A stretch of DNA of 64,000 bases, from positions 18,114-82,113 of the forward strand of contig JAZGCJ010000341.1 of the NCBI GenBank assembly GCA_036476895.1. Reading direction: 5' to 3'. Shown piece by piece: positions 1 through 64,000 of the stretch. Source of the DNA: Thermodesulfobacteriota bacterium (GTDB lineage Bacteria > Desulfobacterota_D > UBA1144 > Nemesobacterales > JAZGCJ01). The stretch's first letter is position 1, and each line of letters starts with the position of its first letter. The notes beneath the pieces are model-generated. The model was not told the DNA's origin, ran no database searches, and saw nothing but the letters and a program-made list of their open reading frames with translations. The position numbers were made by a program, and so were the translations under genes.

Positions 1-372
1 CTGTCTGTTTTATTCTTTTAACAATTTCATAAGCGAGAATTTTTGGTTTAGTTATCATTGTTATTGTCTCAATCATGCAAATCCTTAAAGCTGTCACAAA
101 AGGGGATATTTTGCACCGCAGAATTTTTTGTGGTGATTGAGACAGTAAACGTTCTTATTTTGATTTGAATTTCTTCAAGTGTGCATTGCATTTCGTTGTT
201 GAATTGGCATATATTCATACCACATTTTATTTTAGTCATTGTCTTTTTCCTCATTATAGTTAAATTTTCTTTTCATTTATTGTTTGTACTATTTGCCGAT
301 GCTGTATTATGAAATGTTACATGTCTATGCGTCATTGGAACAAAATGCCAACATATAGCACATCTATACCAA

Positions 373-1107
373 TTATAAATCATCGTTTTTTTCCTCATTG
401 TAGTTGAATTTTCTTAGTTCAAACCAGGCTTTAGATACCTTCGAGCCAATCCCTACTATTTCCTCAATCTCCTTTTTAGAGGCCATGTAAAAAGCATCCC
501 AGGTTCCGAACTGTTCCATTATCAAATGTGCTTTGTTCGGCCCAACATGAGGCAGTGTGGCAATCATTTGTTGCAATCTAAACTTGGGATTGGCATTAAC
601 CTTAGGTGTAAGAATTTCAGGAAAGCGAATCATAGCCCGTTCTGAGTTAAGTATCTTGGCTGCTGCGGATATCGCCCGTGCACTGTCCCATTGATCTGCC
701 GTAGTATATACAGAGATAGTTCCCTGCACTCCATCTATACTCCGAGCTAAACAACATCTCATTAAGGCATTATGAGCCCGTTCAAAATTAAAACCATGAG
801 CTATGCACATGCTTTTCAAATTCCCTTCCATCATAAAGATAGAATGATAAAAGGAAGCACTTGAACGATAACATTGTTCATTTAACAGGCCAGAGTTAAG
901 AGATTCAAAAAAATCAGTTGCTTTTCTCTCAATCGATAGATCTATTCGTCTTATTATTCCTTCTTCAATACCTGGAACAATATATCCATCGTAGATGTGG
1001 TAATCGCCTATTTTAATAGTTCCTCGTTTGACTAAATGTCCCTGTTCTTTCAAAAGGTTCGGTACTTTAGATCGATACTCGGTTTTGTCAGCTAAGATTA
1101 TAGCCAT
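373..1107 (-). CDS. XPF/Mus81/Hef-family structure-specific endonuclease (ERCC4 nuclease domain plus C-terminal tandem helix-hairpin-helix)
   Basis: 244-aa ORF. ERCC4 signature KIGDYHIYDG...IDLSIERKATDFFESL (GDx(n)ERKxxD). C-terminal HhH pair LPHVGPNKAHLIMEQFG...IVGIGSKVSKAWFE. Confidence 0.75.
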   Translation of the reverse strand: MAIILADKTEYRSKVPNLLKEQGHLVKRGTIKIGDYHIYDGYIVPGIEEGIIRRIDLSIERKATDFFESLNSGLLNEQCYRSSASFYHSIFMMEGNLKSMCIAHGFNFERAHNALMRCCLARSIDGVQGTISVYTTADQWDSARAISAAAKILNSERAMIRFPEILTPKVNANPKFRLQQMIATLPHVGPNKAHLIMEQFGTWDAFYMASKKEIEEIVGIGSKVSKAWFELRKFNYNEEKNDDL

Positions 1108-1108
1108 T

Positions 1109-3487
1109 TTATTTCACACCCAGTGAATCAAATAACGAACTTTGTCCTAGGATCCTGTTCCAATGATATCCAGCCACCTGTAAAATTAATTCGATTGGAC
1201 TTTTAATTGTTCGTTCAATGATCTTTGTGTAATTGGGGATTATTTTGGGTAGTTTCTTCTCATCATAATAACAAAGGATATCAGTTGCTGGATAACCCTT
1301 TACTTCTTTTACGAATAACATTTTTATTCTATCTCCCTGTCCGAATTTCCAGCCAAAGTTCTTTGCGGAATAGATACAACCTCTCTTTTGAAGGTTGTTA
1401 CCTTTGTATTCATTAAGTTCTTTTCCCAGGTTCATAGCTATGCAAATCTCATCGTAGGAGTATTTACCATTTTTAATATCTAGAATCAGTTTTTGCACCC
1501 GTTTGACAAACGGTTCAATATTATCATTGAACACAGCTTTGAAGCATTCTGATTGAAGTTCTTTAGTAATCTTTGAAGAGTCACTCCGAACAGCTTCAAA
1601 GCCTTTAATTATAGTGTATGGAGTGTCTAATTCGATTCCATCCTTTTCTATAACCAACATTGCATATTTAGTTCGTGCCCCATCGTCTTTTCGTTTTCCT
1701 AGTCTTGATTTAGCTGGTGTGAATAGAACTTTTGAGGCATAGGATTCAAATTTAATTTCCCATAACGTTTCTACACCTTCATTCTCTTGATAAGCCTTTA
1801 AAGCTTTATTAAGGGCATCTTGAATCATTGAAGCCTCATCTCTACCGCATGCTACCATGATGGAATCGGTGTGGCCATAAATGACACGGTAACCTAGTTT
1901 CTCACTTTCTGTTTTGAGTAATCGTAAACCGTCCATGGCCTTGGCCACCATCTTAGCTACTTGTTTAGAACTATACAAACGAAAGTTAGGATAGGCACAG
2001 GCTCCATAAACTGCGTTTAACAAGAATTTGGCGTTGTCTCGATGAATTTTTTGGAGTTTGTACTCTTCTGTATCCGGCCCCACTGTTTCTAGGATTTCCT
2101 GTAGTTTGTCATCTTCCTTAGCTCGATTATCAATCAAGACTTTAGCAATCCAGTACAAGATCCCTTTTGGCTTTTTTAATCGTTCTTCAGTTGTTAATCC
2201 TTCAAACTCCGGACTGAAGTTATAAGCCATGATTGTTAAAGGAAAGAACCTAGAAAAATCAAACAAGGCTATATTATTGTAAATTCCCGGTGTTGGAGGG
2301 AAATTAATGGCTGCTGGATAAGTTTCATGTTTGCGTTTCACAGCAGTGGGTAAAATTACGTTCAAAGGAGAATTAAACTGTCCCTGTGCCACACGTAAGG
2401 CAATCGCATCTATAACGTGTGTGTTAGAAAGTGATTCAGCTATGTCATATTGGCCACAGGCATCCTTCCGCCCAGTAAAGGCTAAATCAATACCATATCT
2501 CTTGATTAGTTCCACGCAAATGAAAACATCAAAGCAATTATATAATATTAAGTCGTCATGGAGAGAACTGTCTTTATAATAGATTGGATCAAATTCGTCC
2601 ATGACAAGCTCATCCTTATCGAGTATTTCCTCTTCGATTGCTACAAACTTGAGTTTTTTGCCTAAATTTTTCTGTGCAACCTTCGGAAAAAATAGCATTA
2701 TATCGAAAGGCATCATTCCACGTAGATTAATTTTGATGTCTAAGAAGGCCGCTCTAGCCACCAGGTTGTCAATGTCAAAATCCACATTCCAACCGGCAAT
2801 TAAGGTTGGTTGCAATTGTTCTAAATACAATTTAATCGATAAGATCAAGTTAATTTCTTTTTCAAAGCGAATCACAAGCCAGTTCTCAATTTTATCTTTG
2901 TACTTGCGTTTTACAGCTTTTTGATCATAACCAGCTAAGAAGTAGGTAATGTAGGTTTCTAAGCGATTGTCAAAAACGGTTGCTGAGATAATTGTAAAAA
3001 CCGGGTTCTTAGGATTGGGTAATTCTTCTGCATCCATCTCTAGGTCGATTACAGAATACAATGGACGGGATGTATAGTCAATCGGAGCTAATTGATTATG
3101 ATTGATTTGTTTTTTTTCTATATTATTAAAAGTTCCCCCAATTGTAAAGCCTGATCGGATACCCATATCAATTATAAACCTGAGAACGTACCGAATATCA
3201 GCTTCCCATGTTCGTTCAAACAGTCTATCATCACGTAATTGCTTGACTTGCAGCGGATCATGAGTAAAAACACGTTTTAATTTATTGCCCCAAAGATCTA
3301 TAAACTCACCCTCTTCCACACGTTTGATTCGGGGATCTTCAGGAACCGTTTCATGTTCTAAAATGTAAAAGTAGGGTTCGAAGCCTGTGACCTCAAATTG
3401 ATATCGAGTCTTTAGATCTTGGCGGGCCCATACTACGATGCTTCGGTTATAATGGTTATATTGTCCCGTTTCAAATTGGTATGCCAT
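1109..3487 (-). CDS. polB: Family B DNA polymerase (3'-5' exonuclease + polymerase)
   Basis: 792 aa. Exo I VIDLEMD, Exo II YNCFDVFI, Pol motif A DFSRFFPLTIMAYN, motif B KFLLNAVYG, motif C IYGHTDSIMV. Confidence 0.9.
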   Translation of the reverse strand: MAYQFETGQYNHYNRSIVVWARQDLKTRYQFEVTGFEPYFYILEHETVPEDPRIKRVEEGEFIDLWGNKLKRVFTHDPLQVKQLRDDRLFERTWEADIRYVLRFIIDMGIRSGFTIGGTFNNIEKKQINHNQLAPIDYTSRPLYSVIDLEMDAEELPNPKNPVFTIISATVFDNRLETYITYFLAGYDQKAVKRKYKDKIENWLVIRFEKEINLILSIKLYLEQLQPTLIAGWNVDFDIDNLVARAAFLDIKINLRGMMPFDIMLFFPKVAQKNLGKKLKFVAIEEEILDKDELVMDEFDPIYYKDSSLHDDLILYNCFDVFICVELIKRYGIDLAFTGRKDACGQYDIAESLSNTHVIDAIALRVAQGQFNSPLNVILPTAVKRKHETYPAAINFPPTPGIYNNIALFDFSRFFPLTIMAYNFSPEFEGLTTEERLKKPKGILYWIAKVLIDNRAKEDDKLQEILETVGPDTEEYKLQKIHRDNAKFLLNAVYGACAYPNFRLYSSKQVAKMVAKAMDGLRLLKTESEKLGYRVIYGHTDSIMVACGRDEASMIQDALNKALKAYQENEGVETLWEIKFESYASKVLFTPAKSRLGKRKDDGARTKYAMLVIEKDGIELDTPYTIIKGFEAVRSDSSKITKELQSECFKAVFNDNIEPFVKRVQKLILDIKNGKYSYDEICIAMNLGKELNEYKGNNLQKRGCIYSAKNFGWKFGQGDRIKMLFVKEVKGYPATDILCYYDEKKLPKIIPNYTKIIERTIKSPIELILQVAGYHWNRILGQSSLFDSLGVK

Positions 3488-3496
3488 AAATCTGTA

Positions 3497-3853
3497 TCAC
3501 TCAGCAAAGATTAATGTCCTTAAGATATAGTATATTTCTTCTGGTAAAAACGGATATTTTTCACGTACAGCATTTCCATGATTTGATTCCATATCAATAA
3601 TCACCACATCAGACTTAGTTCTCTCAACTATTAAGGTTTGAGGGTAAAAAGTGAAATAATTAGTATATTTAGAACCAGAATATTTATATGATTCATTTTC
3701 CAAATCTTCAAGCCAAATCTCCCTTAGAACGGTTATATCTACAATGGTACTTCTAAATTCTGGTACTAATACAGAACAGTTAGTAATACATGGATCTTTT
3801 CTGCAATACTCACAGAACTGCTTTTCTGAAGTGACTTTCAATAGTGTCTGCAT
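3497..3853 (-). CDS. hypothetical Cys-rich protein (replication module)
   Basis: 118-aa ORF packed between polB and primase on the same strand. CxxC pair near the N-terminus. Confidence 0.4.
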   Translation of the reverse strand: MQTLLKVTSEKQFCEYCRKDPCITNCSVLVPEFRSTIVDITVLREIWLEDLENESYKYSGSKYTNYFTFYPQTLIVERTKSDVVIIDMESNHGNAVREKYPFLPEEIYYILRTLIFAE

Positions 3854-3990
3854 CTCACAAAATAATCATTGATTATATAGAGTTCTAATCTCCCATTCTT
3901 GATTTAATTCACATTCTGAAGAACAAAACAGTATATTTTCTGAAAATTCTATTGGTTTAAAGCAATATTTACATTTTTGTGTTATTTTTT

Positions 3991-4995
3991 TTAATAATGT
4001 CTGCACCCCGGAAAGTGAATGTTATATTTCATTAAGGTGGTATTCTTCATTGGCTTTTTCCCCTCAAGGCTTTTCAAGTGCTTTCGGGTGATGTCCTCAT
4101 CCCAATCAAACCAACCTATCTTACGGAATAGGCTTACAATTTGTTCAAGCCCAAAACTAGCAAAGAGTTCTAAGGCAGCGGCTACCCTGACCATATGCCT
4201 GGGATTCCAGCGTACAATGTGATTCAGGATACATGGTCTAATATATTGACCTAATAACAAACCTACCGGAACAGGAACCACTACTTCTCCTTCATCTTCA
4301 AAATTATCGCTTATTTGTCCTCTATAAATTTTCTTTGGTCGGTCTGGGAAAACCTTTTCAGGCTCAATGTGGTCAAACTCTTCAAAGTCTGGAAGGGTAC
4401 AATTTTCATAATCATAGTATTTAGGTTTATTTAATAGACCTTTGATTTGGCTTTCGTTGAGCTTATGAAAGTCAGGTGGTAAGTATGTGCAATATTTTAC
4501 GTTTTTTGGGGGTCGGCTAGAAGCAGGGATGCGTGTCATTTGTCTGATATCCCCAATCACACTGGTATCTACTTCTTTAGGTAATTTTTTAAGTACTAAG
4601 TTGATTAGACCCAATGCAGCCCGTTCCAGTGTTTTTTTTCGTTCCTGTTCGTCATCGATAACAGTCTTTTTAAATCTCACATACAGATGATACCCTTTTT
4701 TTCCCGATGCCACAGGAATAACACAAAATCCATAATCTATCCATGTTGTGTATAGGTATTTTGCCAGCAAGAAAGAACGTCCAAGATCAAGATCAAAAAA
4801 GACCTTATCAATGGTTTTGTTGTTCCCAAAGACCCCAATAAGTAAATTATGCATTCCTAGATTAGACTCAAAAAATAAATTTAATTCCTGTCGGCTCTTT
4901 ACCACCCTTCGTTGTGGAATCCCAACGTCCCGAGGACTAGTTGGTGTTACAGGAAATAAGCTATGAGTAATGGTGTGAAGTGCCACAATACTCAC
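3991..4995 (-). CDS. Archaeo-eukaryotic primase (AEP / PrimPol-like)
   Basis: AEP motif I VFFDLDL, motif II SGKKGYHLYV, motif III GDIRQMTRIPASSRP. 334 aa. Confidence 0.75.
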   Translation of the reverse strand: MSIVALHTITHSLFPVTPTSPRDVGIPQRRVVKSRQELNLFFESNLGMHNLLIGVFGNNKTIDKVFFDLDLGRSFLLAKYLYTTWIDYGFCVIPVASGKKGYHLYVRFKKTVIDDEQERKKTLERAALGLINLVLKKLPKEVDTSVIGDIRQMTRIPASSRPPKNVKYCTYLPPDFHKLNESQIKGLLNKPKYYDYENCTLPDFEEFDHIEPEKVFPDRPKKIYRGQISDNFEDEGEVVVPVPVGLLLGQYIRPCILNHIVRWNPRHMVRVAAALELFASFGLEQIVSLFRKIGWFDWDEDITRKHLKSLEGKKPMKNTTLMKYNIHFPGCRHY

Positions 4996-5915
4996 TCCAC
5001 GTTGGAGGGTTCTTCTGGTTCATCCTCTTCTTGTTCTGCAGTGTTTTCCATTGGAGCCATGAGGAAAGTAAATTTGGATTTTTCCGACTCAAAAATAACT
5101 CTAACAGCCCCTTCGTGATTATAGTGTAATTTTACATTATTTTGTAAATCTAGTTTTGTTAGATGTTCTAAATTTTCCAGGTCATAAGTAGATGCAATTG
5201 TTTTTTCTAAGCCATTCAAAGAAATGGATTCAATCTCATTAACCTCGTTTCCTTTTAGTCTTACCTTCACATCCGCTGCAACCGAACTTTCTGAACCACT
5301 AAGCAAACTAAAATTAACTTTTTTATCATCCAAAGTTTCTATGTGAATGTATCTTGTAGATTCATCTCCTACGTGGAGATCTTCTAATATTGTCTTGTAT
5401 CCTCCTCTTGTAAAGATAAGTTCACAATTCATTTCTTTTGTTAGGGCTACATTGGCCAATTTTTGTGTATGTTTGTAATCTATAGAATCTGAAGTTTCAC
5501 TATGCAATCTTAATCTGTAAGTTCGACTTCTTGAGGAATTAATGGATTGTATAGAGAGAGTTGCTCTTGAATCACCAGATGAGGCTTTTATTGTAACAAT
5601 GTCATCCGTTTGAGCTTTGGCTAAAATATCTTTGAGATCTTTTAAGTCTAACCAAAGAACAATATCTTCATCTACCTTTAAATCTGAAAACGCATCAGCT
5701 TCAAAGCTAAATTGGAAGAACATGGCTCCTGAACTTTCCATTGTGACACAGACACATCCCTGTTCTGAAAAGGCAAAGGGTTGTGTTCCACCTACAAAAG
5801 AGAGCAATCTTTCGACATAATTTTTTAATTCTTTTACTGTTCCGTTTTTAAATGTTGCTAACATAGTTTTTTCCTCATTGATTTTTATATTTTGTACTTC
5901 TGGAGTATTTCCCAT
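4992..5915 (-). CDS. PCNA-like sliding clamp
   Basis: 307 aa, two-domain size. C-terminus KFTFLMAPMENTAEQEEDEPEE resembles the PCNA C-terminus (..YYLAPKIEDEE). Operonic with primase and ATPase. Confidence 0.5.
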   Translation of the reverse strand: MGNTPEVQNIKINEEKTMLATFKNGTVKELKNYVERLLSFVGGTQPFAFSEQGCVCVTMESSGAMFFQFSFEADAFSDLKVDEDIVLWLDLKDLKDILAKAQTDDIVTIKASSGDSRATLSIQSINSSRSRTYRLRLHSETSDSIDYKHTQKLANVALTKEMNCELIFTRGGYKTILEDLHVGDESTRYIHIETLDDKKVNFSLLSGSESSVAADVKVRLKGNEVNEIESISLNGLEKTIASTYDLENLEHLTKLDLQNNVKLHYNHEGAVRVIFESEKSKFTFLMAPMENTAEQEEDEPEEPSNVE

Positions 5916-7195
5916 CCTCTAGGTGATTGATTATCGGGTGTTGTGATATCAACCGTCTTTCCGTTTTTGTAACCCCGTTTCATGGATTCTGTGTAAACAT
6001 AATATTTATTTTCATTTTCGCTTTCTTCATAGAAAACTTCGACAAGGTTTTGAGTGTTCTTTTCAATGGCATCCTTCCATCGGGGCTTCTTTGTCTTTTC
6101 ACTTTTCCCAAATCGTTTGATTGTTTCTTCAATAAATGGATAAGTAGTATAAATCACGCCTTGCTTAGCTACGGCATAACTTTTGGCATGGAGCTGTTTT
6201 AAAAACATATTCCGTGTTTTCCAGTATGCAAACTCGCTAAACCCTTCTGACATTTTCAAATTATGATAATACCGCATAGCGTTTTCGGCATATTCCATAT
6301 ATACTTCGACATTATCCAAAATAACCCGATCAACACCACCATTCTTTTTGACATCGTTCATGACCTCATTCACATATCCCATAATGCGATTGCTACTTTC
6401 AAGGAAAGTTATTGGATCATCAAAGTCAGCTAAACTTGTCACATCAACAATTTTAATGCGAGGGTCACAATTAAACTGCTGTTCCCACACAATAGATGAT
6501 GTTTCATCAAATTGAACCACAACCAATTCGCCAGGGAACGACATAGCAAGTGAAGTTTTGCCAGAGCCCTTACTCCCATAGATTGTCCAAACATCACCTT
6601 TAGGAACATCTTCTGGGGTCATATACTTAATTGGAGGAACATCAGTTACTATGGCCTTGGCAAAGGGTGGAGTTTTGACTGCTTTTGTTGCCCTGCGTGA
6701 GGGAGGTTTTTCTGTAGGAGATTCTATGACTTCAGGTTCATCAGATTGTTGAGGCTTCTTTTTTACTTTCTTTTTTGTGGACTTCGGTTGAACTACTGTA
6801 TTTTCTAAGAAAGAATTAACCTCTTTTTCGTTGGTTGTTGTTTTCATTGGTTTTTTCTTTGTTGAGGTCGCTTTTGCAGCTTCAGTTTCTATGTCCTGAG
6901 TAACCAACATGATAGCAGCTTTCCTTGAGATTGCACCGTTGGATTCATCAATTTTCATCTCAATTAGTTTATTTATTGTATCAGCTTTATCGGGGCCAAT
7001 GACAGAGGTTAATTTATTTAGTAATTCATCCTCTTGCATTGGGTCTTTCTTTTTGACCTTCTTAGGTTCTTTCTTAGTTGGTTTTTTTCGTGGCTTCTCA
7101 GGTTCCTTGGGAGGCTCCTTTTGTGGTTCCTGGTCTTTATCCTCTTCAAAGAACTCGTTTATAACATTACCATACTTTTTCCGACTATCACTCAT
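5885..7195 (-). CDS. AAA_24/Sak4-like RecA-fold ATPase with Lys/Glu-rich N-terminal extension
   Basis: Walker A WTIYGSKGSGKTSLAMSF, Walker B-like VVVQFDE. About 200-aa low-complexity K/E/P-rich N-terminus. Confidence 0.5.
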   Translation of the reverse strand: MSDSRKKYGNVINEFFEEDKDQEPQKEPPKEPEKPRKKPTKKEPKKVKKKDPMQEDELLNKLTSVIGPDKADTINKLIEMKIDESNGAISRKAAIMLVTQDIETEAAKATSTKKKPMKTTTNEKEVNSFLENTVVQPKSTKKKVKKKPQQSDEPEVIESPTEKPPSRRATKAVKTPPFAKAIVTDVPPIKYMTPEDVPKGDVWTIYGSKGSGKTSLAMSFPGELVVVQFDETSSIVWEQQFNCDPRIKIVDVTSLADFDDPITFLESSNRIMGYVNEVMNDVKKNGGVDRVILDNVEVYMEYAENAMRYYHNLKMSEGFSEFAYWKTRNMFLKQLHAKSYAVAKQGVIYTTYPFIEETIKRFGKSEKTKKPRWKDAIEKNTQNLVEVFYEESENENKYYVYTESMKRGYKNGKTVDITTPDNQSPRGWEILQKYKI

Positions 7196-8142
7196 TCTTC
7201 TTCCTCCTCAGGGGGCGTGTAAATTGGATACACAAGATAGGCATTCATTACAGCCTGCTCCTCTCGTTCGGGGTACTGATCTGTGGCAGGCCGTTCCGGG
7301 GAAATGGATGTTGGACCATAAAAGTCAAGGTAAGATGTTTTTGGATACACCGCCATATCATGTGGGGTATATATAGTGAAATTCTTATCAGTGTATTCTC
7401 CGTCCTCGCTTACTTCCACTTTTCTTAGGTATGCAAGGTTACCATCTGACACCATATAAGTTCCAGATTTCTGTCCTGTTTCTCTATCTACTCTTTGAAA
7501 AACCCGCATTACAGTTGCTCGAATGTGGAACCAGTCACTTTTCACGGCCCATTCTCCATCTAGTTCGGAGATATACAAATAGTCATCATCATCATCGGTA
7601 TCCATGGCCTTATCTAAAGAGGGCAATCGGGTAATATTTAATTTTTTGATAACCTCTTTTATTCCGCCATTGACTTGGGTTGGTTTTTCCCACTTCATCC
7701 GGTCATCCAGGAACATTCCCTTATCCGAACTATTAACTAAGATGTCATATTTCATTCCTAGTGACATCTTTTCAAGTCGCTTATGACTCTTCTTACCCTT
7801 GGTTCTAATTTCTTGAATGTTCCGACTTCTCCCACTTGTCTGAGTATAAAAAATTGTGCTCCAGTCAGAGCGTTCCTCAGTCTTCCCAATCATTATCCCC
7901 GAAACGGTGTCCGGCAACCCCCGAGCTGCCTTGGAATCGATATGCTTCTCAAAAAGTGTAGTAACAGTATGGGAATGTAATTCTTCCCTACTTTCAAAGA
8001 CATCTTCTAAATCATCGAATAGATCCTTATACTCTTTTAGAAGTGTTTTAAAATGAATTTCATCGGGTTTACCATCTCCCCTGCTCAATTTCTGAGCAAT
8101 GAGATCTAATTTTTCAACTGAGTCATCTGGTATGTTATCCAT
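7192..8142 (-). CDS. hypothetical protein with acidic C-terminal tail (possible ssDNA-binding protein)
   Basis: 316 aa ending ...YTPPEEEEE. Sits in the replication operon. The SSB call is inferred only from the acidic tail and the context. Confidence 0.3.
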   Translation of the reverse strand: MDNIPDDSVEKLDLIAQKLSRGDGKPDEIHFKTLLKEYKDLFDDLEDVFESREELHSHTVTTLFEKHIDSKAARGLPDTVSGIMIGKTEERSDWSTIFYTQTSGRSRNIQEIRTKGKKSHKRLEKMSLGMKYDILVNSSDKGMFLDDRMKWEKPTQVNGGIKEVIKKLNITRLPSLDKAMDTDDDDDYLYISELDGEWAVKSDWFHIRATVMRVFQRVDRETGQKSGTYMVSDGNLAYLRKVEVSEDGEYTDKNFTIYTPHDMAVYPKTSYLDFYGPTSISPERPATDQYPEREEQAVMNAYLVYPIYTPPEEEEE

Positions 8143-8149
8143 TATATAT

Positions 8150-8314
8150 TCACGTCTCTTTTGGCCAATATTCCAAATGATCGGGAAATTTCTTGACTAC
8201 GAGTTTATTCCCAGGAGTGAGCTTATATTTTCGGGCCCAATCTACAGGGACCGTTACTCTAAAGCTATTCTTCCCTGAACTTGTCACAGAAACCTCTGTT
8301 TCACCATAGCTCAT
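8150..8314 (-). CDS. AbrB/SpoVT-like (swapped-hairpin) small DNA-binding regulator
   Basis: Unlisted 54-aa ORF MSYGETEVSVTSSGKNSFRVTVPVDWARKYKLTPGNKLVVKKF..., AbrB/MazE-like pattern (tVPkeiRekl.l.pGd.l.v). It is the first gene of the minus-strand replication operon, next to the divergent promoter region. Confidence 0.4.
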   Translation of the reverse strand: MSYGETEVSVTSSGKNSFRVTVPVDWARKYKLTPGNKLVVKKFPDHLEYWPKET

Positions 8315-8525
8315 ATTTTATTCCTCTTCAAACTGCATTGATTACACATACAGTTAATTTGGTTTATTTGGTTCACTAAAAGGTAGATTAGCTTTTTCAA
8401 TTTGCCTTTAAAAATGTACAGGGTAACCTAAAACTGAACCTGTCAGCAGTTTTTAGAAAATCTTTTTTAAGTGAATGCATTGACAATCCATTCAAATTAG
8501 TTTTTTTGTTTGATATGGTGTTATT

Positions 8526-9548
8526 ATGGAAGTTGTTCTGCATAAAGTATCCTATGAGCCTGAGAAGGTTGAAAAAAGCGTAATTGAAAAAACCCTCGAG
8601 GAATTTGATAGGATTTATCCTCCACTAGCTTCTGAGGATCAATTCATAAAGAAATATTGTGCGGTTCACAATCATTTTACATTTCAACGTCATCCCTATA
8701 TGGACGAACGGCTTAAGAAGAGATTAACTACTGCCACAGGCCAAAGCATTATTTTTGTCAAGTCAGTTCCTGCGAGTACGCCTAGTGGTTGGTTACCTAC
8801 TTATGACGGGTTCAGTGGTTACTTGTTTAGGAAAGGTAGACGTGGTGGAGTAACGAAATTCAATAATGGATCACTTCAGACAAACAAAATTTCAATAGAG
8901 GACAGTTTTGCTAACCAACACAAAAACATCATTGCTAGAACGGCTAAAGAAGTCTTTGGGCCTTTGAAAAGTAATGTCAAATATATTTCAATGGAAAAAG
9001 GAGGCCAAATGGAAAGGACTCTGAAATTGGAAACTCTTAAAGGAGATAGACACGTAAGAACCTATAAAAAGTTAAACGATGCAGTTAAAAATTCCAGAGC
9101 AGGTTTGAAATCTCCTGTCCTTGGAGAACCGAATATTCAGAAGTTCGAGGATCTGGTCAATACTCGGATTGCAGAAAAACAAACAGCAATTACTGAAAGA
9201 GACTCCGAGAGAGAAGCCGCTGCTGCTGAACGTGTTAGGGCAGAAATGGTACGGCAGGCTGCAGAGCGTGAAAAATTATTTCAACGAGGGAAGAAACTTA
9301 CTGAAAAGGCAAAAAATACAGTTACGAACATGAAGAGTCAAATTGGTAGTGCTGTTTCTCAATTTGAAACTAATTTAAGAAAGAAACAAGATTCCTTAAA
9401 TCAAGCAGTAAAGGATATTGAAAATAATCTTAGGGATATCCCTGAATTAACACCAATGCATAATCAACTTCAGCGTTTACAAGTTGTCTTATTAACAGCC
9501 AAGGATGACATATTAAGAACCAGAAAAATCCTTGCTAGTGTTCGTTAG
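8526..9548 (+). CDS. coiled-coil protein, unknown function
   Basis: 340-aa ORF with an ATG at 8526. C-terminal half rich in E/R/K/Q heptad-like sequence. Followed by a hairpin and T/A runs. Confidence 0.5.
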   Translation: MEVVLHKVSYEPEKVEKSVIEKTLEEFDRIYPPLASEDQFIKKYCAVHNHFTFQRHPYMDERLKKRLTTATGQSIIFVKSVPASTPSGWLPTYDGFSGYLFRKGRRGGVTKFNNGSLQTNKISIEDSFANQHKNIIARTAKEVFGPLKSNVKYISMEKGGQMERTLKLETLKGDRHVRTYKKLNDAVKNSRAGLKSPVLGEPNIQKFEDLVNTRIAEKQTAITERDSEREAAAAERVRAEMVRQAAEREKLFQRGKKLTEKAKNTVTNMKSQIGSAVSQFETNLRKKQDSLNQAVKDIENNLRDIPELTPMHNQLQRLQVVLLTAKDDILRTRKILASVR

Positions 9549-9600
9549 GCCAAAAAAAAAGGAAGCCAATCAAACCAAAAGGTCCGATTAACTTCCGTTT

Positions 9601-10032
9601 TTAAAAGTTTTTAAAAGTTTTTAACATTGTCTGAACGAATGTAAAGTATCCATTGGGTGAGGTTTTCACTAACATATCATTAAAGGTACATCTAACTGCT
9701 TTATCTGGTAAGATATCCATAGTCGTTTCATCTACATAAAAGAGAGAGTGTTCTGTGACTTTATAGGTCTCTGCAGGGAAAATAGTTGTATGAGCACGAA
9801 ACTCATAATAGTTTATTGCTTTGCCAGACAGATTATAAAAAATAAAATCTTTTCTGTCAGGGTATTCAATTTCCCGTTCATCCCCTGTAAAGGCTTTGTT
9901 CCATTTTTTGACACTCTTTAGGATAGGTGATTTAGCATCTATTAAGACATATTTTGACAACCCGTTCCCAAAAGAAACGCCAATATATTTGTTCACACGT
10001 TCCAGGTCTTCAAAAAATATTTGTTGTTGCAT
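9601..10032 (-). CDS. hypothetical protein
   Basis: 143-aa ORF. Its upstream region carries a conserved promoter (AATGCATTGA box, acttataaagtc TATA-like box) and a GGAG 7 nt before the ATG. Confidence 0.45.
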   Translation of the reverse strand: MQQQIFFEDLERVNKYIGVSFGNGLSKYVLIDAKSPILKSVKKWNKAFTGDEREIEYPDRKDFIFYNLSGKAINYYEFRAHTTIFPAETYKVTEHSLFYVDETTMDILPDKAVRCTFNDMLVKTSPNGYFTFVQTMLKTFKNF

Positions 10033-10170
10033 GATAATCTCCTCGAGATTTCAATAAGTACATTATTGTTTCGAGACTTTATAAGTCTGACCAATTTGAT
10101 ATCAATGCATTGACGGAAGATACAAAAGTATTTAAAGTCTGGAATGTAATATATTACTTGTGAACAAATA

Positions 10171-19816: not shown

Positions 19817-20278
19817 TCAAACTTCAATTGGCTTGCTGTACGATACAAGCCGGAAATCCTTATTAAAAACGATTTTATTGATATGATTATGGCTGTCGTC
19901 ACTACCCTCAAGCTCGAGTAAAAGTTGCCACTCTAATGATGTGTGTGGGCGGTTTCTACTTTTGTCTGTGATTCTTAACATTTCCTTTCGGGCTTGTATT
20001 CCTCGGGCTCGAGTTCGGGAAATAACTTGTGTTGTTATGATTATCCCTCTATCCCGATTTGTATCTTTCAATTCTGTTCTTTCAAAATCTTGAGTCTGTT
20101 CTCGAATAAAAATAAAATTATCATCGGTTGTTAGAATTTTGGGAACCGCCATATCTTGATCTCCCGGTTTCCCAATAGTGGGTCTAGGTCTAAAATTGGT
20201 GAAAGTCCAATTATCTTTTAACAGGCTAATAAACATATCTATAGGTCGGTCACGAATAGTTAAAGCTGGATTGACCAT
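19817..20278 (-). CDS. putative head-tail connector component
   Basis: 153 aa. Positional. Confidence 0.3.
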   Translation of the reverse strand: MVNPALTIRDRPIDMFISLLKDNWTFTNFRPRPTIGKPGDQDMAVPKILTTDDNFIFIREQTQDFERTELKDTNRDRGIIITTQVISRTRARGIQARKEMLRITDKSRNRPHTSLEWQLLLELEGSDDSHNHINKIVFNKDFRLVSYSKPIEV

Positions 20279-20879
20279 AATAAAAAAGGAATAACTTATG
20301 TGGGTGAACTACCCCTTCCTTCGGGTAGGGGCTTCAATCTTTTTAAAGGTCTTTTTAACCAAACCAGATACCTCAACCGAAGTCAAGTACTGGAACGATA
20401 TCTTTTTCCCTGCGAGTCCGCCGAACTTCCGAAGAAGAAACTTTCATTTTACCTTTGGCTGTGTGTCGCAGAAAACCTCTCTTTCGAGAGATTCCCGGTT
20501 CATACGGGGTTCGTGCAATAGATTCTGATGAATCACAATAACACATGCAATAAAATTCCTGATTATGAAGAACGTATCTTCAATTTTTTTTTCATGGTGA
20601 GGAGCACATCCTCAAACATCATTGATTTTCATGTTGTTAAAAAAGTTTCCTCAGAAAAAGAAATGGATGAGATCACTCTCAAAAAGTCTTATCTCTTCTC
20701 CTGTGAACCAATATAATGGAGGTAGGTTGGTAAGCAACTGGTGAACCAACAGACAACTATGGTGAATACAAACACCGAATCTGAGAACAGACAATTGAAC
20801 AGCGGCTTACCTTTGCCTGTTAATTAAGTATTGTGCATATGGATTTAAATAGTGTTTGATTAAACTTAGTATCTTCTGT

Positions 20880-21578
20880 TTAACGTACTATGAGTTCTTT
20901 ATATCGGTTAATAATCTGTGCCACTCTTACACGGAAAGCCTCGGCTTTAACCTCTTGTTGTATGGCTTGGGGGTTGTCAGGAAACAGGTGAATATAATCT
21001 TCGCCTACCAAAAAATTAACGGCAGTTAATTTCTTTGCAGCCTCGTGGATATCCGATGGTACAGTTAATCTGCCATGTCGGTAAGTCACACGAATTGTAC
21101 CCCGTCCTCGTTGGGCTTCTCCTGTGTACAATTCAATTCTTCCTGCACGTAAATCTACCCAATAATCTCCATCCCTGGGTCCAACTCCTGGTGTACCAGT
21201 ATCAACCAAATCAATATAAGAGGCTCCATTCCAGACCTCTAGTTTGTCACCCGCAGCTTTACTTAAATCAAAAATATTTCTTTTCTCTAAATAGACAATG
21301 ACAGCCGAACTATGCCGAGGAATGCCATGTCGAGTGTAATGTCGTCTGTTATGTCGCAGATTACTATGTGTTTCTTCTGTGACAATAGTAGTACGCCAAG
21401 CCTGTCCGGTTTCCTCATCTATCCATCTTTCGGCTTCTAATATCCATCTTTCAACATCTTTACGACTAGGATGACTCTTAGCTGAGAATACAATCCGTTT
21501 ATCTTTTTCCACTAGTCGTAGAAGGGATGATACATCTCGGGGTAAACAATAGATTGGTGAACCTGTTTCAATTGCCAT
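20880..21578 (-). CDS. hypothetical virion protein
   Basis: 232 aa. Separated from the next gene downstream by a 600-nt ORF-free structured region. Confidence 0.35.
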   Translation of the reverse strand: MAIETGSPIYCLPRDVSSLLRLVEKDKRIVFSAKSHPSRKDVERWILEAERWIDEETGQAWRTTIVTEETHSNLRHNRRHYTRHGIPRHSSAVIVYLEKRNIFDLSKAAGDKLEVWNGASYIDLVDTGTPGVGPRDGDYWVDLRAGRIELYTGEAQRGRGTIRVTYRHGRLTVPSDIHEAAKKLTAVNFLVGEDYIHLFPDNPQAIQQEVKAEAFRVRVAQIINRYKELIVR

Positions 21579-21580
21579 AA

Positions 21581-22270
21581 TTAATCATCAAATGGGGAAT
21601 CGCTAGTAAATCCTGTATCAGACTCTTCGCTTTCTTCCGAGGTTGTGTTATCACTGACTTCTGTTAGTGATTCGTCAGAAGGTTCGGTATTCGGTTTCTC
21701 TTCAACAGGTATTTCGTCTTTGTATGGTTTATCTTCAAGGCGTTCCTCTGTTTCTTGTTTTATAATTTTCTTTTTCACAGGTTTAGGACTAGCAGGTTCC
21801 AAAGTTTTTTTTTCATCACTTGGTTTTTGGACAGAGACCGTTTCAGTTTTTGTATCATTTGCGACAGTTTGCTTTTGTATCTTCTGTTCGTTTTTTTCTT
21901 TTTCCTCGTCAGATTCTACGAAGTTTACAGATGATTCAACATCTGGTGAAACTGGAATAATTTCTTTTTCTTTTTTTTGTGGTTTATAAGTAGAACCTAA
22001 ATGTAAGTTGAAACCTGTTGGGTCATGTTTGGGGGGTTCTTTGCTCTTGCGTTCTACATAATCTTTAACAATATAGAAGGCATCACGAACTACATTTTCA
22101 ACTTGGAACCCCTCTCCATCTGAGGTGTCCTCATAAGAAAGAACAAAACCTCTTAGGGGATAGAATATCAAATTAAATGCTGTGATAACCGATTGGGCAT
22201 CATTGAATTGCCCTAATATTTTTAGGCCCTCAAGCCTCGCTTTGCGACTCTTGTTGTTCTCTTGCTGCAT
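21581..22270 (-). CDS. highly charged low-complexity protein (K/E/D/S/T-rich)
   Basis: 229 aa. C-terminal two thirds is disordered-looking acidic/lysine-rich sequence. Possibly a scaffold or internal protein. Confidence 0.35.
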   Translation of the reverse strand: MQQENNKSRKARLEGLKILGQFNDAQSVITAFNLIFYPLRGFVLSYEDTSDGEGFQVENVVRDAFYIVKDYVERKSKEPPKHDPTGFNLHLGSTYKPQKKEKEIIPVSPDVESSVNFVESDEEKEKNEQKIQKQTVANDTKTETVSVQKPSDEKKTLEPASPKPVKKKIIKQETEERLEDKPYKDEIPVEEKPNTEPSDESLTEVSDNTTSEESEESDTGFTSDSPFDD

Positions 22271-22826
22271 TATAGATTTCTGTCCTTATTTGTGTTAATA
22301 GTTCTACTAACTCATTAATGCTATCTACTTCGTTATGATGACGGGAAAAATCAGTTACCATCACATTAACGACATCGTTTAACTCTCTAATAGTTTGTAG
22401 CATGTCTTTATAATTAGTATTGTCTGCAATAAATCCTTGTATAAGAGGTCTCCCATTCTCATTAACAGGTCTAACATGAATGGTTACATCAATTCCTTTT
22501 CCGTCTTTTGTAAGCATCCCGATTTCATGGTATTCAACTTCATGTGTAGATCCTTCAAATCGTCTGAGAAGATTATCAATTACTCTCTCTTGGGAATCCA
22601 CATCAAAAAGTGTCTCAACCATTCTTCTAGGCCTATGTTCTATTGGAATTGCACTAATGAATTTGTTCCAGGATTCTACATCCCAACCTAACATAGCCTC
22701 AAACTGAGAATTTACTTTTTTAAGTAATCCAGTGGTGCCATCCATATAATAAATGCCGTAGGTAGTAATAGTTTCCAGAGAAGTTACTGTTCCAGTTAAT
22801 TTAGCCTCTAAGGATTGGCGTTCCAT
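22230..22826 (-). CDS. PAS-domain-like protein
   Basis: 198 aa. PAS-like core ...YYMDGTTGLLKKVNSQFEAMLGW...GMLTKDGKGIDVTIHVRPVNENGRPLIQGFIADNTNYKDM. An in-frame stop at 22983-22985 prevents upstream extension. Confidence 0.45.
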   Translation of the reverse strand: MERQSLEAKLTGTVTSLETITTYGIYYMDGTTGLLKKVNSQFEAMLGWDVESWNKFISAIPIEHRPRRMVETLFDVDSQERVIDNLLRRFEGSTHEVEYHEIGMLTKDGKGIDVTIHVRPVNENGRPLIQGFIADNTNYKDMLQTIRELNDVVNVMVTDFSRHHNEVDSINELVELLTQIRTEIYNAAREQQESQSEA

Positions 22827-23183
22827 AATCTCTTCTTTGTGGGAATTGATTAAAGAAGCGACATCGTTTTGAATATTAGTATATCTGTTGCCTAGCTCAA
22901 CATTCCTTTTATTGGCATAGTGCCATACTAAATAAATAAAAAAGCCATTCCCAATTATTATAGGAATTAAAAAGAATGTAACTAATTGTGATTCTGGGAT
23001 AATGCCAGAAGTCGATAGAGAAACAGAGATTAAGATAATAACAATAACGATTTGTTTTCCTGACTCTTTTAAAAATAAACTGAATTGTTGTTTGAATTTA
23101 ATTTGAGCATCTTCAACGAATTCATCTACCTTACTTTCTACATTGTCAGGTACTAAATCGGGGCTCAGTCATACCACCAAGCC

Positions 23184-23588
23184 TCAGTTACTTAAATGAA
23201 AGGCTGTTTCAAATGCGTCCACACCAGGATCTTGGGCAGTTGCGTATGACCATTTAACAGAGTAGTTGTCTCCTGCTAAATTGACTTGTTCATCCGCAGT
23301 CAAAACAATATTACCAATATCTGATCCTGCAGTTTGGGTATCGACAATACCGGATTTTAAAAATGCAACGCCACCACCACAATTATCATCTAAAATTCTA
23401 ATAGTATATGTAGTGTCAGTTGTCAAGTTTGGAGACTTACAAATGAGATTCTTGAGTCTGCCATTAAAGGTCAGGCCTGATTGTGTTTTAGAGGATGCAG
23501 AACCAGCCGCACCACTGGTTGCCGTTACCTTCTCTGTATTAAACAGAGGGGTTTCCCGATTTTTGTAAGTTTTGAAAGTTACAACCAC
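23184..23588 (-). CDS. hypothetical virion protein (possible Ig-like/decoration)
   Basis: 134 aa, β-rich, Thr/Gly-rich. Confidence 0.3.
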   Translation of the reverse strand: MVVTFKTYKNRETPLFNTEKVTATSGAAGSASSKTQSGLTFNGRLKNLICKSPNLTTDTTYTIRILDDNCGGGVAFLKSGIVDTQTAGSDIGNIVLTADEQVNLAGDNYSVKWSYATAQDPGVDAFETAFHLSN

Positions 23589-23605
23589 TGAATAGCCTCA
23601 ATGAC

Positions 23606-23887
23606 TTATCTATACCCTTTAGCCGACCACTTGCCTCCTGTCGGGCCTGCTGTCGCACTAGCGTTCAGAGTTAATGTACCACCAGAATCAGAGGCATCTA
23701 TTGGCTTATCCACGACATTGCCAATGGCATTGTAGGATACTAACTTACTTAAACCAGTAGCGATTGCACCGCCACCATCAGTTGCTGCTTGAGTGAATCC
23801 ACCACCAACCTCAACCAGTTCACCCTCACGGGATTCCGATAGAGGAAGGAAAGGCATTTCATAATCTATTGTAAATTCAAACGTCAT
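23606..23887 (-). CDS. hypothetical small virion protein
   Basis: 93 aa, Gly/Ala/Thr-rich. Confidence 0.3.
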   Translation of the reverse strand: MTFEFTIDYEMPFLPLSESREGELVEVGGGFTQAATDGGGAIATGLSKLVSYNAIGNVVDKPIDASDSGGTLTLNASATAGPTGGKWSAKGYR

Positions 23888-23897
23888 GTATAATCAC

Positions 23898-24374
23898 CTA
23901 ATTAGTTGTTATCTTTTTTGTTGCTTTTTTAATTGCTTTTTTTGCTTTGGGATAATAAATTTCTACGTAATTTTTTTCAATCGGGTCATAAGTACCTTTG
24001 ATCTCAGAAAAAGGTCTAAATTTGATTCGGCCCCCGTTTTCTTCAATAACACGAACATGTTCTACTGCACCTTCCTCTTGAACTCTTTTCATAGCTTTTT
24101 TAAGTGATCTATGAAGTGAGTTATACCCCTTTTCACTATATCGTTGTTTGTATATAACAAGGTCAAAATTGGATTGAGGAGCTTCCTTAATAAAATATTC
24201 AAGATCACGGAGATTAATAAGCATTGTCACTTGATCGGGCAAAAGTGGGTAGTTGTTTTTATTTGGCTCAGAACGTCTTGTATGGGGATCTTCACCATGA
24301 TATAGTATTCCAGGGAATAAGAATGCCTTTATTCGTTTTTCTTGTTTTGGAAAATCATCATCTACATAAGCCAT
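23898..24374 (-). CDS. hypothetical protein
   Basis: 158-aa basic protein downstream of the capsid gene. Confidence 0.35.
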   Translation of the reverse strand: MAYVDDDFPKQEKRIKAFLFPGILYHGEDPHTRRSEPNKNNYPLLPDQVTMLINLRDLEYFIKEAPQSNFDLVIYKQRYSEKGYNSLHRSLKKAMKRVQEEGAVEHVRVIEENGGRIKFRPFSEIKGTYDPIEKNYVEIYYPKAKKAIKKATKKITTN

Positions 24375-24813
24375 TGAATTTAGAACCTTTTTTTATACTA
24401 AGAAATGTTAATGTAAATAATTCGGTGGGGATATATAATGTAGGGAAGTCTCAACTCCTTACCTCTCAAATCCCAAGAGAGTGAATCCTCTACGCCAATG
24501 TTAGCCAAGGTTTTGATACCAGCAGCACGGTCCTTACCCTTAGAACTGTTTAACCACTGATCGCAGAGTCCCGGACTTGAGGAGCATCCTGGAGTGCCTA
24601 TATATTCTTGGTAACGAAGTCCCATCAAGTATTTGTATAGAACAAATACATGGTGACTGAGGCTAATCAATCGGGCTCGGTTTTCTAAAAACATAGTTTT
24701 TTATTCCAAGCCCCTGAGTTTTTAGCTCAAGGGTTATTGACTAAAGATTTTGGTTTGCCGAATTATTTCGCTCACTACATAGATTTTTTTCAAGAATTTA
24801 AGTAATTTTTGTT

Positions 24814-26106
24814 TTATTTCAGGTCACGGAGTTTAGCTTGTGAGGGGAATTGTTTGCATATTAATTCCAACATAGTCACAAACATACCTTCGTCTGCGAA
24901 AGTATCCAATGCAAATATGTTTCCATCCGTTGTTAAGCCTGTTTGATAGAATTGCGTAGGCATTAAAACTTTAATAGCCATGTAATTGAAATTCACTAAG
25001 TAGATTCGGCTGATTGTATCTTTTGGTGTATCGTCAGATACAATAATGGGAACACCATCCCAAGTTGCAACATTCAATGCACCTTCCACACCGGGGTTTG
25101 GAGTTTGGATACCACCAAAACCTGGTTGAATGGTTTTAGTATTATCAAAGACCATTTGAGGGGCTCGGAGTTCACCCATTCTTCGATAGGTATCCCATCC
25201 TGTTATTATAGCCCTTGGATGGTTCTTTTTAGTCCATCTACCAGTTTCGGTGAATAGATCATTGATCAGCTTAGGAGTAAGTTCACGGTCTGTACCAGAG
25301 TTGTGATTTACGTGGGCGTTTGACCAGGCATTATTGGCATCACGATCTACTGTTCCGCCAGAACCACCCCAGAGATCTCCATCTCCGGCATCTATACTAA
25401 TCGTAGCATCTGTAACTTCTGAGAAGTTAGTAATCATCCGATCTATTGATTCCATGTTGTTGCCTGCAAGTGTATCTACATCAGTAAAGAAGTGCTCGTT
25501 GAGCAGTTTTTGATGTTCCTCACCAGCTTCCGTTCTCAATTCCTCTAAAGGATTTGTGAACATGTCATCCATACCATTCAAGCCTAATTGCTGTTCTAAT
25601 GCACTTACATTAAAACCATTAGCTACAATTTTTGGTTTTGCAGAGATATCAATCCATTGTTGTTTGACAGTATCAGGCAATGCCGTAGGCAGTTCAGCCT
25701 GTCCTCCAGTATTGGCCGTTGTGGCTCTGGTTGTCATAATTTTGAAACCAGAATGACCCCATGGCATCTTTGGTGTCATACCAAATCCATTTGCTTCTAA
25801 ATTTACAGCTGACCAGACTTCAGCTCCAAAAATAGGATTGAAAGCAGCGGTTGTGGTAGTTAGTAAGGGGGCATCAGCTTTTGCTAAGCCATACAATTGT
25901 GGATAAGATATTCGCATTAAGTCCTCAATTGTTACAATCTTTGCAGATTTTTTGAATGCATGAAGAGCCAGAGCTTCTAAGGTTTCCATTGCATCTCTGC
26001 TCATTTTTTTCCCACCCATTGTTTCTAAGGTAACGGGCAACCCTGATTTTTCAAAGGTAAAGTTAGAAATATGACTATCGTAGGGGCGATCAATGGCTGA
26101 CATCAT
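24814..26106 (-). CDS. major capsid protein (HK97-fold inferred)
   Basis: 430-aa ORF immediately downstream of, and overlapping, the prohead protease/scaffold gene. Size and gene order are typical of HK97-like MCPs. No sequence motif was verified. Confidence 0.55.
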   Translation of the reverse strand: MMSAIDRPYDSHISNFTFEKSGLPVTLETMGGKKMSRDAMETLEALALHAFKKSAKIVTIEDLMRISYPQLYGLAKADAPLLTTTTAAFNPIFGAEVWSAVNLEANGFGMTPKMPWGHSGFKIMTTRATTANTGGQAELPTALPDTVKQQWIDISAKPKIVANGFNVSALEQQLGLNGMDDMFTNPLEELRTEAGEEHQKLLNEHFFTDVDTLAGNNMESIDRMITNFSEVTDATISIDAGDGDLWGGSGGTVDRDANNAWSNAHVNHNSGTDRELTPKLINDLFTETGRWTKKNHPRAIITGWDTYRRMGELRAPQMVFDNTKTIQPGFGGIQTPNPGVEGALNVATWDGVPIIVSDDTPKDTISRIYLVNFNYMAIKVLMPTQFYQTGLTTDGNIFALDTFADEGMFVTMLELICKQFPSQAKLRDLK

Positions 26107-27380
26107 TTTGCCTCCGCTTTGATTTTTCTGATTTTAGTATTGACATAACTGTAAATATTTCCAGTAGTTGTATGTTTGATAATTTCATCCATTGTGAAAG
26201 GATAGTCAGGTTCGACTTTTTGAATTTCCGGGGACTCTTGTGGTTTGTCCATTGGTAGTACAGAGGGCTTTGGAGTGATGGCTATTTCTTTAGTAACGAC
26301 TGGTTTTTCATCCTCTGGTTTTTCATCGGGTTTGAGATCTTGTTTTTTCTTAGTTCCTTTCGCACCTGTGTAAGGATCGTCTGGTTTGGTAGCATCACCG
26401 CCTCGTCTTTTCTTTTTATCCCTACGTTTCTCTTCATCCTCTTCTTCATCATCATCTTCGTGTTCTGCTTTGGTTGTAGAGTCTTTGAGGGCAGTAAAAA
26501 CCGCAAATTCCTGTTTGATAGCCTCAGAAATAGTTTCTGCCGTTATTGTAGGCATAGAGGATTCAAGTTTGATAACCTTCTCATTAAGCAGTTGAAATGA
26601 ATCATTTAGCTTATTAAAGGCATCAAACATCTTAGCCGTCATAGGAACTTCGACATAAGGCTGTATGTGCTCTTTAGATATTCCATCACTATGATCCTCG
26701 CCACAGGTGCAGAAATCTGCTTTCTCGAGATTTGTATTTGGTTCTTGCACAACCTCAGAAGTGGCAGGAGGAGTTTGGTGAATATAAATATCTAGTTTGG
26801 CTCGGTCACTCTCAGTTTTTTCTGTAATGACTTGTTCTGTTTCATCTGTCATAGTTTCACCTGTAGTTTCTTCACATGATTTACAAATAAAATTTTGTTT
26901 GGCAATAATTAACGAATCGTTATTGGCAGGTCTTCGTACTACTGCCACTTCAAATAATTCAAGGCTTGGAATTACATTGTGGCAGTTTCTACCGCCAATG
27001 TCACATTTCCTAAAACGAGAAAATGTTTCTCCACCGATAGAGACTCCTTTGTATTCTCCACTCTTTATTTTATCCCAAACATTGTCATGTATCTTATACT
27101 TATCAAAAATCATAGATTTTAACCATGTGGCTTTGACACCATCAACAGTTCTTACCCCGAACTCTAATCCCTTACCTACAATCTTATTGCTATGACTGTC
27201 TGTAATGGGGGCTCCGAGTTCAAACCAAATGGCCATTGCTTTATTGAGTCCATCTATTAGGACAAGATCTCCTTGAGAATCTATTTTCTCTAGAGATACT
27301 AATGACTCAAAAATTCGCTGATGACCAGTTGTGTTGTCAAAGATTTCGCTAATGGTCTGTTTTTGAATTGTTAGATACAT
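26103..27380 (-). CDS. prohead protease (HK97 S78-like) fused to an acidic coiled-coil scaffold-like C-terminus
   Basis: N-terminal domain ends with ELFEVAVVRRPANNDS, matching the E-V-S-L-V-x-x-P-A-N end of HK97-family proteases. C-terminus has EHEDDDEEEDEEKRRDKKKRR and heptad-like sequence. Confidence 0.5.
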   Translation of the reverse strand: MYLTIQKQTISEIFDNTTGHQRIFESLVSLEKIDSQGDLVLIDGLNKAMAIWFELGAPITDSHSNKIVGKGLEFGVRTVDGVKATWLKSMIFDKYKIHDNVWDKIKSGEYKGVSIGGETFSRFRKCDIGGRNCHNVIPSLELFEVAVVRRPANNDSLIIAKQNFICKSCEETTGETMTDETEQVITEKTESDRAKLDIYIHQTPPATSEVVQEPNTNLEKADFCTCGEDHSDGISKEHIQPYVEVPMTAKMFDAFNKLNDSFQLLNEKVIKLESSMPTITAETISEAIKQEFAVFTALKDSTTKAEHEDDDEEEDEEKRRDKKKRRGGDATKPDDPYTGAKGTKKKQDLKPDEKPEDEKPVVTKEIAITPKPSVLPMDKPQESPEIQKVEPDYPFTMDEIIKHTTTGNIYSYVNTKIRKIKAEAK

Positions 27381-27484
27381 GACACATCAAAAGGTATGAT
27401 TAACCGATGTATCATCAATGCATCTTTTAAACATCTAGCAAATGTGCCAAAACAAACCAAACCTTAACGATATGGTATCTTCTG

Positions 27485-29062
27485 TCACTTAATATTGTTC
27501 TTTACAATGCGGTCAATTTCGGCCACTGTAAGCGAATCAATGGCCCGTCTAAAAAAAGGTCGTGGTAATGTTCCGTTTTTTGCAATGGAAAAACGGATTG
27601 CGTTGGCAATCTTTAGAGCTTCTGCATCTCTTGTTTTTCTTTTCCTACCAGTTCCTGTAGATACTTGAACTCGAATCTTTCGCTTAACCCATGCCAGGAT
27701 TGGGTCTAATGGAGGCATGTGAGGTCGTGTGTTCCCACAAAAGGTTGGCTTCCCATTTCGTCTTACATAAAAGTTTCCATTTGAAACAGATAAACAGTAA
27801 ACCTTTCCTGAGTATGGGTAAAGTGAAACAGTTCTTGCATCCACCCACAAACTATTTGATTTCTTAATATATACAGTATAAGAAGGAAAATTACGTTTAT
27901 ACATTTTATTGTTAATACTGAATTCTCCTCTCAAGTCCCTAACTCCTATATAACTCCAAAAACCACACTTTAAGGCCAGTTCTTGAACATCACTGGCTAG
28001 ACCAATACTACTTGTATGGTACCTAGGATAAGAGCCAGAACTTGTTACAGCAGTACTTCCATCACCCACTAATAGTGCTTCAAGTAAACCCTCGGAAAAA
28101 GTTTTATTGTATTGGAGAAATTCCCGAGGAATTCGCTTAAAAGGAGCAAGTTTGTTTAATCCCTTTTTAGCTAACCAACTAACTAATTGAACATTTGAAA
28201 TTCTGAATTTTTTCCCATCGTAAATATATTTAAAAGGTAGTTTATCTAACACATTTTGGATATACAAGCAACCGTCTTGTTTTGTTTGTGATATATTTAA
28301 TCTATAATTTTTGTTAGGATATCGCTTGTCATTTTCAATATTACCTTCACTAATGATCAGTCCCAAAAAGTTTGCAAAGTTCAACGGATTAATTTTGAGT
28401 GTTGGTTTTTCTAAATCTATATACTCTTTCTGTTTCCCTAAGAAATGTTGTTCCATATATTTGTTAATTTCCACATCGATTAGAGAATTGCCTTTCCAGC
28501 TTCCAACAGTGGGTATGTATCCTCTGTATCCTTTTAAGATTGATTTTGCAGGTCTGAAATGTAGATTCTTTTTGTTCCTGTTATACATTAACATACGATG
28601 ATCTGGTGTGACCAACAGATCCAAATACCTATTTTTAAAATGTAATAAATCTCCTGACCAATCTCTCTCTGTTATTTTTTTAGGGTAGCTATATTCTATT
28701 TTACCACTCCTCACATTTAAAGTGCAGACAATATCATTAATTGTACATTTTGTAATTGATTTCCATCCATGTGTTGTTAGAACCTCTGTATCAGCAGAAT
28801 AACATCCAAACTCGATGAACGGGGCATGAAAAGCATCGAAGATAACTTTTTTCTTTAATCTTTTTCGTTCAACTCTTCCAGAACGAGCTAGTGTTCCTCT
28901 ATCAAAAGCACCTTCGCCTATTGCAGGTGAGAAATTAGCGGACCGTAAGTTTTCATCTGCTTCGCTTAGGACAAAATCAGCCATGTCATCTAAGGCTCGG
29001 TCAAGTTGATCTAAGAAATCATCGTAGATTTTTTCAACTGTATCCCCCAAAAGTTTGACCAT
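27485..29062 (-). CDS. HK97 gp10-family virion protein interrupted by an intein with LAGLIDADG homing endonuclease
   Basis: N-extein ends FHAPFIEFG. Intein starts CYSADTEVLTTHGW (block A), has block B LLVTPDHRML and LAGLIDADG-like FLGLIISEGNI and LLEALLVGDGST, and ends VYCLSVSNGNFYVRRNGKPTFCGN. The +1 residue is T, followed by RPHMPPLDPILAW (gp10-family ...YVEFGT..MPA.P.L pattern). Confidence 0.65.
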   Translation of the reverse strand: MVKLLGDTVEKIYDDFLDQLDRALDDMADFVLSEADENLRSANFSPAIGEGAFDRGTLARSGRVERKRLKKKVIFDAFHAPFIEFGCYSADTEVLTTHGWKSITKCTINDIVCTLNVRSGKIEYSYPKKITERDWSGDLLHFKNRYLDLLVTPDHRMLMYNRNKKNLHFRPAKSILKGYRGYIPTVGSWKGNSLIDVEINKYMEQHFLGKQKEYIDLEKPTLKINPLNFANFLGLIISEGNIENDKRYPNKNYRLNISQTKQDGCLYIQNVLDKLPFKYIYDGKKFRISNVQLVSWLAKKGLNKLAPFKRIPREFLQYNKTFSEGLLEALLVGDGSTAVTSSGSYPRYHTSSIGLASDVQELALKCGFWSYIGVRDLRGEFSINNKMYKRNFPSYTVYIKKSNSLWVDARTVSLYPYSGKVYCLSVSNGNFYVRRNGKPTFCGNTRPHMPPLDPILAWVKRKIRVQVSTGTGRKRKTRDAEALKIANAIRFSIAKNGTLPRPFFRRAIDSLTVAEIDRIVKNNIK

Positions 29063-29329
29063 TTATTTACCCTTCAATTTACGTATGACTCGATCTATCT
29101 CTTTGGATCCATCGTTAAGTCCTACAAATGATTTGTCCAGGCTAGTATAAACAGTATGAGGCAATTTTCTTGTGTGGTAGCCCATACTAATGGCTATGTT
29201 TTTGGCTGCTTTGAGCTTAAGTTTAGATACCTCAGCTAGTTCTAAGCTTTCTTTTAAAACAGTCTTTAATTGTGCTAAATTGCCATCTTTTACAGGCAAT
29301 CCACAATGGTCACAACTCTGGGATTTCAA
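29063..29329 (-). CDS. hypothetical small protein
   Basis: 88-aa ORF with a CDHCGLP Cys pair. Confidence 0.3.
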   Translation of the reverse strand: MKSQSCDHCGLPVKDGNLAQLKTVLKESLELAEVSKLKLKAAKNIAISMGYHTRKLPHTVYTSLDKSFVGLNDGSKEIDRVIRKLKGK

Positions 29330-29783
29330 CTTGCATATTGCCTTCTAATAGTTGCTCGGGGATTATCCAAAACTTACAAAATGCAACTGGTAGGATTTCT
29401 CCCATTACAATTTTGCAGGTGTTGTCTTGATTGAAAAAAATACAATTCCCACATTTAACACCCTCAGCTTCAAAGGGATTGAGTTCTAAATACTGGGCTT
29501 TTTGTTTACTCCATTGACCAAATTGTTCTACGATTTGAATTTGGGCATTCATCAACATAGTATCTTGAGGATAGGGCATTTCTTGTTTATCCACAAAATG
29601 CTCCTTTATTCCACCACATTTCAAACAGACATGTTGTTCTTTAGAAACTCCACACATACTGGCGGCGGCAGCTATAATCCTATCTTCTGGCCAATCTGGA
29701 TCGCCCCGTTTTTCTCGTGTAATTTCTGCAATTTTTCGACTTAGACAATCCTGTCCAGATTCTCCTGAACCTCGTGCTGACAT
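29310..29783 (-). CDS. hypothetical Cys-rich protein
   Basis: 157 aa with several CxxC pairs (CLKCGG, CGNC). Confidence 0.35.
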   Translation of the reverse strand: MSARGSGESGQDCLSRKIAEITREKRGDPDWPEDRIIAAAASMCGVSKEQHVCLKCGGIKEHFVDKQEMPYPQDTMLMNAQIQIVEQFGQWSKQKAQYLELNPFEAEGVKCGNCIFFNQDNTCKIVMGEILPVAFCKFWIIPEQLLEGNMQVEIPEL

Positions 29784-29785
29784 TA

Positions 29786-30049
29786 TTATTTCACCTTAAA
29801 TCGTTGAATAGTTCTTTGATGTGCTTGTGATAAACTGATTATACTTTGAAATCCTGCTGTAAAGACTTTAAGTTTTTGTCTGTCCACTCCGTCCCTGAGA
29901 ATCTCCTGAACTGTGTTGTCAAATTCATTAGTGGTTTCAATTATCTTATCCCGCATTCTAAGTAATAATCTATCCACTGTGTCTGATGGAAATGCAAAAG
30001 TAACTTTCTGTTTCGTTATTTTTCCACACTGACTGCAAACAAGAATCAT
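29786..30049 (-). CDS. hypothetical small protein
   Basis: 87 aa, N-terminal CSQCG. Confidence 0.3.
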   Translation of the reverse strand: MILVCSQCGKITKQKVTFAFPSDTVDRLLLRMRDKIIETTNEFDNTVQEILRDGVDRQKLKVFTAGFQSIISLSQAHQRTIQRFKVK

Positions 30050-30948
30050 GCTCTTATCCTCTTAACTTCAGCTAAATGCTTATTCGCTCTTGTAGTTATT
30101 CGTGTATATTCTGCAAGAACTTTATCAATATTCTTATTTACTGTTTTCTTTGACTTAAATTTTGTACGTTTCCATTTAGCTACTTCAGCACGGCTGAAAA
30201 CAATTCCCTGTCGTGTATCATGATTCATCTTTGATGAAACTCGTGATAACGTGGCTGTAATCTTTTCAACGCCTTCTTGGGGTAGTTTACCTTGACTTGT
30301 GAGTCTCTGACTTATTCTGCCAGAAACGGGAGCCGCTCTGAATCCACCTGCAGCCAATCGTTCTACATTTATAAAGAATGAGTCTCCCTGATTCTTTAAA
30401 CTCTTGATTCCTGAGTCCAGGTTAGTACGAATTAGTTTTGATAAATCAAAAAAGATCCGGCCTAAGTTTTTGCCAAAGCCCAATTCATCGGCTGATCTTT
30501 TTGCACTTACAACAATATTGTTAGCTCTTATCAATAGGGTTCGTAGTTGGCCGGCAAGAGAATTAAATTCGTTCTTTTGCCGTTTGAAATCCTTAACAGA
30601 GGCAACTTTCATAAAGAAGCTAGGTTTATGACAGGTGTGACAATCATGTTTTTGAATCATTGCCATAAAACCGCCTGTGGTATCTAGTTCCATCACATTA
30701 ACAATGGACTGATTACCAGGATGCTGACCAATGTGTAATTTGTGAAACTCTTCAAAATTGCGATAAATAGCTGTGGAGGCGGTAGGTGTATTCCAACGAA
30801 TGACTACTTGCCCGTCCTCGAAAATTATCCCGGTTATAATATGACCAATTCCCGAATGTCCAGATTCGTCGGCTTGTCGAATAACCGTAAACAGTTTGAT
30901 GCCAGTTTCACGTTTTATCAAATTACAAGTCTTGCAGAATGTTTCCAT
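30046..30948 (-). CDS. hypothetical head-morphogenesis-associated protein
   Basis: 300-aa ORF between the portal-MuF gene and the gp10-like gene. Confidence 0.35.
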   Translation of the reverse strand: METFCKTCNLIKRETGIKLFTVIRQADESGHSGIGHIITGIIFEDGQVVIRWNTPTASTAIYRNFEEFHKLHIGQHPGNQSIVNVMELDTTGGFMAMIQKHDCHTCHKPSFFMKVASVKDFKRQKNEFNSLAGQLRTLLIRANNIVVSAKRSADELGFGKNLGRIFFDLSKLIRTNLDSGIKSLKNQGDSFFINVERLAAGGFRAAPVSGRISQRLTSQGKLPQEGVEKITATLSRVSSKMNHDTRQGIVFSRAEVAKWKRTKFKSKKTVNKNIDKVLAEYTRITTRANKHLAEVKRIRA

Positions 30949-30951
30949 TGT

Positions 30952-31248
30952 TTATCCAATCCTTTTTTGAGCACCTACAACTAGATCAACCATTTTTATG
31001 ATATCAAGATATCCATTACTGATGCGGGTTTTAATGCTACCCTGTTTTAAAGTGGTTTCGTTTGGGTCGAGACCGAAAAAGAACTTATCAACTAGTTTCA
31101 GGGTTTCACTGCGTTCTCTTGTTAGATCTTTGCTAGTTTGTTCTAATTGGAACAAATCCGATCTGTCCAAATGTTTTTTCACTGGTTTCCCGCAATTTTT
31201 GCAAATCTCCATTTTTTTTACCTTCTTACATTTAGGACAAATTAGCAT
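30952..31248 (-). CDS. zinc-ribbon small protein
   Basis: 98 aa, CPKCKK..CKNCGK. Confidence 0.3.
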   Translation of the reverse strand: MLICPKCKKVKKMEICKNCGKPVKKHLDRSDLFQLEQTSKDLTRERSETLKLVDKFFFGLDPNETTLKQGSIKTRISNGYLDIIKMVDLVVGAQKRIG

Positions 31249-31507
31249 TCTCTACACCAAACCAGTCGAATATACTTTTTTCTTTCTTTTCTTCTTGTAA
31301 ATATAAAGGAATTGAATTTGGATTCTTTATCCAATGATTGTAAATCCGTTTTATCCAGCGACGGAACTTATCCATCGACATCTCCTTCTTGGCAAAATTG
31401 CACTCACATTGACACAAATACATGATCCTATTGGTATTTGAAGGTACACGCTCTAAAACAGTTAGATTTTCAAATTTCTTACCTATCATGGGGATTAAAT
31501 TTGGCAT
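31232..31507 (-). CDS. hypothetical small protein
   Basis: 91 aa. Confidence 0.3.
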   Translation of the reverse strand: MPNLIPMIGKKFENLTVLERVPSNTNRIMYLCQCECNFAKKEMSMDKFRRWIKRIYNHWIKNPNSIPLYLQEEKKEKSIFDWFGVENANLS

Positions 31508-31522
31508 AGCGACATCTCCTGT

Positions 31523-33967
31523 TTATACCCGCCTAATGAAGCGAGATCTGCAATTTGGATGAATTAACCAGATTTGTCGGGAGTTTACGGGTGGAGTCCG
31601 CCATTTAGGGCCATTAAATTCGGATTGTACATCATGTGCAATCTGTTTTAACTCATCTAGGGTAATACCTTGTCTGCCATCTTTGGCGGCCTCTACTCTA
31701 CGAACCATTTCAATACACTGAGAACTAGTGCGGTCGTCCCTGCGAATCCTCCACACATATAACAATTCCTCTTCACGTTCTTCTTCTAGGTTTCTGTACC
31801 CGACCTCTCTTCCGGCCAGTACAAATCGCTGGGACTCAGACCTGGCAATTCTTTCAATCCTAAATGTATCAGTGGCAATAATTCCTTGCATAGTCCCGAT
31901 GATTTCATCAAGGCTAGGTTTCTGTCCAGCTTGGAATCCTTCTCTAACAACTTCACGAAGGTCATCACTGATATCCCTAGTAAAATCTGTAAAGGACTCT
32001 ATGAAAGGTTGTTCAGCTTCAAACGCATCGATAGCGTCAGTGTCTTCTGGAGACACACCCCCAAGAATTGAGTCAATAGTTAGATCAGGAGTATCTAAAT
32101 CTTGCTCGCTGGTTTGATTAAATGCTGTGTTTTTACCATACTTAAACATAGCTAATAAGTAACGAAAAACCCAGGTGTTAGTAATTCCTTTGGCCTCTAC
32201 AAGAAATCTATTAAATGCTTCTTCGAGTTGTTCGGGTTCGGGGTTTGGGTCTCTCAGGGCTTCGAGTTCTCTTCTTAGTATGTCTTGCAAATTTACGTTT
32301 ATACGCTGATATAAGTCCGAAGCTAGGATATCGTTTACCGTAGATTTTCTCAGCCACTGAGATTTTTTTTTTTCAATTTCCTCTTCTTGTTCTTCCTCTT
32401 GATCTTGCTCAGGGGCGGTTAGTTGTTGTGGTGGTGGTGGGAAAAACTGATTTTGAGGTCCATTTTCTATTTGTTCTTTTGCCTTGCCCGAAAAGATGAA
32501 ATTACCCTCATCATTGAGTTCTACATCAAATCCCAAATCATGCATTGATTGGGCATTGGAAATTTTAATTGCTTCTCGTTCTAACTCGGCAACCTGATCT
32601 TCTTCTAGGGATAGTGGTAAGACATATTTCCAATCAGTAACATTCATGGCTTCCATGATCTTAGGAAATATAAAATTGTTCCAAATTGCTTGTCCTGACT
32701 CTACAACCCGGTTAGTAACTGTAATTTGTAAACTTTCATTATTCAGCCCTCCACTGGTACTGACATCACCACGTAAGGCGGGTTCTACACCATAATAACC
32801 ACCAATGCGATCTGCAAATTCCTTTCGTGTTTCCATATATTGCATTTCATCAAGAGAACTATCAAAGCGGATAAATTCAGGTTTGTTGTCTCCTGTTGTG
32901 GGGTCATAAGCAAAAACGGGTTTGTATTGATTATCATCTCTGACCTTTTCTCTCCAATCATCCCACATGTCCCTGACAGCTTCACGATTGTTTGATGGGA
33001 AGACCATTAATCCGCTTGGAATTTCTCTATAAACATAATAATCAGAAACATAGTTTATTTGTGACATTAAGGTTAGCATGTAGGGCCAACCAGTTAGAAT
33101 GGGGCTGTATCCATATAATCTCCCTTTCCTATATTTCTGTGTGTGGATAACCTCGCCTTTGATGAATGCCTGTGAAGGGGTTTTTCCACCATCCATAGTT
33201 TCAATATAATGGACGGGATAAAGCTCATGACTTCCACAATGAGAACAGGCATCTGGACTGTCAGCAGTTGTAATGAATTGTCGATGGATTAAACAGGTCT
33301 TATGAACAGAACCGATTTCTTGTCTTTCAGACGCAGAGACACGCATGAGGGATGGATCGGCCCGATAAACTTCTTTTAGTAAGTGTCCAAGTTCATCAAC
33401 ATCTGGGTCTCCATTTTCGCTTTTGCGTTTAGTAATAACATATCCTTTAATTAGAACAATATATATGTCATCGGCAATTTGAAAGTCATCCTCTCCAGCT
33501 CTGCCAACCTCTCGGAGTGATTCACCATTTTCATTGGCTAATTTCATTAATCCTTCGGATAGCAGTTTTTGATCGTGGTCAGGAGGACGAATATTCCCAG
33601 TTTCACAGTTTGGACAGGTGAACCCTTCATTGTTAAACTTAAAGTCTGATATTTTGTCAGCAGTTGCTTCAACTACTTTGTTGCGAAATTCTCTTTCGCA
33701 TTGATCACATTTACCCCAAAAATTTGCTTCTAATTCAATTTCTTTCCTCCAAATTTGATTTCCAAGCTCTCTTATACAGGTTCTTGTTACAATCTCTTGA
33801 TCCGCCATTGCATAGATGTCTTGGTAAGATCTGGGGATCAGAGGCAGCTGTATGCCTGATGGTTGTCGGTGAGGAAAAGGAGGTAAAGGTGGTCGGGCCT
33901 CTGTTTTAGTCTCAGTGTTCTTTTGTTTGCCTAAGATTAAATTTGCGAGACTAGACCTTAAATTCAT
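31523..33967 (-). CDS. portal protein fused to C-terminal MuF/SPP1-gp7-like minor head domain
   Basis: 814 aa. Central region ...ADRIGGYYGVEPALRGDVSTSGGLNNESLQITV... is portal-like. C-terminal domain ends ...RQIWLIHPNCRSRFIRRV (the HPNCRC signature of Phage_Mu_F). N-terminal zinc ribbons (CDQCE..CPNCE, CSHCGSH). Confidence 0.5.
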   Translation of the reverse strand: MNLRSSLANLILGKQKNTETKTEARPPLPPFPHRQPSGIQLPLIPRSYQDIYAMADQEIVTRTCIRELGNQIWRKEIELEANFWGKCDQCEREFRNKVVEATADKISDFKFNNEGFTCPNCETGNIRPPDHDQKLLSEGLMKLANENGESLREVGRAGEDDFQIADDIYIVLIKGYVITKRKSENGDPDVDELGHLLKEVYRADPSLMRVSASERQEIGSVHKTCLIHRQFITTADSPDACSHCGSHELYPVHYIETMDGGKTPSQAFIKGEVIHTQKYRKGRLYGYSPILTGWPYMLTLMSQINYVSDYYVYREIPSGLMVFPSNNREAVRDMWDDWREKVRDDNQYKPVFAYDPTTGDNKPEFIRFDSSLDEMQYMETRKEFADRIGGYYGVEPALRGDVSTSGGLNNESLQITVTNRVVESGQAIWNNFIFPKIMEAMNVTDWKYVLPLSLEEDQVAELEREAIKISNAQSMHDLGFDVELNDEGNFIFSGKAKEQIENGPQNQFFPPPPQQLTAPEQDQEEEQEEEIEKKKSQWLRKSTVNDILASDLYQRINVNLQDILRRELEALRDPNPEPEQLEEAFNRFLVEAKGITNTWVFRYLLAMFKYGKNTAFNQTSEQDLDTPDLTIDSILGGVSPEDTDAIDAFEAEQPFIESFTDFTRDISDDLREVVREGFQAGQKPSLDEIIGTMQGIIATDTFRIERIARSESQRFVLAGREVGYRNLEEEREEELLYVWRIRRDDRTSSQCIEMVRRVEAAKDGRQGITLDELKQIAHDVQSEFNGPKWRTPPVNSRQIWLIHPNCRSRFIRRV

Positions 33968-34035
33968 ATTAAACGGTAAACGATTTAAGAAAAAGGTTTA
34001 AAAATTTTTTCAATGTTTGACCAATGCATTTCTGA
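33968..34035 (-). promoter_or_regulatory. promoter of portal gene (AATGCATTGGTCA box + TTTTTAAA TATA-like element)
   Basis: Minus-strand reading: gaaATGCATTGGTCAaacattgaaaaaaTTTTTAAAcc, about 35 nt upstream of the ATG. The same architecture recurs at 37154-37215 upstream of the tRNA. Confidence 0.45.
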
Positions 34036-34076
34036 AACATTCAAAGAAAAGTTAATTAAAATAATGAAAATTATAA

Positions 34077-34367
34077 TTAGCCTGCTTTAGCAGTTTTTGT
34101 TTTCCCTTCAGGTTGTAAGGTCTCCCAATTTAGGGATTGTCCAGCAATACCACAACCAGTACAAATTACCTTAAGAATACCGTCTTTGTCTTTTATCCAT
34201 CCAAAATTTCTATGTCGCCCTGTTTTTGTCTTTTTCCTGTTGCAAACATGGCAAAGTTCGCCATAAGGCACAGGTGAATTAATATCCATTTTGACCATTA
34301 TAAACTCCTGTTTAACATCTTGACAGAATGGTTTAAAAACATACCAAATCTGTTCAGAGCCGTACAA
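34077..34367 (-). CDS. zinc-ribbon protein
   Basis: 96 aa, CHVCNR...CTGCG. Confidence 0.35.
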   Translation of the reverse strand: MYGSEQIWYVFKPFCQDVKQEFIMVKMDINSPVPYGELCHVCNRKKTKTGRHRNFGWIKDKDGILKVICTGCGIAGQSLNWETLQPEGKTKTAKAG

Positions 34368-34691
34368 AATATGTACAAAAAGGTGTATAATATGGCAGAT
34401 ACTTTAGTATTACTTGGAATATATTTTTTCGGGCTACTAGTCCGATATTTAATCCCTGTTCTCCTAAAATCTTGGAAAGCAGGTTACTTAATAGAGTTAG
34501 AAGCTAGATGGGCTATCAGCTCAGCAGTGTCAGCACTGTTTGGTATTGGCTTTGCATTCTTTACCGAACTTGCAAGTTACCCTGAACCAGGTGTGTATTT
34601 CTTTACTTTTTTCCTAGCTTTGGGGCTGAATGAGATTGCGAATTATTTCGTAAAAGGCCGTGAGGTTCAGCAAACAAGAAAGAAGTTTTAA
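34320..34691 (+). CDS. small membrane protein (3 predicted TM helices; holin-like?)
   Basis: 123-aa ORF. Hydrophobic segments LVLLGIYFFGLLVRYLIPVLL, AISSAVSALFGIGFAFF, VYFFTFFLALGL. The true start may be the internal Met. Confidence 0.35.
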   Translation: MTEWFKNIPNLFRAVQNMYKKVYNMADTLVLLGIYFFGLLVRYLIPVLLKSWKAGYLIELEARWAISSAVSALFGIGFAFFTELASYPEPGVYFFTFFLALGLNEIANYFVKGREVQQTRKKF

Positions 34692-34882
34692 TTGTATCCA
34701 GTTATTTTCCGAATGACCTTATTCATACCAAAAAAATACCCATAATGATATTTGGCATCGGGAATATTCCCTAATTCATATAACTCTATTGCTTTGCGGT
34801 AAGCATTATCCCTTTCACGTATTAGTTCATTAATAGTTTTTTGATCCATATTTACATTTTCTTTACTCATTTTTGTCACCAC
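34688..34882 (-). CDS. hypothetical small protein
   Basis: 64 aa. Confidence 0.3.
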   Translation of the reverse strand: MVTKMSKENVNMDQKTINELIRERDNAYRKAIELYELGNIPDAKYHYGYFFGMNKVIRKITGYN

Positions 34883-35430
34883 TTAAACCATTTTGTTAGG
34901 CGGTAGGCTTGGTACATTTTTGGCAGACTAGTTGATGAATTTGGTTTGCCTCTTTTCTCTCGATAGGAGTAGTAAATATAACCAATTCCTATCATTAACC
35001 AAAATACTACCATAAACCACAGGTTTGGGGCCCGAGCTAGTTCCCATGCGAAAATAAGATTAATAACGAGATGTGCTATGATATCAATGCTGAACCGTCT
35101 CCAAAAATTAGGATAAACAATAACCTCAGACATTCGTAATGCGTTTTTCCACCAATCAAGTACTTCATTATCATAAGGGACCTCATAAGTTTTAGGGTAC
35201 TCATTTTCAACTTTCATTTGGATTTGCTGAAGGAAGAGTGTGGTATCCCTTCCATCCATTGCAAATTGTTCATGTTTAGTTATCCCCACTTCGCTCCAGA
35301 TAAAGTGGAATGGATTTAAAAATAGCCAGTACTTTCCTCGCCATCGTTCATAAGGAACATTAAACTCTACGAGAATATAAACGACAGTAAAGAATAGAAA
35401 ATTGTATAATACAGATTCAAAGAAAGACAT
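34876..35430 (-). CDS. membrane protein, paralog of 37338..37718
   Basis: 184 aa. The segment VEFNVPYERWRGKYWLFLNPFHFIW aligns with VDFGIPLRGWKGEYWLVTNPLHALW of the 37338..37718 ORF. Multiple TM segments. Confidence 0.45.
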   Translation of the reverse strand: MSFFESVLYNFLFFTVVYILVEFNVPYERWRGKYWLFLNPFHFIWSEVGITKHEQFAMDGRDTTLFLQQIQMKVENEYPKTYEVPYDNEVLDWWKNALRMSEVIVYPNFWRRFSIDIIAHLVINLIFAWELARAPNLWFMVVFWLMIGIGYIYYSYREKRGKPNSSTSLPKMYQAYRLTKWFKW

Positions 35431-35487
35431 CGTAAGACCTGAATCATTGTCTGTGAATTCCCCTTAATAGTATTATTATTTTGACCA

Positions 35488-35551
35488 TTTCATTAACGGA
35501 AGATACAAAAGTATTTAAATTCTGGAATGAATGAATTACTTGTGAACCACA
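35488..35551 (+). promoter_or_regulatory. conserved promoter/leader cassette (copy)
   Basis: ttaACGGAAGATACAAAAGTATTTAAAttctggaatgaatgaattaCTTGTGAACcacaATG. Nearly identical to 10114-10173. Confidence 0.55.
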
Positions 35552-36013
35552 ATGGTAGCATGCAGACGATGTGGGCGGAGTTTAACACATCCCCGTTCCG
35601 TGAAAAATAAAGTAGGACCCCGATGCCGGGGTAAAGAAATGAGTGAAAGGCAATTTGTGCTTTCCCAAGCCGAGCCTGAGGATCTAACTGTTGAGAGACA
35701 AACCTTAGTTATCTTGCATCAATTAATAGGTAAGGGATCTGGTATTAGCCCTAATACTAGGGGCAGACATACAAAAGATCTCACAAAAGCAGGGTACTCA
35801 GAGGTTAAAGATTGGTCTTACCATAACTTCCCAGGATTAATCGATTATCTTGAAACAGGTAGAGGAAATGGTATTGAATACAAGTATTTGATATCGGATC
35901 AAATCTCGGGCAAGGACAGCGAAGGGAATCTCATAAGTCAGATGGTCATTACTTTGTTTGAAAGAATTTTACGGGAGAAGGTAGTTAGTTCCACCCCACA
36001 AATATTAAACTAG
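35552..36013 (+). CDS. zinc-ribbon protein
   Basis: 153 aa, N-terminal CRRCGRS...GPRCRG. Preceded by the conserved promoter cassette. Confidence 0.45.
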   Translation: MVACRRCGRSLTHPRSVKNKVGPRCRGKEMSERQFVLSQAEPEDLTVERQTLVILHQLIGKGSGISPNTRGRHTKDLTKAGYSEVKDWSYHNFPGLIDYLETGRGNGIEYKYLISDQISGKDSEGNLISQMVITLFERILREKVVSSTPQILN

Positions 36014-36056
36014 GAAAAATCGGGTAGTAGCTCAGCAATGAGTTGCTATCCTTTTT

Positions 36057-36341
36057 TTAGGCCTTATTCATCCATTCGTTAAATATTTTTACCATTTCGG
36101 TGGATGGTATATCAAATCCATATAGATGTCTAACGTGTTCATATACAAATCGGCAATCTGCTGCATTCAGATTTATCTTCTGTATATTTGCTATTGATTT
36201 TTCAATATACTCGATTTGAAATTCGAGTTTCTTTTCCTTTCTTAATTGTTCTATCACTTTTGTTATATACTCGTTCATATTAATCACTTGGATGGGAATA
36301 GCAGGAGAAAGAATCGAACTTTCCAACACCGGGTTTCTCAT
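36057..36341 (-). CDS. hypothetical small protein (true start probably the internal Met near 36278)
   Basis: 94-aa ORF. Its N-terminal 21 codons overlap an orphan tRNA 3'-half-like sequence, so MNEYITKVIEQL... is the more plausible start. Confidence 0.35.
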   Translation of the reverse strand: MRNPVLESSILSPAIPIQVINMNEYITKVIEQLRKEKKLEFQIEYIEKSIANIQKINLNAADCRFVYEHVRHLYGFDIPSTEMVKIFNEWMNKA

Positions 36342-36843
36342 ACGTAAGTCCTAAAGATCTGTAGCCTTTAGGATCCACCACGACTACCACTCTAAAGCAT
36401 GAATACTTCCATATTCAATTTTTATGGTTTCCTCAAAATGTTGCTTACGTTTATAAGCCCGGCTGTCAACCATTGGCATTTCCTGCTTTATACTAAATCT
36501 CTATAGGTTGCGCTTTTATACCCGCATTTATTACATATAAATCTATATCGGGGCGATATTCCACCATCGGGTTGTTTAATTGTTCCTAAATCTATTTTTT
36601 GCATTTTAGTATTACAATGGTTTTTCAGTTTAAGCATTTTATTTACTTCCTGCTTTAATCTTCAATGATAAGATACGCCACTAAACAAGAATGATTATCA
36701 AAATCCTTATCAAACATACGGTTAACACATAAACTTCCGCAGTTATCAATTTTAAATTTATTACCTTTATAGGAGATAATATCATCTGTCTTGTACGTAT
36801 CTAAAATTGGGGGGTATTTTGCATTCATTTTATTTCCTCAGGA

Positions 36844-36938
36844 TGGGAACGCCAGGACTCGAACCTGGGTCACAGTTTGGCACTGTATGTTACCAAGGCA
36901 ACCTTATGTGAAGAGGTTCCCATTAACACCACGTTCCC
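36844..36938 (-). tRNA. tRNA gene, about 95 nt (intron-containing or long variable arm); isotype not resolved
   Basis: Minus-strand sequence has acceptor GGGAACG/CGTTCCC, a GG-containing D-loop, T-arm CCAGG-TTCGAGT-CCTGG, discriminator A, and no encoded CCA. About 20 nt longer than a canonical tRNA. Confidence 0.55.
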
Positions 36939-37081
36939 TTAATGATATTGTTCAATAACATGATGAATGCGTTTTCTTTTTGGTTTCCTTCTGTGAACTA
37001 TCCTACTTTCCTTAGTGAGAGAGGGACATCCACAATCATGTTTTTTTGCCATACTTTGTAATACTATCCTTTTTTATTAAT

Positions 37082-37153
37082 TGGAGGGACGGGTGGGACT
37101 TGAACCCACGACAGTAGTTATCTGCTCGGGCCCGTTCATTTGGTAACCGCCCC
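37082..37153 (-). tRNA. tRNA gene (72 nt including encoded CCA); isotype not resolved
   Basis: Minus-strand acceptor GGGGCGG/CCGTCCC (one G-U pair), T-arm GTGGG-TTCAAGT-CCCAC, discriminator T, then CCA. The D-arm is short or atypical. Confidence 0.5.
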
Positions 37154-37215
37154 ATTTTTTTTTGGGATCCAAGGATTTTAAAAATTTTTCTGTGATTGCT
37201 GACCAATGCATTGTT
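37154..37215 (-). promoter_or_regulatory. tRNA promoter (AATGCATTGGTCA box + AAAATTTTTAAAA TATA-like element about 25 nt upstream of the tRNA 5' end)
   Basis: Minus-strand reading: caATGCATTGGTCAgcaatcacagAAAAATTTTTAAAAtccttggatcccaaaaaaaaa, then the tRNA. Confidence 0.45.
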
Positions 37216-37337
37216 TTTGCATCTAGGAAATACTTTGGGAACAGGATTTCTAGGGATAAAAACGCACGCAGTTGAATCAATGCAGCATCGTGAAAGGTAA
37301 AGTATCATTCAAAAATCAACCTTTGAGGATGCAAAAC

Positions 37338-37718
37338 TTAAGTTTTGATAGTGTGCTGGAGAATTAGATAAACTCCAATTGTAAACCATCCAATCAGAAC
37401 AAACGCAATTGGCCAATAGTAAGCAACAATTAAGGCCATGATAAAATTTAATACTACATGAGCAGTTTGGTCTTTGGCAAGGTGCAACCAGAATTTTCTT
37501 TCTTCTGGTATGAGTGCGTGTTCTCCATAGTCATCGGAAAAATGCTGATAATACTTTGGATGTGTTCTAAACCTAGAGCTATCCCATAAGGCATGAAGTG
37601 GGTTGGTTACAAGCCAGTATTCCCCTTTCCATCCACGCAAAGGAATTCCAAAATCTACTATTGGGTGCAAAATTGTTAGCCATACAAAAACTAGTAAAAA
37701 GTGTTCCAAAGATATCAT
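37338..37718 (-). CDS. membrane protein, paralog of 34876..35430
   Basis: 126 aa. Conserved GxPxRGWKGEYWLxxNPxHxxW block and a C-terminal TM helix. Confidence 0.45.
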   Translation of the reverse strand: MISLEHFLLVFVWLTILHPIVDFGIPLRGWKGEYWLVTNPLHALWDSSRFRTHPKYYQHFSDDYGEHALIPEERKFWLHLAKDQTAHVVLNFIMALIVAYYWPIAFVLIGWFTIGVYLILQHTIKT

Positions 37719-37720
37719 AC

Positions 37721-38443
37721 TTACACCTTAAACATATCAAATAAACTACCTTCGGTTACTTTTTCCTTTGTCGTTTCTTTGGTCATTTCTTTTTGATGTT
37801 TTGGTTCTAATCCAGTAAGTGCCACTTTGCAGACTTCCATATCAGCCTCTACGACAATATAATGGCGATTATTTTGCTGACAGATTAGAGCTGTATTGAC
37901 CCACCATGCACTATTTATCAATACAATATCCATAGGCTCGGAAAAACTGAGGATTATCCACTCATAAAGTTTCCATCTATTACTAAACGTAAGGATTGAG
38001 TTAATTTTCTTAACTGAGGATTTAAAGTGTGAATTGGTAGTGTGGAAAATCAGAACGTTCTCGTGGGCACGATGTATATCCGCAAAAACAAAATCCTTTG
38101 TGATTCCTTCTTTTTGCCAAATCAAATCGCTATATAGAGTATTGCCCCGGTTACTCATTCGGATCAAAGAGGTTAAAGGTTCGACTGAAGTGAAAACACT
38201 AGTTGCTACATCAGTTAAAACTCGATCTAGATGTTTCCACATTGCTGCTAAATCTGTGGGGCGTTCCCAATTTTCGGTTTGTTTATTATATGGAAAATTA
38301 GAGACTACAAGATTTATGGCATCTTCTGTCTTTACTACTGAGAGAAAATCCACAAAATCAGCATTCACAATAACATCCAGGGGTAAATAGCCAATCTTTG
38401 TAATATCATCAAGCGTTAAAATTTCAGTCATTGCTTTATACAC
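37721..38443 (-). CDS. hypothetical protein
   Basis: 240 aa. Contains VVSNFPY, which only loosely resembles an amino-methyltransferase (D/N/S)PP(Y/F) motif. Function left open. Confidence 0.4.
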   Translation of the reverse strand: MYKAMTEILTLDDITKIGYLPLDVIVNADFVDFLSVVKTEDAINLVVSNFPYNKQTENWERPTDLAAMWKHLDRVLTDVATSVFTSVEPLTSLIRMSNRGNTLYSDLIWQKEGITKDFVFADIHRAHENVLIFHTTNSHFKSSVKKINSILTFSNRWKLYEWIILSFSEPMDIVLINSAWWVNTALICQQNNRHYIVVEADMEVCKVALTGLEPKHQKEMTKETTKEKVTEGSLFDMFKV

Positions 38444-38747
38444 CTAAACCAAAAAGAATAAATCTTAATAAAGCAATAATTATTACAAAGTTTTTCATTA
38501 TGCGACTTATGTCCTCAATCCCCCAGCGGATTTTTTCCCACCATGATCTTGTGTTCGGAGGGGGAGTTTCCATTAATCCTCCAGTTTGTAATCTGTCTTC
38601 AATTGTTTGAATTCTTGCTTGAGCCTCTACATAGACTGAATAGCTTTGATGTAGGCAGCTTATGGTATCATGTTCTGGTGTGTTGATATCAATCTTACAA
38701 TAAGGGCAATTTGTTCTCATATCCAATTCTGAGTTATTTTCTGTCAT
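38436..38747 (-). CDS. zinc-ribbon protein with C-terminal TM helix
   Basis: 103 aa, CPYCK...C..H, ending in the hydrophobic FVIIIALLRFILFGLGV. Confidence 0.4.
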   Translation of the reverse strand: MTENNSELDMRTNCPYCKIDINTPEHDTISCLHQSYSVYVEAQARIQTIEDRLQTGGLMETPPPNTRSWWEKIRWGIEDISRIMKNFVIIIALLRFILFGLGV

Positions 38748-39061
38748 TTTGATTCACTTAATTCCTTTATAAGCTCAACTAAGGCTTGAAATTGTTTTAA
38801 ATATAAATCTAAAAAGTTTCTTGCAGATTGGGAAATCATAGTTCCTAGGACCAAAGTCTCAAGGATTGCTATAATACCATCGGTCAATCCTAGAGCATTA
38901 TTAAACTTGCTTTCCTTAATCAGGGATGCTACGGATATGATATCCTCTGCAATAGAATATACTTTTGAATGGACATTATGGCTCTCTGTCAGGTGTTTTA
39001 TATGGGTAATAAGAGATGCTTTTGCCATTACAAGTTTATAAAGCGACTCTGACATTGACAT
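38744..39061 (-). CDS. hypothetical protein
   Basis: 105-aa helical protein. Confidence 0.35.
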   Translation of the reverse strand: MSMSESLYKLVMAKASLITHIKHLTESHNVHSKVYSIAEDIISVASLIKESKFNNALGLTDGIIAILETLVLGTMISQSARNFLDLYLKQFQALVELIKELSESK

Positions 39062-39124
39062 TTCTGTATCATCTATGCAAAAAATAATCTTAAAAACTTA
39101 ATGGTGAAAACCAAAGCGTACCGT

Positions 39125-39176
39125 TTGTCAATGCACTTATAAGTACTTGATACCAATATATTAATTGTGAACCAAA
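39125..39176 (+). promoter_or_regulatory. promoter cassette variant (AATGCACT box, cttataagta TATA-like, attgtgaacc)
   Basis: tcAATGCACTTATAAGTActtgataccaatatattaattGTGAACcaaaATG. Confidence 0.45.
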
Positions 39177-39956
39177 ATGACAAAACGAAAACACAAATTT
39201 GAAGTAAGTCCTCAAAGGAAGGACATCGAGAATGTTAAGGCAGTTACAGAGAAAAATGTCTTACATTCTATAATCTTTGAGCTATACAACTCAGGATATA
39301 AGCCGGCTCCTATAAGTAAGGAGTTAGACATAAACCACTATACTATTAGAGGTTTATTGAATAAGCGGAACGATATCGTTAGGAATGAACAGGAAGATCT
39401 ATTTGATGGGATATCAATTCTGTCAAATGCTTTAATGAGCTACGTGGAAATCTTAAAACACAAAGGTCTCCAGGGATCTGCAAAGCAATCTTTACAGCAA
39501 TTGTCAAATTTTCTTAATGGTGGCTATACATCTTCTATTAATGAAAGTGTAGCTCCGAAAGAAATTGAAAATATTAAAGAGGAACTTAAATTCATAGATA
39601 AAGATGAATTAGAGTTGAATGTTCCAGTAACTAAAGAACCTGAACTCATTGATCAAATGGAATCCTTGTTGAAACTTCCCATTGAGGAAACTATCGAAGA
39701 AATCGTAGAAGAAAAACCATCTAAGTTAGAATTGATGATTGCATCCGCTGTGGAGAATGGCCAACTTTCCAGTACTAGTAAGCGTGGTCGTAAAAGCAGT
39801 AAACAAAAAGACAGTGAGAATATTCTTATGCAACATGTCAAAGCAACTGCTGCCAAACGTGGTATTGTATTAGGACGGGGAAGACCTTCTCCTGCAATTC
39901 AAGATCAGCTAAAAGCAATTGAAACCGAAATTAAAGCAAAATTCAATTTAGGTTAG
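39177..39956 (+). CDS. helix-turn-helix DNA-binding protein
   Basis: 259 aa. N-terminal HTH-like segment GYKPAPISKELDINHYTIRGLLNK. Acidic and basic low-complexity C-terminus. Confidence 0.45.
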   Translation: MTKRKHKFEVSPQRKDIENVKAVTEKNVLHSIIFELYNSGYKPAPISKELDINHYTIRGLLNKRNDIVRNEQEDLFDGISILSNALMSYVEILKHKGLQGSAKQSLQQLSNFLNGGYTSSINESVAPKEIENIKEELKFIDKDELELNVPVTKEPELIDQMESLLKLPIEETIEEIVEEKPSKLELMIASAVENGQLSSTSKRGRKSSKQKDSENILMQHVKATAAKRGIVLGRGRPSPAIQDQLKAIETEIKAKFNLG

Positions 39957-39963
39957 TTTTTTC

Positions 39964-39999
39964 CGGAGTTAAACCATTCGTGGTTTGACTCCTTTTTTT
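39964..39999 (+). terminator. intrinsic terminator (12-bp stem with UUCG tetraloop, T8)
   Basis: GGAGTTAAACCA-TTCG-TGGTTTGACTCC followed by TTTTTTTT. Confidence 0.65.
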
Positions 40000-40009
40000 T
40001 GGCCTTAGC

Positions 40010-40339
40010 TTAGCTTGTGATAGCTTTCCTGGATATGTTGATATCTAAATTTTCAATTCGGACAACCGTAGAATCGAGAAAGACAATCTTTAATTGGGAT
40101 TTGAAGTTTCCATCACCACCGGAAAAGTCGCCTGACGCTGGAGTATAATTACATTTGCCATTTACTGCATCTGTAATAGTACACGCCTTGCTAAATAGTA
40201 GGGTCGTGAAATCTTCATCAAACACAAAAAATGTAATGGTTGTGTCTGTTATATCCACAACACTATCATCATTTGCGTCCTTAATTACAAAGTCTATGCC
40301 TTCTTTAGTATTTTCTTCAATGAAATCGAGTGCAACCAT
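40010..40339 (-). CDS. small β-rich protein downstream of giant fibre gene
   Basis: 109 aa, Asp/Thr/Phe-rich. Confidence 0.35.
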   Translation of the reverse strand: MVALDFIEENTKEGIDFVIKDANDDSVVDITDTTITFFVFDEDFTTLLFSKACTITDAVNGKCNYTPASGDFSGGDGNFKSQLKIVFLDSTVVRIENLDINISRKAITS

Positions 40340-40343
40340 GTTA

Positions 40344-43300
40344 TTACCTCACTGTAGCATCAAATGTATAATCTTTAGTTTTCTTAGCAGTAAATGTATA
40401 TTGAACAGATTTAGTAGCAGTAAATGTATATTGAACAGATTTAGTAGCATCGAATGTGAACGCAATTGTCTTTGTTGGTTCACAAGTAAATTTAATTGTT
40501 TTGGTAGCATCAAAAGTTAAGTCTCCAATGGCAACAATCTCCACTTCTCGAGAAAGTGTCCTGGAGGCTTGTGCATCTTGCTGCACAACACGACTGACAG
40601 ATCGGCTCGCCCGAGCCTCGTTCTGGATTTCTCTGAATAGGCTAATTGAGGCACGTGCTTCGTTTTGGATGGCCCTCGAAACCGATCTACTGGCCCTCGT
40701 TTCCTGTTTCACAATTCTAGTCAAAGATCGACTATTACGTGCCTGAGCTTGTGTCATACGGCTAATTGTTTGACTAACTCTGGTTTCCTGTTGAATCTCC
40801 CTTGAAACTGTCCTTGATTTACGGTCTTCCATCTCTGGAGTTCTGGTTATGCTGCGGGATGCTCTTGCTTCCTGCTGAACCTGTCGAGATACAGTAACAC
40901 TATTACGTGCCTCTTTCTGCACTTCTCGTAACAAGGATCTGGAAGCCCTTGCAGTCAGGATAACTTCACGACTTATTATTCTTGAATCTCGTGCATCTTG
41001 TTGAACCTGTCTTTGGACGGATCTTGATGCCTTAGCTTCCTGTTGTGCAGTTCGGGTTAAACTCCTTGAGGCTAATGCTACAATAATAACCTCTCTGGAT
41101 ACTGTTCTTGATGCCCTTGCATCTTGTTGAACTATTCGGTGAACAGATCGTGAAGCTCGTGCTTCTTGTTGTACAATTCTTGTCAGACTTCTACTAGCAC
41201 GAGCCTCGGACTGTACCACTCTATGAACTGAACGAGAATCCCTTGCAGTTCCAATAACCTCTCTGCTTATTGTTCGGCTAGCTCTGGCCTCCTGTTGAAT
41301 TACTCTCGAAACAGACCGACTGGCTCTTGCCTCACTCTGTACAACTCTATGTAGCGATCTTGACGCTCGTGCTTCTTGGAGTACATTTCGTGTGACGCTT
41401 CTACTCGCACGATCATCCTGTTGAACGACTCGGTGAACTGATCGAGATGCCTGTGCATCCTGTTGGATTTCCCTGGATATGGTTCGACTATTACGTGCCT
41501 CTTGTTCGACTATTCTGTGAACTGAACGACTAACTCTGGCCTCAGCCTGGGTTTTCCTTGATATCGTCCTACTCGCACGGGCCTCCTGTTTTACTTCTCT
41601 TGTAACACTTCTTGAGGCTCTGGCTTCCTGTTTTACAACTCTTGTGACTGATCTGCTAGCCCTTGATTCCTGTTGAACCTGTCTGCTCACTGATCTGCTA
41701 GCCCTTGCCTCAGACTGTACTATTCGATGAATTGACTTACTAACTCGGGTCTCTTGCTTTACAACCCTGTGAACAGACCTGCTAGCACGGGCTTCCGCTG
41801 ATCCTGCACTTCTCGTCACAGATATGCTCTGTCTTGCTTCTTGTTGAACTTCTCGGCTTATGGTACGTGAGGCCCTGGCAGAATTAACAGTTTCTCGTGA
41901 CACAGTTCTTGATACACGAGCTTCTTGTTCCACTATTCGGTGAACAGACCTGCTAATTCGGCCCTCATCTTTGATGGTACGAGCTAGTCCCCTACTAACC
42001 AAAACAAGACATTCTGGTAATCCAAGCGTGTGAAAGGTCGAAGGACTATTTTGATTATTATATTCAGATAAAATCCATCCCGCAGTATGGACTATATCAG
42101 AAATCCGAATTTCATCCATAATTGCATTAACGGCTTGACTAGCATGAGATACAAGAAACGGATCTGAATTAGCGAGACTACTATCTACTTCGTCCATATT
42201 ATCATTATTATCCTCAACTCCATTTTCATAAATCCTTAATAAAGCTGGTATTCTATCAACTTGACCAACAAAATAAATCCATATCCCTGTTGTTGGTATT
42301 GGAACTCTTGATGTATCCTGAGTATCTCCATCAGCATCTTCTACCTCAAACTTCATTCCGTTAACAAGAGAAGTAAGATTAAAAGAATATCCAGCATTAC
42401 CAGCAAATTCTCCTTTGTCAATAGGTCGTCTTGGCCCCCCTCCCGAATTAAAATTAATCCACATAGAAACAGTTAAATCTAAAGCAAAGTCTAAATGCCC
42501 ATCCCCGGGATCTCCCATACTAACTTGCCCATTAAATCCATCAAAATTATAAGCATCCCCAATTTTACCAGTCGATCCTTGTGTTGTACCTCCAGATATA
42601 ATCCCGTCTGTATTATGAATAGTAGAATCTTTAGCATTACCAGATGCTTCTTGGAAGTGCCAAACTCCTTTATAATTGGAATTCCAAGTTCCTGGTTTGT
42701 TTTGTTGGTCAGTTGCCCCAGAATTGTTATAATACATATAGATGTCTGTATCTATGGAACCGCTAATGAAAGGAAGGTTTACCCAAGCAATCAACTCTCC
42801 TGTGCCAGTGACATATAGCACACGTTCGTGATTAAGTTTTGTCACACCATCGGAGGATGTAAAGAGAATATCAAATCCATCTGACCGTGCATCATCCGAT
42901 AGGTTAGCATCGCTAGTTAATCTAATGAGTACGGGAAAATCAACTAAATTCTCGGCAATCTTAGTAGAGTCGATGGTGACTTTCTTTCGGCAAATCCAAT
43001 CATTATCAAACCATTGAACTGCAGGTGCTACCGTCCTTGACAAGGGACGACTAGCTCTGGTCACTTGTTCTATAGTCCTTGTTAAAGATCTGGATGCACG
43101 TGTCTCTTGCTGTACTTGTCTGGATAGAGATCTGCTCACACGAGCTTGATCGAGTACTTTTCTTGTAATTGATCTACTAGCCCGTGCAGTAAAAACAACT
43201 TCCCTGGATATTGTCCTACTAACTCTGGTATCCTTTTGAACAATCCGGTGAACACTTCTTGAGGCTTGAGCATCCTGTTCTACTTCTCTGGATAGGTGTC

Positions 43301-44672
43301 TTGACGCTCGTGCTTGATCAGTCATTGTTCTTGTGACTGATCGTGAGGCTTGGTCAGAGTTAATAGCCTCTCTGCTGATGGTACGGGAAACCCTTGTTTC
43401 CTGTTGAACCACTCGATGAACAGAACGACTATCTCTAGTTACCTGTTCAACCGTTCTTGATAAGGATCTGGATGCCCTTGCGGATTGTTGTTGTTCAAAT
43501 TCAATTACGAAGAACGTTCTATTTCTGGCTGTATCGGCAGTGGCAACCTCGTCATTCCCGAGATCCTCCCACTGGAAGCTAAATGTGGTCGATGCGGTTA
43601 TCCCTGTTTTTGCCCAAATTTGGCAAAGCCCCGTCACTTCGTGATCATGATCTACAAACGTAGTGAGTTCAGATCCCTCTCTTGTACCTGCTACGGCTAT
43701 TCTATATTGGGTAGTACTTTCAGCGGAGCCACCAGTCGCATTTGACGGATTAAAGTTAGCTACAATTAAATGAATGGCATTTGAGGCATTAGGGGTATAA
43801 GTCCCTGTCATGCCAGTCATATCGGCATAACTGACCGGGGATGTGGCAGACGAGGTAAGATTGACATCAACTTTTAAAACTGCATTACTTTTAATTTCTA
43901 CAATTTGAAAGGTTCGCAGTCTGCCGGTATCTACACTTGTAGTCTGCCCTTCTCTTGTCTGCCATTGTAATTCAAATCCATGACTTCCTGATATTCCATC
44001 AAGAATGTGCATTCCAGACCATCCCGGCCCCTCATCAATTTCGTCCTTAAATACACTGGTAATTGCTCCCTCTTTAGTGCCATCTACAGAGAATTGAAAA
44101 TCCGCAGTGTCGTCTGAAGAATCTGATAAATCAATTGGCACATTTGCAATCATTAAAAGAACACTACCAGTTCCTGCAACAGAGATACTGCTAGCACTAA
44201 ACAGATTACCCCACGTACTTGGGGAGGCTGCTGCCCCAGTTGAGGATTGGTTTACTAGAATACTAGCGTCCCCATCTGTAATTTCAATGACTTGGAGTGA
44301 CTGCTCTCGAGCAGTGTCCATGTTCGCATCAGATATTACATCTTGCCATTCACATTTAAAACTATTAGATGATCCTGATAGCCCAGTAACCGCAAACATT
44401 ATAGTCATAGGATGAACACCCCCTACTGAGTGAATGTTATCCGTAAATGCAGTAACTACAGGGCTCCCAGTGGCAGACCCATTGACACTGATTCTGAATT
44501 CGGCAGTTGCATCCCCCTCATCCTTTAAAGGAACTTGAGCAATTATAAGTAATACGCTACTGGTATTCTTTACAGTGATACCACTTGCTGTCAAACCTGG
44601 GACAATACCCCACGTAGCAGGGGCAGTACCTGAACTTAAAGAGGTTATATCAACCAGTAGATTTGAAGGCAT
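40344..44672 (-). CDS. giant fibre-like structural protein with about 50 tandem Arg/Ser-rich 14-aa repeats flanking a LamG/concanavalin-like domain
   Basis: 1442 aa. Repeat unit about RASRSVxRxVQQEA (42-nt DNA periodicity) in two blocks. Central domain ...FDGFNGQVSMGDPGDGHLDFALDLTVSMWINFNSGG... is LamG-like. N-terminal β-rich Ig-like region. C-terminus has short 10-aa repeats (TKSVQYTFTA) encoded by 30-nt tandem DNA repeats at 40380-40450. Confidence 0.6.
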   Translation of the reverse strand: MPSNLLVDITSLSSGTAPATWGIVPGLTASGITVKNTSSVLLIIAQVPLKDEGDATAEFRISVNGSATGSPVVTAFTDNIHSVGGVHPMTIMFAVTGLSGSSNSFKCEWQDVISDANMDTAREQSLQVIEITDGDASILVNQSSTGAAASPSTWGNLFSASSISVAGTGSVLLMIANVPIDLSDSSDDTADFQFSVDGTKEGAITSVFKDEIDEGPGWSGMHILDGISGSHGFELQWQTREGQTTSVDTGRLRTFQIVEIKSNAVLKVDVNLTSSATSPVSYADMTGMTGTYTPNASNAIHLIVANFNPSNATGGSAESTTQYRIAVAGTREGSELTTFVDHDHEVTGLCQIWAKTGITASTTFSFQWEDLGNDEVATADTARNRTFFVIEFEQQQSARASRSLSRTVEQVTRDSRSVHRVVQQETRVSRTISREAINSDQASRSVTRTMTDQARASRHLSREVEQDAQASRSVHRIVQKDTRVSRTISREVVFTARASRSITRKVLDQARVSRSLSRQVQQETRASRSLTRTIEQVTRASRPLSRTVAPAVQWFDNDWICRKKVTIDSTKIAENLVDFPVLIRLTSDANLSDDARSDGFDILFTSSDGVTKLNHERVLYVTGTGELIAWVNLPFISGSIDTDIYMYYNNSGATDQQNKPGTWNSNYKGVWHFQEASGNAKDSTIHNTDGIISGGTTQGSTGKIGDAYNFDGFNGQVSMGDPGDGHLDFALDLTVSMWINFNSGGGPRRPIDKGEFAGNAGYSFNLTSLVNGMKFEVEDADGDTQDTSRVPIPTTGIWIYFVGQVDRIPALLRIYENGVEDNNDNMDEVDSSLANSDPFLVSHASQAVNAIMDEIRISDIVHTAGWILSEYNNQNSPSTFHTLGLPECLVLVSRGLARTIKDEGRISRSVHRIVEQEARVSRTVSRETVNSARASRTISREVQQEARQSISVTRSAGSAEARASRSVHRVVKQETRVSKSIHRIVQSEARASRSVSRQVQQESRASRSVTRVVKQEARASRSVTREVKQEARASRTISRKTQAEARVSRSVHRIVEQEARNSRTISREIQQDAQASRSVHRVVQQDDRASRSVTRNVLQEARASRSLHRVVQSEARASRSVSRVIQQEARASRTISREVIGTARDSRSVHRVVQSEARASRSLTRIVQQEARASRSVHRIVQQDARASRTVSREVIIVALASRSLTRTAQQEAKASRSVQRQVQQDARDSRIISREVILTARASRSLLREVQKEARNSVTVSRQVQQEARASRSITRTPEMEDRKSRTVSREIQQETRVSQTISRMTQAQARNSRSLTRIVKQETRASRSVSRAIQNEARASISLFREIQNEARASRSVSRVVQQDAQASRTLSREVEIVAIGDLTFDATKTIKFTCEPTKTIAFTFDATKSVQYTFTATKSVQYTFTAKKTKDYTFDATVR

Positions 44673-44683
44673 TCACCAGTTTC

Positions 44684-45109
44684 CTAAACGATGACTGACC
44701 CAGTTATATCAGATGATGTGAAGTTGCCAGGAGAAGTTTCCTCAATTTGAACCCATTCTTCCCCACTTACAGGAGTTTTAATCACACGGCAGATCGCCAG
44801 GGGTTTTCTAGATTTTTGAATTGTCCCTATCCAACCTTGTGTCACATGGATAAAATCATCTACCTTTCTTCGGAAAATAGTTGATAGGACATCCCCCATA
44901 TAAGCGGCAACTTCTTGTCCGCCCACACCTTCTTTAAACACTGTGAAATTAATTTCATGTTGTTCGGCTATGTTATTTAGCCGTAGTAAAACGCCACTGA
45001 GTTTATAGACTTTGAGATCATCCCCAAGGTTTCTCTCAAATGTCTCTGTATTTCGTCCTAAAAATAGGGTACCAATTTCTGCTAATAATGTTGCTTTAGT
45101 TAGTGCCAA
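44684..45109 (-). CDS. hypothetical virion-associated protein
   Basis: 141 aa, directly upstream of the giant fibre gene. Confidence 0.35.
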   Translation of the reverse strand: MALTKATLLAEIGTLFLGRNTETFERNLGDDLKVYKLSGVLLRLNNIAEQHEINFTVFKEGVGGQEVAAYMGDVLSTIFRRKVDDFIHVTQGWIGTIQKSRKPLAICRVIKTPVSGEEWVQIEETSPGNFTSSDITGSVIV

Positions 45110-45824
45110 GAGTTATTTCCTCGTTGTTTTGTGTCAAACGAGGAGGATAACCCTGACCGTCTATACCTGTGACCGTTCCGCCAATGACTTGCCCAGTAAA
45201 CTCATCTTTAATGGGTGTACACTTCTGTCCATCCAGAGAGAAGTGGTCATAGCCTATGCGTTTATCAAATATGTTTTCTTCAGCAAACTCCACCCCAGTA
45301 CTAAACTTAAATGGATGAACAACCAATTTATCAATTAATCCCTCAATTTGTTTATGATCATCCTTAGTTTTCAAAATCTTCTTTAAACTATACATTGAAT
45401 CGATAATATTTCCCCGATGATGAACCTGTTCCACAAACTTTTGATTATCCAGTTCAATGCTTAAGGCATCACCATCTTCATTATAACAAAAACCAATCCG
45501 TTCTGAGTCAAAGGGAATTTTTGGCATTCTTGGGCCCATTAGTCCCTGCCGTCCTGCTTTGATGTGATAAAAAAAGCCTTGGGCTAAGCCCGGCACTGTT
45601 TCCCCATTTTTGGAAACTTTAATCTTCCGAGTAATGGTGTATTTTGAACCTTTCAAGTGCAACCGAAGAGCAATGATATCAGCTCTTGTGGTTTTATCTA
45701 TATCATAAAAGGCTTTAATTGTTTTAGAAGTAAGTGTTCGTCCATCACTAAGATTAGCTGACCATGTAGCCGGCTCCAGGATTTTATACATGGCGTTCAT
45801 TATTCTGGAAGTAGGATGACTCAA
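45096..45824 (-). CDS. hypothetical structural protein
   Basis: 242 aa. Positional. Confidence 0.4.
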   Translation of the reverse strand: MSHPTSRIMNAMYKILEPATWSANLSDGRTLTSKTIKAFYDIDKTTRADIIALRLHLKGSKYTITRKIKVSKNGETVPGLAQGFFYHIKAGRQGLMGPRMPKIPFDSERIGFCYNEDGDALSIELDNQKFVEQVHHRGNIIDSMYSLKKILKTKDDHKQIEGLIDKLVVHPFKFSTGVEFAEENIFDKRIGYDHFSLDGQKCTPIKDEFTGQVIGGTVTGIDGQGYPPRLTQNNEEITLGTN

Positions 45825-45896
45825 ATGTATTGTTCACCAATGCATTTTTTGGAAATACAGGGGAATTACGGAGCGAGTAACCTTTAAAGGTCATTC

Positions 45897-45953
45897 AGCA
45901 ATGCATTGATTACAGACCATTTAAGAATTTTGTGATTTCAGGAGGTACCTCCC
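45897..45953 (+). promoter_or_regulatory. promoter with AATGCATTGA box and palindromic Shine-Dalgarno (GGAGGTACCTCC)
   Basis: cagcAATGCATTGAttacagaccatttaagaattttgtgatttcaGGAGGTACCTCCcATG. The SD GGAGG lies 8 nt from the ATG inside a perfect 12-nt palindrome. Confidence 0.45.
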
Positions 45954-47075
45954 ATGAAAAAAATTGGCCTCTCAATTATCGTTTCTGACAGGCATGAAGA
46001 ATTAGACAGAGCTATTCAGTCAGCCGAAGGGCTTTATGATTATCTGTCGATTACCTTGGTCCATGCAAAGGGTTTGGACTTAAAACAAACCGAAGAAGTA
46101 GCCAGGAAGTATAATGCCATTATTAGTCACTATCACACAGATGAAAAATGGAAGCATTCCTTTATTGATGATTTTGGGGCAGCCCGTAATATAGCATGGC
46201 AAGGGCTTCCAGAAGACTGCACTTGGGTTTTTCTTATGGATTCCGATGATATCCTTAAAGATCCAAAAGATGCACGTAAGATGATTTTGAAATATGAACC
46301 TAATTTTGTTATATTTGTTCGTATAAACAACTTACTAGCTCATGGATCATTCCTGCAACAACGGATCTGGATGCGTGGCACTGCCAGGTTTAAGGACCGC
46401 ATTCATGAAACTCTAGTTTACAATAAAAAACTCATTAAAGATTATGTAGAAACTAAAATTGTCATAGTACATGATTCTAAAACACAAGAGGACAGTGGTA
46501 AGAGAAATTTTATTATTCTTAAAGATGTAGTCGGGAATGGGCAAGCAAGCAACCGAATTTTGTTCCATTATTATGAAAAAGTTTATATTCAAGAAATAAA
46601 AAAGGAACGTGCATTATCTACAAGAATGAGGAAGGCTATTAAGCAATTTTCGTTATTGACAAAAAAGAAAGATGTCAGCCCTCAACAACGATTCCGTTGT
46701 CACTACTTTATGGCCGATTTTTATTCGATGAAAGCCAGGGAAGAAAAAGGTACCTTTGAGTCTGCAATTGCACATATTATGGAATGTCTTAAAATTGAAA
46801 TTGACAAGGCAGATCCTTATTTTTTAATGGGTCGTTTGTTATATGCCTCAGGTCGATTTCAAGAGTCAATTTTGTGGCTCAACATTGCCATTGGTCTCCC
46901 GAATCACTTGACTTATTGGCATGATATCAAAGAATTCCGTACTTCAATGCCCCATGCACAATTGGCCCTGTGCTACAAGGCTTTGAATAAACCCAAAGAG
47001 GCTGTACAACATCATGCCTTAGCTCGGGCTTATGATAAAAAATTTGAAAAATATGACGGTACTTATTTCAGGTAA
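45954..47075 (+). CDS. family 2 glycosyltransferase with C-terminal TPR-like repeats
   Basis: 373 aa. N-terminal GT-A signature GLSIIVSDRHEEL...DSDD (DxD). C-terminal helical repeats ...AIAHIMECLKIE...GRLLYASGRFQESILWLNIAIG...ALCYKALNKPKEAVQHHALARAYD. Confidence 0.55.
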   Translation: MKKIGLSIIVSDRHEELDRAIQSAEGLYDYLSITLVHAKGLDLKQTEEVARKYNAIISHYHTDEKWKHSFIDDFGAARNIAWQGLPEDCTWVFLMDSDDILKDPKDARKMILKYEPNFVIFVRINNLLAHGSFLQQRIWMRGTARFKDRIHETLVYNKKLIKDYVETKIVIVHDSKTQEDSGKRNFIILKDVVGNGQASNRILFHYYEKVYIQEIKKERALSTRMRKAIKQFSLLTKKKDVSPQQRFRCHYFMADFYSMKAREEKGTFESAIAHIMECLKIEIDKADPYFLMGRLLYASGRFQESILWLNIAIGLPNHLTYWHDIKEFRTSMPHAQLALCYKALNKPKEAVQHHALARAYDKKFEKYDGTYFR

Positions 47076-47736
47076 AGAAAAATCGATATGTCAGCTCCAC
47101 CGTTTCTACTCCTGCTGTGCTATCATCCATAACGAATAAGTGAATCGCAATCCGATTCTGATTCCCTGCTGACAAAGCAGTTGTGAACGTGATTTTCCGA
47201 GTATCACCTTGTAGCTGGTAGGTTGTGGTTTGAGCCGTCTGGCTTTGGTAAGCCGCCGGCATTGATCCCGCTCCAGCTCCAGGAGTGACATTACTGGAGG
47301 TTTCAACAGCTCTAAGTTGAGAGTGAACGCCTAAGGCAGATGCACCACCATCAAGGATCTCTTTGGTTGTAGCATTAAAACTAGTATCATCCCATGCCTC
47401 TAATTCTGCAGCCTGAGTTTCGGGGTTCGTATCTGCCTGAATAGCTAGGACATTTGTGTTTGTAGGATTACTAGCAAACATGTCCACCGTGAATGAGTCG
47501 GTTTCTTGTCCACCGGCATCATACAGCGTAATTTCGGCATCTGTGCCTTTATCTATCCATAATTCATCAGCAATTCGGACTACATCACCACCAGACGGAA
47601 CTGGAATTGGTTTTAAATTTCCCGCTGTACTACCCGCCCCGGTAAATGTAATCGTTTCTGCTGCAAGAATGTCTGTCCATGTAGGAGATGCTTCTGTATT
47701 GGAATTGTATTTAAACACAATGGTAGGTGATGCCAC
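47068..47736 (-). CDS. hypothetical β-rich virion protein
   Basis: 222 aa, Thr/Ala/Gly/Ser-rich. Downstream of the terminase gene. Confidence 0.35.
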   Translation of the reverse strand: MASPTIVFKYNSNTEASPTWTDILAAETITFTGAGSTAGNLKPIPVPSGGDVVRIADELWIDKGTDAEITLYDAGGQETDSFTVDMFASNPTNTNVLAIQADTNPETQAAELEAWDDTSFNATTKEILDGGASALGVHSQLRAVETSSNVTPGAGAGSMPAAYQSQTAQTTTYQLQGDTRKITFTTALSAGNQNRIAIHLFVMDDSTAGVETVELTYRFFFT

Positions 47737-47817
47737 ATCAAAACCTCGAATTTAATAAAATTTGATTAATGATTTAACACCAAATTTTTAAACTTTTCTC
47801 ACCCATGCATTGATCGG

Positions 47818-49497
47818 TCATCTATTCATGCTTGTTACGAGTTCCGCCCCTGAGCTAATTCTGTCAGATCCAATAACCGTTAGCCATAAAGACATCATAC
47901 AATCGTTATGAGCCGTTACATGTTCTATTTTACTTTCCTCATTCATAATATATCCCCGCATTTCAAAGAATAAATTTTCCATTCCATCTGATAATGGGGC
48001 ATAAGCAGGATAACGAAGCCTCTCATTTTCCATGTGCATCCGTAATTTTGGCAATCCCATTTCGAGATCTTTTACCTCAGATCCAGTATGGTAAGGTAAA
48101 ATTGGAATACTTGTGGTTTGTGTCAATTCTTGAGCTAATACTTTCTGGTATTGGTTGGATTCAATGACTAGTAAGTCAAAATTATATCTAATGTTAAAAT
48201 CTTTGATCAATTGTTTTTGTTGAATATAAGGCAGACCTTTTCTCCGTTCTACCCATAATACATCATAGCGATAATTTTTGGTAATGCCAATCACTGTAAT
48301 TACAAAGTAGTCTGCCGAGGTTTCTGCTGATATGGCAAGATCTACTCCGCCTACAATGTTTTTATACCATAATGATTTACCATTTTCATCATAGAATCTC
48401 TGGTATAGCATTTCTCGGTCAAGATCGTGGCATCTCTCAACTGTTGCGTCAGGATAGAGTTGGGAGCCTGCAGCAATATATCTACATAGAAAATTCCTGG
48501 TAAATGCTAAATTGCCGATTCCTTTGAGCCGTTTTAACAATCGTGCTCGTGGCCATCGTTCCTTCCACAATACAGGAGATCCAGGATGTTTTTTAAAATA
48601 GGCAATTTCCTTTCCTAACAAGGCTTCATGGCGGAAAATTTTGCCACTTTTCGCCATGAATAGTTCATTCTTTTTGAGTTCATTTATAAGATCAGTTTGT
48701 CGGTAAGGAGTGCCAACTACTATAAATAGTGTGTCCTCACCTCCGAGATTCAAGACAATATTGAAAAACCAGCGTTTTGTTTGTCGGTCTGTCATATTGG
48801 CTTTGTCAAACGGAACAATGTCGTCACACACAATTATGTTAGGTCGTTTCCGAAGTGCTCTAGCCCCGGCAACTTGTTTACCCGAACCTCCGGCTAAACA
48901 TTTTGAGCCGTTCAAGAACCGAAAACTTTCGTTGCCCCATTTTCGGGGATGTTTTAGGATATGGAAAATTGTCTCATTGAGGAAATCCTTAATATTTTCA
49001 CTGCGTTCCTCAGCTTGTCCTTTGGTGGATGAAAAAATAACTACGTAGCTGCCGGGATGGAAAATCATATACCACAGGATATATATTTCCATTAACGTAG
49101 ATTTGCCATGTTCTCGGGGAATTTCTATTAATATATGGGTATTGTTTTTATCCCGCAGCTCTTTGATGATTGGCTTTTGAAATTTCGCTATTTTGAAGCC
49201 GTAATAATGCTCCATAAAGAAGTTAAAATTTTTGGAGGCTTTTTGCATGTAATAGCGTTCGAGAGGATCTTTGATATCAGTCAGATATGCTTTCCATTCC
49301 GTGTCTTTGGCATGGCATGCTTTGCATAAGTCTAAAGCCCTCCCAATTGGATAATCTTCAGTTACAACGATATCGCAAGAAGTGCAATGCACAGTACGAT
49401 TTAATATTGCCTGGCATTCCGCACAGGTTGGTCCCTCAACCACAGGCCGCTTGCAGTAATCGCAAAATTGTGTCTCGACTACCGCCCTCGCTTTCAT
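47818..49497 (-). CDS. terL: terminase large subunit (N-terminal zinc ribbons, ATPase, nuclease)
   Basis: 559 aa. Walker A IEIPREHGKSTLMEI, Walker B NIIVCDDIVPFD, nuclease-domain acidic motif GGVDLAIS...DYFVITVIG. N-terminal CDYCKRP...CAECQ...CTSCD...CKACH. Confidence 0.75.
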   Translation of the reverse strand: MKARAVVETQFCDYCKRPVVEGPTCAECQAILNRTVHCTSCDIVVTEDYPIGRALDLCKACHAKDTEWKAYLTDIKDPLERYYMQKASKNFNFFMEHYYGFKIAKFQKPIIKELRDKNNTHILIEIPREHGKSTLMEIYILWYMIFHPGSYVVIFSSTKGQAEERSENIKDFLNETIFHILKHPRKWGNESFRFLNGSKCLAGGSGKQVAGARALRKRPNIIVCDDIVPFDKANMTDRQTKRWFFNIVLNLGGEDTLFIVVGTPYRQTDLINELKKNELFMAKSGKIFRHEALLGKEIAYFKKHPGSPVLWKERWPRARLLKRLKGIGNLAFTRNFLCRYIAAGSQLYPDATVERCHDLDREMLYQRFYDENGKSLWYKNIVGGVDLAISAETSADYFVITVIGITKNYRYDVLWVERRKGLPYIQQKQLIKDFNIRYNFDLLVIESNQYQKVLAQELTQTTSIPILPYHTGSEVKDLEMGLPKLRMHMENERLRYPAYAPLSDGMENLFFEMRGYIMNEESKIEHVTAHNDCMMSLWLTVIGSDRISSGAELVTSMNR

Positions 49498-49498
49498 T

Positions 49499-50008
49499 TT
49501 ATCCCCTCAGAATTTCTTGTATTTTAACATTTAATTTTCGGTTGCAGTTGTTCTCACAAAGAGTCCATTCAATTATTAATTCTATGATTAATTCTAGTTT
49601 GTCTTCCAATTTCCGCTCTTTGATACTTTCTAACTGTTCGTTGAGGTCACGGCTTCGGTAGCGGTCTCCGCTCCATAGCTTAAATATTGCCCCCATCAGT
49701 TTCCGTCTTTCCAACAGATCATAGGTTGTCTCCGAATCAAACTGATAGATTATATTGCCTTTTTTATCTTTTCCGATCTTTTGTCTTTCCTCTAAGAACT
49801 TAATTTCTATATAGGTCTGTCGTAGTTGATCCCGCAACCAGCTTTGTTCATCTATTTCTAATCGGAGTTGAGTTGCCAAAGTCGGCTCTTTGTTGCTTTC
49901 TAGGATTGACAGGTCTCTTTTTTTATCTTGTATCTGTCGCATTTGGTTTTTTTCATCTAATGGCTCCTTTAGAAGTTCCATTCCAACATCTAGTAATTTT
50001 TTAGCCAT
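49499..50008 (-). CDS. coiled-coil protein upstream of terL (possible small terminase subunit)
   Basis: 169-aa basic/acidic helical protein immediately 5' of terL. The role is inferred from position only. Confidence 0.3.
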   Translation of the reverse strand: MAKKLLDVGMELLKEPLDEKNQMRQIQDKKRDLSILESNKEPTLATQLRLEIDEQSWLRDQLRQTYIEIKFLEERQKIGKDKKGNIIYQFDSETTYDLLERRKLMGAIFKLWSGDRYRSRDLNEQLESIKERKLEDKLELIIELIIEWTLCENNCNRKLNVKIQEILRG

Positions 50009-50226
50009 CCTATTACCACCTGCATTTCTAGCTTTGTCAGACTTTTAAAAAAACGAGTTTTTTCATTATCTGGTATTAATTCTTCATTCCGTGCCATCAA
50101 TTCTAGTGTCTTCTCAAACGCCGTTACCTTTGCCTTTTCCCTCTTTCTATACCGATCTATTGACTCCTTCCGCTTCTCTGTATATGTCCCCTTCCCTTTA
50201 TTTCCATATAACCCAGTTACTTCCAC
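49990..50226 (-). CDS. hypothetical small basic protein
   Basis: 78 aa, Lys-rich. Confidence 0.3.
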   Translation of the reverse strand: MEVTGLYGNKGKGTYTEKRKESIDRYRKREKAKVTAFEKTLELMARNEELIPDNEKTRFFKSLTKLEMQVVIGWLKNY

Positions 50227-50325
50227 ATCTAAACACTGTCTTCTTTATAAACTAAAATCTATTTAAGGATCTAGCTACGTTTTTTGTAGCTATACCGCCC
50301 CCGTTTCGCCCCTATCCCCATCTAC

Positions 50326-50643
50326 TCATGTAGTTGATTCTTTATCTTCCTGCCACAATACTTCTTTTACGCCAAACCATAGCTGAATCCGAATTCTATC
50401 AAGAGTATGGAGATAAGGTTTTAAATTGATTGAATAAAAACATTGATATCGTTTTTTGCTTTGTGGAAATATTATATAGATGGGCGGTAAGTCAGTCATA
50501 TGAAACAAATTAAGCTCATCATTTTCAGGCAGGTCAAACTCTAAATCAATTATGGAATGGTCAGAATTAAAGTCATAACTCAATAAAGGGATTTCATAAT
50601 CGCCTTGTCTTAAAATAGCCTTCTCCTGGGATGTAGTACTCAT
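50326..50643 (-). CDS. hypothetical protein
   Basis: 105-aa ORF. Confidence 0.35.
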   Translation of the reverse strand: MSTTSQEKAILRQGDYEIPLLSYDFNSDHSIIDLEFDLPENDELNLFHMTDLPPIYIIFPQSKKRYQCFYSINLKPYLHTLDRIRIQLWFGVKEVLWQEDKESTT

Positions 50644-50822
50644 GATTTTTCTAACTCTAATGTTTTTTGCATAGAGGTTTCATGCTCTCTGGCATGCTCT
50701 TCTGCATCTTTCTCCGTAAGAAAACAAAGTTCACACGGATCACAGATCCATCTCCACAGAGATATCGACGTTACAGGATCTTCCCCCCAGGTCCTTATTA
50801 TACTTTCGTGTGTCATAGTCAT
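50640..50822 (-). CDS. zinc-finger small protein
   Basis: 60 aa, WICDPCELCF...H..EH. Confidence 0.3.
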   Translation of the reverse strand: MTMTHESIIRTWGEDPVTSISLWRWICDPCELCFLTEKDAEEHAREHETSMQKTLELEKS

Positions 50823-51097
50823 TCTGCCCTAGGGTAGCCTTTTGGGATAGGGATATCAGGTCGATATGTTTTCGGGTTTTGGATGGGTTTTATCTTAGAA
50901 ATAAAAGGTCTTCTATTGTTTTTATTTGGTCTGCCCTTGCAAACATTTCTATCTGCATTACAGTCAGCACAAGGATCTTGCCCGTCATTAACTAAAGCTA
51001 AAACCAGTTGCCCATCCAAAGTACAACCAGAAGGGACATAACCTTGTTGTTTGGAGATTATCAAAAAATGGTCTTGATTCGGGTTTGCACTTCTCAT
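50819..51097 (-). CDS. Cys-rich small protein
   Basis: 92 aa, DPCADCNADRNVCKG. Confidence 0.3.
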   Translation of the reverse strand: MRSANPNQDHFLIISKQQGYVPSGCTLDGQLVLALVNDGQDPCADCNADRNVCKGRPNKNNRRPFISKIKPIQNPKTYRPDIPIPKGYPRAE

Positions 51098-51100
51098 AGC

Positions 51101-51391
51101 TTACTCATCCTCGAATAGTTTCATGAATGAATCAATCTTTTCTAATAAGATCTTTTGTTCCATGTCCTGAGCTAAGGTCAATAGCTCCTGAGCAATCCTT
51201 TTGATATCAGATAAACTGAAACTCACACCCAAATTATCGTTTACTCGGTTAAATTCTAGATAAGAGCCTCCGATAAATATGGCAGGTTCTCCACTAGAGA
51301 ATTTAGATGGGAAGGCCCTGAGATTGGCTACTTTGAATCCTGACCGTAATTCATCTTCTGAAAAATGTTGGGTAATTTCTGTGCTTGTCAT
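51101..51391 (-). CDS. hypothetical protein
   Basis: 96 aa. Confidence 0.35.
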   Translation of the reverse strand: MTSTEITQHFSEDELRSGFKVANLRAFPSKFSSGEPAIFIGGSYLEFNRVNDNLGVSFSLSDIKRIAQELLTLAQDMEQKILLEKIDSFMKLFEDE

Positions 51392-51392
51392 G

Positions 51393-51605
51393 CTAGTACC
51401 CCATTCGTTCTTCCCTGCCTAAAAAGGTGGCCCACTGAGAATGACTATATTGTAATTGCCGTTCCAGGTGTTTAAGATCTACAAAGGCCGGAATTCTCCC
51501 ATCGGATTTAAATTTATAAATGAATTTTAATTTGACTATCCAGGTTTCGTCATCGACTTTTAGTTTTTCCATTGAAGGTTCACTAATTGAGCCAATTGGA
51601 ACCAA
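51393..51605 (-). CDS. hypothetical small protein (listed TTG start; internal ATG more likely)
   Basis: 70-aa ORF. The listed start codon is TTG; MEKLKVDDE... is the first ATG. Confidence 0.3.
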   Translation of the reverse strand: MVPIGSISEPSMEKLKVDDETWIVKLKFIYKFKSDGRIPAFVDLKHLERQLQYSHSQWATFLGREERMGY

Positions 51606-51672
51606 TTCCTTAAAAATCTATTGCATCTAGGCCAAAAAAAAAGAGTGATTGTTTAATGCATTGATTAAACAT

Positions 51673-51930
51673 TCACTCATTTTTGATTATACATCTGACG
51701 AGTTCGTCCAATTGTTCAAAAGCAATTCGTTCCTTCTCAAAGAGAAAAGGAGAAATAGTTCGGAAAGTTAAATATGTTGCGTAAGGCATGACCTCATAAA
51801 GGTCATTCAATCCTTCACGAAGGGCCAATAGGCCAGATTCGAGTTGTAGTAACATATATCGGTCTTTCATAGCTAAAGGAAAGCGTTTGAAAATTAAGTT
51901 GATTCGTCCTGATAGTTCTTGATACATCAT
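51673..51930 (-). CDS. hypothetical protein
   Basis: 85 aa. Preceded by GTGAACC 6 nt before the ATG and by a hairpin-pair leader element. Confidence 0.4.
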   Translation of the reverse strand: MMYQELSGRINLIFKRFPLAMKDRYMLLQLESGLLALREGLNDLYEVMPYATYLTFRTISPFLFEKERIAFEQLDELVRCIIKNE

Positions 51931-52011
51931 GGTTGGTTCACTTGCAATTTACATTGCTTCCCCTAAAAAGGGAAACGTGATGGTTTTGAAACCATCTTTA
52001 TTTAAACTCAA

Positions 52012-52521
52012 CTAAATTAAACCAAATTTTCTAAGAACGGAATCTTCACTATCGGCTTCAACTTTATCGCCAGTAGGTGATAAAATATCGCCACCAAAGA
52101 TCTCATTCTCTAACGAGTCTAATAATTGTTGATTTGTTCCTTTTTTTTTCAGATCTATTATCAATTGGACATGATCATCAACAGGAGCACTTTCATTTTC
52201 AAAATATCGGTTATAACATCGGTTTCCTTTTAATCTGGATAAAGGTTCAAAACACATCCAAAGATCTACCCCGGTAACATTTCCTTTTTCATCCTTCTCC
52301 GGATAATGAGGAATTTTTAGTATAAGCAAATCTTTGATTTGTTCTTCTGATGGATGATAGCTAAAACCGTCTCCGTTTTCATCTACCAACCTGTTACAGA
52401 TTGCACAGTGTTTTATATATCCAGCAATACCACAATGAATACAATATCTTGGGTATTTAGGTGCTCTTGGAGAATCACGATCTCCACAAATTTTACAATA
52501 GCTCATTTTTGTTTTCACCAT
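52012..52521 (-). CDS. zinc-ribbon protein
   Basis: 169 aa, CKICGD...CIHCG...CAICN. Preceded by a hairpin-pair leader element. Confidence 0.4.
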   Translation of the reverse strand: MVKTKMSYCKICGDRDSPRAPKYPRYCIHCGIAGYIKHCAICNRLVDENGDGFSYHPSEEQIKDLLILKIPHYPEKDEKGNVTGVDLWMCFEPLSRLKGNRCYNRYFENESAPVDDHVQLIIDLKKKGTNQQLLDSLENEIFGGDILSPTGDKVEADSEDSVLRKFGLI

Positions 52522-52586
52522 AGCTAATAATATAGCTCTTCCCTAAAAAGGAAGAGGTGATTGCTTAAGGCAATCAATCTGAATAC

Positions 52587-53003
52587 TTAATAGTCTTCTG
52601 GCAACATTATGGTATAATGAGGGGCATTTTCCTCAATCTCATTCATACAAACCCAAACTTCAATTTTTACGCCATTGGGGGATTCAACTTTGATATTGTA
52701 GAAATGATCAGGCTCGGTTGTCAAATTTTTTGTCTTAAGTTTAATGGCATGTAAGCTATTATTCAAAAGATCAATTAAATTTGGTACATTGACTGAATCT
52801 TCTTCCGAATTCCAATAATTATGAGTTCTCAAGAGATTCATAGTTGCATGGGTTATCAAAGAGTTAAATAGATTCACGTTTTTGAATTGGGTTCTGATAT
52901 CAAATAAGATACCATCTTCTGTTGCTTGCTGACTACTGTATTCGCTTATGACGAATAAATCGTCAGATTCCTTTTGTGTCATGTTTGGTTCACTAGCCTC
53001 CAA
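52587..53003 (-). CDS. hypothetical protein
   Basis: 138 aa. Confidence 0.35.
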   Translation of the reverse strand: MEASEPNMTQKESDDLFVISEYSSQQATEDGILFDIRTQFKNVNLFNSLITHATMNLLRTHNYWNSEEDSVNVPNLIDLLNNSLHAIKLKTKNLTTEPDHFYNIKVESPNGVKIEVWVCMNEIEENAPHYTIMLPEDY

Positions 53004-53071
53004 AACCGATTAACTCGGTTGGCGAAAGCTCGCCGGAGAAAAAATTGAGGAAGAAAGGGAGACTGAATTAA

Positions 53072-53353
53072 TTACTCGGTCTCGGATGCTTCACTCGCCC
53101 GTAAGGGCCTAGTAACGCTCCCCGAAGGGAGTCTCTCCTCGCCAATGTTATCATGGCTTGTTCGGCCTAACACACTGTTCGCTACCCCGGCAAACTGTTT
53201 AATGTTAGACGACATTGCTGCAGACTGGAGAAGCATCCACAGGTGTCCTAACCATAATAACGGAGTCCATACAATCACTTGCATATCATTCCAAGGCTGG
53301 TCAAGCAGTTGTTTGGGGAGTTCTTGACCGTTGATATCATTCCTTACCAACAA
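53072..53353 (-). CDS. hypothetical small protein
   Basis: 93 aa. Driven by the conserved promoter cassette at 53354-53410. Confidence 0.35.
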   Translation of the reverse strand: MLVRNDINGQELPKQLLDQPWNDMQVIVWTPLLWLGHLWMLLQSAAMSSNIKQFAGVANSVLGRTSHDNIGEERLPSGSVTRPLRASEASETE

Positions 53354-53410
53354 GTAAATATACCATTCTAGACTTTAAATACTTATGTATCTTCTGTTAA
53401 TACATTGATG
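53354..53410 (-). promoter_or_regulatory. conserved promoter cassette (minus orientation) with AATACATTGA box shared with divergent + gene
   Basis: Minus-strand reading: tcAATGTATTAACAGAAGATACATAAGTATTTAAAGTCTAGAATGgtatatttacttgttggtaaggaATG. Homologous to 10102-10173. Confidence 0.5.
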
Positions 53411-53456
53411 AAAAACCAAAACATTTTTGTAGATATCCTTCCCCGATGGACTTAGT

Positions 53457-53948
53457 ATGGACCCACAAATTATAGATGGAAAAATCTTTTGTAAATGGTG
53501 CCGGAACCCCTGTACCGAAGGGGATGTTCATCCCGAGTGTCAAAACCTTGTGGATTCATTTACAGAAGATAGCACGGTATTCACTCCTATTAGTAATCTA
53601 AAAATCATAGAGTTTGAAATTACACAGAATACTAATGATGAGTACCAGTATTTCATGCACAGCCCCGAGCCTCAAGCTATTTATGGCAATCCCACTAAAA
53701 AAATCACTGCCAAAATAATCTTAGATTCGGAAGCCTATGAGCAATTTGTTTTAGGCGAGGAAAAAGAAATTGACTTTTCAGATCAACTGCTTGACGGTAC
53801 ACAGCTAAAGGTTCGCTTTCGGATTACTCAAATAAGGGTTTCCCATCTTACAAATGAGATTCCGGTAATGGAAGTCCGGGGCGATATAATTGAAATGAGT
53901 GTGTCTGCACAGGAACAAGATGGAGAAAATAATTTTTATAATACATGA
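53457..53948 (+). CDS. zinc-ribbon protein
   Basis: 163 aa, CKWCRNPC...HPECQ. Followed by ncRNA-like copy C. Confidence 0.4.
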   Translation: MDPQIIDGKIFCKWCRNPCTEGDVHPECQNLVDSFTEDSTVFTPISNLKIIEFEITQNTNDEYQYFMHSPEPQAIYGNPTKKITAKIILDSEAYEQFVLGEEKEIDFSDQLLDGTQLKVRFRITQIRVSHLTNEIPVMEVRGDIIEMSVSAQEQDGENNFYNT

Positions 53949-53961
53949 ATTGCCCCCAAGC

Positions 53962-53989
53962 AAAAAAAAGGTAACTCCGAAGAGTTACC
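53962..53989 (-). terminator. intrinsic terminator for minus-strand transcripts (8-bp stem, CGAA/UUCG loop, flanked by A8/T8)
   Basis: aaaaaaaa-GGTAACTC-CGAA-GAGTTACC-aaaaaaaa on the + strand. On the minus strand the hairpin is followed by U8. Confidence 0.55.
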
Positions 53990-54039
53990 AAAAAAAACCC
54001 CGCAAAAACTTATAAAGTCAAGACCTTGTTTTTGTTTTG

Positions 54040-54260
54040 TAAGTACTTCGGTACAAGCCTAGGTCGGGAATCGACCAATGTTACGCCTATCTGAGGTTAT
54101 GGCCTCTGCTGATCTGTAGTCGGTTGTTTTTAAATGGCTCATTGCAGGAACGTAAGCTAGATCAATGAAGTAGGAAACTCAGTTTTCTGAGTAGTTCATA
54201 AGATGCCTAAGGATTCCAGTTAAGAGGGATCAAAATTTGGGTAAGGGAGTATTTTTTTTC
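54040..54260 (+). ncRNA. candidate structured ncRNA, copy C of a 2-member family
   Basis: ORF-free GC-rich segment with GTAC-UUCG-GUAC and GGTCG-GGAAT-CGACC hairpins. Shares blocks GGCCTCTGCT (54101), CGGTTG (54121), GATCAATGAA (54160) and GTTCATAAGATGCCTAAGGATTCCAGTTAAG with 10600-10800 at matching spacing. A TATA-like cttataaag lies about 30 nt upstream and a T8 run at 54253-54260. Confidence 0.45.
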
Positions 54261-54354
54261 TAATTCGGTTTTCCATATCATAGTTGGTTCACCTGTATAA
54301 GGCTTTCCCCTAAAAAGGGAAAGGTGATTACTTAAGGCAATCAATCTGAGATAC

Positions 54355-54648
54355 CTAAGAGCCCCATTTATAGCGATGTATTAAATCTCTAGCTTGGGGT
54401 TCAGTGATGTTGTATCTAATATTACGGTCTCCGACGTGTCTCATTATGTGGATATATTCATAATTACCAGAGAATTCAAATTCCATACCCAATTTTAAGT
54501 GAGTATCTAAGAAAAATTGTTTATTACTTGTATCATAATCCAGATACAATAAGTGCGAGCCGAAATCCTCTAACAAGGTAATAAATCCTTCTTTAAATTT
54601 TGCAACACGGTCTTCAAAGTTTTCTATTTTTTGTTCGATTGATATCAT
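54355..54648 (-). CDS. hypothetical protein
   Basis: 97 aa. GGTGAAC 9 nt upstream of the ATG. Confidence 0.4.
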   Translation of the reverse strand: MISIEQKIENFEDRVAKFKEGFITLLEDFGSHLLYLDYDTSNKQFFLDTHLKLGMEFEFSGNYEYIHIMRHVGDRNIRYNITEPQARDLIHRYKWGS

Positions 54649-54735
54649 AGTTGTTGTTCACCTGAGCTAATAAGCTCCTCCTCTTAATTGGTGAGAAAAA
54701 AAGGAAAAAGATTGTTTAGGACAATCAATCCAATT

Positions 54736-54975
54736 TTAAACTGTTTTCCATTTGTCAATACCATCAAGCAAACTTAATCCAGTGCCTATATCCCATTTAA
54801 CGTCTAATTTCCATTTTCCTGCTTCTAAAGACCATGCACTTGCATAACCTTGATCTCCAGGAGATAAATTAGTGTATGGGTCATCTGTGTAAACCAATTC
54901 AATTTTAACTGGTTCATCAAACACTAAAAATTTGCTATTTCGTGGTTTTGTTGGAAGTCTGTTTTGTGTGTTCAT
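54736..54975 (-). CDS. hypothetical small protein
   Basis: 79 aa. Directly downstream of the conserved promoter cassette at 54976-55058. Confidence 0.4.
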   Translation of the reverse strand: MNTQNRLPTKPRNSKFLVFDEPVKIELVYTDDPYTNLSPGDQGYASAWSLEAGKWKLDVKWDIGTGLSLLDGIDKWKTV

Positions 54976-55058
54976 AGTTGTTCACAAGTAATATATTGCA
55001 TTCCAGACTTTATAAGTTTATGTATCTTCCGTTAATACATTGAACCGAAATGCATTGA
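54976..55058 (-). promoter_or_regulatory. conserved promoter cassette (minus orientation)
   Basis: Minus-strand reading: tcAATGCATTtcggttcAATGTATTAACGGAAGATACATAAACTTATAAAGTCTGGAATGcaatatattaCTTGTGAACaactATG. Near-identical to 10102-10173. Confidence 0.55.
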
Positions 55059-55117
55059 TATCATCCCCTTCCTGTGGGAAGGTCTATTGAAAAAAGTTTA
55101 TCAAATTACGTTTATAT

Positions 55118-55534
55118 TTATCCTTCATATCTTTTCCTTGCAAGTTCTGTGGCATATTCAGGATCATAAGCCTCTCTAGGTTCTTTGCCTAAATCAGAAA
55201 CAGGATCTTCTATTATATGCCAAATCCGAAATTGGCAACCACACTTACAACGAAATTCGTCATAATTTTCATCAGAATCTTCAAATTCGGAAGTTCCTTG
55301 TTCTCCACATTCAGGACAATAATATTTTTTTGCTTCAGCTCTGTCCATCTCATTTTGACAAGCAAAGCATCCATCCATTCGTAAAACCATTGGAGGAACT
55401 TGATGTCCTTTTCCACAGTCAATCTTACCCTGCTTGGGGCAACTAAGGACATGATTCTCCCAATATTCTCCTGGTGCATCTCCATCTGGATCGCCTTCAT
55501 TTAATATTGCATTACAATATTCACATCTTATCAT
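55118..55534 (-). CDS. multi-zinc-ribbon protein
   Basis: 138 aa with at least 4 CxxC pairs (CEYCN, CPKQ..C, CFACQ, CPECG, CKCGC). Confidence 0.4.
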   Translation of the reverse strand: MIRCEYCNAILNEGDPDGDAPGEYWENHVLSCPKQGKIDCGKGHQVPPMVLRMDGCFACQNEMDRAEAKKYYCPECGEQGTSEFEDSDENYDEFRCKCGCQFRIWHIIEDPVSDLGKEPREAYDPEYATELARKRYEG

Positions 55535-55961
55535 TGTTTTCTATCTCAGTTTTAACTAAGTGATGCTTAGCATAATTAACCAAATAATCACTTAACCAGG
55601 TACAGTATCCAAATTTTATTCGCCAAATGGCCGCTTTACCAAGATCGACTTTTAGTAGAGGAAAAAAAACAAGATCTGTTCTGCCTCCGGTTGTAGTAAG
55701 TTTTTGAACCTTCCACAACTCAGGATTAGCATCACTAATTATGTTTTCTTCTTTCATAGCATTTGGAATGCCGGTAAGCCATTCCTTTAGTTCTCCACCA
55801 CACCCGAGGAAAACAAAGGCTTCTTTTTTTGTAGGTAAAGACTCAAAAGTTATATTTTCTATTGTTGTCATAATTTGTTCACATAAAAACCATTCAGTTC
55901 CAAAGTTTAAAAGGTTTTGTTGCCTTTGTAAGTGTATCGAAGGCCAATGCATTGATATCAA
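55521..55961 (-). CDS. hypothetical protein (probable true start 55871, MTTIENITF...)
   Basis: The ATG at 55869-55871 is preceded by tatGTGAACaaatt, a TTTTAAAC TATA-like element and the AATGCATTGA box at 55946-55955. The listed 146-aa ORF over-extends upstream. Confidence 0.4.
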   Translation of the reverse strand: MISMHWPSIHLQRQQNLLNFGTEWFLCEQIMTTIENITFESLPTKKEAFVFLGCGGELKEWLTGIPNAMKEENIISDANPELWKVQKLTTTGGRTDLVFFPLLKVDLGKAAIWRIKFGYCTWLSDYLVNYAKHHLVKTEIENNDKM

Positions 55962-55987
55962 TCAAAAACATATAAAAAGGAAAGCGA

Positions 55988-56677
55988 CTAAATTGTCCCT
56001 GTTAGTTGTATGTTTAATAAAGATACAACCAACAAAGCAATAACAAAAAGCAAGCCCCACGCAACTCTGGTTCGCAAACGCTGCCGGATTGTTTTCTTTT
56101 TTTTATTAACGCTACCTTCTCCAATCCTTCTATCAGAAGTTAGATTCGGGGCATTTGATGGTTTTCCTCTAGGTTTGTCAAATTGGACAAATTCCACGTT
56201 TGCATCCTCAGGCAAAGCAAAGACAGGTATATAATCAGGATCTTGCTTCAATTTCTCTTGCCATTCATCCATAGCCATTTTTACTTGTTCTGGAGGTATA
56301 TTGGAAAACTTAAGAATGCCTTTAGGCGTAACTGAGGGTGTGATGTTCGTATAGGCATCGGCAATGTCTGAAAAGGTGGATTCATATAGACCAGGATAAG
56401 ATGGTTTCAAAAAATCATCTATATTGCTACCATCTCCTCTAATGATTTCCCGTTTTATTTTCACATCTTTACGATCCACTGTTCTAAAGGGAACTTCCCA
56501 AGAGACTTCATTCATTGGAATAGCCTTCATATTCACTATTCTAGACACATCCCTAGAATCAACTGCACGTACACCTTTACTAGGAACATGGTGGACAGAA
56601 CTGTATTCTTGGCCACAATTAGGACAAAATAGGTCGTCATCTAAGCCGACAGCAAAGCAGGATTCACAATATTTCAT
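55988..56677 (-). CDS. N-terminal zinc-ribbon, C-terminal membrane-anchored protein
   Basis: 229 aa. CESCF..CPNCG at the N-terminus, hydrophobic AWGLLFVIALLVVSLL at the C-terminus. Confidence 0.4.
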   Translation of the reverse strand: MKYCESCFAVGLDDDLFCPNCGQEYSSVHHVPSKGVRAVDSRDVSRIVNMKAIPMNEVSWEVPFRTVDRKDVKIKREIIRGDGSNIDDFLKPSYPGLYESTFSDIADAYTNITPSVTPKGILKFSNIPPEQVKMAMDEWQEKLKQDPDYIPVFALPEDANVEFVQFDKPRGKPSNAPNLTSDRRIGEGSVNKKKKTIRQRLRTRVAWGLLFVIALLVVSLLNIQLTGTI

Positions 56678-57113
56678 CAGGATTTTCTCCTCTGAAAATT
56701 TTTACTGTATTCACAATCGTTTCTAAGAATGCTTCATGCTCACTACTATCAGGAAACCCAACGTAATGGTTACGATATATCGGATAATATTTATCCGTGA
56801 TCCCTTTCATTTCTTTCTCTATGGGATCTAATTGCTGTCTAATTGGTGTCAAATCTCTATACTTAATTTGTTCAATAATATCTCGGAAATATTGTTTTTC
56901 TTCCGCAGTTCCGTAAGAACTAACCCAATAATAACTCCTACCATCTGGCGTTTGATATTTTTGGGAATTATACCAAACTTCCGAAATTTCTCCTTTTTTA
57001 TCATAAGATTCTAAATCTTGACTTTTCTTTCTTAATTGCTGTCTTAGCAAATTTTCTTGATTTAATAGATCCATATATCTATTAAAATCTTTTTCTATAT
57101 TATCTAAATTCAT
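56664..57113 (-). CDS. hypothetical protein
   Basis: 149 aa. Confidence 0.35.
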   Translation of the reverse strand: MNLDNIEKDFNRYMDLLNQENLLRQQLRKKSQDLESYDKKGEISEVWYNSQKYQTPDGRSYYWVSSYGTAEEKQYFRDIIEQIKYRDLTPIRQQLDPIEKEMKGITDKYYPIYRNHYVGFPDSSEHEAFLETIVNTVKIFRGENPDEIL

Positions 57114-57631
57114 AGTTTTTCAATCCATGGGGTAGCTTTATCCAGGTTCGAGATTTCCAATTCCAATCCAAAATTCATTTCATGCATGTAATAAGCATAC
57201 TTGGTCAGAACCTCTGCACTTAAGTTTAAAACAATAAAGTCAATTGGAGGTTGTTCAAGCCAATAGCTAAAACGATATTGAGCAATCGAGATAGGAACGT
57301 CTGTGTTTTTTGTCTGGAGTGTCAAAAATTCAGAGGTAATAAAATCGGCCAAGGATTTTCCAAACACAGAAATAAAACCACTTTGCACGTATTTTTGAGG
57401 AATTGGAATATTGACATGAAAATTATAAGATGAGCTTTTGACAGAGGTAATCCTAATTCGAGAAACATATTGTCTAGTGTCTAAATAGAACCTAAAGCCT
57501 CTTACTTTAATTGTCCAAAATTGCTTACCATAGGTGCTCATATATGTTCTGCACTGGTCAGCACATTGGTTAGTTCCTGGAGTGACCGGCTGACGGCACA
57601 GGCAAAACTCTTGGGTTCCAATTACATTCAT
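57110..57631 (-). CDS. hypothetical protein
   Basis: 173 aa. Confidence 0.35.
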   Translation of the reverse strand: MNVIGTQEFCLCRQPVTPGTNQCADQCRTYMSTYGKQFWTIKVRGFRFYLDTRQYVSRIRITSVKSSSYNFHVNIPIPQKYVQSGFISVFGKSLADFITSEFLTLQTKNTDVPISIAQYRFSYWLEQPPIDFIVLNLSAEVLTKYAYYMHEMNFGLELEISNLDKATPWIEKL

Positions 57632-58116
57632 TTGTAAACCCCAAGGTCATAATCGTGTTCTAATTTCCTGATACTAAGATATTTTTCAGCGTTATTTTGG
57701 TCAAAATTGTAGAGCTCAATTTTAGCAATTATCCCCTTGAATTTATTTGCAGATTTGACAAGATCGACTAATGGAACATTGTGGGTTAGTGGACAGGTTA
57801 GACTGACGAACAGGCTATGCTGATGTTTCCATTTAACGGGAAAGGTGGCACAGATAACAGGTTTCTTTTCCTGGATTGTACACATAATCGTTTCCTCATC
57901 AAAGAACATGCAAGGCTCTTCATTTGAGTCATAAATCCAATTACCTTCTCTCTCAACACTATCTGTAAGTTCATGACCTTCGGGTAATTCACCTGCATAA
58001 TATTTTTCCAGAAATATTTCTCCTGCAGGCTCTTTTTTGTTAATAGCGATCCTTACTGAACGACAACACTGGCCACCACAATCATAACAAACTTTTTCGG
58101 CTTTTGATTTATCCAT
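57628..58116 (-). CDS. CxxCxxCC zinc/iron-chelating domain protein
   Basis: 162 aa. N-terminal CYDCGGQCC signature of the YkgJ-like CxxCxxCC family, plus additional conserved Cys. Confidence 0.45.
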   Translation of the reverse strand: MDKSKAEKVCYDCGGQCCRSVRIAINKKEPAGEIFLEKYYAGELPEGHELTDSVEREGNWIYDSNEEPCMFFDEETIMCTIQEKKPVICATFPVKWKHQHSLFVSLTCPLTHNVPLVDLVKSANKFKGIIAKIELYNFDQNNAEKYLSIRKLEHDYDLGVYK

Positions 58117-58129
58117 TTTTTTTAGTCCA

Positions 58130-58468
58130 TTATGTTTGTGCAGTGGATTGATATCCGGACGTGATATTTATTGGCTCATAAAAACTCTGTGTTGATGCAC
58201 TCTTGGATTGGTGATGAAATTTACACAAATAAAAAAAAATTACTCGGTGAGGGGCTTTTTGATCTTTATGACGATATCTAGGTAAGTAGTTACAATCACG
58301 CTCCATACAATTATGCCATGCTGGTTGATAAGTTTTGTGGCAATGACAACTGCAGTATTCTCCTGTGGATATATAACCCAAGCAAGGACTATAATGATTA
58401 GCATGCCGGTAATTACGACAGCTAGAACTAATTTTTGAGTATTTTGGTTGCATCATCTGGTAAGTCAA
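58130..58468 (-). CDS. Cys/His-rich small protein
   Basis: 112 aa, CLGY...CSCHCH...C..RDC. Confidence 0.3.
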   Translation of the reverse strand: MTYQMMQPKYSKISSSCRNYRHANHYSPCLGYISTGEYCSCHCHKTYQPAWHNCMERDCNYLPRYRHKDQKAPHRVIFFYLCKFHHQSKSASTQSFYEPINITSGYQSTAQT

Positions 58469-58907
58469 AACCTGCCCATTTGTTTATTTTTTCAATAGTA
58501 CGTTTTAATAGGATGTTCCAATGGTAGTGGCCGAGTTCCTTTTGGATATGTGGATTAAAGCAATCTGCAAAGTCGCCAATCATCTCGGCTTCCGAGTGAT
58601 CGGTGACATCAAAGGTCACTAAATTGCAGCCTTCCAATCGTTCATGATCTTTATCAGAGACAAAGTACTTGTTTCTGGCAACATTCCGATTATACATATA
58701 TATTTCCCTGCGATCCCGATTCTTTCCACCTTGCTCGGCAAGTACCTCAACAAAAATTTCTTTGCGTTTAGTTTTGGTCAAGGCAACATCAATGAGTTTT
58801 GGAAAGGTCTTTACTTTACAATCTATAAAAGCCAGGATTACTGGAGCTAGCTTTTTTCTAGTCTGTTTAAGATGTTGAATACTTCGGCTCATTGACAATC
58901 GAGACAA
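58428..58907 (-). CDS. hypothetical protein (true start probably ATG at 58892)
   Basis: 159-aa ORF. The listed start is TTG, and the first ATG is 15 nt downstream. Confidence 0.35.
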   Translation of the reverse strand: MSRLSMSRSIQHLKQTRKKLAPVILAFIDCKVKTFPKLIDVALTKTKRKEIFVEVLAEQGGKNRDRREIYMYNRNVARNKYFVSDKDHERLEGCNLVTFDVTDHSEAEMIGDFADCFNPHIQKELGHYHWNILLKRTIEKINKWAGFDLPDDATKILKN

Positions 58908-59006
58908 TTGTTAAGAAAATGCTTAATAAGTGTTTTGTTTGTTAATGGTCCATACCAAAAGGTTAAACTTTTAAAGTCTCGAGTGGCAGAAGAGACATGT
59001 GAACCA

Positions 59007-59420
59007 ACTATGACAAACACAGTGAATATATTAAAACAATTTTGTGTGTATTGCAGAGGACAAACTCAAAACAAGAGTTTTCATGAAAGTTGTCTAATTC
59101 CTATTATGGAATTGAATATTAAGGAGCTTTTTAAGAATAATTTTAAAAGATCTTTTCCTGCACAAAGAGAATCGTTTGAAAATTCATTATATGCCGATAT
59201 ATTTGAATTAGATAAGAGATATATATATTGTGATTATTGTGGAAAGAGAAGAACTCATAAAGGGATAATTTCTTACAAATGTAGTCATAATTACTGTAAA
59301 ATGAAGATTAAACAGAGTTGTAGAGTTATTGCTCTATTCTTTGAAGATAAATGTATTTTTTGTAATAAAAATAATCAGCTACAAGAAAAGAACCTTAACA
59401 AATACGATCCACTAAAATGA
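59007..59420 (+). CDS. zinc-finger-rich protein (start trimmed to ATG preceded by GTGAAC)
   Basis: MTNTVNILKQFCVYCRG...CDYCGK...CSHNYCK...CIFCNK. Upstream: aaacTTTTAAAGtctcgag...catGTGAACcaactATG. The listed ORF 58908-59420 begins at an upstream TTG. Confidence 0.4.
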   Translation, partial: TMTNTVNILKQFCVYCRGQTQNKSFHESCLIPIMELNIKELFKNNFKRSFPAQRESFENSLYADIFELDKRYIYCDYCGKRRTHKGIISYKCSHNYCKMKIKQSCRVIALFFEDKCIFCNKNNQLQEKNLNKYDPLK

Positions 59421-59632
59421 GGAATTATATTATTATGGAAATAAAATTTGATGATTTATGGACTTTAAAAGAAAATATGAAGGGAATAAAGAAGGAAATA
59501 CAGGATATTAGAAAGAGAACTAAAAGTCTTCATATTCGAGAAATTCTGATTGATGAACGCATTAATGAAACCTTAGAAAATAATTTAAGAATACTGAATA
59601 AGTGTTTCGAAGAGAACGGGCATATTTTATAA
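59417..59632 (+). CDS. hypothetical small coiled-coil protein
   Basis: 71 aa. Confidence 0.3.
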   Translation: MRNYIIMEIKFDDLWTLKENMKGIKKEIQDIRKRTKSLHIREILIDERINETLENNLRILNKCFEENGHIL

Positions 59633-59738
59633 AAACTGACCAGAATTTATCCTAACCAAATATAGCAAGCCTTGTCTGTGAGGTAAAACACAGACATCCC
59701 ATTCTCCTTTTTCTGAAAGGGGTAGGGTGAACCCTACC

Positions 59739-60353
59739 ATGTACAACAGATATAGAGACCACTCGACTAATTCGCTTCTGTCCGAGTTAGACAAAAGAGT
59801 CAAAGAAATGGAACAGAATAAGATTGATGAAATAGATAAGCTCAAAGCTGAAGTTTCTAATATCCAAAAACGGACAGCCAATTTGAAAAAGGCTAACTTA
59901 GATACCGAAATGATTCGTGGCCAGTTGAAAGCTATTAATTTGGTAGAAATGGATTTCCGCTATATTATCCAGGATCTCAATAACTATTTTGAGCAATTGC
60001 ATCACCTTCGACAGCGGATTGATCCGGAGAATAAAATCTATAAAACACGGTATAAACAACTTTTCTACACAATTCCACCAACTGTTTTTCAAATAGGAAA
60101 GGAAATCTTTGTAGTTTATGATGAAGAATCTTTGGATCATACCAAAGAGGACATCGACAAAGGTGTAAAGAAATTTCTTGCTGAAATGGAAGAAGATAAC
60201 TTAGAATGGGATGCCGAAGAAGTTATTACTCAGATTTTTGCAGGTAAGGGTCGTTATGAGCAAATAGAATATTTCCATTATGAGGAAACCGAACAGTTGA
60301 TTGACACGCCTCTAGTGAACGTGATCTATTTCAAACCCTCCAAATACTACTAA
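59739..60353 (+). CDS. coiled-coil protein
   Basis: ATG at 59739 preceded by a GGTAGGG-TGAA-CCCTACC hairpin containing GTGAAC. The listed ORF starts at the GTG at 59727. Confidence 0.4.
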   Translation: MYNRYRDHSTNSLLSELDKRVKEMEQNKIDEIDKLKAEVSNIQKRTANLKKANLDTEMIRGQLKAINLVEMDFRYIIQDLNNYFEQLHHLRQRIDPENKIYKTRYKQLFYTIPPTVFQIGKEIFVVYDEESLDHTKEDIDKGVKKFLAEMEEDNLEWDAEEVITQIFAGKGRYEQIEYFHYEETEQLIDTPLVNVIYFKPSKYY

Positions 60354-60363
60354 GTGAGCTAAT

Positions 60364-60543
60364 ATGAAAACTAGATATGCAGTCCAATTGACTGATCCGA
60401 CTTTACTCGTGCAACCATATTTACCCTGGATAAAACATGTAGATTCTCTAGAAGATGGTTTACCCTTTGTAGAGGAAATTCGGACTAAAAACATTGGCAA
60501 AGAATACTATATACAACTTGTTATTTCTCAACGAGAGAGATAA
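60364..60543 (+). CDS. small protein, tandem paralog 1 (59 aa, below ORF-track cutoff)
   Basis: MKTRYAVQLTDPTLLVQPYLPWIKHVDSLEDGLPFVEEIRTKNIGKEYYIQLVISQRER. Next to a second copy beginning MKTRYAVQLIDP... Confidence 0.4.
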   Translation: MKTRYAVQLTDPTLLVQPYLPWIKHVDSLEDGLPFVEEIRTKNIGKEYYIQLVISQRER

Positions 60544-60545
60544 AT

Positions 60546-60713
60546 ATGAAAACCAGATATGCAGTACAGTTGATTGATCCAAATCAACTCGGTTCATCTC
60601 TAATTTCTATGGAAACATTGGAAAAAGCTTTAGAGTTTGTAAAAGGTCTTGAAAGGGAAAACAAGAATAAAGAATATATTATTCAGATTGTTATTTCCCA
60701 TCGAGAGAAGTAA
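60546..60713 (+). CDS. small protein, tandem paralog 2 (55 aa)
   Basis: MKTRYAVQLIDPNQLGSSLISMETLEKALEFVKGLERENKNKEYIIQIVISHREK. Followed by a terminator. Confidence 0.4.
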   Translation: MKTRYAVQLIDPNQLGSSLISMETLEKALEFVKGLERENKNKEYIIQIVISHREK

Positions 60714-60716
60714 CTA

Positions 60717-60751
60717 GGAAAACAGACGACAGTTTGTCTTCCCTTTTTTTT
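60717..60751 (+). terminator. intrinsic terminator (10-bp stem with one mismatch, T8)
   Basis: GGAAAACAGAC-GACA-GTTTGTCTTCC followed by CTTTTTTTT. Confidence 0.5.
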
Positions 60752-60757
60752 ATCACT

Positions 60758-61198
60758 TTACAAGTATTGACTTAATACCGTTAGTTTCTTCGTTTTCAGT
60801 TTATTTAGAATTAAATCTGCCTTGGTTTTTCCCTTATGACAAGTTTCGCATAAGGTTCGAAGGTTATCTTTGTCAAAATAATCTCCTCCATTTACAACAG
60901 CTACTATATGATCAATTTCTAAATAATCGGGGCTTTTGCAAAGCACACACTTATATTTATCACGTTCTAATATTAATAATCTTAATCCCGTCCAAGAGAA
61001 ATTTAGCCAATATTTTTTATAACATTTATCTGAACAATAAGATTTACGTCTTCCTAATAATATTTTTCCACAATAAAAACATTTACCGTGTTGTTGTGGA
61101 TAAAGAAACCTACCTCTTGGATGATACAATTTACCCGTTTTTATATTAGCGTAATAACGTTTTTCAGGCTCTATTGGATAGGTTTCGTAATTGATCAT
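60758..61198 (-). CDS. HNH endonuclease
   Basis: 146 aa. Zinc ribbon CFYCGK...CSDKC. HNH core YLEIDHIVAVVNGGDYFDKDNLRTLCETCHKGK. Confidence 0.7.
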   Translation of the reverse strand: MINYETYPIEPEKRYYANIKTGKLYHPRGRFLYPQQHGKCFYCGKILLGRRKSYCSDKCYKKYWLNFSWTGLRLLILERDKYKCVLCKSPDYLEIDHIVAVVNGGDYFDKDNLRTLCETCHKGKTKADLILNKLKTKKLTVLSQYL

Positions 61199-61570
61199 TT
61201 TCGACTCCTAACTTACTAGTATTTACAAATCTGGTTCAGCTATAACCGTTATTTTATAATTAGAATCACGCATTAGTTTTTCTAATTTCTCTTTAAATAA
61301 TTCATATTCTTCTAATTTTGATTTTCCAGAAATTTCTAATGTAATTTTCATAATTTTCCTAAACTCCAAACTTTTATGATACCAATTCAACTCAAAAGTC
61401 TTGCAATTCCATATAGAAAATCTCTAAAGTGTCATCAGAATCATCATCTGCCAGGGTAACATAAACATCCCACATAGGATGCCTTTTTAGAAATTCTTTA
61501 TGTCCAGGAGTTAATTCACTAAAGTCTTTCCATTTTTGCTTCTCTGTTTGGCTCATAATAATCCACTAAC

Positions 61571-61831
61571 TTATTCTGGGTCATAGAGGTACGCACAATA
61601 GGGACAAGCAATTTCATCCCCGTCATGGGATTTCTCGCATTTTGGGCATTGAACCTTTAAGATATCCTTAGCCTCTTTATCTTTTTCATACCCATCAGGC
61701 CATCCATACTGCTCACGCCTCAGCCATTCTTTCTCTGCCTCAGGTAGATTATCAGGTATGAAATTTATAATACCAATTTTTTCTTTCTTTTTTGACATAA
61801 TTTTGCACATCCAAATTCTACCATTATTCAA
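61571..61831 (-). CDS. zinc-ribbon small protein
   Basis: 86 aa, CPKCEK...CPYCA. Confidence 0.35.
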   Translation of the reverse strand: MNNGRIWMCKIMSKKKEKIGIINFIPDNLPEAEKEWLRREQYGWPDGYEKDKEAKDILKVQCPKCEKSHDGDEIACPYCAYLYDPE

Positions 61832-61848
61832 GTTTTTAAATAGTTTCC

Positions 61849-62130
61849 TTGTATCATCGGATCATGGAAGACTTGATGGGAATTGTTGTTTTGGCCGCAT
61901 TAACGGGAGCAGGAGTTGCATTTGTATTATCTATATTCCTATTACCTGGGATGGATTTTCTTTTAGCCCTAATAAGAGAGGCTTTTTATAGAGCTAGAAC
62001 TAATTGGCTAATTAAGAAAGGGGTAATTAAAATAGAACACCGCAAATGGGAGTTCACTGGAGTAGATATTGAAACAGGGGTATTAAAAATGCGTGAGGTT
62101 TTGGACCTTAACGAGGAACTCGATACTTAG
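61849..62130 (+). CDS. small membrane protein
   Basis: 93 aa. Hydrophobic N-terminal half LMGIVVLAALTGAGVAFVLSIFLLPGM. Confidence 0.35.
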   Translation: MYHRIMEDLMGIVVLAALTGAGVAFVLSIFLLPGMDFLLALIREAFYRARTNWLIKKGVIKIEHRKWEFTGVDIETGVLKMREVLDLNEELDT

Positions 62131-62384
62131 GGATATCCAATTGCATTTCCAAATTTTTTTGGACCCTGACCTGGACATTTAAGCAACCCGTTTCTGTCGT
62201 TCTTTCTACTGGTAGGGAAGGAGAAGACCAGGTTGAAGCATCGTAAAGCTGTTTTAAATGTGAAAAACCTCGTTAAATTCAACGAGGTTGGAGACACATC
62301 TTGACAGATGATGCACCTGCTTTGAAGTCTGGTGCTGGTTATAGAACGAGAGGTCGGGAATTTTTCCCGTTTATTCAGTTCTTC

Positions 62385-62459
62385 GGAAAATTTCTTGATT
62401 ATTCAAAAGTTGGGAAAATTTCCACATTATTCAAAAGTTGAGAAAATTTCCAAAAAAAA
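62385..62459. repeat. tandem 28-nt direct repeats (2.7 copies), iteron-like
   Basis: GGAAAATTTCTTGATTATTCAAAAGTTG / GGAAAATTTCCACATTATTCAAAAGTTG / AGAAAATTTCCAAAAAAAA. Lie within a 560-nt ORF-free, hairpin-rich region. Confidence 0.6.
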
Positions 62460-62693
62460 TAGTGAAAGTAGATCAAAAAAAGAATTATAGGCCAGATCTA
62501 CTTTCGTTGTCCAACTTTAGGAATACATGACAATTGGTAGTTATAATCTAATCTTAAAAATCTATTGGCACGGATTTCGTGCTAGTGGCCAAGTTTTTTG
62601 GCCAACAAAGATTTAAAATGAAAAAAAAAGATTCTAACTTCTTTGTTAGTGATTTCATTCTAAAATTGTCTTATACATATACTATTTAAAGGG

Positions 62694-63299
62694 GTGTCCT
62701 TTGTCGTAGGCTTGGTTTTTATTATGACAATAATTAAATTTAATCATCGATTAACAATTGAGCAAGGCATTGATCTCGATCCTGCAATTAAAAAAGGGGA
62801 TAGTTATCATGACATGCTTTCAACTTTTAGAATCTCTCAGGGTGAATTGTGCACAAAAAGTTATTTGGCAGAACAGTGTAAAACTCCCAAACAGATAACT
62901 CAAATATTATTGATGCTTATATTAGAGAAAAAAATTAATAGATACTATCTTAGACTAACAAAGGATAGTACCTTTCATTCTTTTTATGTCTATGGTGATG
63001 TAAACCCCGCCCGCCATGAGCAAGAAATTATTGGGTTTGATGTGTTCAGCTGTAGCCAAGAACACCTTTTTTCATTTTTAAAACAGCATCCTATGAAAGG
63101 GTTTACACTTAAGGAATTGAGGCAAATTGGATTTGAAGGCTCATTATGGGATAAGCTAAAAAAACTATGGAATAAAGGGTTAATTGTCCGGGAGAAAATC
63201 ATTGTCACATATCGTCCCCAACATCGATATTATTATTATTCTTCCAAGGATATCGAAAGATTACTTGTAAAAGATAAGGATGACGAAAAAAACGAGTAA
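62694..63299 (+). CDS. hypothetical protein, tandem paralog A (true start likely ATG near 62724)
   Basis: Block KKINRYYLRLTKDSTFHSFYVYGD...SQEHLFSFLKQHP...FTLKELRQIGF is paralogous to the next gene. A TACTATTTAAAGG TATA-like element lies about 35 nt upstream. Confidence 0.45.
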   Translation: MSFVVGLVFIMTIIKFNHRLTIEQGIDLDPAIKKGDSYHDMLSTFRISQGELCTKSYLAEQCKTPKQITQILLMLILEKKINRYYLRLTKDSTFHSFYVYGDVNPARHEQEIIGFDVFSCSQEHLFSFLKQHPMKGFTLKELRQIGFEGSLWDKLKKLWNKGLIVREKIIVTYRPQHRYYYYSSKDIERLLVKDKDDEKNE

Positions 63300-63918
63300 C
63301 CGTCTTAGTTTTGTGATGTCAATGGAATATAAAACATTTAATGAGCACATGAGCTTTGAAAATCCAGAAGATTTCTCCGACCTTGAATATGTTTGGAATG
63401 ATGAGTCCTATTTTAATTTTGAAAACCATTTGAAACAACACTCTGGAGAACCGCAATGTATAGATGTCTTCTTTAAAGCACTCGGAAGAAAACCTTATGT
63501 ATTGCATGCCCTTAATCAATTAGTAATTGAGAGAAAAGTAGATAGATATTATTTGCGGTTACCTAAAGAAAAAAAGTTTAAGAGGTATTACCTTCATGGT
63601 AGGCCTAATGCTGAATTGATTGACCAGTTTGTAGGATTTAGCCCTTTTGCCAACAGTCAAGAACATCTCTATGACTTTTTCTATGAACACCCAGGGGAAA
63701 CTTATAATTTGAAACAGCTTAAGGAAGTAGGATTTACAGGACGAATAGACAGGAAGTTAGCGATTTTAGTTTCCAAAGATCTCATTTTTGATTTTGGCAC
63801 AGGGAAAAAACAAAACCGTAATAAGGTATATTTTTATTTACCTCCGACAGGAGAGACTCAATTAATGGAGGATGGAGCTGAAAACAAGTTTTTGATCTTG
63901 CCTGATCCAGAATATTAA
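63280..63918 (+). CDS. hypothetical protein, tandem paralog B
   Basis: Block RKVDRYYLRLPKEKKFKRYYLHGR...SQEHLYDFFYEHP...YNLKQLKEVGF is paralogous to 62694..63299. Confidence 0.45.
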   Translation: MTKKTSNRLSFVMSMEYKTFNEHMSFENPEDFSDLEYVWNDESYFNFENHLKQHSGEPQCIDVFFKALGRKPYVLHALNQLVIERKVDRYYLRLPKEKKFKRYYLHGRPNAELIDQFVGFSPFANSQEHLYDFFYEHPGETYNLKQLKEVGFTGRIDRKLAILVSKDLIFDFGTGKKQNRNKVYFYLPPTGETQLMEDGAENKFLILPDPEY

Positions 63919-64000
63919 AAAAGGCCGTAAATTGCCGAGAAAGCCGCCGGGAAAGTCACTTAGAAATCCCCCTCACACTCCCCCTAGTTACTAGTAATAC

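What the first reader, a model, noticed from the sequence alone, without database searches (positions are those of the whole stretch)
373..8314. Archaeal/eukaryal-type replisome module in a tailed virus: PolB, AEP primase, PCNA-like clamp, XPF/Hef nuclease, Sak4-like ATPase and an AbrB-like regulator
All eight ORFs are co-directional and tightly packed. Several overlap by 4 nt, which suggests translational coupling. PolB and the AEP primase carry complete catalytic motifs. The ERCC4 + HhH2 nuclease architecture is the archaeal Hef / eukaryotic XPF-Mus81 type, not a bacterial type. A PCNA-like clamp, as opposed to a β-clamp, again points to an archaeal host. Together with the TATA-box promoters and the long (possibly intron-containing) tRNA, I read this as an archaeal caudovirus. 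Its virion module is HK97-like and bacterial-phage-like. A family that typically encodes its own XPF/Hef nuclease would be of particular interest for replication-fork or Holliday-junction processing.
Basis: partly seen in the sequence, partly recalled or inferred. Interest (0 to 1): 0.55.

Follow-up and report, generated by a model that had tools for sequence, protein, structure and literature searches.

The report
Archaeal tailed-virus DNA replication gene cassette
This stretch is the DNA replication and recombination gene cluster of an uncultivated tailed virus that almost certainly infects an archaeon; it is a real and well-conserved module, but of a kind already described for large archaeal viruses.

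Summary
Window 373-8314 carries eight co-directional, tightly packed minus-strand genes. Profile searches confirm family B polymerase, short XPF nuclease (ERCC4 + HhH2), PCNA clamp, archaeo-eukaryotic primase, Sak4-like AAA_24 ATPase and, weakly, an AbrB/SpoVT-like regulator. One unnamed ORF (7192-8142) proved to be a tandem OB-fold, RPA-like single-strand-binding protein. The cassette continues past the window's left end with a Cas4-like nuclease and an RFC-type clamp loader.

The same gene order, XPF included, recurs in two other 85-95 kb metagenomic contigs. Part of it recurs in the haloarchaeal virus HVTV-1 (Druskaviridae).

An archaeal host is well supported:
- Capsid, primase, polymerase and clamp loader find only or best archaeal tailed viruses among isolates.
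- A TATA-like box recurs 22-23 nt upstream of a conserved start-proximal element.
- There is no excess of sigma-70-like sites.

The NCBI label "Thermodesulfobacteriota MAG" is probably a binning error.

Virus-encoded ERCC4/XPF nucleases are already reported as near-universal in magroviruses and present in Asgard viruses, so this is a new member of a known kind. Two oddities:
- The three clade polymerases checked all carry His for the first Asp of motif C.
- Two IscB-less HEARO/omega-type RNAs lie elsewhere in the window.

The parts
8150..8314 (-). 54-aa AbrB/SpoVT-type (swapped-hairpin) small DNA-binding protein, first gene of the cassette and the likely regulator.
   Evidence: Pfam MazE_antitoxin/SpoVT-AbrB E 1.3e-4, 22.3 bits, below the cut-off of 24.7. 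Small ORFs with the same 'vtlP.dW.rk' motif sit at the head of the cassette in L035 and L039; the L039 ORF also hits PF04014.
7192..8142 (-). 316-aa single-strand-DNA-binding protein: N-terminal helical domain, two OB folds (about 80-145 and 204-308) and an acidic C-terminal tail (EEEEE).
5885..7195 (-). 436-aa Sak4-like AAA_24 (RecA-fold) ATPase with a K/E/P-rich low-complexity N-terminal region of about 180 aa. Candidate annealing/recombination mediator.
   Evidence: Pfam AAA_24 E 1.5e-8, above cut-off; PHROG 124 'Sak4-like ssDNA annealing protein' E 2.7e-11. Walker A GSKGSGKT is read from the sequence. Orthologues: 49% identity in L002, 42% in L035. HVTV-1 gp103 is also AAA_24.
4992..5915 (-). 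307-aa PCNA-family sliding clamp with an acidic C-terminal tail.
   Evidence: Pfam PCNA_N E 2.1e-9, above cut-off. NCBIfam archaeal sliding clamp PRK01115 and TIGR00590 match nearly full length, E about 1e-11. phmmer against PDB PCNAs covers residues 46-288. A profile of three orthologues matches eukaryotic and archaeal PCNA structures at E 5e-11.
3991..4995 (-). 334-aa archaeo-eukaryotic primase (PrimPol-like) with a conserved C-terminal helical domain. GTG start overlaps the PCNA stop by 4 nt.
   Evidence: PF01896 E 8e-4 and LigD_Prim-Pol E 0.01, both below cut-off. The same sub-threshold hits occur independently in the two orthologues. Residues D68-x-D70, G101, D143, D149 and R155 are invariant in the three-way alignment; the motif II His is present in the window and L002 sequences. 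hhalign 92.7%, E 4e-7 to a haloarchaeal virus (HRTV-27) protein annotated as DNA primase. In 50,697 phage records it hits only Druskaviridae.
3497..3853 (-). 118-aa ORF of unknown function with an N-terminal Cys cluster (CxxCx4CxxxC). Not conserved at this position in the relatives.
   Evidence: No family hit. L002 has no gene here and L035 has an unrelated 85-aa ORF. It is preceded by TATATAA at 3873-3879.
1109..3487 (-). 792-aa family B DNA polymerase with 3'-5' exonuclease domain, a motif C variant (YGHTDS) and a C-terminal PIP-like box (QSSLFDSL).
   Evidence: Pfam DNA_pol_B and DNA_pol_B_exo1 above cut-off; PHROG 262 E 1e-56. Exo I-III and motifs A and B are invariant in an 11-sequence alignment. 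His replaces the first motif C Asp in all three clade members checked. The C-terminal QxSLxx[SL]L is conserved in the three. Best isolate hits are haloarchaeal tailed viruses at 22-25% identity.
373..1107 (-). 244-aa short XPF-type structure-specific endonuclease: ERCC4 nuclease domain plus a C-terminal (HhH)2 domain, no helicase domain.
   Evidence: Pfam ERCC4 and HHH_2 above cut-off. Full-length match to Aeropyrum pernix XPF 2bhn/2bgw, E 5e-10. NCBIfam Hef nuclease C-terminal part E 9e-18 and archaeal Xpf 3'-flap endonuclease E 2e-12. GDY...ERKxxD is invariant in three orthologues. The same position downstream of PolB is kept in L002 and L035.
8315..8525 (.). 211-nt divergent intergenic region upstream of the cassette. 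It holds a candidate promoter: TTTAAA at 8407-8412 and the recurrent GTGAACCA element at 8369-8376 (minus strand), then a GAGGA ribosome-binding site before the ATG at 8314.
   Evidence: Sequence read. GTGAACMA occurs 16 times against 4.9 expected. The spacing here is 30 nt, not the canonical 22-23 nt, so the assignment is tentative.
3854..3990 (.). 137-nt internal gap with a TATA-like box (TATATAA, 3873-3879, minus strand) 19 nt before the ATG of ORF 3497-3853. Possible internal promoter for the polymerase-XPF half of the cassette.
   Evidence: Sequence read. This single site is not statistically tested and is also compatible with a -10-like hexamer.

Best explanation
Window 373-8314 is the core of the replication-recombination cassette of an uncultivated archaeal tailed virus (Caudoviricetes). 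The genome is about 88 kb. By capsid similarity it falls with the HVTV-1-type capsids, a clade that also includes Druskaviridae and marine archaeal viruses.

**Shown:**
- The cassette encodes, in transcription order: an AbrB-like regulator, an RPA-like tandem-OB SSB, a Sak4-like RecA-fold ATPase, a PCNA clamp, an AEP primase, a small Cys-rich ORF, a family B polymerase and a short XPF nuclease.
- Just outside the window follow a Cas4/RecB-like PD-(D/E)XK nuclease and an RFC-type clamp loader.
- The order is conserved in two related contigs.

**Inferred mechanism:**
1. The AEP primes synthesis.
2. The virus RFC loads the virus PCNA. PolB docks on it through its C-terminal PIP-like box for processive synthesis.
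3. The SSB coats single strands.
4. The SSB/Sak4 pair and the Cas4-like exonuclease drive annealing-based, recombination-dependent replication that yields branched concatemers.
5. The XPF nuclease trims 3' flaps and cuts fork or nicked-junction structures, so that DNA can be packaged by the large terminase.

No replicative helicase was found among the ORFs screened in the window or in the 9 kb seen beyond it. One is either recruited from the host (MCM) or encoded in the unseen 15 kb of the contig.

Transcription uses the host's archaeal machinery from TATA-type promoters. The 4-nt overlaps suggest translational coupling.
For: **Identity of each gene.**. SSB.

**Extension beyond the window.** PDDEXK_1/Cas4-like nuclease and a 624-aa RFC-like protein (RFC small subunit PRK00440, E 1e-75).

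**Conserved synteny.**
- L002 (85.6 kb JGI contig) and L035 (95.5 kb ENA contig).
- HVTV-1 shares the order gp104 (SSB) - gp103 (AAA_24) - ... - gp100 (primase) ... RFC, RecB, PolB.

**Virus.** Portal, protease, HK97-type capsid protein, tail tube and TerL lie in the same window.

**Archaeal host.**
- The capsid protein hits only archaeal tailed viruses among 50,697 records: Druskaviridae at 33-35% identity and a Methanofastidiosa virus.
- The primase hits only Druskaviridae.
- The RFC best hits are Druskaviridae.
- The PolB best isolate hits are haloarchaeal viruses, and its fourth-best database hit is a haloarchaeal chromosomal PolB.
- The motif T[TA]TAAA-N22-23-GTGAAC occurs 5 times against 0.08 expected. 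Each lies 2-4 nt before the ATG of a gene with no Shine-Dalgarno motif, while 38 of the 87 genes overall (including many operon-internal ones) carry a GAGG/AGGA-type site.
- Sigma-70-like sites are not enriched: 22 against 31.7 expected.
- The literature places the HVTV-1 capsid clade among viruses of MGII, Thaumarchaeota and Thermoplasmata (PMC8651126).
Against: - NCBI labels the source assembly 'Thermodesulfobacteriota bacterium'.
- The few named capsid relatives carry mixed MAG labels: Flavobacteriaceae, TA06, Bacillota, 'archaeon' and Halobacteria.
- The best isolate matches of TerL are bacterial phages at 25% identity.
- No CRISPR-spacer or tRNA evidence for a host was obtained.
- The XPF has no recognisable PIP box, so PCNA coupling of the nuclease is only an analogy with crenarchaeal XPF.
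- No helicase, ligase or dedicated Holliday-junction resolvase was identified.
- No activity was tested. The His in PolB motif C could in principle lower polymerase activity.
Confidence: 0.85

Rival explanations
1. It is a bacteriophage of a bacterium (for example the Thermodesulfobacteriota named in the NCBI record) that has acquired archaeal-type replication genes.
For: - NCBI organism label.
- Capsid relatives binned in Flavobacteriaceae, TA06 and Bacillota MAGs.
- TerL is closest to Bacteroides and roseophage terminases among isolates.
- Shine-Dalgarno motifs are used.
Against: - The bin labels span four unrelated bacterial phyla plus two archaeal labels for proteins 32-43% identical. That pattern fits mis-binned viral contigs.
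- The contig's serial number (JAZHCF01 6853949) suggests that the WGS record holds millions of contigs. This is an inference from the accession only.
- All isolate hits for capsid, primase and RFC, and the best PolB hits, are archaeal viruses.
- The promoter architecture is TATA-type at archaeal spacing, with no sigma-70 signal.
- PCNA, RFC and short XPF all score best against archaeal models.
Confidence: 0.07
2. The region is a piece of archaeal chromosome, or a decayed provirus, in which the replication genes are cellular and not part of a functional virus.
For: PCNA, RFC, XPF, PolB and AEP are all normal archaeal cell genes. The fourth-best PolB hit is chromosomal.
Against: - The 64-kb window holds a full virion module and otherwise mostly ORFans, with no housekeeping genes seen.
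- Contig sizes of 85-95 kb recur for the relatives.
- All genes are far diverged from cellular versions and score below NCBIfam equivalog cut-offs.
- No integrase was seen.
Confidence: 0.03
3. The XPF and the neighbouring Cas4-like nuclease act mainly in DNA repair or counter-defence, not in replication or debranching. Possible roles are degrading host DNA or interfering with CRISPR adaptation.
For: - Published accounts propose a repair role for ERCC4 nucleases of Asgard viruses.
- They propose a counter-defence role for virus Cas4-like nucleases (PMC8651126).
- The XPF has no PIP box.
Against: The XPF sits at a fixed position directly downstream of PolB, between PolB and RFC, in all three contigs. 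That argues for co-expression with the replisome. The catalytic GDxnERKxxxD motif is intact. The roles are not mutually exclusive.
Confidence: 0.15

Closest known systems
Druskaviridae (Thumleimavirales), e.g. Haloarcula vallismortis tailed virus 1 (HVTV-1), HCTV-1/5/16
   Same: - Closest isolates for the capsid protein (33-35% identity), the primase (the only hits) and RFC (33%).
- Distant PolB relatives (22-25% identity; the single best isolate hit is the hafunavirid HRTV-27).
- Shared gene order SSB (gp104, hhalign 99.3%) - AAA_24 (gp103) - ... - primase (gp100), with RFC, RecB/Cas4-like nuclease and PolB nearby.
   Different: - No XPF/ERCC4 gene is annotated in the 32-kb HVTV-1 stretch inspected, and tblastn with the XPF finds no hit in any phage record.
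- HVTV-1 gp101, at the clamp position, is not detectably a PCNA.
- HVTV-1 PolB has the canonical YGDTDS.
- The host and habitat of HVTV-1 are hypersaline.
- The preQ0 genes said to be present in all Druskaviridae (PMC8651126) were not seen among the window ORFs that were scanned.
- Identities are far below family level.
Magroviruses / Aoguangviridae (Magrovirales), tailed viruses of marine Poseidoniales
   Same: - 90-100 kb genomes, low G+C (31.5%; the two relatives here are about 30%), and separate replication and morphogenesis blocks.
- Near-complete replisome with PolB, AEP primase, PCNA and RFC.
- ERCC4 nuclease in almost all vOTUs.
- Stated to be distantly related to Druskaviridae (PMC10768690; PMC10160649).
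   Different: - Magroviruses are described with MCM helicase and ATP-dependent ligase, and YSH_150918 has a split PolB. None of these was seen here.
- No magrovirus sequence was available in the collections queried, so relatedness could not be measured.
Asgard archaeal viruses Fenrir, Nidhogg and Ratatoskr (Rambo et al.) and NMV1
   Same: Caudovirus-like structural genes, with PolB, RFC-like ATPases, AEP primase and XPF-like ERCC4 + HhH endonucleases.
   Different: No sequence comparison was possible. The XPF of this window finds no tblastn match in the phage/archaeal virus collection.
Crenarchaeal short XPF (Aeropyrum pernix, Sulfolobus) working with PCNA
   Same: Same two-domain architecture and catalytic motif, with a full-length alignment to 2bhn. 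A cognate PCNA is encoded 4 kb upstream.
   Different: The cellular enzymes carry a C-terminal PCNA-interaction motif (my own knowledge of the Sulfolobus and Aeropyrum work). None is recognisable in the three viral XPFs.
Phage SSB + Sak4 annealing pair (e.g. phage HK620; PHROG 124)
   Same: An AAA_24/Sak4-like ATPase gene lies directly after an SSB gene with an acidic tail, a pairing kept in every relative examined.
   Different: - The SSB here is a 316-aa tandem OB-fold protein of RPA type, not a bacterial homotetrameric SSB.
- The ATPase has a 180-aa low-complexity N-terminal extension.
- Annealing activity is untested.

Membership tests
Family B DNA polymerase | 3'-5' exonuclease motifs Exo I (DxE), Exo II (NxxxFD) and Exo III (YxxxD) | tested here: met
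   D148/E150, N234/F237/D238 and Y316/D320 are invariant in an 11-sequence alignment. Pfam DNA_pol_B_exo1 E 3.9e-11.
Family B DNA polymerase | Polymerase motif A (Dx2SLYPS) with catalytic Asp, and motif B (Kx3NSxYG) | tested here: met
   D410 and P416 (DFSRFFPL), and K487/N491/Y494/G495 (KFLLNAVYG). Pfam DNA_pol_B E 8.7e-18.
Family B DNA polymerase | Motif C YGDTDS with both aspartates | tested here: inconclusive
   T540 and D541 are invariant, but the first Asp is His: YGHTDS here, HGHTDG in L002 and QGHTDN in L035. Every other fetched PolB in which the motif was found has YGDTDS. Conservation across 38-42% identical proteins argues for a functional variant. Activity was not tested.
Archaeo-eukaryotic primase (AEP) superfamily | Motif I (DxD), motif II (sGxGxH) and motif III (hD...R.P) | tested here: met
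   FFDLD (D68, D70), SGKKGYHLY and VDTSVIGDIRQMTRIP. D68, D70, G101, D143, D149 and R155 are invariant across the window, L002 and HVTV-1 gp100; the motif II His is present in the window and L002 sequences. Motifs I and II align with the LigD PrimPol structure 2iru.
Archaeo-eukaryotic primase (AEP) superfamily | Significant profile match to an AEP family model | tested here: inconclusive
   PF01896 scores 20.3 bits against a cut-off of 26.8. Two orthologues give 23.4 and 23.0 bits. hhalign 92.7%, E 4e-7 to the haloarchaeal virus HRTV-27 protein annotated as primase, which itself has no Pfam hit. The single-sequence AF2 model was unusable, pLDDT 34.
PCNA sliding clamp | Full-length similarity to the two-domain PCNA protomer | tested here: met
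   PCNA_N 37.6 bits against a cut-off of 20.3. TIGR00590 and PRK01115 align over residues 22-289. A three-orthologue profile hits archaeal and eukaryotic PCNA chains at E 5e-11 to 1e-7 over nearly the whole length.
PCNA sliding clamp | Ring (trimer) formation and loading by RFC | not testable with these tools
   A cognate RFC-type clamp loader is encoded about 3 kb downstream of the XPF gene on the same contig. Oligomeric state is unknown.
XPF/ERCC4 structure-specific nuclease (archaeal short XPF) | ERCC4 catalytic signature GDxnERKxxxD | tested here: met
   G34-D35-Y36 ... E60-R61-K62-A-T-D65, invariant in three orthologues. Pfam ERCC4 31.5 bits against a cut-off of 24.
XPF/ERCC4 structure-specific nuclease (archaeal short XPF) | C-terminal tandem helix-hairpin-helix (HhH2) domain and no helicase domain | tested here: met
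   HHH_2 28.8 bits against a cut-off of 27, at residues 185-227. Residues 6-226 align with the whole of A. pernix XPF. At 244 aa there is no room for a Hef helicase.
XPF/ERCC4 structure-specific nuclease (archaeal short XPF) | C-terminal PCNA-interaction (PIP) motif, as in crenarchaeal XPF | tested here: not met
   No Qxx[LIVM]xx[aromatic/L]2-type motif in any of the three viral XPFs, and their C-termini are not conserved.
Sak4-like / AAA_24 RecA-fold ATPase | AAA_24 profile match with an intact Walker A | tested here: met
   AAA_24 35.2 bits against a cut-off of 27; PHROG 124 E 2.7e-11. GSKGSGKT is read.
Sak4-like / AAA_24 RecA-fold ATPase | SSB-stimulated single-strand annealing activity | not testable with these tools
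   Only the conserved SSB-AAA_24 gene pairing is shown.
RPA/SSB OB-fold single-strand-binding proteins | Nucleic-acid-binding OB fold(s) | tested here: met
AbrB/SpoVT swapped-hairpin regulators | Profile match to the SpoVT-AbrB domain | tested here: inconclusive
   22.3 bits against a cut-off of 24.7. An analogous ORF in L039 scores 22.2 bits.
Archaeal tailed viruses (Caudoviricetes, HVTV-1-type capsid clade) | HK97-type capsid protein, portal, protease, TerL and tail tube, with the capsid protein related to archaeal virus capsids | tested here: met
   Pfam hits. Capsid tblastn finds only Druskaviridae and a Methanofastidiosa virus.
Archaeal tailed viruses (Caudoviricetes, HVTV-1-type capsid clade) | Archaeal host | tested here: inconclusive
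   Indirect support is strong: promoter type and relatives. No CRISPR-spacer, tRNA or provirus link was obtained, and MAG labels are mixed.
Druskaviridae (family membership) | Family-level genome relatedness, and the preQ0/G+ pathway encoded by all members (PMC8651126) | tested here: not met
   Capsid only 33-35% identical, PolB 22-25%. No Que genes among the window ORFs scanned. Not every small ORF was scanned.
Magrovirales | Sequence relatedness to reference magroviruses | not testable with these tools
   The reference ON649702 is absent from the collections. The resemblance rests on published descriptions only.

The most novel reading that the evidence does not exclude
The window, L002 and L035 represent a new family-level lineage of archaeal tailed viruses from non-hypersaline habitats, a sister group to Druskaviridae and magroviruses. 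On this reading:
- The replicative PolB works with a His in place of the near-universal first Asp of motif C.
- A PIP-less XPF, not a canonical Holliday-junction resolvase, debranches replication intermediates.
- The window virus additionally expresses IscB-less HEARO/omega-type RNAs from its own promoters (these RNAs were found only in the window). They might borrow or jam a host IscB-type nuclease.
Probability: 0.25. Interest if true: 0.5.

Novelty: new member of a known kind. Interest (0 to 1): 0.3.

Why it matters
It adds a conserved 8-10 gene replication cassette to the catalogue of large archaeal viruses that replicate semi-autonomously. The cassette is found on three 85-95 kb contigs.

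- It assigns a function, an RPA-like SSB, to a protein family that is still 'hypothetical' even in the isolated virus HVTV-1 (gp104).
- It shows that an NCBI 'Thermodesulfobacteriota' record contains an archaeal virus.
- The His variant of polymerase motif C and the stand-alone HEARO RNAs are small, testable oddities.

None of this changes the current picture, because virus-encoded PolB/PCNA/RFC/AEP/ERCC4 sets are already described for magroviruses, haloviruses and Asgard viruses.

Tried and rejected
- **Word-indexed homologue search with the XPF.** It returned only the query itself, although a 33% identical orthologue exists in L002. That search was wasted.
- **tblastn against 50,697 phage records.** XPF, PCNA and Sak4 gave no hit.
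- **IMG/VR scan with a three-sequence PolB profile.** It found only distant PolBs (26% identity or less), none with detectable XPF, PCNA, AEP or SSB relatives.
- **GTDB genome scan with capsid proteins.** The first attempt failed for lack of a conserved stretch. The second gave four MAG contigs with mixed archaeal and bacterial labels, which is not decisive for the host.
- **Cluster look-up for names of ten capsid relatives.** No names were returned.
- **PDB profile searches.** Those for the SSB family and the Sak4 core found nothing meaningful.
- **Structure prediction of the primase.** The single-sequence model was unusable, pLDDT 34, so no fold search was run on it.
- **HVTV-1 gp101 as a PCNA.** The hhalign probability was 0.1%. 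Rejected.
- **Replication-origin repeats near the cassette.** Nothing convincing was found.
- **IscB or IshB next to the HEARO RNAs.** Flanking ORFs are 138-169 aa without HNH or RuvC domains. The window's stand-alone HNH protein lies 7 kb away and shows no PLMP motif.
- **Intron-tolerant tRNA search.** None found.
- **Paper search for the assembly accession.** Nothing found.
- **GTGAAC element.** I first read it as a pure initiator. It may instead, or also, be a partial GGUGA-type ribosome-binding site. L002 has TTATAAA-N24-GGTGA-N5-start. Either reading keeps the TATA box at archaeal distance.

Full report
**1. Observation**

The ORF listing shows eight minus-strand ORFs at exactly the coordinates given: 373-1107, 1109-3487, 3497-3853, 3991-4995, 4992-5915, 5885-7195, 7192-8142 and 8150-8314.
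- Two junctions overlap by 4 nt and one by 31 nt.
- The remaining gaps are 1, 7 and 9 nt, plus one 137-nt gap.
- NCBI's gene calls on the source contig are the same.

The window is the reverse complement of positions about 503-64502 of an 88,028-bp contig, JAZHCF016853949.1 of GCA_044345325.1. NCBI labels the assembly 'MAG: Thermodesulfobacteriota bacterium'.

**2. Identity of the genes**

- **XPF nuclease.** The 244-aa protein has ERCC4 and HHH_2 domains above the Pfam cut-offs. It aligns end to end with the short XPF of Aeropyrum pernix (2bhn, E 4.7e-10). It also matches NCBIfam's Hef nuclease C-terminal part (E 9e-18) and archaeal Xpf 3'-flap endonuclease (E 2e-12). The GDY...ERKxxD signature is invariant in three orthologues.
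- **PolB.** The 792-aa protein is a family B polymerase with Exo I-III and motifs A and B intact.
- **PCNA.** The 307-aa protein matches PCNA over nearly its full length. A profile of three orthologues hits archaeal and eukaryotic PCNA structures at E 5e-11.
- **Sak4-like ATPase.** The 436-aa protein is an AAA_24/Sak4-like ATPase.
- **Primase.** The assignment is weaker by thresholds: PF01896 scores 20.3 bits against a cut-off of 26.8.
  - Its two orthologues give the same sub-threshold hits independently.
  - The key residues of AEP motifs I and III, and G101 of motif II, are invariant.
  - hhalign links the family to a haloarchaeal virus (HRTV-27) protein annotated as DNA primase, with 92.7% probability and E 4e-7.
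- **AbrB-like regulator.** The label rests on a sub-threshold SpoVT/AbrB hit (22.3 against 24.7 bits) and on similar small ORFs at the head of the cassette in relatives.

**3.

ORF 7192-8142 (316 aa) has no family hit. An exhaustive HMMER scan found a 17-member family of about 300-aa proteins.
- The alignment shows an OB-fold-like pattern.
- An AlphaFold model built on it (pLDDT 74, pTM 0.64) has two beta-barrels.
- Foldseek against the PDB returns Pyrococcus abyssi RPA, HIN-200 tandem OB domains, Thermus/Deinococcus SSBs and RPA70, all at probability 1.00.
- The best viral structural match is a 347-aa protein.
- hhalign shows 99.3% probability of homology with HVTV-1 gp104, also 347 aa, which lies immediately upstream of HVTV-1's AAA_24 gene.

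With its acidic tail (EEEEE) and its fixed position before the Sak4-like gene, I read it as the virus's single-strand-binding protein.

**4. Extent and conservation of the module**

Beyond the window's left end the contig continues with the following genes:
- a DUF1540 ORF;
- a PDDEXK_1/Cas4-like nuclease;
- a 624-aa protein with two AAA+ stretches whose C-terminal half matches RFC small subunit (PRK00440, E 1e-75);
- a deoxynucleoside kinase, methyltransferases and an HNH protein.

Two other contigs carry the same cassette in the same order. They are Ga0452215_000449 (85.6 kb, L002) and ERZ27233560 k141_446702 (95.5 kb, L035). The order is SSB - AAA_24 - PCNA - AEP - PolB - small ORFs - XPF - RFC (the PDDEXK nuclease follows RFC in L002; L035 is cut inside the RFC gene).

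| Protein | Identity to window, L002 / L035 |
|---|---|
| SSB | 24% / 26% |
| AAA_24 (Sak4-like) | 49% / 42% |
| PCNA | no BLAST hit / 23% |
| AEP primase | 45% / 46% |
| PolB | 42% / 38% |
| XPF | 33% / 27% |

So all three members of this clade encode the XPF at the same place. IMG/VR held nothing closer than 26% PolB identity.

**5. Virus and host**

The window also holds a portal, a prohead protease, an HK97/SU10-type capsid protein, a tail tube and TerL.

Relatives among 50,697 phage and archaeal-virus records:
- The capsid protein hits only Druskaviridae (33-35% identity) and a Methanofastidiosa virus.
- The primase hits only Druskaviridae.
- The RFC is best matched by Druskaviridae.
- PolB is best matched by haloarchaeal tailed viruses. 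Its next database relative is a chromosomal haloarchaeal PolB.
- Liu et al. (PMC8651126) place the HVTV-1 capsid clade among viruses of MGII, Thaumarchaeota and Thermoplasmata.

Promoter evidence from the sequence itself:
- The arrangement T[TA]TAAA-N22-23-GTGAAC(C/A)A-N2-4-ATG occurs five times, against 0.08 expected in dinucleotide shuffles.
- GTGAACMA occurs 16 times against 4.9 expected.
- These sites precede genes that lack a Shine-Dalgarno motif, while 38 of the 87 genes overall carry a GAGG/AGGA-type site.
- Sigma-70-like sites are fewer than expected: 22 against 31.7.

A TATA-like box about 25 nt upstream of a start-proximal element, with near-leaderless first genes, is the archaeal pattern (established knowledge of archaeal promoters). 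The GTGAAC element may partly be a GGUGA-type ribosome site. That does not change the TATA spacing.

Points against an archaeal host:
- the NCBI organism label;
- the mixed MAG labels of capsid relatives: Flavobacteriaceae, TA06, Bacillota, 'archaeon' and Halobacteria;
- TerL being closest to bacterial phages among isolates.

I regard the labels as binning noise, because they span unrelated phyla for closely related proteins. I obtained no spacer or tRNA evidence, and no tRNA exists in the window.

**6. How it probably works**

Shown: the parts list and its conserved order.

Inferred:
1. The AEP primes.
2. RFC loads PCNA.
3. PolB binds PCNA through its C-terminal box. The box reads QSSLFDSL here, QNSLLSLL in L002 and QTSLKDLL in L035. 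The Gln is nearly invariant across 11 PolBs.
4. The SSB coats single strands.
5. SSB, Sak4 and the Cas4-like exonuclease support annealing-driven, recombination-dependent replication.
6. XPF removes 3' flaps and cuts branched intermediates before packaging.

The XPF has no PIP box, so PCNA dependence, known for crenarchaeal XPF, is not supported here. No helicase was found among the ORFs screened in the window, nor in the L001 gene table beyond it.

**7. Oddities**

- **PolB motif C.** All three clade PolBs checked have His for the first Asp of motif C: YGHTDS, HGHTDG and QGHTDN. Every other PolB fetched in which the motif was found has YGDTDS. Conservation at 38-42% overall identity implies that the variant is functional.
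- **HEARO RNAs.** Elsewhere in the window two full-length HEARO (IscB omega-RNA) matches score 109 and 108 bits against a cut-off of 83.
  - Neither has an IscB-sized ORF nearby.
  - The second sits behind a copy of the virus's own promoter.

**8. Comparison with what is known, and verdict**

Semi-autonomous replisomes (PolB, AEP, PCNA, RFC) are described for large haloarchaeal viruses, magroviruses/Aoguangviridae and Asgard viruses. ERCC4-type nucleases are reported in almost all magrovirus vOTUs, and XPF-like ERCC4 + HhH proteins in Asgard viruses.

The finding is therefore real and correctly read in the main. It is a new member, possibly a new family-level lineage, of a known kind. The interest is modest.

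Noticed in passing
window 24481-24741 (-) and 53127-53328 (-): Two full-length Rfam HEARO (RF02033, IscB omega-RNA) matches score 109 and 108 bits against a cut-off of 83. Neither has an IscB- or IsrB-sized ORF next to it; flanking ORFs are 138-169 aa without HNH or RuvC domains. The two copies share only the conserved core. The second is preceded by a copy of the virus's recurrent TTTAAA promoter, so it looks like a separately transcribed RNA.
   Followed up: partly
window 10131-10167 (+), 35514-35549 (+), 58970-59006 (+), 55911-55875 (-), 55014-54978 (-); looser copies at 39167, 51934, 54285 and 8369: A recurrent promoter-like unit, (A-rich)-T[TA]TAAA-N22-23-GTGAAC(C/A)A-N2-4-ATG, occurs 5 times against 0.08 expected. 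Three copies share about 50 nt of near-identical upstream sequence. It is probably a temporal class of virus promoters read by archaeal TBP/TFB.
   Followed up: yes
window 27485-29062 (-): A 525-aa ORF has an HK97-gp10-like N-terminus interrupted by intein-splicing and LAGLIDADG homing-endonuclease domains (Pfam). This is an intein inside a head-tail connector/tail-completion gene.
   Followed up: no
L001 15163-17037 (source contig, about 1.7 kb beyond window position 1): A 624-aa protein has two AAA+ stretches: a Rad17-like P-loop at residues 31-61 and a full RFC-small-subunit match at 306-588. It looks like a fusion or tandem of two clamp-loader subunits in one polypeptide.
   Followed up: partly
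whole window; NCBI record GCA_044345325.1: The contig is deposited as 'MAG: Thermodesulfobacteriota bacterium', but its content is an archaeal-type tailed virus. The contig serial number (6,853,949) suggests a record with millions of contigs, so the organism label is unlikely to be meaningful.
   Followed up: partly
The related contig L035 carries three tRNA genes (4508-4584, 4621-4696, 6198-6272) and an MJ1673-family ORF.
   Followed up: yes
window 40344-44672 (-): A 1442-aa ORF has a DUF2341 domain (E 1.2e-7) between the virion and terminase regions. It is probably a tail fibre or adhesin.
   Followed up: no
L027 (ENA ERZ584659 NODE_6634), 627-4985: The third-closest PolB (31% identity, canonical YGDTDS) sits next to QueF, radical-SAM and TGT genes. 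This is the 7-deazaguanine DNA-modification set typical of Druskaviridae. No such genes were seen in the window ORFs scanned.
   Followed up: no
window 60758-61198 (-) and L001 20191-20793: Stand-alone HNH endonuclease ORFs of 146 and 200 aa. The second is inserted between two N6/N4 DNA methyltransferase genes.
   Followed up: partly

What the first reader, a model, noticed from the sequence alone, without database searches (positions are those of the whole stretch)
20279..20879. 600-nt ORF-free, GC-rich, hairpin-dense segment interrupting the virion structural operon
Between the virion genes 20880..21578 and 19817..20278 lies 600 nt with no plausible ORF on the operon strand. It contains several strong hairpins: CCCCTTCC-UUCG-GGTAGGGG, CTTC-CGAA-GAAG (UUCG on the other strand), CTCTC-GAAA-GAGAG, plus GGGGTTCG-like motifs. 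The surrounding operon is packed almost without gaps, so this reads as a structured RNA element, an intron/intein-free remnant, or a regulatory or packaging-related site. It is not homologous to the 10.6/54.1-kb ncRNA family. The + strand ORFs called here (20298..20716) look spurious.
Basis: seen in the sequence. Interest (0 to 1): 0.5.

Follow-up and report, generated by a model that had tools for sequence, protein, structure and literature searches.

The report
Orphan non-coding spacer in viral operon
A 601-base stretch without a gene really does split the head and tail genes of this virus, which looks like a tailed virus of archaea, but it is not GC-rich, matches no known RNA or protein family, and is most likely a lineage-specific insertion that has decayed.

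Summary
The gap 20279-20879 is real and looks non-coding. Codon usage, 3-base periodicity and six-frame Pfam/PHROGs scans give no coding signal. One full HMMER search and two AlphaFold runs found nothing. It is not GC-rich (0.379 against 0.377 for the window); only 20300-20499 reaches 0.46. The named hairpins exist, but folding energy is unremarkable (z -0.5 to -1.8). That test is weak here, because the two genuine HEARO RNAs in the same genome score only -1.8 and -2.2. Rfam, tRNA, repeat and DNA searches found no relative.

The contig appears to be a tailed archaeal virus: capsid and adaptor relatives are all archaeal viruses, and it encodes a PCNA clamp, PolB and a Hef/XPF-like nuclease. In every alignable relative examined, the adaptor gene abuts the next gene by 0-7 nt, overlaps it, or lies about 30 nt away. 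The spacer is therefore lineage-specific.

Its right half has reversed strand composition. It carries, on the opposite strand, two copies of this virus's own gene-start motif (GTGAACCAA...ATG), followed by only 5- and 22-codon frames.

Best reading: a decayed opposite-strand small-gene cassette, possibly now acting as transcription punctuation through an oligo-T cluster. A new structured or antisense RNA is not excluded. Interest is low.

The parts
20279..20879 (.). Lineage-specific 601-nt spacer between the adaptor-like gene and the first neck/tail gene
   Evidence: absent from relatives
20880..21578 (-). Flanking gene: head-tail adaptor-like protein, 232 aa (phrog_17057, phrog_442)
19817..20278 (-). 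Flanking gene, 153 aa, no family match; its N-terminal extension scores as coding, which fixes the left edge of the spacer
20309..20331 (.). G+C-rich hairpin CCCCTTCC-TTCG-GGTAGGGG with one mismatch; alternative register CTACCC/GGGTAG, 6 bp. It starts 31 nt upstream of the 153-aa gene's ATG and has no adjacent T-run on the minus strand
   Evidence: the identical 20-mer elsewhere is a chance match or an ordinary terminator stem
20339..20349 (-). A/T box CCTTTAAAAAG (TATA-like), 61-71 nt upstream of the 153-aa gene's ATG; a possible archaeal-type promoter element (inferred only)
20372..20387 (-). Hairpin CUUGAC-UUCG-GUUGAG, 6 bp with two G-U pairs, so it forms only on the minus strand
20426..20437 (-). 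4-bp CUUC-UUCG-GAAG hairpin; trivial on its own
20471..20496 (-). 11-bp hairpin with a GAAA loop (3 G-U pairs), -12.8 kcal/mol; about 5 bp on the plus strand
20373..20546 (-). Longest operon-strand ORF (57 aa, very basic); codon score 0.056; AlphaFold predicts coil (pTM 0.11)
20528..20716 (+). Opposite-strand ORF of 62 aa; its TAA overlaps the next ATG (TAATG). No homologue in 1.84 billion proteins; pLDDT 50
20639..20685 (-). Three oligo-T runs on the operon strand within 47 nt (T5 at 20681-20685, T5 at 20655-20659, T6 at 20639-20644); candidate archaeal-type terminator cluster
20652..20703 (-). 13-bp purine/pyrimidine stem (3 G-U pairs, minus strand only) enclosing a GUGA-loop hairpin, just upstream of the T6 run
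20729..20811 (-). Long imperfect inverted repeat (17-nt arms, 76% complementary) forming the first domain of the 20636-20822 minus-strand fold (z -1.8)
20703..20718 (+). Copy 1 of the virus's gene-start motif, GTGAACCAATATAATG, followed by a 5-codon frame
20741..20827 (+). Copy 2 of the gene-start motif, GTGAACCAACAGACAACTATG (spacer 12 nt rather than 4-7), followed by a 22-codon frame MVNTNTESENRQLNSGLPLPVN
20282..20287 (-). T6 run immediately before the ATG of the 153-aa gene

Best explanation
The 601 nt are a lineage-specific insertion at the head-tail junction of a tailed archaeal virus. The most likely origin is a small gene cassette that entered in the opposite (plus-strand) orientation and has since decayed.

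What remains is non-coding DNA. The right half (about 20530-20830) keeps the strand composition of plus-strand genes. It also keeps two copies of the virus's own start signal (GTGAACCAA...ATG) in front of 5- and 22-codon stubs. The left half (20300-20530) is slightly G+C-richer leader DNA with a few ordinary hairpins.

Any present-day effect is probably on transcription of the operon. Three oligo-T runs on the operon strand (20685-20639) would tend to stop an archaeal RNA polymerase after the head genes. Tail-gene expression would then need read-through or re-initiation from A/T boxes near 20340-20350.

Shown: the insertion status, the lack of coding signal, the motif copies and the skew reversal. 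Inferred: the cassette origin and the termination or re-initiation role.
For: 1. Insertion. Adaptor homologues in HVTV-1, HCTV-2 and vir335, and in environmental L004 and L016, are followed within 0-7 nt by the next gene or overlap it; L007 has a 30-nt gap. HVTV-1 also has exactly two genes between adaptor and tube, as here, so no gene appears to be missing.

2. Non-coding now.

3. Plus-strand ancestry of the right half.
- AT skew is +0.16 to +0.21 at 20600-20849. Only 0.3% of windows in minus-strand genes reach 0.2, against 20% in plus-strand genes.
- GTGAAC[CA]A followed 4-7 nt later by ATG or TTG precedes at least 12 real genes of this virus.
- The 11-mer GTGAACCAAYA (<=1 mismatch) occurs 9 times against 2.8 expected, with 0 of 100 shuffles reaching 9. 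Two copies lie in the gap, 38 nt apart on the plus strand.
- The first copy's ATG overlaps the stop of the +62-aa ORF as TAATG.
- One plus frame has a single stop in 150 codons (P about 0.04 in block-wise dinucleotide shuffles).

4. The genome collects selfish or foreign inserts: an intein with a LAGLIDADG domain in 27485-29062, and two solo HEARO RNAs, one of them also inside this operon.

5. Transcription punctuation. Sense-strand T>=5 runs are depleted two-fold in genes (1.86 against 3.82 per kb), yet three lie within 47 nt in the gap.
Against: - No homologue of any frame exists, so the 'decayed gene' origin cannot be shown directly.
- Codon score and 3-base periodicity of the +62-aa ORF are not gene-like, and the P of 0.04 for the open frame is weak.
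- The motif was noticed because it is repeated in the gap, so the analysis is post hoc. Some GTGAAC...ATG pairs are expected by chance (my rough estimate is 2-3 in the window).
- The left half has minus-like skew and minus-strand-specific G-U hairpins, which the cassette model does not explain.
- No member of the virus's about 100-nt promoter family lies in the gap.
- Oligo-T and A/T boxes are easy to find in 38% G+C DNA.
- The archaeal host is inferred from gene content and relatives, not shown. The source record is labelled Thermodesulfobacteriota.
Confidence: 0.4

Rival explanations
1. A functional transcription-unit boundary. An oligo-T terminator cluster ends the head-gene transcript. An archaeal-type promoter (A/T box at 20339-20349) restarts transcription for the tail genes. 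The 20309-20331 hairpin sits near the predicted 5' end of the new transcript and stabilises it.
For: - Three T5-T6 runs lie within 47 nt on the operon strand, against 1.86 per kb inside genes.
- The A/T-rich 10-mers TTTAAAAAGA and AAGACCTTTA recur (<=1 mismatch) in 7 and 4 other intergenic gaps.
- The box lies 61-71 nt before the ATG. With the roughly 29-nt box-to-start spacing seen in this virus's promoter family, transcription would start inside the hairpin.
- The spacer sits exactly at the head/tail module border.
Against: - Relatives manage without any spacer here.
- 600 nt is far more than a terminator plus a promoter need.
- No copy of the virus's recognisable promoter family is present.
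- The first T-run is 195 nt after the adaptor stop.
- All elements are short and A/T-rich, so they are expected by chance.
Confidence: 0.2
2. A new operon-strand small RNA. The proposed transcript would run from about 20822 to 20636, about 185 nt. It would fold into two domains. It would present two UUGGUUCAC segments complementary to the GUGAACCAA leaders of at least eight early genes, acting as an antisense repressor of early genes late in infection. Alternatively, the hairpin cluster at 20300-20510 is a structured RNA of unknown role.
For: - Several stems contain G-U pairs and so form only on the minus strand: 20471-20496, 20372-20387 and 20652-20703.
- GNRA and UUCG loops are present.
- z is -1.8 for 20636-20822, the same range as the genuine HEARO RNAs here (-1.8, -2.2).
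- A/T boxes at 20865-20841 precede it and T-runs follow it.
- The core of the second anti-leader segment is unpaired in the predicted fold.
- Other gaps of this genome do hold RNAs.
Against: - No Rfam match at E<=10.
- z-scores are within the range of shuffles and of coding flanks.
- Motif accessibility is average: 0.45 and 0.54 against a mean of 0.44.
- No homologue turned up in any exact-match scan or BLAST search, so there is no covariation evidence.
- The complementarity is equally explained by relic plus-strand gene starts.
Confidence: 0.12
3. One or more real small proteins are encoded here and were missed by gene callers: the +62-aa ORF (20528-20716), the 22-codon frame (20759-20827) or the -57-aa ORF (20373-20546).
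For: - Codon scores of -0.03 and +0.06 fall inside the range of this virus's accepted small genes (-0.12 to 0.26).
- The virus's start motif precedes the 22-codon frame and sits at the end of the 62-aa ORF in a coupled TAATG arrangement.
- A 24-codon frame with the same motif exists at 54281.
Against: - 0 hits for the 62-aa ORF among 1.84 billion proteins.
- AlphaFold gave coil or pLDDT 50.
- Period-3 power is low.
- No Pfam or PHROGs hit.
- The 62-aa ORF has no start motif of its own.
- The motif-to-ATG spacing for the 22-codon frame is 12 nt, against 4-7 nt at real genes.
Confidence: 0.1
4. A remnant of a mobile element: a free-standing homing endonuclease gene, or an IS200/IS605-type non-autonomous element like the two HEARO inserts.
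For: - At 601 nt, the size fits a 150-200-aa endonuclease gene.
- The genome already carries an intein with a LAGLIDADG domain, and an HNH gene further along the contig.
- It carries two solo HEARO RNAs, one inserted in the same operon.
- A subterminal imperfect hairpin lies at 20309-20331.
Against: - No endonuclease or transposase motif in any frame at E<=5.
- HEARO was not detected in the gap even at E<=10.
- No terminal inverted or direct repeats, and no second copy in the window or the next 9.6 kb of the contig.
- No matching hairpin at the other end.
Confidence: 0.1

Closest known systems
Morons and other lineage-specific gene cassettes inserted between structural genes of tailed viruses, and their decayed remnants
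   Same: It is an extra segment between two genes that are adjacent in relatives. It has the opposite orientation to the operon, carries its own start signals, and is dispensable for the conserved gene order.
   Different: No intact gene, recognisable promoter or terminator flanks it, and no homologue is known. The cassette origin is inferred from strand composition and motif relics only.
HEARO / IscB-IsrB omega-RNA inserts (Rfam RF02033) present in the same genome at 24481-24741 and 53127-53328
   Same: It is a non-coding interval of a few hundred nt in an intergenic gap of the same virus, on the operon strand, with modest folding z-scores.
   Different: There is no match to the HEARO model at E<=10 and no sequence similarity to either copy. 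It also lacks the about 100-nt promoter-family copy that precedes the 53-kb HEARO copy.
Phage P1/P7 c4 antisense RNA (from my own knowledge): a small RNA cut from a longer transcript, whose short segments pair with the ribosome-binding region of a target mRNA
   Same: Under the sRNA reading, two short segments (UUGGUUCAC) in a structured operon-strand RNA are complementary to translation-start leaders.
   Different: There would be many potential targets rather than one. No expression, processing or conservation data exist, and accessibility of the segments is only average. This is a functional analogy, not a family assignment.
Archaeal transcription punctuation: oligo-T terminators and BRE/TATA promoters (established knowledge of archaeal transcription)
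   Same: There is a cluster of T5-T6 runs on the sense strand, followed by an A/T box at a suitable distance from the next gene.
   Different: The elements are short and statistically weak, the spacer is ten times longer than needed, and relatives lack it.

Membership tests
Any Rfam 15 RNA family (including HEARO, group I/II introns, ribozymes, riboswitches, snoRNA-like) | Covariance-model score at or above the family's gathering threshold | tested here: not met
   Gathering scan of the window found only two HEARO hits, both elsewhere. An E<=10 scan of 20150-21000 gave a best score of 21 bits against a threshold of 80, all weak A/T-rich snoRNA, miRNA or sRNA chance hits. An E<=0.1 scan of the whole window added nothing.
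tRNA / tmRNA | Cloverleaf recognised by ARAGORN | tested here: not met
   0 genes in the whole window. The 'GGGGTTCG' motif is not part of a T-arm with the conserved loop.
Structured non-coding RNA in general | Folding energy significantly below dinucleotide shuffles | tested here: inconclusive
   z ranges from -0.5 to -1.8. The genuine HEARO RNAs of this genome give only -1.8 and -2.2, so the test cannot discriminate.
Structured non-coding RNA in general | Conservation with compensatory base changes in relatives | not testable with these tools
   No homologous sequence was found in BLAST against phages and plasmids, or in six exact-match 20-23-mer patterns scanned against the viral, genome or metagenome contig collections. 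Flanking proteins have no relative above 35% identity.
Rho-independent (intrinsic) terminator | Strong G+C stem immediately followed by a T-run | tested here: not met
   The consensus scan finds none in the gap. This genome's clear examples (11-16 bp stem plus T7-T9) are all elsewhere, and the gap's hairpins lack adjacent T-runs.
Protein-coding gene or recent pseudogene of a known family | Profile or sequence similarity of any reading frame to a known family or protein | tested here: not met
   Pfam and PHROGs on all six frames with stops masked found nothing at E<=5. tblastn against phages found none. HMMER of the +62-aa ORF against 1.84 billion proteins gave 0 hits. A profile of the relatives' post-adaptor gene found no hit in the gap. 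Searches are uninformative because the joined queries failed to recover even self hits.
Protein-coding gene | Codon usage and 3-base periodicity like the genome's genes | tested here: not met
   Codon scores are -0.35 to +0.06 against 0.22 +/- 0.13. Period-3 power is 1.3-1.6 against a coding median of 3.8. Two small ORFs fall within the low tail of accepted small genes.
Transposable element (IS, MITE, IS200/IS605-derived element) | Terminal inverted repeats or subterminal hairpins at both ends, target duplication, multiple copies | tested here: not met
   No terminal repeats or duplications. No second copy in the window or in the adjoining 9.6 kb of the contig. There is a hairpin at one end only.
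Archaeal C/D-box small RNA | Boxes C, D', C' and D with about 12-nt guide spacers | tested here: not met
   There is only one C-like box (CTGATGA at 20525) with a CTGA 27 nt later and no terminal D box.
Inserted cassette ('moron'-like) relative to conserved gene order | Flanking genes adjacent in related genomes | tested here: met
   The adaptor homologue abuts or overlaps the next gene in HVTV-1, HCTV-2, vir335, L004 and L016.
Inserted cassette ('moron'-like) relative to conserved gene order | Own gene with promoter and terminator | tested here: not met
   Only start-motif relics followed by 5- and 22-codon frames. No promoter-family copy and no terminator.

The most novel reading that the evidence does not exclude
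The spacer encodes a previously unknown small RNA of an archaeal virus, made from the late-operon strand at roughly 20822-20636. Its two UUGGUUCAC segments would pair with the GUGAACCAA leaders of the virus's early genes and shut them off late in infection. That would be a virus-wide antisense switch, analogous in principle to P1 c4 RNA.
Probability: 0.08. Interest if true: 0.6.

Novelty: new member of a known kind. Interest (0 to 1): 0.2.

Why it matters
As it stands the finding matters little. It is one more orphan, lineage-specific non-coding insert in a mosaic viral genome, with no relatives to study.

Its value is mainly contextual. It led to the recognition that the contig is probably a tailed archaeal virus mislabelled as bacterial. 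This virus has its own start and promoter motifs, and its structural operon has been invaded at least twice (this spacer and a solo HEARO omega-RNA).

If the spacer did turn out to produce an antisense RNA against the shared early-gene leader, it would be a rare example of RNA-based temporal control in an archaeal virus.

Tried and rejected
- **Rfam scans.** I ran the gathering scan and the permissive scans; they found nothing in the gap.
- **tRNA and tmRNA.** ARAGORN found none.
- **Alternative genetic code.** Stops in the gap are mixed TAA/TAG/TGA, and the genome's genes end in TAA or TGA normally. The three TGA-only stops in minus frame 1 are the shadow of the codon-aligned plus frame.
- **Homopolymer frameshift.** Shifting frame at the A9/T9 run would join at most about 58 codons.
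- **Tandem repeats or iterons.** TRF found none. The 38-nt spacing of two 9-mer pairs is not a real period.
- **Repeat of the gap elsewhere.** None in the window or the next 9.6 kb.
- **Exact 20-23-mer scans of public collections.** The three viral hits to AACCTCTCTTTCGAGAGATTC lie inside an unrelated ORF. The three genome hits to the 20312-20331 hairpin share nothing beyond the stem. The others gave 0 hits.
- **A gene lost from the gap.** Profiles of the relatives' post-adaptor genes hit nothing in the window. The gp10-like gene of this virus sits at 27485-29062, and the gene count between adaptor and tube equals that of HVTV-1.
- **Sigma-70 promoter scan.** It found no sites in the gap and is probably not applicable to an archaeal host.
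- **Bacteroidetes-type reading of the repeated TTACCTTTGSCTGT.** It has 3 copies in the window, and 9 of 100 shuffles do as well.
- **Link between HEARO guide segments and the gap.** No match of 11 nt or more.
- **C/D-box sRNA.** Not supported.
- **Joined six-frame and flank queries to the 5.8-billion protein search.** These returned nothing, but they also missed proteins known to be in the collection. Both negatives are discarded.

Full report
**What is there.** The interval 20279-20879 (601 nt) separates two minus-strand genes. Upstream is a 232-aa head-tail adaptor-like protein at 20880-21578 (phrog_17057 at E 1e-32; phrog_442 'head-tail adaptor'). Downstream is a 153-aa protein at 19817-20278. 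Next come a 167-aa gene, a tail tube gene (PF18906), chaperone-like genes and tape-measure-sized genes. The window is part of NCBI contig JAZHCF016853949.1 (88 kb), labelled as a Thermodesulfobacteriota MAG. No gene is called in the interval by the collection's gene calls, and the NCBI locus tags on either side are consecutive. NCBI starts the downstream gene 42 codons later. Those 42 codons score as coding (0.221 per codon), so I keep 20279 as the left edge.

**Checking the description.**
- 'ORF-free' holds. The longest operon-strand ORF is 57 aa. Every candidate frame scores between -0.35 and +0.06 per codon on a log-odds table trained on this genome's genes. True 55-codon chunks score 0.22 +/- 0.13 and spurious ORFs -0.21 +/- 0.16. 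Three-base periodicity is 1.3-1.6, below 91-96% of coding windows.
- 'GC-rich' does not hold. The gap is 0.379 G+C and the window 0.377. Only 20300-20499 reaches 0.46, as do neighbouring coding stretches.
- The quoted hairpins are real, but the interval does not fold better than shuffled sequence. z is -1.6 and -0.7 for the two strands of the whole gap, -1.2 and -0.5 for the hairpin-rich left part, and -1.8 for 20636-20822. Coding flanks reach -2.8 in 120-nt windows.
- As a control I folded the two bona fide HEARO RNAs of this genome. They give only -2.2 and -1.8. The energy test therefore cannot separate RNA genes from background here. Its failure is not evidence against an RNA.
- The operon is not gap-free. 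It also has apparent gaps of 357, 439 and 848 nt.

**Searches for a known identity.**
- Rfam found nothing in the interval at gathering thresholds or at E<=10. ARAGORN found no tRNA.
- There are no tandem repeats, terminal repeats or second copies, either in the window or in a further 9.6 kb of the contig.
- All six frames with stops masked hit nothing in Pfam or PHROGs at E<=5.
- tblastn and blastn against phage and plasmid collections were empty.
- A full HMMER search with the +62-aa ORF against 1.84 billion proteins gave no hit.
- AlphaFold gave a coil for the -57-aa ORF and pLDDT 50 for the +62-aa ORF.
- Exact-match scans with six 20-23-mers from the interval found only chance matches.
- Two searches in which I joined several frames or proteins with X-runs returned nothing, not even proteins that are demonstrably in the collection. 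I discard those negatives.

**What kind of virus this is.**
- The capsid protein and the adaptor hit only tailed archaeal viruses in the annotated phage collection. These are Haloarcula siphoviruses (HVTV-1, HCTV-1, -5, -16, HCTV-2, HHTV-2) and viruses assigned to Methanofastidiosa and Methanomassiliicoccales, at 25-35% identity.
- The contig encodes a PCNA-type sliding clamp, a family B polymerase and a Hef/XPF-like nuclease. Their nearest families are archaeal, although all score below the curated cut-offs.
- It also carries an intein with a LAGLIDADG domain inside a gp10-like gene.
- I therefore treat the host as probably archaeal (inference). Sigma-70 promoters and hairpin-plus-U terminators would then not be the relevant signals, while A/T boxes and oligo-T runs would be.

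In every relative where the adaptor can be aligned, the next gene follows at once:
- HVTV-1: gp125 to gp126, 0 nt, then gp127 and the tube-sized gene gp128.
- HCTV-2: 2 nt.
- vir335: 7 nt.
- Environmental viruses L004 and L016: overlapping.
- L007: a 30-nt gap.

HVTV-1 has two genes between adaptor and tube, as this virus does, so nothing seems to be missing. The relatives are remote, though. Only the adaptor, and in one case the tube, aligns at all. No closer relative exists in any collection I could query. The 601 nt are thus a lineage-specific insertion, and covariation cannot be tested.

**Internal anatomy.** The two halves of the spacer differ.
- The left half (20300-20600) has the strand composition of minus-strand genes (AT skew about -0.11).
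- The right half (20600-20849) has +0.16 to +0.21. That value is reached by 0.3% of windows in minus-strand genes and by 20% in plus-strand genes.
- The repeated 9-mer GTGAACCAA in the right half (20703 and 20741, plus strand) turns out to be this virus's own gene-start signal. GTGAAC[CA]A followed 4-7 nt later by ATG or TTG precedes at least 12 accepted genes. With one mismatch allowed, the 11-mer occurs 9 times against 2.8 expected.
- In five of those genes the motif is the downstream end of a conserved element of about 100 nt, with a sixth copy directly upstream of the 53-kb HEARO RNA. In that element a TTTAAA box lies 29 nt before GTGAAC, which is the geometry of an archaeal TATA box and start site.
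- In the gap the two motif copies are followed by frames of only 5 and 22 codons. The first ATG overlaps the stop of the +62-aa ORF as TAATG. No copy of the promoter family is present.
- One plus frame has a single stop in 150 codons (P about 0.04).
- On the operon strand, three T5-T6 runs lie within 47 nt (20685-20639). Sense-strand T-runs are otherwise two-fold depleted in genes.
- Several stems contain G-U pairs and so form only on the minus strand.

**Interpretation.** The best-supported account is that a small cassette of opposite-strand genes, using the virus's own start signals, was inserted or duplicated into the adaptor/neck junction and has decayed. This explains the lineage specificity, the reversed skew, the start-motif relics with stub frames and the weakly open plus frame. 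It also explains the absence of any coding or family signal. The oligo-T cluster may now attenuate transcription between head and tail genes, with re-initiation or read-through needed for the tail genes. That part is inference. I give this account 0.4. It does not explain the left half's minus-strand-specific hairpins.

The rivals are a functional terminator-promoter boundary (0.2), a new operon-strand small RNA (0.12), missed small proteins (0.1) and a mobile-element remnant (0.1). In one version of the small-RNA rival, the two UUGGUUCAC segments would pair with the early-gene leaders. None can be excluded without transcript data or closer relatives.

**Verdict.** Nothing places the spacer in a known RNA or protein family. 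It is an orphan insert of a familiar kind, and I score it as low interest. The side observations about the virus itself are more interesting than the spacer.

Noticed in passing
window 24481-24741 (-) and 53127-53328 (-): Two full-length HEARO (IscB/IsrB omega-RNA, RF02033) matches at 109 and 108 bits lie in intergenic gaps of a virus, with no IscB/IsrB-sized ORF beside them. The downstream genes are unrelated proteins of 158 aa and 138 aa. The two copies are too diverged for blastn to align. Their presumed guide segments match nothing else in the window.
   Followed up: partly
whole window, plus L023 (next 9.6 kb of the contig): The contig is labelled Thermodesulfobacteriota but looks like a tailed archaeal virus. 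Its capsid and adaptor match only Haloarcula, Methanofastidiosa and Methanomassiliicoccales viruses. It encodes a PCNA-type clamp (4992-5915), PolB (1109-3487) and a Hef/XPF-like nuclease (373-1107). Further along are two N6/N4 methyltransferases with an HNH gene between them.
   Followed up: partly
window 10072-10175 (+), 35455-35555 (+), 55071-54971 (-), 55969-55867 (-), 58915-59014 (+), 53415-53350 (-): A family of promoter-like elements of about 100 nt has six copies. Each reads ATCAATGCATTG ... GGAAGATACAAAAGTATTTAAAGTCTGGAATG ... ATATATTACTT, then GTGAAC and the start codon. The TTTAAA box lies 29 nt before GTGAAC (archaeal TATA geometry). The sixth copy sits directly upstream of the 53-kb HEARO RNA. 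The near-palindrome AATGCATTG also recurs upstream of several other genes.
   Followed up: partly
window, at least 12 gene starts (e.g. 10171, 35552, 39177, 59010, 59739 on +; 55871, 54975, 54648, 52982, 51930, 51572, 45824 on -): The virus-specific start signal GTGAAC[CA]A lies 4-7 nt before ATG or TTG. It suggests that the ORF 52587-53003 really starts at ATG 52982. It also precedes a 24-codon frame at 54281.
   Followed up: partly
window 27485-29062 (-): This 525-aa ORF combines a marginal HK97 gp10-like N-terminus with an intein (Intein_splicing and LAGLIDADG_3). It sits upstream of the protease and capsid genes, rather than after the adaptor.
   Followed up: no
window 22827-23183: This apparent 357-nt gap is probably coding. 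The minus frame in phase with gene 22230-22826 is open for 113 codons and has two membrane-helix-like segments. Its codon score is 0.14 and period-3 power 3.05. It has no ATG, GTG or TTG, so an unusual start, a frameshift or a sequence error is likely.
   Followed up: partly
window 54323-54303, 52556-52536, 51976-51956 (-): Three copies of the hairpin CTTTCCCTTTTTAGGGGAAAG occur here. Two of them lie 10-15 nt upstream of a GTGAACCAAC start motif.
   Followed up: no
window 9561-9596 (-), 10809-10838 (+), 36022-36051 (+), 39965-39992 (+), 53970-53989 (-): Strong hairpins (8-16 bp) are each followed by T7-T9, mostly at the ends of opposite-strand genes. They are terminator-like signals, and none occurs in the spacer.
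   Followed up: no
window 20449-20462 and 20807-20820 (+): The 14-mer TTACCTTTGSCTGT occurs twice in the spacer, 358 nt apart, and once more at 50124. It is not significant window-wide (9 of 100 shuffles give three or more copies) and remains unexplained.
   Followed up: yes

What the first reader, a model, noticed from the sequence alone, without database searches (positions are those of the whole stretch)
27485..29062. Intein with LAGLIDADG homing endonuclease inserted in the conserved EFG^T site of an HK97 gp10-family virion protein
The 525-aa ORF starts and ends with sequence matching the small HK97 gp10-family head-tail connector/completion protein (...HAPFIEFG / TRPHMPPLDPILAW, compared with the family pattern ..YAPYVEFGT..MPA.PYL.PA). 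Between them lies a 360-aa Hint domain. It has block A CYSADTEVLTTHGW, block B LLVTPDHRML and C-terminal VYCLSVSNGNFYVRRNGKPTFCGN followed by Thr. It encloses two LAGLIDADG-like helices (FLGLIISEGNI, LLEALLVGDGST). Inteins in viruses are usually found in polymerases, helicases, terminases or ribonucleotide reductases. One inside a small structural connector protein is unusual. It implies splicing must complete before virion assembly. The penultimate intein residue is Gly rather than the usual His.
Basis: partly seen in the sequence, partly recalled or inferred. Interest (0 to 1): 0.6.

Follow-up and report, generated by a model that had tools for sequence, protein, structure and literature searches.

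The report
Homing intein inside a tail-completion protein
A self-splicing, mobile protein element (an intein carrying a homing endonuclease) interrupts a small virion protein of an uncultured tailed virus, in the loop that in a related phage caps the end of the packaged DNA; the element is an ordinary kind, but I found no earlier report of it in this host protein.

Summary
It is a precursor made of an 86-aa N-extein, a 358-aa intein (window 27731..28804) and an 81-aa C-extein.

Evidence for the intein:
- A syntenic metagenomic allele encodes a 167-aa protein 78% identical to the joined exteins. At DNA level it differs by an indel of exactly 1074 bp.
- The insert is homologous to known inteins: mycobacteriophage nucleotidyltransferase inteins, PI-PkoII and archaeal VMA inteins.
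- It keeps Cys1, TxxH, both LAGLIDADG acidic residues, the terminal Asn and a Thr at +1.
- The penultimate Gly is a family trait (94 of 100 relatives end in GN), not an anomaly.

Evidence for the host protein:
- The insertion lies between the equivalents of gp51 G85 and T86, inside the loop whose Y78, F81 and R87 cap the packaged DNA end.
- One other family member, of about 340 relatives inspected, carries a different, HNH-type intein six residues upstream.

Verdict: a canonical class-1 homing intein in a host protein with no earlier report in the literature searched. This is a new member of a known kind and of moderate interest. Splicing and endonuclease activity are inferred, not tested.

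The parts
27485..29062 (-). Precursor ORF, 525 aa plus stop: tail completion protein interrupted by an intein
   Evidence: ORF list. Identical to NCBI MAG protein P0001, annotated only as 'LAGLIDADG family homing endonuclease'.
28805..29062 (-). N-extein, aa 1-86 (long N-terminal helix, beta-hairpin, short helix ending ...DAFHAPFIEFG)
   Evidence: Matches Pfam HK97-gp10_like positions 4-78 of 78. Matches extein-family profile positions 9-82. AF2 model has pLDDT 96.
27731..28804 (-). Intein, aa 87-444 (358 aa): Hint splicing domain with a nested LAGLIDADG endonuclease
   Evidence: Exact 1074-bp indel against the intein-free locus L001. tblastn to mycobacteriophage NT inteins over aa 87-446. Family profile hits solved inteins PI-PkoII (1.7e-21), VMA inteins (6e-15) and PI-SceI.
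28763..28804 (-). Splicing block A, CYSADTEVLTTHGW; Cys87 is the intein's first residue (N-terminal nucleophile)
   Evidence: Cys1 is present in 100 of 100 relatives. Coordinates checked.
28589..28618 (-). Splicing block B, LLVTPDHRML; TxxH = Thr152 and His155
   Evidence: T66 and H69 are invariant in 101 family members.
27875..28390 (-). LAGLIDADG homing endonuclease domain (about aa 225-396)
   Evidence: Pfam LAGLIDADG_3 is above its curated cut-off. Profile positions 139-310 align to the endonuclease domain of PI-PkoII.
28337..28369 (-). LAGLIDADG motif 1, FLGLIISEGNI (acidic residue Glu239)
   Evidence: The family column holds E in 52 and D in 45 of 101 sequences.
28052..28087 (-). LAGLIDADG motif 2, LLEALLVGDGST (acidic residue Asp334)
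   Evidence: The family column holds D in 99 of 101 sequences.
27731..27802 (-). Splicing blocks F and G, VYCLSVSNGNFYVRRNGKPTFCGN; Cys423 at F:4, penultimate Gly443, terminal Asn444
   Evidence: Family conservation: C 89/101, RRNG above 86%, G 97/101, N 99/101.
27485..27730 (-). C-extein, aa 445-525 plus stop; begins with Thr445 (+1 nucleophile), then RPHMPPLDPILAW
   Evidence: Matches extein-family profile positions 83-160. The +1 column is T in 55 and S in 46 of 110 intein-free homologs.
28805..28837 (-). Upstream half of the insertion-site motif, DAFHAPFIEFG. It corresponds to 80alpha gp51 ...HAAY78SGF81LEFG85 in the DNA-end-capping loop.
   Evidence: hhalign of the family profile against gp51. 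Roles of Y78, F81 and R87 come from 10.1101/2024.12.10.627806.

Best explanation
The gene encodes the tail completion protein (TCP; HK97 gp10, lambda gpZ, SPP1 gp16.1 and 80alpha gp51 family) of an uncultured tailed virus. A canonical class-1 intein with a nested double-motif LAGLIDADG homing endonuclease interrupts it in frame.

Proposed mechanism (inferred):
1. The 525-aa precursor is translated.
2. Cys87 performs an N-S acyl shift on the Gly86-Cys87 bond.
3. The hydroxyl of Thr445 takes over the N-extein by transesterification.
4. Asn444 cyclises and releases the 358-aa intein.
5. An O-N shift leaves a native Gly86-Thr87 peptide bond in a 167-aa mature TCP.

The insertion lies inside the loop that in 80alpha gp51 stacks on the last base pair and binds the terminal phosphate of the packaged DNA, and the TCP sits inside the narrow neck lumen. 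An unspliced precursor should therefore be unable to function, so splicing must precede TCP incorporation at head-tail joining.

The excised intein's endonuclease is predicted to cut intein-free TCP alleles of related co-infecting viruses at the ...GAGTTTGGA|ACACGACC... junction. Copying of the intein by recombinational repair (homing) would follow.

Shown here: the architecture, the exact insertion point, the homology of each part, conservation of the catalytic residues, and the existence of an empty allele. Inferred: splicing competence, endonuclease activity, and TCP location and function in this virus.
For: - Empty allele. P0108 (167 aa, 78% identical, full coverage) equals the joined exteins. 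Locus L001 is syntenic, and blastn shows two blocks separated by exactly 1074 bp in the window.
- Intein homology. aa 87-446 match mycobacteriophage nucleotidyltransferase inteins (27.7% identity, E = 1e-17). More than 100 intein-bearing proteins with unrelated exteins (ThyX, ATP-grasp, DnaB, portal, terminase) match only this stretch. The family profile hits the solved inteins PI-PkoII, VMA, AceL NrdHF, PI-SceI and RecA.
- Catalytic residues. Cys1, Thr66/His69, Gly148/Gly154, Glu153, Asp248-Gly249, Cys337, Arg348-Arg349-Asn350-Gly351, Gly357 and Asn358 all agree with the family consensus. The +1 residue is Thr in 47 of 100 relatives.
- Penultimate Gly. It occurs in 94 of 100 relatives. A Gly-penultimate phage intein splices to completion experimentally (PMC5050341).
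- Insertion site. Gly86 is invariant in 110 homologs, and T/S follows it in 101 of 110. hhalign maps G86|T87-R88 onto gp51 G85-T86-R87, and gp51 Y78, F81 and R87 contact the DNA end.
- Second invasion. P0202 carries an HNH-type intein six residues upstream in the same loop, and its spliced extein again passes the Pfam cut-off.
- Genomic context. The gene sits in a tailed-virus module with portal, protease-scaffold, MCP, adaptor, minor tail protein, tape measure protein and TerL. There is no second TCP homolog in the window.
Against: - No experiment: neither splicing nor endonuclease activity has been shown.
- Pfam Intein_splicing and Hint_2 score below their curated cut-offs (20.8 against 35.8 and 13.9 against 28.4).
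- The AF2 model of the whole precursor is unreliable across the intein (pLDDT below 50), so the Hint fold was not confirmed structurally.
- Block F has Cys where most inteins have Asp, and the penultimate His is missing. Both are family traits, but they leave the catalytic details uncertain.
- The gene lies between the portal and protease genes rather than with the neck and tail genes downstream of the MCP. Its role as a TCP in this virus therefore rests on homology to 80alpha gp51 (21% identity).
- Compositional evidence for recent acquisition is weak. Intein GC is 33.0% against a window mean of 37.8% (3.7th percentile), and GC3 is 26% against 31%.
Confidence: 0.85

Rival explanations
1. The element is a decaying intein. 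It still splices, or the virus would lack a TCP, but its LAGLIDADG endonuclease no longer cuts. It would then be a fixed, immobile passenger rather than an active homing element.
For: Only this one sequence with this intein at this site turned up among about 340 family members and loci inspected. The nearest intein relatives are only about 35% identical and sit in unrelated proteins, so there is no sign of ongoing spread. Endonuclease decay after fixation is the standard homing-cycle expectation (established knowledge).
Against: Both catalytic acidic residues (Glu239, Asp334) and the other conserved endonuclease positions (K223, P226, T264, S266, G281 in intein numbering) match the family consensus. 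An intein-free allele 78% identical exists in nature, so the element is not fixed in the lineage.
Confidence: 0.3
2. The insert is splicing-dead and the gene is effectively a disrupted TCP. Either it is a pseudogene-like remnant in a defective virus, or the endonuclease is expressed as a fusion with no structural role.
For: Non-canonical catalytic positions: penultimate Gly and Cys at block F:4. Pfam splicing-domain scores are below threshold. NCBI annotates the product only as a homing endonuclease.
Against: The ORF is intact over 1575 nt. Every position conserved at 85% or more in 101 family inteins is retained. GN termini are the family norm, and a GN intein has been shown to splice. The exteins remain 78% identical to an uninterrupted allele and fold confidently. 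No other TCP homolog is present in the window to take over the function.
Confidence: 0.07
3. The insertion is an assembly chimera in the metagenome-assembled genome, not a real gene structure.
For: The source is a MAG whose taxonomic label (Thermodesulfobacteriota) disagrees with the archaeal-virus-like capsid gene, so binning quality is questionable.
Against: Binning errors do not create in-frame insertions. The insert is exactly 358 codons, begins with Cys, ends with Asn and is followed by the native Thr. The same protein is recorded on two contigs.
Confidence: 0.01

Closest known systems
Mycobacteriophage class-1 inteins with LAGLIDADG endonucleases (for example the Cluster C1 gp3 nucleotidyltransferase intein of ET08 and Pleione; Kelley et al. 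2016, PMC5050341)
   Same: The whole 358 aa is homologous (27.7% identity, E = 1e-17, boundaries aa 87-446). Both have Cys1, TxxH, a nested LAGLIDADG domain, a terminal Asn and no penultimate His. Both are inserted at a conserved site of a phage protein that contacts nucleic acid.
   Different: The host protein is a tail completion protein, which is absent from the host list of that survey (TerL, RecB, RDF, NT, DNMT, TOPRIM, portal, helicase, ThyX, hypothetical). The virus is an uncultured, archaeal-virus-like one. Sequence identity is low.
ThyX, ATP-grasp (PurD-like) and DnaB inteins of the '...VRRNGxxxWCGN' family in metagenomes (P0002-P0107)
   Same: These are the closest relatives (up to 35% identity, E = 1e-48). 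They share the family signature: Cys1, VTPDH, Cys at block F:4, RRNG, a GN terminus and T/S/C at +1.
   Different: The exteins are unrelated. None of the 100 is in a gp10-family protein.
PI-PkoII (Thermococcus kodakarensis Pol intein, 2cw7) and archaeal VMA inteins (7qsu, 7qss)
   Same: These are the best solved-structure relatives of the intein family profile (E = 1.7e-21 and 6e-15). They have the same Hint plus LAGLIDADG architecture.
   Different: The similarity is distant, and for PI-PkoII it lies mainly in the endonuclease domain. The host proteins differ. In the alignment, PI-PkoII has Asp (VYDLSV) where this family has Cys in block F.
80alpha gp51 tail completion protein (PDB 9mu2 chain P; HK97 gp10, lambda gpZ, SPP1 gp16.1 family)
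   Different: Identity is only 21%. The window protein is longer (167 against 115 aa), with extra C-terminal helices. Its gene lies upstream of the protease and MCP genes instead of among the neck genes. gp51 has no intein.
P0202 (ENA metagenome contig k141_1165096): gp10-family protein with an HNH-type intein
   Same: It is the only other intein-bearing member found. The extein family is the same (hhalign probability 99.8%), and the DNA-capping loop is again the target.
   Different: The insertion point differs (...SAMYA^SFIEYGT, six residues upstream). The intein is unrelated: it has an HNH endonuclease, a canonical His-Asn terminus and Ser at +1. It represents an independent invasion.

Membership tests
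Intein (class 1) | In-frame insertion in a host protein whose intein-free homologs run uninterrupted across the junction | tested here: met
   P0108 (167 aa, 78% identical) and 109 other homologs are contiguous across G86|T87. The DNA indel is exactly 1074 bp.
Intein (class 1) | Nucleophile (Cys or Ser) as the first intein residue | tested here: met
   Cys87 is the first residue. It is Cys in 100 of 100 relatives.
Intein (class 1) | Block B TxxH motif | tested here: met
   T152-P-D-H155. Thr and His are invariant in the family.
Intein (class 1) | C-terminal Asn (or Gln) followed by a Cys, Ser or Thr +1 extein residue | tested here: met
   Asn444 followed by Thr445. Thr is the native residue at this position in intein-free homologs.
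Intein (class 1) | Penultimate His in block G (typical, not obligatory) | tested here: not met
   The residue is Gly443. 94 of 100 relatives also end in GN. A Gly-penultimate phage intein splices fully (PMC5050341).
Intein (class 1) | Significant similarity to curated or solved Hint/intein domains | tested here: met
   tblastn to annotated phage inteins gives E = 1e-17. The family profile matches solved inteins at 1.7e-21 to 1e-5. Pfam Intein_splicing alone is below its cut-off.
Intein (class 1) | Hint fold | tested here: inconclusive
   The AF2 precursor model has pLDDT below 50 over most of aa 91-444. No prediction jobs remained.
Intein (class 1) | Autocatalytic protein splicing that gives ligated exteins | not testable with these tools
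   This needs expression and SDS-PAGE or mass spectrometry.
Class 3 intein | No N-terminal nucleophile, plus the WCT triplet (Trp B:12, Cys F:4, Thr G:5) | tested here: not met
   Cys1 is present. B:12 is Met, F:4 is Cys and G:5 is Cys. Motif definition from PMC5050341.
LAGLIDADG homing endonuclease (double-motif, intein-encoded) | Two LAGLIDADG motifs, each ending in a catalytic acidic residue | tested here: met
   FLGLIISE239G and LLEALLVGD334G. Pfam LAGLIDADG_3 scores 29.4 bits against a cut-off of 22.5.
LAGLIDADG homing endonuclease (double-motif, intein-encoded) | Site-specific cleavage of the intein-free allele | not testable with these tools
   An empty-site sequence is available from L001 for a cleavage assay.
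HK97 gp10 / tail completion protein family (PF04883, PHROG_5) | Profile match above the curated threshold | tested here: met
   The spliced extein scores 24.2 bits against a cut-off of 21.4. The unspliced precursor scores 21.2, just below. PHROG_5 gives 5.8e-11.
HK97 gp10 / tail completion protein family (PF04883, PHROG_5) | Fold of the only solved member (long N-terminal helix, beta-hairpin, loop with a short helix, long C-terminal helix) | tested here: met
HK97 gp10 / tail completion protein family (PF04883, PHROG_5) | Conserved loop motif (H/Y)A..(V/I)E.G(T/S)(R/K)PH | tested here: met
   The sequence is H79-A-P-F-I-E-F-G86|T87-R-P-H90. It aligns with gp51 Y78...G85-T86-R87.
HK97 gp10 / tail completion protein family (PF04883, PHROG_5) | Gene placed among the neck and tail genes downstream of the major capsid gene (usual, not defining) | tested here: not met
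   The gene lies between the portal and the protease-scaffold genes. The order is the same in L001.
HK97 gp10 / tail completion protein family (PF04883, PHROG_5) | Presence in the virion neck, contacting the DNA end and the tape measure protein | not testable with these tools
   This is known only for 80alpha/SaPI1.

The most novel reading that the evidence does not exclude
The intein is more than a parasite. By sitting in the DNA-end-capping loop of a protein present as a single copy in the 80alpha/SaPI1 neck, its splicing rate, or a redox-sensitive state of its conserved Cys1, Cys F:4 and Cys G:5, would act as a post-translational timer. That timer would gate tail completion and head-tail joining in an archaeal-type tailed virus. 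More broadly, two independent invasions would mark the TCP loop as a recurrent intein hotspot and as a universally essential DNA-contact site.
Probability: 0.08. Interest if true: 0.7.

Novelty: new member of a known kind. Interest (0 to 1): 0.4.

Why it matters
Inteins mark the most conserved and functionally indispensable sites of their hosts. In phages they have been reported almost only in proteins that handle nucleic acids.

Here two unrelated inteins, one LAGLIDADG-type and one HNH-type, sit six residues apart in one loop of the tail completion protein. In 80alpha gp51 that loop has recently been seen to stack on the last base pair of the packaged genome. This gives independent evolutionary support for the idea that the loop is the functional core of a protein family whose role was long obscure. 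It extends that inference to very distant, archaeal-virus-like relatives.

The finding adds a small virion protein to the list of intein hosts and supplies a natural pair of filled and empty alleles for testing homing. It also corrects a database annotation: the NCBI product name 'LAGLIDADG family homing endonuclease' hides a structural gene.

Tried and rejected
1. The AF2 prediction of the whole precursor from a mixed alignment (A4) gave pLDDT below 50 across the intein. It could not be used for a fold search, so the Hint fold is unconfirmed structurally.
2. A profile of the extein family against PDB sequences found nothing, even at E = 10. The link to 80alpha gp51 came only from fold comparison and hhalign.
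3. I searched for more copies of this intein allele. IMG/VR gave 40 loci, JGI metagenomes 28 loci, the representative search showed its top 150 hits and a profile search of 5.8 billion proteins showed its top 120. All but the window protein itself (P0001) and P0202 are 86-279 aa products, or open frames of at most 304 codons, with no intein. Only the best-scoring part of 3143 and 443 hits was visible, so rarer cases may exist.
4. megablast of 20 kb of the window against GenBank phages found no match.
5. HVTV-1 gp116, which occupies a similar position upstream of the protease gene, is not a TCP homolog (hhalign probability 0.1%).
6. Class-3 intein was considered because of the Cys at block F:4. 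It was rejected: Cys1 is present and there is no Trp at B:12 or Thr at G:5.
7. Base composition is only weak evidence of recent transfer.
8. Full-text searches for intein together with 'tail completion', 'head-tail connector', 'tape measure', 'actinophage' or 'archaeal tailed viruses' found no report of an intein in this protein family. The library covers open-access papers only.
Full report
**Observation**

The window contains a 525-codon ATG-initiated ORF at 27485..29062. It is on the minus strand; the plus-strand translation of the same interval is full of stops. The ORF divides into three parts:
- N-extein, aa 1-86 (window 28805..29062)
- intervening element, aa 87-444, 358 aa (27731..28804)
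- C-extein, aa 445-525 plus stop (27485..27730)

**The insert is an intein**

The decisive evidence is an empty allele.
- A search with the in-silico spliced 167-aa extein returned P0108. This metagenomic protein is exactly 167 aa, 78% identical over 100% of the query, and reads ...HAPFMEFG-TRPHLPP... with no interruption.
- Its contig (L001) has the same neighbouring genes. It aligns to the window at about 76% nucleotide identity in two blocks, separated in the window by exactly 1074 bp, or 358 codons.
- A profile of 110 extein homologs matches the window ORF as two pieces: profile 9-82 on aa 7-86 and profile 83-160 on aa 445-525. The profile is therefore contiguous across the insert.

The insert is homologous along its full length to known inteins.
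- tblastn against GenBank phages matches aa 87-446 to the nucleotidyltransferase (gp3) inteins of Cluster C1 mycobacteriophages (27.7% identity, E = 1e-17).
- More than 100 metagenomic proteins with unrelated exteins (ThyX, ATP-grasp, DnaB, methylases, portal, terminase) match only this stretch, at up to 35% identity.
- A profile of 23 family members hits the solved inteins PI-PkoII (1.7e-21), archaeal VMA inteins (6e-15), AceL NrdHF, PI-SceI, Mja KlbA and Mtu RecA.
- Pfam LAGLIDADG_3 is above its curated cut-off. Pfam Intein_splicing and Hint_2 are below theirs.

**State of the catalytic apparatus**

I extracted 100 homologous inteins and compared them.
- All begin with Cys.
- 94 end in Gly-Asn.
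- The +1 residue is Thr in 47, Cys in 29 and Ser in 24.

The window copy agrees with the family consensus at every position conserved at 85% or more:
- Cys1 and Thr66/His69 (TxxH)
- Gly148 and Gly154
- Lys223 and Pro226
- Asp248-Gly249
- Ser266 and Gly281
- Tyr331 and Gly333
- Cys337 and Val340
- Val347 and Arg348-Arg349-Asn350-Gly351
- Gly357-Asn358

Both LAGLIDADG acidic residues are present: Glu239, in a column holding E or D in 97 of 101 sequences, and Asp334, in a column holding D in 99 of 101.

Kelley et al. (PMC5050341) showed experimentally that a mycobacteriophage intein with a penultimate Gly splices to completion, and that mutating the Gly to His slows it.

The family carries Cys rather than the usual Asp at block F:4. 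It also has Cys1 and lacks Trp at B:12 and Thr at G:5, so it is not a class-3 intein. I conclude that it is a class-1 intein that is probably splicing-competent and has a possibly active endonuclease. Both activities are inferred.

**The host protein**

- After in-silico splicing, the extein passes the Pfam HK97-gp10_like cut-off (24.2 against 21.4 bits). With the intein in place it just fails (21.2).
- PHROG_5 'tail completion or Neck1 protein' matches at 5.8e-11.
- An AlphaFold2 model built on 110 homologs is confident (pLDDT 96, pTM 0.86).
- That chain is 80alpha gp51, the tail completion protein (TCP). The authors equate it with lambda gpZ, SPP1 gp16.1 and HK97 gp10 (10.1101/2024.12.10.627806).

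In the SaPI1/80alpha neck, a single gp51 monomer sits inside the lumen. [quoted passage not shown] Its extended loop caps the packaged DNA: Y78 and F81 stack on the last base pair, and R87 holds the last 3' phosphate.

**Where the intein sits**

- Gly86 is the only position in the loop region that is invariant in all 110 homologs. The next residue is Thr or Ser in 101 of 110. The intein therefore uses the host's own conserved hydroxyl residue as its +1 nucleophile.
- Profile alignment maps the window's ...H79-A-P-F82-I-E-F-G86|T87-R88-P onto gp51 ...Y78-S-G-F81-L-E-F-G85-T86-R87-Y.
- The intein is thus inserted inside the DNA-end-capping loop. It lies four to seven residues after the two stacking aromatic positions and one residue before the phosphate-binding Arg.
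- A 41-kDa domain in that loop, on a protein that must fit inside the neck channel, should be incompatible with function.
- The placement also fits the observation in PMC5050341 that all mycobacteriophage intein hosts surveyed bind nucleic acid.

**How common is this?**

- None of 40 IMG/VR loci and none of 28 JGI metagenome loci encoding relatives carries an insertion.
- None of the 120 best hits of a profile search does either.
- Among the best 150 of 3143 representatives, only the window protein and P0202 are long.
- P0202 (489 aa) is a second, independent case. It holds an unrelated intein with an HNH endonuclease, a canonical His-Asn terminus and Ser at +1. The insertion is at ...SAMYA^SFIEYGT..., six residues upstream, between the equivalents of gp51 Y78 and F81.
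- The spliced extein of P0202 passes the Pfam cut-off and aligns to the family profile with 99.8% probability.
- So the loop has been invaded at least twice, but intein-bearing members are rare.
- Full-text searches of the open-access library found no report of an intein in a tail completion protein. Among virion proteins, the mycobacteriophage survey (PMC5050341) lists only portal as an intein host.

**Context**

- The gene lies in a tailed-virus structural module, all on the minus strand:

| Gene | Coordinates |
|---|---|
| Large terminase | 47818..49497 |
| Portal fused to a minor-head-protein domain | 31523..33967 |
| Protease-scaffold | 26103..27380 |
| Major capsid protein | 24814..26106 |
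| Adaptor-like protein | 20880..21578 |
| Minor tail protein | 18268..19233 |
| Tape measure protein | 16124..17584 |

- A family B DNA polymerase is at 1109..3487.
- The capsid protein is closest to the haloarchaeal siphoviruses HVTV-1, HCTV-1 and HCTV-5 (33-35% identity) and to a Methanofastidiosa virus.
- The exact protein nevertheless comes from an 88-kb contig of an NCBI MAG labelled Thermodesulfobacteriota, where it is annotated only as a LAGLIDADG homing endonuclease.
- The window has no other intein of this family and no second TCP homolog.
- The intein is somewhat more AT-rich than its surroundings: 33.0% GC against 41-42% in the exteins, at the 3.7th percentile of equal-sized windows. 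GC3 differs little, so composition is only weak evidence of recent transfer.

**Verdict**

The element is a standard class-1 homing intein of a well-populated family. What appears to be new is the host protein and the insertion site, together with the link between that site and the recently described DNA-capping loop of the tail completion protein. I rate it as a new member of a known kind, of moderate interest. The main open points are experimental: whether it splices, whether the endonuclease cuts, and whether the protein sits in the neck of this virus.

Noticed in passing
window 27485..29062 relative to 31523..33967 and 24814..27380 (minus strand); L001:368-2109: The tail-completion-protein gene lies between the portal and protease-scaffold genes. 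It is not among the neck and tail genes downstream of the major capsid gene, where this family usually sits. The intein-free relative L001 has the same order.
   Followed up: partly
window 31523..33967 (-): The 814-aa portal ORF appears to be a fusion. The portal domain covers aa 24-484. A C-terminal region at aa 647-810 matches head-morphogenesis and minor-head-protein PHROGs (phrog_3517, phrog_115).
   Followed up: no
window 30046..30948 (-): The collection's precomputed Pfam table lists PF26761 'Acb5' for this 300-aa product. My own Pfam scan returned nothing at E <= 0.01. PHROG phrog_7499 (unknown function) matches the N-terminus.
   Followed up: no
window 24814..26106 (-) and the whole contig: The major capsid protein is most similar to haloarchaeal siphoviruses (HVTV-1, HCTV-1 and HCTV-5, 33-35% identity) and to a Methanofastidiosa virus. 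The source MAG is labelled Thermodesulfobacteriota, so the contig is probably a mis-binned, possibly archaeal, virus.
   Followed up: partly
window 27731..27802 (-), intein blocks F and G: The intein family conserves Cys at block F:4 (89/101) and often Cys at G:5 (51/101), in addition to Cys1. This is not the class-3 WCT pattern. Its catalytic or redox meaning is unknown.
   Followed up: partly
L072:585-2054 (ENA contig k141_1165096): This is a second gp10-family protein, carrying an unrelated HNH-type intein. It is inserted six residues upstream of the window's site, in the same DNA-capping loop.
   Followed up: yes
window 26103..27380 (-): The 425-aa product combines a weak prohead-protease (S78-like) N-terminal region with a long, highly charged C-terminal part (...EDDDEEEDEEKRRDKKKRR...). 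It looks like a protease-scaffold fusion.
   Followed up: no
window 40344..44672 (-): A 1442-aa ORF with a DUF2341 domain and tail-fibre PHROG matches lies in the most GC-rich part of the window (41-44% against a mean of 37.7%). It is separated from the main tail module.
   Followed up: no

What the first reader, a model, noticed from the sequence alone, without database searches (positions are those of the whole stretch)
40344..44672. Giant 1442-aa fibre-like protein built from about 50 tandem 14-residue Arg/Ser-rich repeats around a LamG-like domain
Two long blocks (about 40540-42000 and 43010-43490, 42-nt periodicity) encode repeats of the form RASRSVxRxVQQEA, for example ARASRSVHRVVQQDD / RASRSVTRNVLQEA / RASRSLHRVVQSEA. 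Hydrophobic residues recur at heptad-compatible spacing, so a very long coiled-coil or β-solenoid stalk is plausible. The blocks flank a concanavalin/LamG-like globular domain (FDGFNGQVSMGDPGDG...WINFNSGG). The N-terminus is Ig-like and β-rich. The C-terminus carries further short repeats encoded by exact 30-nt tandem DNA repeats (40380-40450). The high Arg content gives an unusually basic fibre. The near-identical 42-nt units would promote recombinational length variation. The gene lies in a second structural cluster next to a GT2 glycosyltransferase and the terminase, not in the tail module, so it may be a head fibre or host-adhesion fibre.
Basis: seen in the sequence. Interest (0 to 1): 0.6.

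Follow-up and report, generated by a model that had tools for sequence, protein, structure and literature searches.

The report
Viral fibre with single-chain C1q-like head
This 1442-residue protein of an uncultured, probably archaeal, tailed virus is a modular adhesion fibre: three fused C1q/TNF-like domains form a ready-made "trimer" head in one chain, joined to a long arginine-rich repeat stalk that carries a lectin-like knob.

The parts
40344..44672 (-). Fibre gene, 1442 aa (stop codon 40344-40346)
   Evidence: ORF list. An identical protein is in NCBI as MEE9215693.1, 'MAG: DUF2341 domain-containing protein'.
43488..44672 (-). N-terminal head, aa 1-395: three tandem homologous jelly-roll domains (about aa 1-131, 132-260, 261-395) packed as a pseudo-trimer
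43014..43475 (-). Stalk block 1, aa 400-553: 11 x 14-aa Arg/Ser units (pI 12.0)
   Evidence: AF2 models aa 455-540 as one helix with pLDDT 58-90, while aa 399-458 is below 50.
41958..43013 (-). Central globular insert, aa 554-905: DUF2341 (aa 598-683, nt 42624-42881) followed by a LamG/ConA-like domain (about aa 712-868, nt 42069-42539)
   Evidence: Pfam DUF2341, 32.5 bits against a cut-off of 23.4. BLASTP to P0003: 3e-47 / 2e-37 / 9e-32, covering its Laminin_G_3 at residues 116-279. Foldseek matches ConA-like lectin domains.
40527..41957 (-). Stalk block 2, aa 906-1382: 34 x 14-aa units (one of 15 aa), pI 12.0, net +54
   Evidence: AF2 gave no confident structure here (pLDDT 21-30).
40347..40526 (-). 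C-terminal cap, aa 1383-1442: six 10-aa repeats of the form T-F-x-A-T-K-S-V-Q-Y, encoded by 30-nt tandem repeats with one exact duplicate
   Evidence: TRF.
47068..47736 (-). Cassette partner, 222-aa all-beta protein of unknown function
   Evidence: 55 % identity to L003 and L005 genes. A family of 40 clusters at 49-75 % identity and constant length. It lies in the same cassette in L027 and L028.
45954..47075 (+). Glycosyltransferase-TPR gene on the opposite strand, inside the cassette
   Evidence: PHROG beta-1,4-glycosyltransferase E 2.8e-12, plus sub-threshold TPR hits. 39 % identity over the full length to the L028 gene at the same place and orientation.
45096..45824 (-). Cassette partner, 242 aa, unknown function
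   Evidence: 34-36 % identity to L003 and L005 and 28-29 % to L027 and L028 neighbours.
44684..45109 (-). 141-aa gene immediately upstream of the fibre gene; similar-sized genes (140-148 aa) precede family members elsewhere, but no sequence similarity was detected
40010..40339 (-). 109-aa gene immediately downstream; conserved partner of the Arg/Ser-stalk fibres in L003 and L005
   Evidence: 37-39 % identity. jackhmmer finds it only in L003 and L005. Weak phrog_1084 hit.

Best explanation
The gene encodes a virion-associated adhesion fibre of an uncultured tailed virus, probably one that infects archaea. It is built from exchangeable modules, in this order:
1. An N-terminal head in which three fused C1q/TNF-type jelly-rolls form a pseudo-threefold 'trimer' within a single chain.
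2. A stalk of about 23 nm made of 11 Arg/Ser 14-residue units.
3. A DUF2341 + LamG lectin-like knob.
4. A stalk of about 70 nm made of 34 more units.
5. A short beta-repeat C-terminal cap.

The stalk is most likely alpha-helical with a heptad-type (14/4 = 3.5) hydrophobic stripe (positions 2/5/9/12) and outward-facing arginines (positions 3/7/14). That would make it a coiled-coil-type rod. The acidic head and the lectin-like knob are the ligand-binding parts, and would capture cell-surface glycans or S-layer glycoprotein reversibly. The highly basic stalk acts as a long spacer and may add electrostatic affinity for acidic envelopes.

The fibre belongs to a mobile cassette (222-aa, 242-aa and 109-aa partners, plus or minus a glycosyltransferase) that moves between otherwise unrelated viruses.

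Shown: the anatomy, the fold of the head, the domain homologies, protein-level conservation of the repeats, the cassette synteny and the family distribution.

Inferred: the helical or coiled-coil nature of the stalk, the adhesion function and virion association. Which end is on the virion is also inferred; I favour a distal N-terminal head because stand-alone heads exist in tail modules.
For: - Stalk: period-3.5 hydrophobicity takes 42-59 % of the power in all six Arg/Ser-stalk proteins, with G+P at or below 3 %. AF2 builds a helix at aa 455-540. The units are selected at the protein level: DNA identity is 50 %, and Ser uses AGY and TCN codons equally, 22 each.
- Knob: DUF2341 and LamG homology. 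DUF2341 proteins are inferred pilus-tip adhesins in archaea (PMC4858521).
- Modularity: the same head is joined to 14-, 20- and 21-23-aa repeats or stands alone. The same stalk is joined to other heads and C-termini in L027 and L028. A split version exists in L005.
- Virion association: PHROG tail-fibre hits on the repeats, E 6e-12. Family members lie after the tape measure and baseplate-size genes (L004), just before the tail-tube gene (L027 and L028), and in SU10-like podovirus tail modules. The protein has no signal peptide.
- Archaeal virus: capsid, portal and PolB hit only or best haloarchaeal and methanogen tailed viruses, and the gene order matches HVTV-1.
Against: - AF2 gave no confident structure for block 2 (pLDDT 21-30) or for the first four units of block 1.
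- The stalk composition (V, I, T, S rich; Leu only 2.7 %) also suits beta structure. Core positions would include Ser and Glu, which is unusual for a stable coiled coil.
- A single-chain head removes the usual reason for a trimeric stalk, so the oligomeric state is open.
- No homologue has been characterised experimentally, and no proteomic or imaging evidence exists for virion incorporation.
- In this window the gene lies between terminase and portal, not with the tail genes.
- One family member (P0020) sits in a 272-kb, apparently cellular, glycosyltransferase-rich locus, and another (P0032) has an N-terminal signal/TM segment.
- TerL's best hits are bacterial phages, and the NCBI record is binned as Thermodesulfobacteriota.
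Confidence: 0.6

Rival explanations
1. Head fibre or capsid decoration. The pseudo-trimeric N-terminal head docks on threefold or quasi-threefold sites of the HK97-type capsid, as trimeric decoration proteins and the phi29 gp8.5 base do. The C-terminal stalk then projects outward as a head fibre that mediates head-first reversible adsorption.
For: - In this window the gene lies in the terminase-portal region, not in the tail module.
- The N-terminal module is the conserved part of the family and the C-terminal parts vary. This is the usual signature of a virion anchor.
- A cassette that moves between viruses with unrelated tails would be easier to accommodate on a generic capsid lattice.
- The archaeal tailed virus HFTV1 adsorbs head-first, and head fibres are known in other phages (PMC9973310; phi29).
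Against: - Most other family contexts are in or next to tail genes.
- Both termini of a C1q-type domain lie at the base, so a stalk leaving a capsid-bound head needs an awkward path (inference from the fold).
- Every characterised C1q/TNF-like viral or bacterial fibre domain that matched is a distal tip.
- The stand-alone 410-aa heads would be decoration proteins encoded in podovirus tail modules, which is atypical.
Confidence: 0.2
2. The stalk is not a coiled coil. It would be a beta-structured rod (a triple beta-helix or beta-spiral-like, or a narrow beta-roll), or a monomeric element that lies along another periodic virion structure.
For: - The composition is rich in beta-branched and small polar residues (V 12 %, I 5.5 %, T 7 %, S 16.5 %) with little Leu.
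- The core motif S-R-x-phi-x-R-x-phi alternates as a strand would.
- There is a secondary power peak at period 2.0.
- AF2 failed on block 2.
- Other 14-aa repeat types attached to the same head (P0004, P0005, P0027) have beta-like periodicities of 2.0 and 2.8.
- Single-chain heads arose in two sequence families on this stalk. This hints that the chain ends are not brought together in threes.
Against: - G+P is about 1 % and there is no Asn/Gly turn signal. Known beta-spirals, beta-rolls and beta-helices need turn residues every 5-8 positions (established knowledge).
- The dominant power is at 3.5, not at 2.0-2.3, in all six stalk proteins.
- AF2 predicts a continuous helix with pLDDT up to about 90 where it is confident.
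- As a helix, the Arg stripe and the hydrophobic stripe separate cleanly.
Confidence: 0.25
3. Assembly artefact or a decaying pseudogene made of collapsed or expanded repeats.
For: Long tandem repeats in short-read metagenome assemblies are a known source of errors (general knowledge). No second near-identical sequence with which to compare copy number was found.
Against: - The units are only 50 % identical at the DNA level, with no exact repeat longer than 19 nt in block 2, so they assemble unambiguously.
- The reading frame is intact over 4.3 kb.
- Register and invariant residues are maintained through synonymous and codon-family changes.
- Five independent contigs carry the same repeat type, with 21-39 motif matches each or 23-43 in-register units.
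- The identical protein occurs on two contigs.
Confidence: 0.02

Closest known systems
C1q/TNF-like headed trimeric fibres: Bacillus BclA (1wck), Bdellovibrio MAT fibre tips (8okw, 8ol4; PMC10769870), PRD1 P5 (1yq5), complement C1q
   Different: In those fibres the head is C-terminal and is made by three chains, each contributing one domain, on a trimeric collagen-like or coiled-coil stalk. Here all three domains are in one chain, at the N-terminus. There is no Pfam C1q, TNF or BclA_C sequence signature, and the stalk is a new Arg/Ser 14-mer.
Engineered single-chain trimers (scC1q 5hzf, single-chain adiponectin 4dou, single-chain APRIL-BAFF-BAFF 4zch, single-chain Cbln1 5kca)
   Same: Best structural matches: about 330 residues superpose at 2.6-3.0 A, so the domain order and pseudo-threefold packing are the same.
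Phage phi29 head fibre gp8.5
   Same: It has an N-terminal beta-domain base with pseudo-symmetry and a repetitive helical stem, and serves as an accessory adhesion fibre.
   Different: gp8.5 is a homotrimer of 280 aa with a helix-turn-helix supercoil stem and a pseudo-hexagonal base. There is no sequence match to it or to any other PDB chain, and the stalk units here have no turn residues.
Adenovirus / reovirus triple beta-spiral shafts (about 15-residue repeats) and T4 fibritin-type trimeric coiled coils (own knowledge)
   Same: They are long viral fibres built from short tandem repeats of similar period. In fibritin the repeats are heptad-based helices.
   Different: Beta-spiral repeats need a conserved Gly/Pro turn, which is absent here (G+P 1 %). 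Fibritin has Leu-rich heptads and a C-terminal foldon. Here the core would be Ser/Val/Val/Glu, with three Arg per 14 residues.
DUF2341 + Laminin_G_3 surface proteins (for example large proteins in archaeal type IV pilus loci, PMC4858521; P0003 and P0011-P0014 here)
   Same: The central insert is homologous, at 30-34 % identity over about 330 aa.
   Different: Those are cellular multi-domain surface proteins, often with several DUF2341-LamG copies. Here a single copy is spliced into the middle of a viral fibre stalk.

Membership tests
C1q/TNF-like jelly-roll superfamily | Compact ten-strand jelly-roll beta-sandwich fold | tested here: met
C1q/TNF-like jelly-roll superfamily | Three domains packed around a threefold axis | tested here: met
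C1q/TNF-like jelly-roll superfamily | Sequence signature (Pfam C1q, TNF or BclA_C) | tested here: not met
   No Pfam hit to aa 1-395 at E up to 1 and no PDB sequence hit. The different head of L027 reaches BclA_C only below threshold, 33.7 bits against 38.
DUF2341 (PF10102) | Pfam HMM above the gathering score | tested here: met
   32.5-34 bits against 23.4, at aa 598-683.
Laminin_G_3 / ConA-like lectin (PF13385) | Pfam HMM match | tested here: not met
   No direct hit even at E up to 10.
Laminin_G_3 / ConA-like lectin (PF13385) | Homology to bona fide members, and the fold | tested here: met
   BLASTP E 9e-32 to P0003 residues 1-299, which contain Laminin_G_3 at 116-279. Foldseek hits to ConA-like lectin domains at E about 2e-5, from a low-confidence model.
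Alpha-helical coiled coil | Heptad (3.5-residue) hydrophobic periodicity without helix breakers | tested here: met
   Power share of 0.42-0.59 at period 3.5 in six stalk proteins, with G+P at or below 3 %.
Alpha-helical coiled coil | Helical secondary structure and oligomeric bundle | tested here: inconclusive
   AF2 builds a helix at aa 455-540 (pLDDT 58-90) but gives no confident structure for aa 399-458 or for block 2.
Triple beta-spiral (adenovirus/reovirus shaft) | About 15-residue repeat with a conserved Gly/Pro turn and alternating hydrophobics | tested here: not met
   The period is 14, G+P is 1 %, and the dominant period is 3.5.
Collagen-like stalk (BclA/C1q type) | G-X-Y triplets | tested here: not met
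   Gly is 0.3 % of the repeat region.
Phage tail fibre (PHROG 24159 / 1419) | Profile match outside low-complexity repeats, and tail-module location | tested here: inconclusive
   The hits (E 6e-12 and 7e-6) fall only on the repeat region. In this window the gene is outside the tail module; in relatives it is inside or adjacent.
Archaeal tailed viruses (Thumleimavirales / Druskaviridae-like) | Hallmark genes closest to archaeal tailed viruses, with the same gene order | tested here: met
   MCP is 33-35 % identical (E 5e-42) and portal 28-30 % identical. Only archaeal-virus records match for these two. PolB's best hits are Halorubrum viruses. The layout is as in HVTV-1. TerL is not diagnostic. 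The host was not identified.

The most novel reading that the evidence does not exclude
The fibre would be a new architectural class, a 'one-chain' viral fibre with reversed polarity. The N-terminal single-chain pseudo-trimeric C1q-like head is the distal receptor binder, and its three diverged faces give an asymmetric binding site that a homotrimer cannot have. It is carried on a non-trimeric Arg/Ser helical rod of a fold not yet described. The rod is anchored through its C-terminal end by cassette-encoded adaptors, so the whole adhesion device can hop between unrelated archaeal and bacterial viruses.
Probability: 0.3. Interest if true: 0.75.

Novelty: new variant of a known kind. Interest (0 to 1): 0.6.

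Why it matters
C1q/TNF-family heads are the textbook case of obligate trimers, and protein engineers had to fuse them artificially to obtain single-chain versions. A natural, diverged single-chain version in viruses shows that evolution reached the same solution. It offers a scaffold with three non-equivalent faces, and it uncouples head symmetry from stalk symmetry.

The Arg/Ser 14-mer stalk is an uncharacterised repeat rod about 95 nm long if helical. It is conserved at the protein level despite scrambled DNA.

The cassette is shared by viruses with unrelated capsids and tails. It is a compact example of host-range hardware moving horizontally, probably among viruses of uncultured sediment archaea, whose adsorption mechanisms are almost unknown.

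Tried and rejected
- tblastn of the whole protein and of the 222-aa partner against 50,697 phage records: no match.
- phmmer against all PDB sequences: no match.
- NCBIfam on the fibre, the cassette partners and the tail-tip genes: nothing useful.
- PHROG and Pfam on the L003, L027 and L028 neighbours: almost nothing beyond the tail tube.
- AF2 of aa 540-1442 with a 9-sequence alignment: mean pLDDT 38, so it is uninformative for block 2 and the C-terminal cap.
- hhalign of a single-domain profile of the head against the L027 head, the L028 head and the 222-aa protein: not significant.
- Scan of the 185,579 GTDB species genomes: the run with the alignment failed and the run with the single protein found nothing.
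- The afdb50 fold library was unavailable.
- Cluster look-up for copy-number variants: none available.
- Idea rejected: that the 222/242/141-aa genes are the virus's own head-tail connector set. The window has a separate set of similar-sized genes between the capsid and tube genes (one search compared).
- Idea rejected: a strict 42-residue super-repeat. Autocorrelation is equal at lags 14, 28 and 42, and by reading the unit list the 'TISRE' subtype units recur at irregular intervals.
- Rejected: SAH-type single helix (no i/i+4 E-R/K pattern), collagen and beta-spiral.


Full report
OBSERVATION. The ORF 40344-44672 (minus strand) is intact and encodes 1442 aa. Anchoring on the S-R motif shows units exactly 14 residues apart. 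There are 11 units at aa 400-553 and 34 at aa 906-1382, with one 15-residue unit, which makes 45 units rather than about 50. The consensus is A-S-R-S-[VLI]-x-R-x-V-Q-Q-E-A-R. S2 and R7 are invariant in 44 of 44 units; R3 occurs in 40 of 44 and R14 in 36 of 44. The repeat region is 19 % Arg, 16.5 % Ser and 12 % Val, with only 0.3 % Gly and 0.5 % Pro. Its net charge is +72 and both blocks have pI about 12. The N-terminal and central globular parts are acidic (pI 4.3 and 4.4), so the whole protein is only net +23. The last 60 residues are six 10-residue repeats (TFDATKSVQY-like) encoded by a 30-nt tandem repeat, with one exact duplicate at 40390-40449.

The 42-nt units are not near-identical. Their mean pairwise identity is 50 % and the maximum is 81 %. 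No pair reaches 90 %, and the longest exact repeat within block 2 is 19 nt. TRF detects only a two-copy 42-nt array at 80 %. The invariant Ser is encoded 22 times by AGY and 22 times by TCN, and the invariant Arg residues use both AGR and CGN codons. The periodicity is therefore old and is maintained by selection on the protein. It is a poor substrate for homologous slippage and is unlikely to be an assembly artefact.

THE FAMILY OF THE HEAD. An exhaustive phmmer search of 1.84 billion representatives finds only 154 proteins at E up to 1e-3, and 98 at E up to 1e-30. The module sits at residues 1 to about 390 in almost all of them. What follows it varies widely:
- nothing, in stand-alone proteins of about 400-420 aa;
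- an 80-aa beta domain, in proteins of about 470 aa;
- tandem repeats of quite different sequence and period. These are 14 aa in P0002, P0004, P0005, P0008 and P0027; 14/15 aa in P0006; 20 aa in P0007, P0044 and many IMG/VR loci; and 21-23 aa in P0009 and L022.

In L005 the head protein (472 aa) is separate from two downstream proteins that carry the Arg/Ser units. One member (P0020) lies in a 272-kb contig among glycosyltransferases, methyltransferases, a Vps4-like ATPase and deoxyhypusine synthase, a neighbourhood that looks cellular and archaeal. Another member (P0032) has an N-terminal hydrophobic segment.

THE ARG/SER STALK. The same unit type occurs in P0002 (L003), P0010, L005_1080, L005_777 and L003_1065. 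It also occurs in the large proteins of L027 (1229 aa, about 42 units of FSRQVTRTVEQTxN) and L028 (724 aa, about 27 units of ESRTLTRTVQxxDR). The universal core is S2-R3-x-[VLI]5-x-R7-x-[VI]9. In all six proteins the per-position hydrophobicity profile has 42-59 % of its power at period 3.5, and G+P is at or below 3 %. On a helix this places positions 2/9 (a) and 5/12 (d) on one stripe and the arginines 3, 7 and 14 on the opposite, outer face. AF2 models aa 455-540 as one continuous helix (pLDDT 58-90) but is unconfident for aa 399-458. In a second job with a shallow alignment it gives no structure for block 2 (pLDDT 21-30). I therefore regard an alpha-helical, coiled-coil-type rod as the best-supported reading, at about 65 %. 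That would be about 23 nm plus about 71 nm at 0.15 nm per residue. It is not proven. The composition (Val/Ile/Thr/Ser rich, Leu 2.7 %) and a would-be Ser/Glu half of the core keep a beta alternative open. Other 14-residue repeats attached to the same head (P0004, P0005, P0027) have beta-like periodicities, so '14' is not one fold across the family. A recurrent subtype unit, SR-T-I-S-R-E-V-(I/V)-x-T, is conserved between the window protein and P0002/P0010 and may mark local discontinuities.

THE CENTRAL INSERT. Residues 598-683 match Pfam DUF2341 above threshold. The whole insert aligns three times with the DUF2341-LamG units of P0003 (E 3e-47, 2e-37, 9e-32). The third alignment covers the stretch where Pfam places Laminin_G_3 in P0003, at residues 116-279. 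The window sequence itself does not reach Pfam Laminin_G_3. The partly confident model (DUF2341 part at pLDDT 74-87) finds ConA-like lectin domains by Foldseek, namely the trans-sialidase lectin domain, AbnA domain 4 and BoNT Hc-N. DUF2341 proteins have been proposed as pilus-tip adhesins in archaea (PMC4858521). P0010 and L005_1080 carry a different globular insert between two runs of the same units. The stalk thus acts as a carrier for exchangeable knobs.

THE CASSETTE AND ITS CONTEXT. Four window genes travel together.
- The 222-aa protein (47068-47736) is 55 % identical to its L003 and L005 counterparts and belongs to a tight family of 40 clusters at 49-75 % identity.
- The 242-aa protein (45096-45824) is 28-36 % identical to counterparts in L003, L005, L027 and L028.
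- The fibre itself is the third gene.
- The 109-aa protein (40010-40339) is 37-39 % identical to its L003 and L005 counterparts.
- The glycosyltransferase-TPR gene on the opposite strand (45954-47075) is 39 % identical to a gene at the same place and orientation in L028.

The remaining genes of those contigs show no similarity to the window's genes, except the tail tube and one neighbour in L027. The cassette is therefore mobile. Its position differs between contigs. It lies between TerL and portal here. It lies directly upstream of the tail-tube gene (Pfam Phage_tube_2) and tape measure in L027 and L028. It lies after large tail-size genes and before TerS/TerL in L003 and L005. Other family members lie seven genes after a PhageMin_Tail tape measure (L004), before a Gp77-family gene (L025 and L026), or in the tail module of SU10-like podovirus contigs (stand-alone heads P0043 and P0050). 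In L027 the fibre's C-terminal globular domain is 56 % identical to the free-standing 162-aa product of the next gene, which itself starts with one stalk unit. L027's own head is a different sequence family that is probably also three tandem C1q-like domains (BclA_C 33.7 bits; a1-a2 E 1e-8; a2-a3 E 0.02).

THE VIRUS. The window's major capsid protein matches only archaeal tailed viruses among 50,697 phage records: HVTV-1, HCTV-1 and HCTV-5 at 33-35 % identity (E 5e-42), plus a Methanofastidiosa virus. The portal matches only the same haloarchaeal viruses and two Methanomassiliicoccales viruses. The family-B DNA polymerase is closest to Halorubrum tailed viruses. The order TerL - portal - ... 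- MCP - about seven small genes - tube - chaperones - about 480-aa tape measure mirrors HVTV-1 of the Druskaviridae. TerL is not diagnostic. The NCBI label 'Thermodesulfobacteriota MAG' is therefore probably a binning artefact, and the host is probably an archaeon. The host was not identified. Relatives come from sediment metagenomes.

HOW IT MOST LIKELY WORKS. Shown: a single polypeptide strings together a pre-formed pseudo-trimeric C1q-like head, a repeat rod, a lectin-like knob, a longer rod and a small beta-repeat cap. The pieces are swapped among relatives, and the gene rides in a mobile late-gene cassette. Inferred: it is a virion fibre that enlarges the capture radius and binds envelope glycans or S-layer glycoprotein reversibly through the head and the DUF2341-LamG knob, with the basic rod acting as spacer.

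Polarity is unresolved. The conserved N-terminal position suggests an anchor. Three observations instead favour a distal head and a proximal C-terminus, which I put at about 60 %:
- stand-alone heads exist in tail modules;
- all characterised C1q-like fibre domains that matched are distal binders;
- heads vary among the closest cassette relatives.

Oligomeric state is also unresolved. A single-chain head removes the need for a trimeric stalk, and such heads arose on this stalk in two sequence families. That argues either for a non-trimeric rod or for selection of an asymmetric binding surface.

RIVALS. The rivals considered are:
- a head fibre anchored by the pseudo-trimer on capsid threefold sites, supported by the window context and the precedent of head-first adsorption in HFTV1;
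- a beta-structured stalk;
- an assembly artefact, rejected on the DNA divergence.

COMPARISON AND NOVELTY. The protein works like the C1q/TNF-headed fibres (BclA, Bdellovibrio MAT fibres, PRD1 P5). It differs in having the trimer in one chain, in the position of the head, in the stalk chemistry and in the mid-stalk lectin insert. It meets the fold criteria of the C1q/TNF superfamily but not the sequence-signature criteria. It is a bona fide DUF2341 member and a LamG relative by transitive homology. I class it as a new variant of a known kind. The single-chain head and the Arg/Ser rod are the parts that a specialist would find surprising.

Noticed in passing
window 24814-26106, 31523-33967, 1109-3487 (whole window): The capsid, portal and family-B polymerase genes have their only or best isolate relatives among archaeal tailed viruses (Haloarcula HVTV-1/HCTV-1/5, Halorubrum viruses, and Methanomassiliicoccales and Methanofastidiosa viruses). 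The gene order matches Druskaviridae. The NCBI source record is nevertheless labelled a Thermodesulfobacteriota MAG, which is probably a mis-binned archaeal virus contig of 88 kb.
   Followed up: partly
window 45954-47075 (+); L028 10676-11797 (-): A 373-aa glycosyltransferase-TPR gene sits on the opposite strand inside the fibre cassette. It is conserved (39 % identity over the full length) at the same position and orientation in L028. L005 has a methyltransferase in the cassette, and P0020 lies in a glycosyltransferase-rich locus. This may mean the Ser/Thr-rich fibre is glycosylated, but that was not tested.
   Followed up: partly
window 31523-33967 (-): The portal ORF is 814 aa. Residues 24-484 match portal profiles, and residues about 647-810 match 'head morphogenesis / minor head protein' profiles (phrog_3517, phrog_115). 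This looks like a portal fused to an SPP1 gp7 / Mu F-like domain.
   Followed up: no
window 27485-29062 (-): A 525-aa ORF in the head module gives a patchwork of weak hits (thymidylate synthase, ribonucleotide reductase, PhoH-like, Neck1), each over a short stretch. It may be a mobile element such as an intein or homing endonuclease, or a composite protein.
   Followed up: no
L027 11663-15352 and 15364-15852: The 1229-aa Arg/Ser-stalk fibre of L027 ends in a 148-aa globular domain that is 56 % identical to the next gene's 162-aa product. That product begins with a single stalk unit. A long form and a short form thus share one terminal domain, which suggests co-assembly into one structure.
   Followed up: partly
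L001 10001-11410 (P0020) and P0032: Two members of the head family look cellular rather than viral. P0020 is in a 272-kb contig next to a Vps4-like ATPase, deoxyhypusine synthase, an exosortase-like gene and many glycosyltransferases. P0032 has an N-terminal hydrophobic signal/TM segment.
   Followed up: no
L005 10001-16996; P0004/P0005/P0006/P0009: A conserved linker motif, Y-L-R-S-D-x-D-K-G-E...D-L-R-L-R-S-x-x-D-K, follows the 80-aa beta domain in fused fibres. It forms the N-terminus of the separate stalk proteins in split versions (L005_1080, P0010). It is probably the joint between the head protein and the stalk protein.
   Followed up: no
window 39957-40010: A convergent gene pair (the 109-aa gene on the minus strand and a 259-aa HTH-like gene on the plus strand) is separated by about 50 nt. 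That spacer contains an inverted repeat, GGAGTCAAACC...GGTTTAACTCC, flanked by A/T runs. It is probably a bidirectional terminator that ends the fibre operon.
   Followed up: no
window 40155-40520, 42495-42818, 43485-43745, 44107-44415 (+): Plus-strand ORFs of 86-121 aa overlap the fibre gene. The one at 44107-44415 has 'homologues' antisense to the head-coding regions of L001, L004, L008 and L009, so these are shadow ORFs of a conserved coding strand, not genes.
   Followed up: yes
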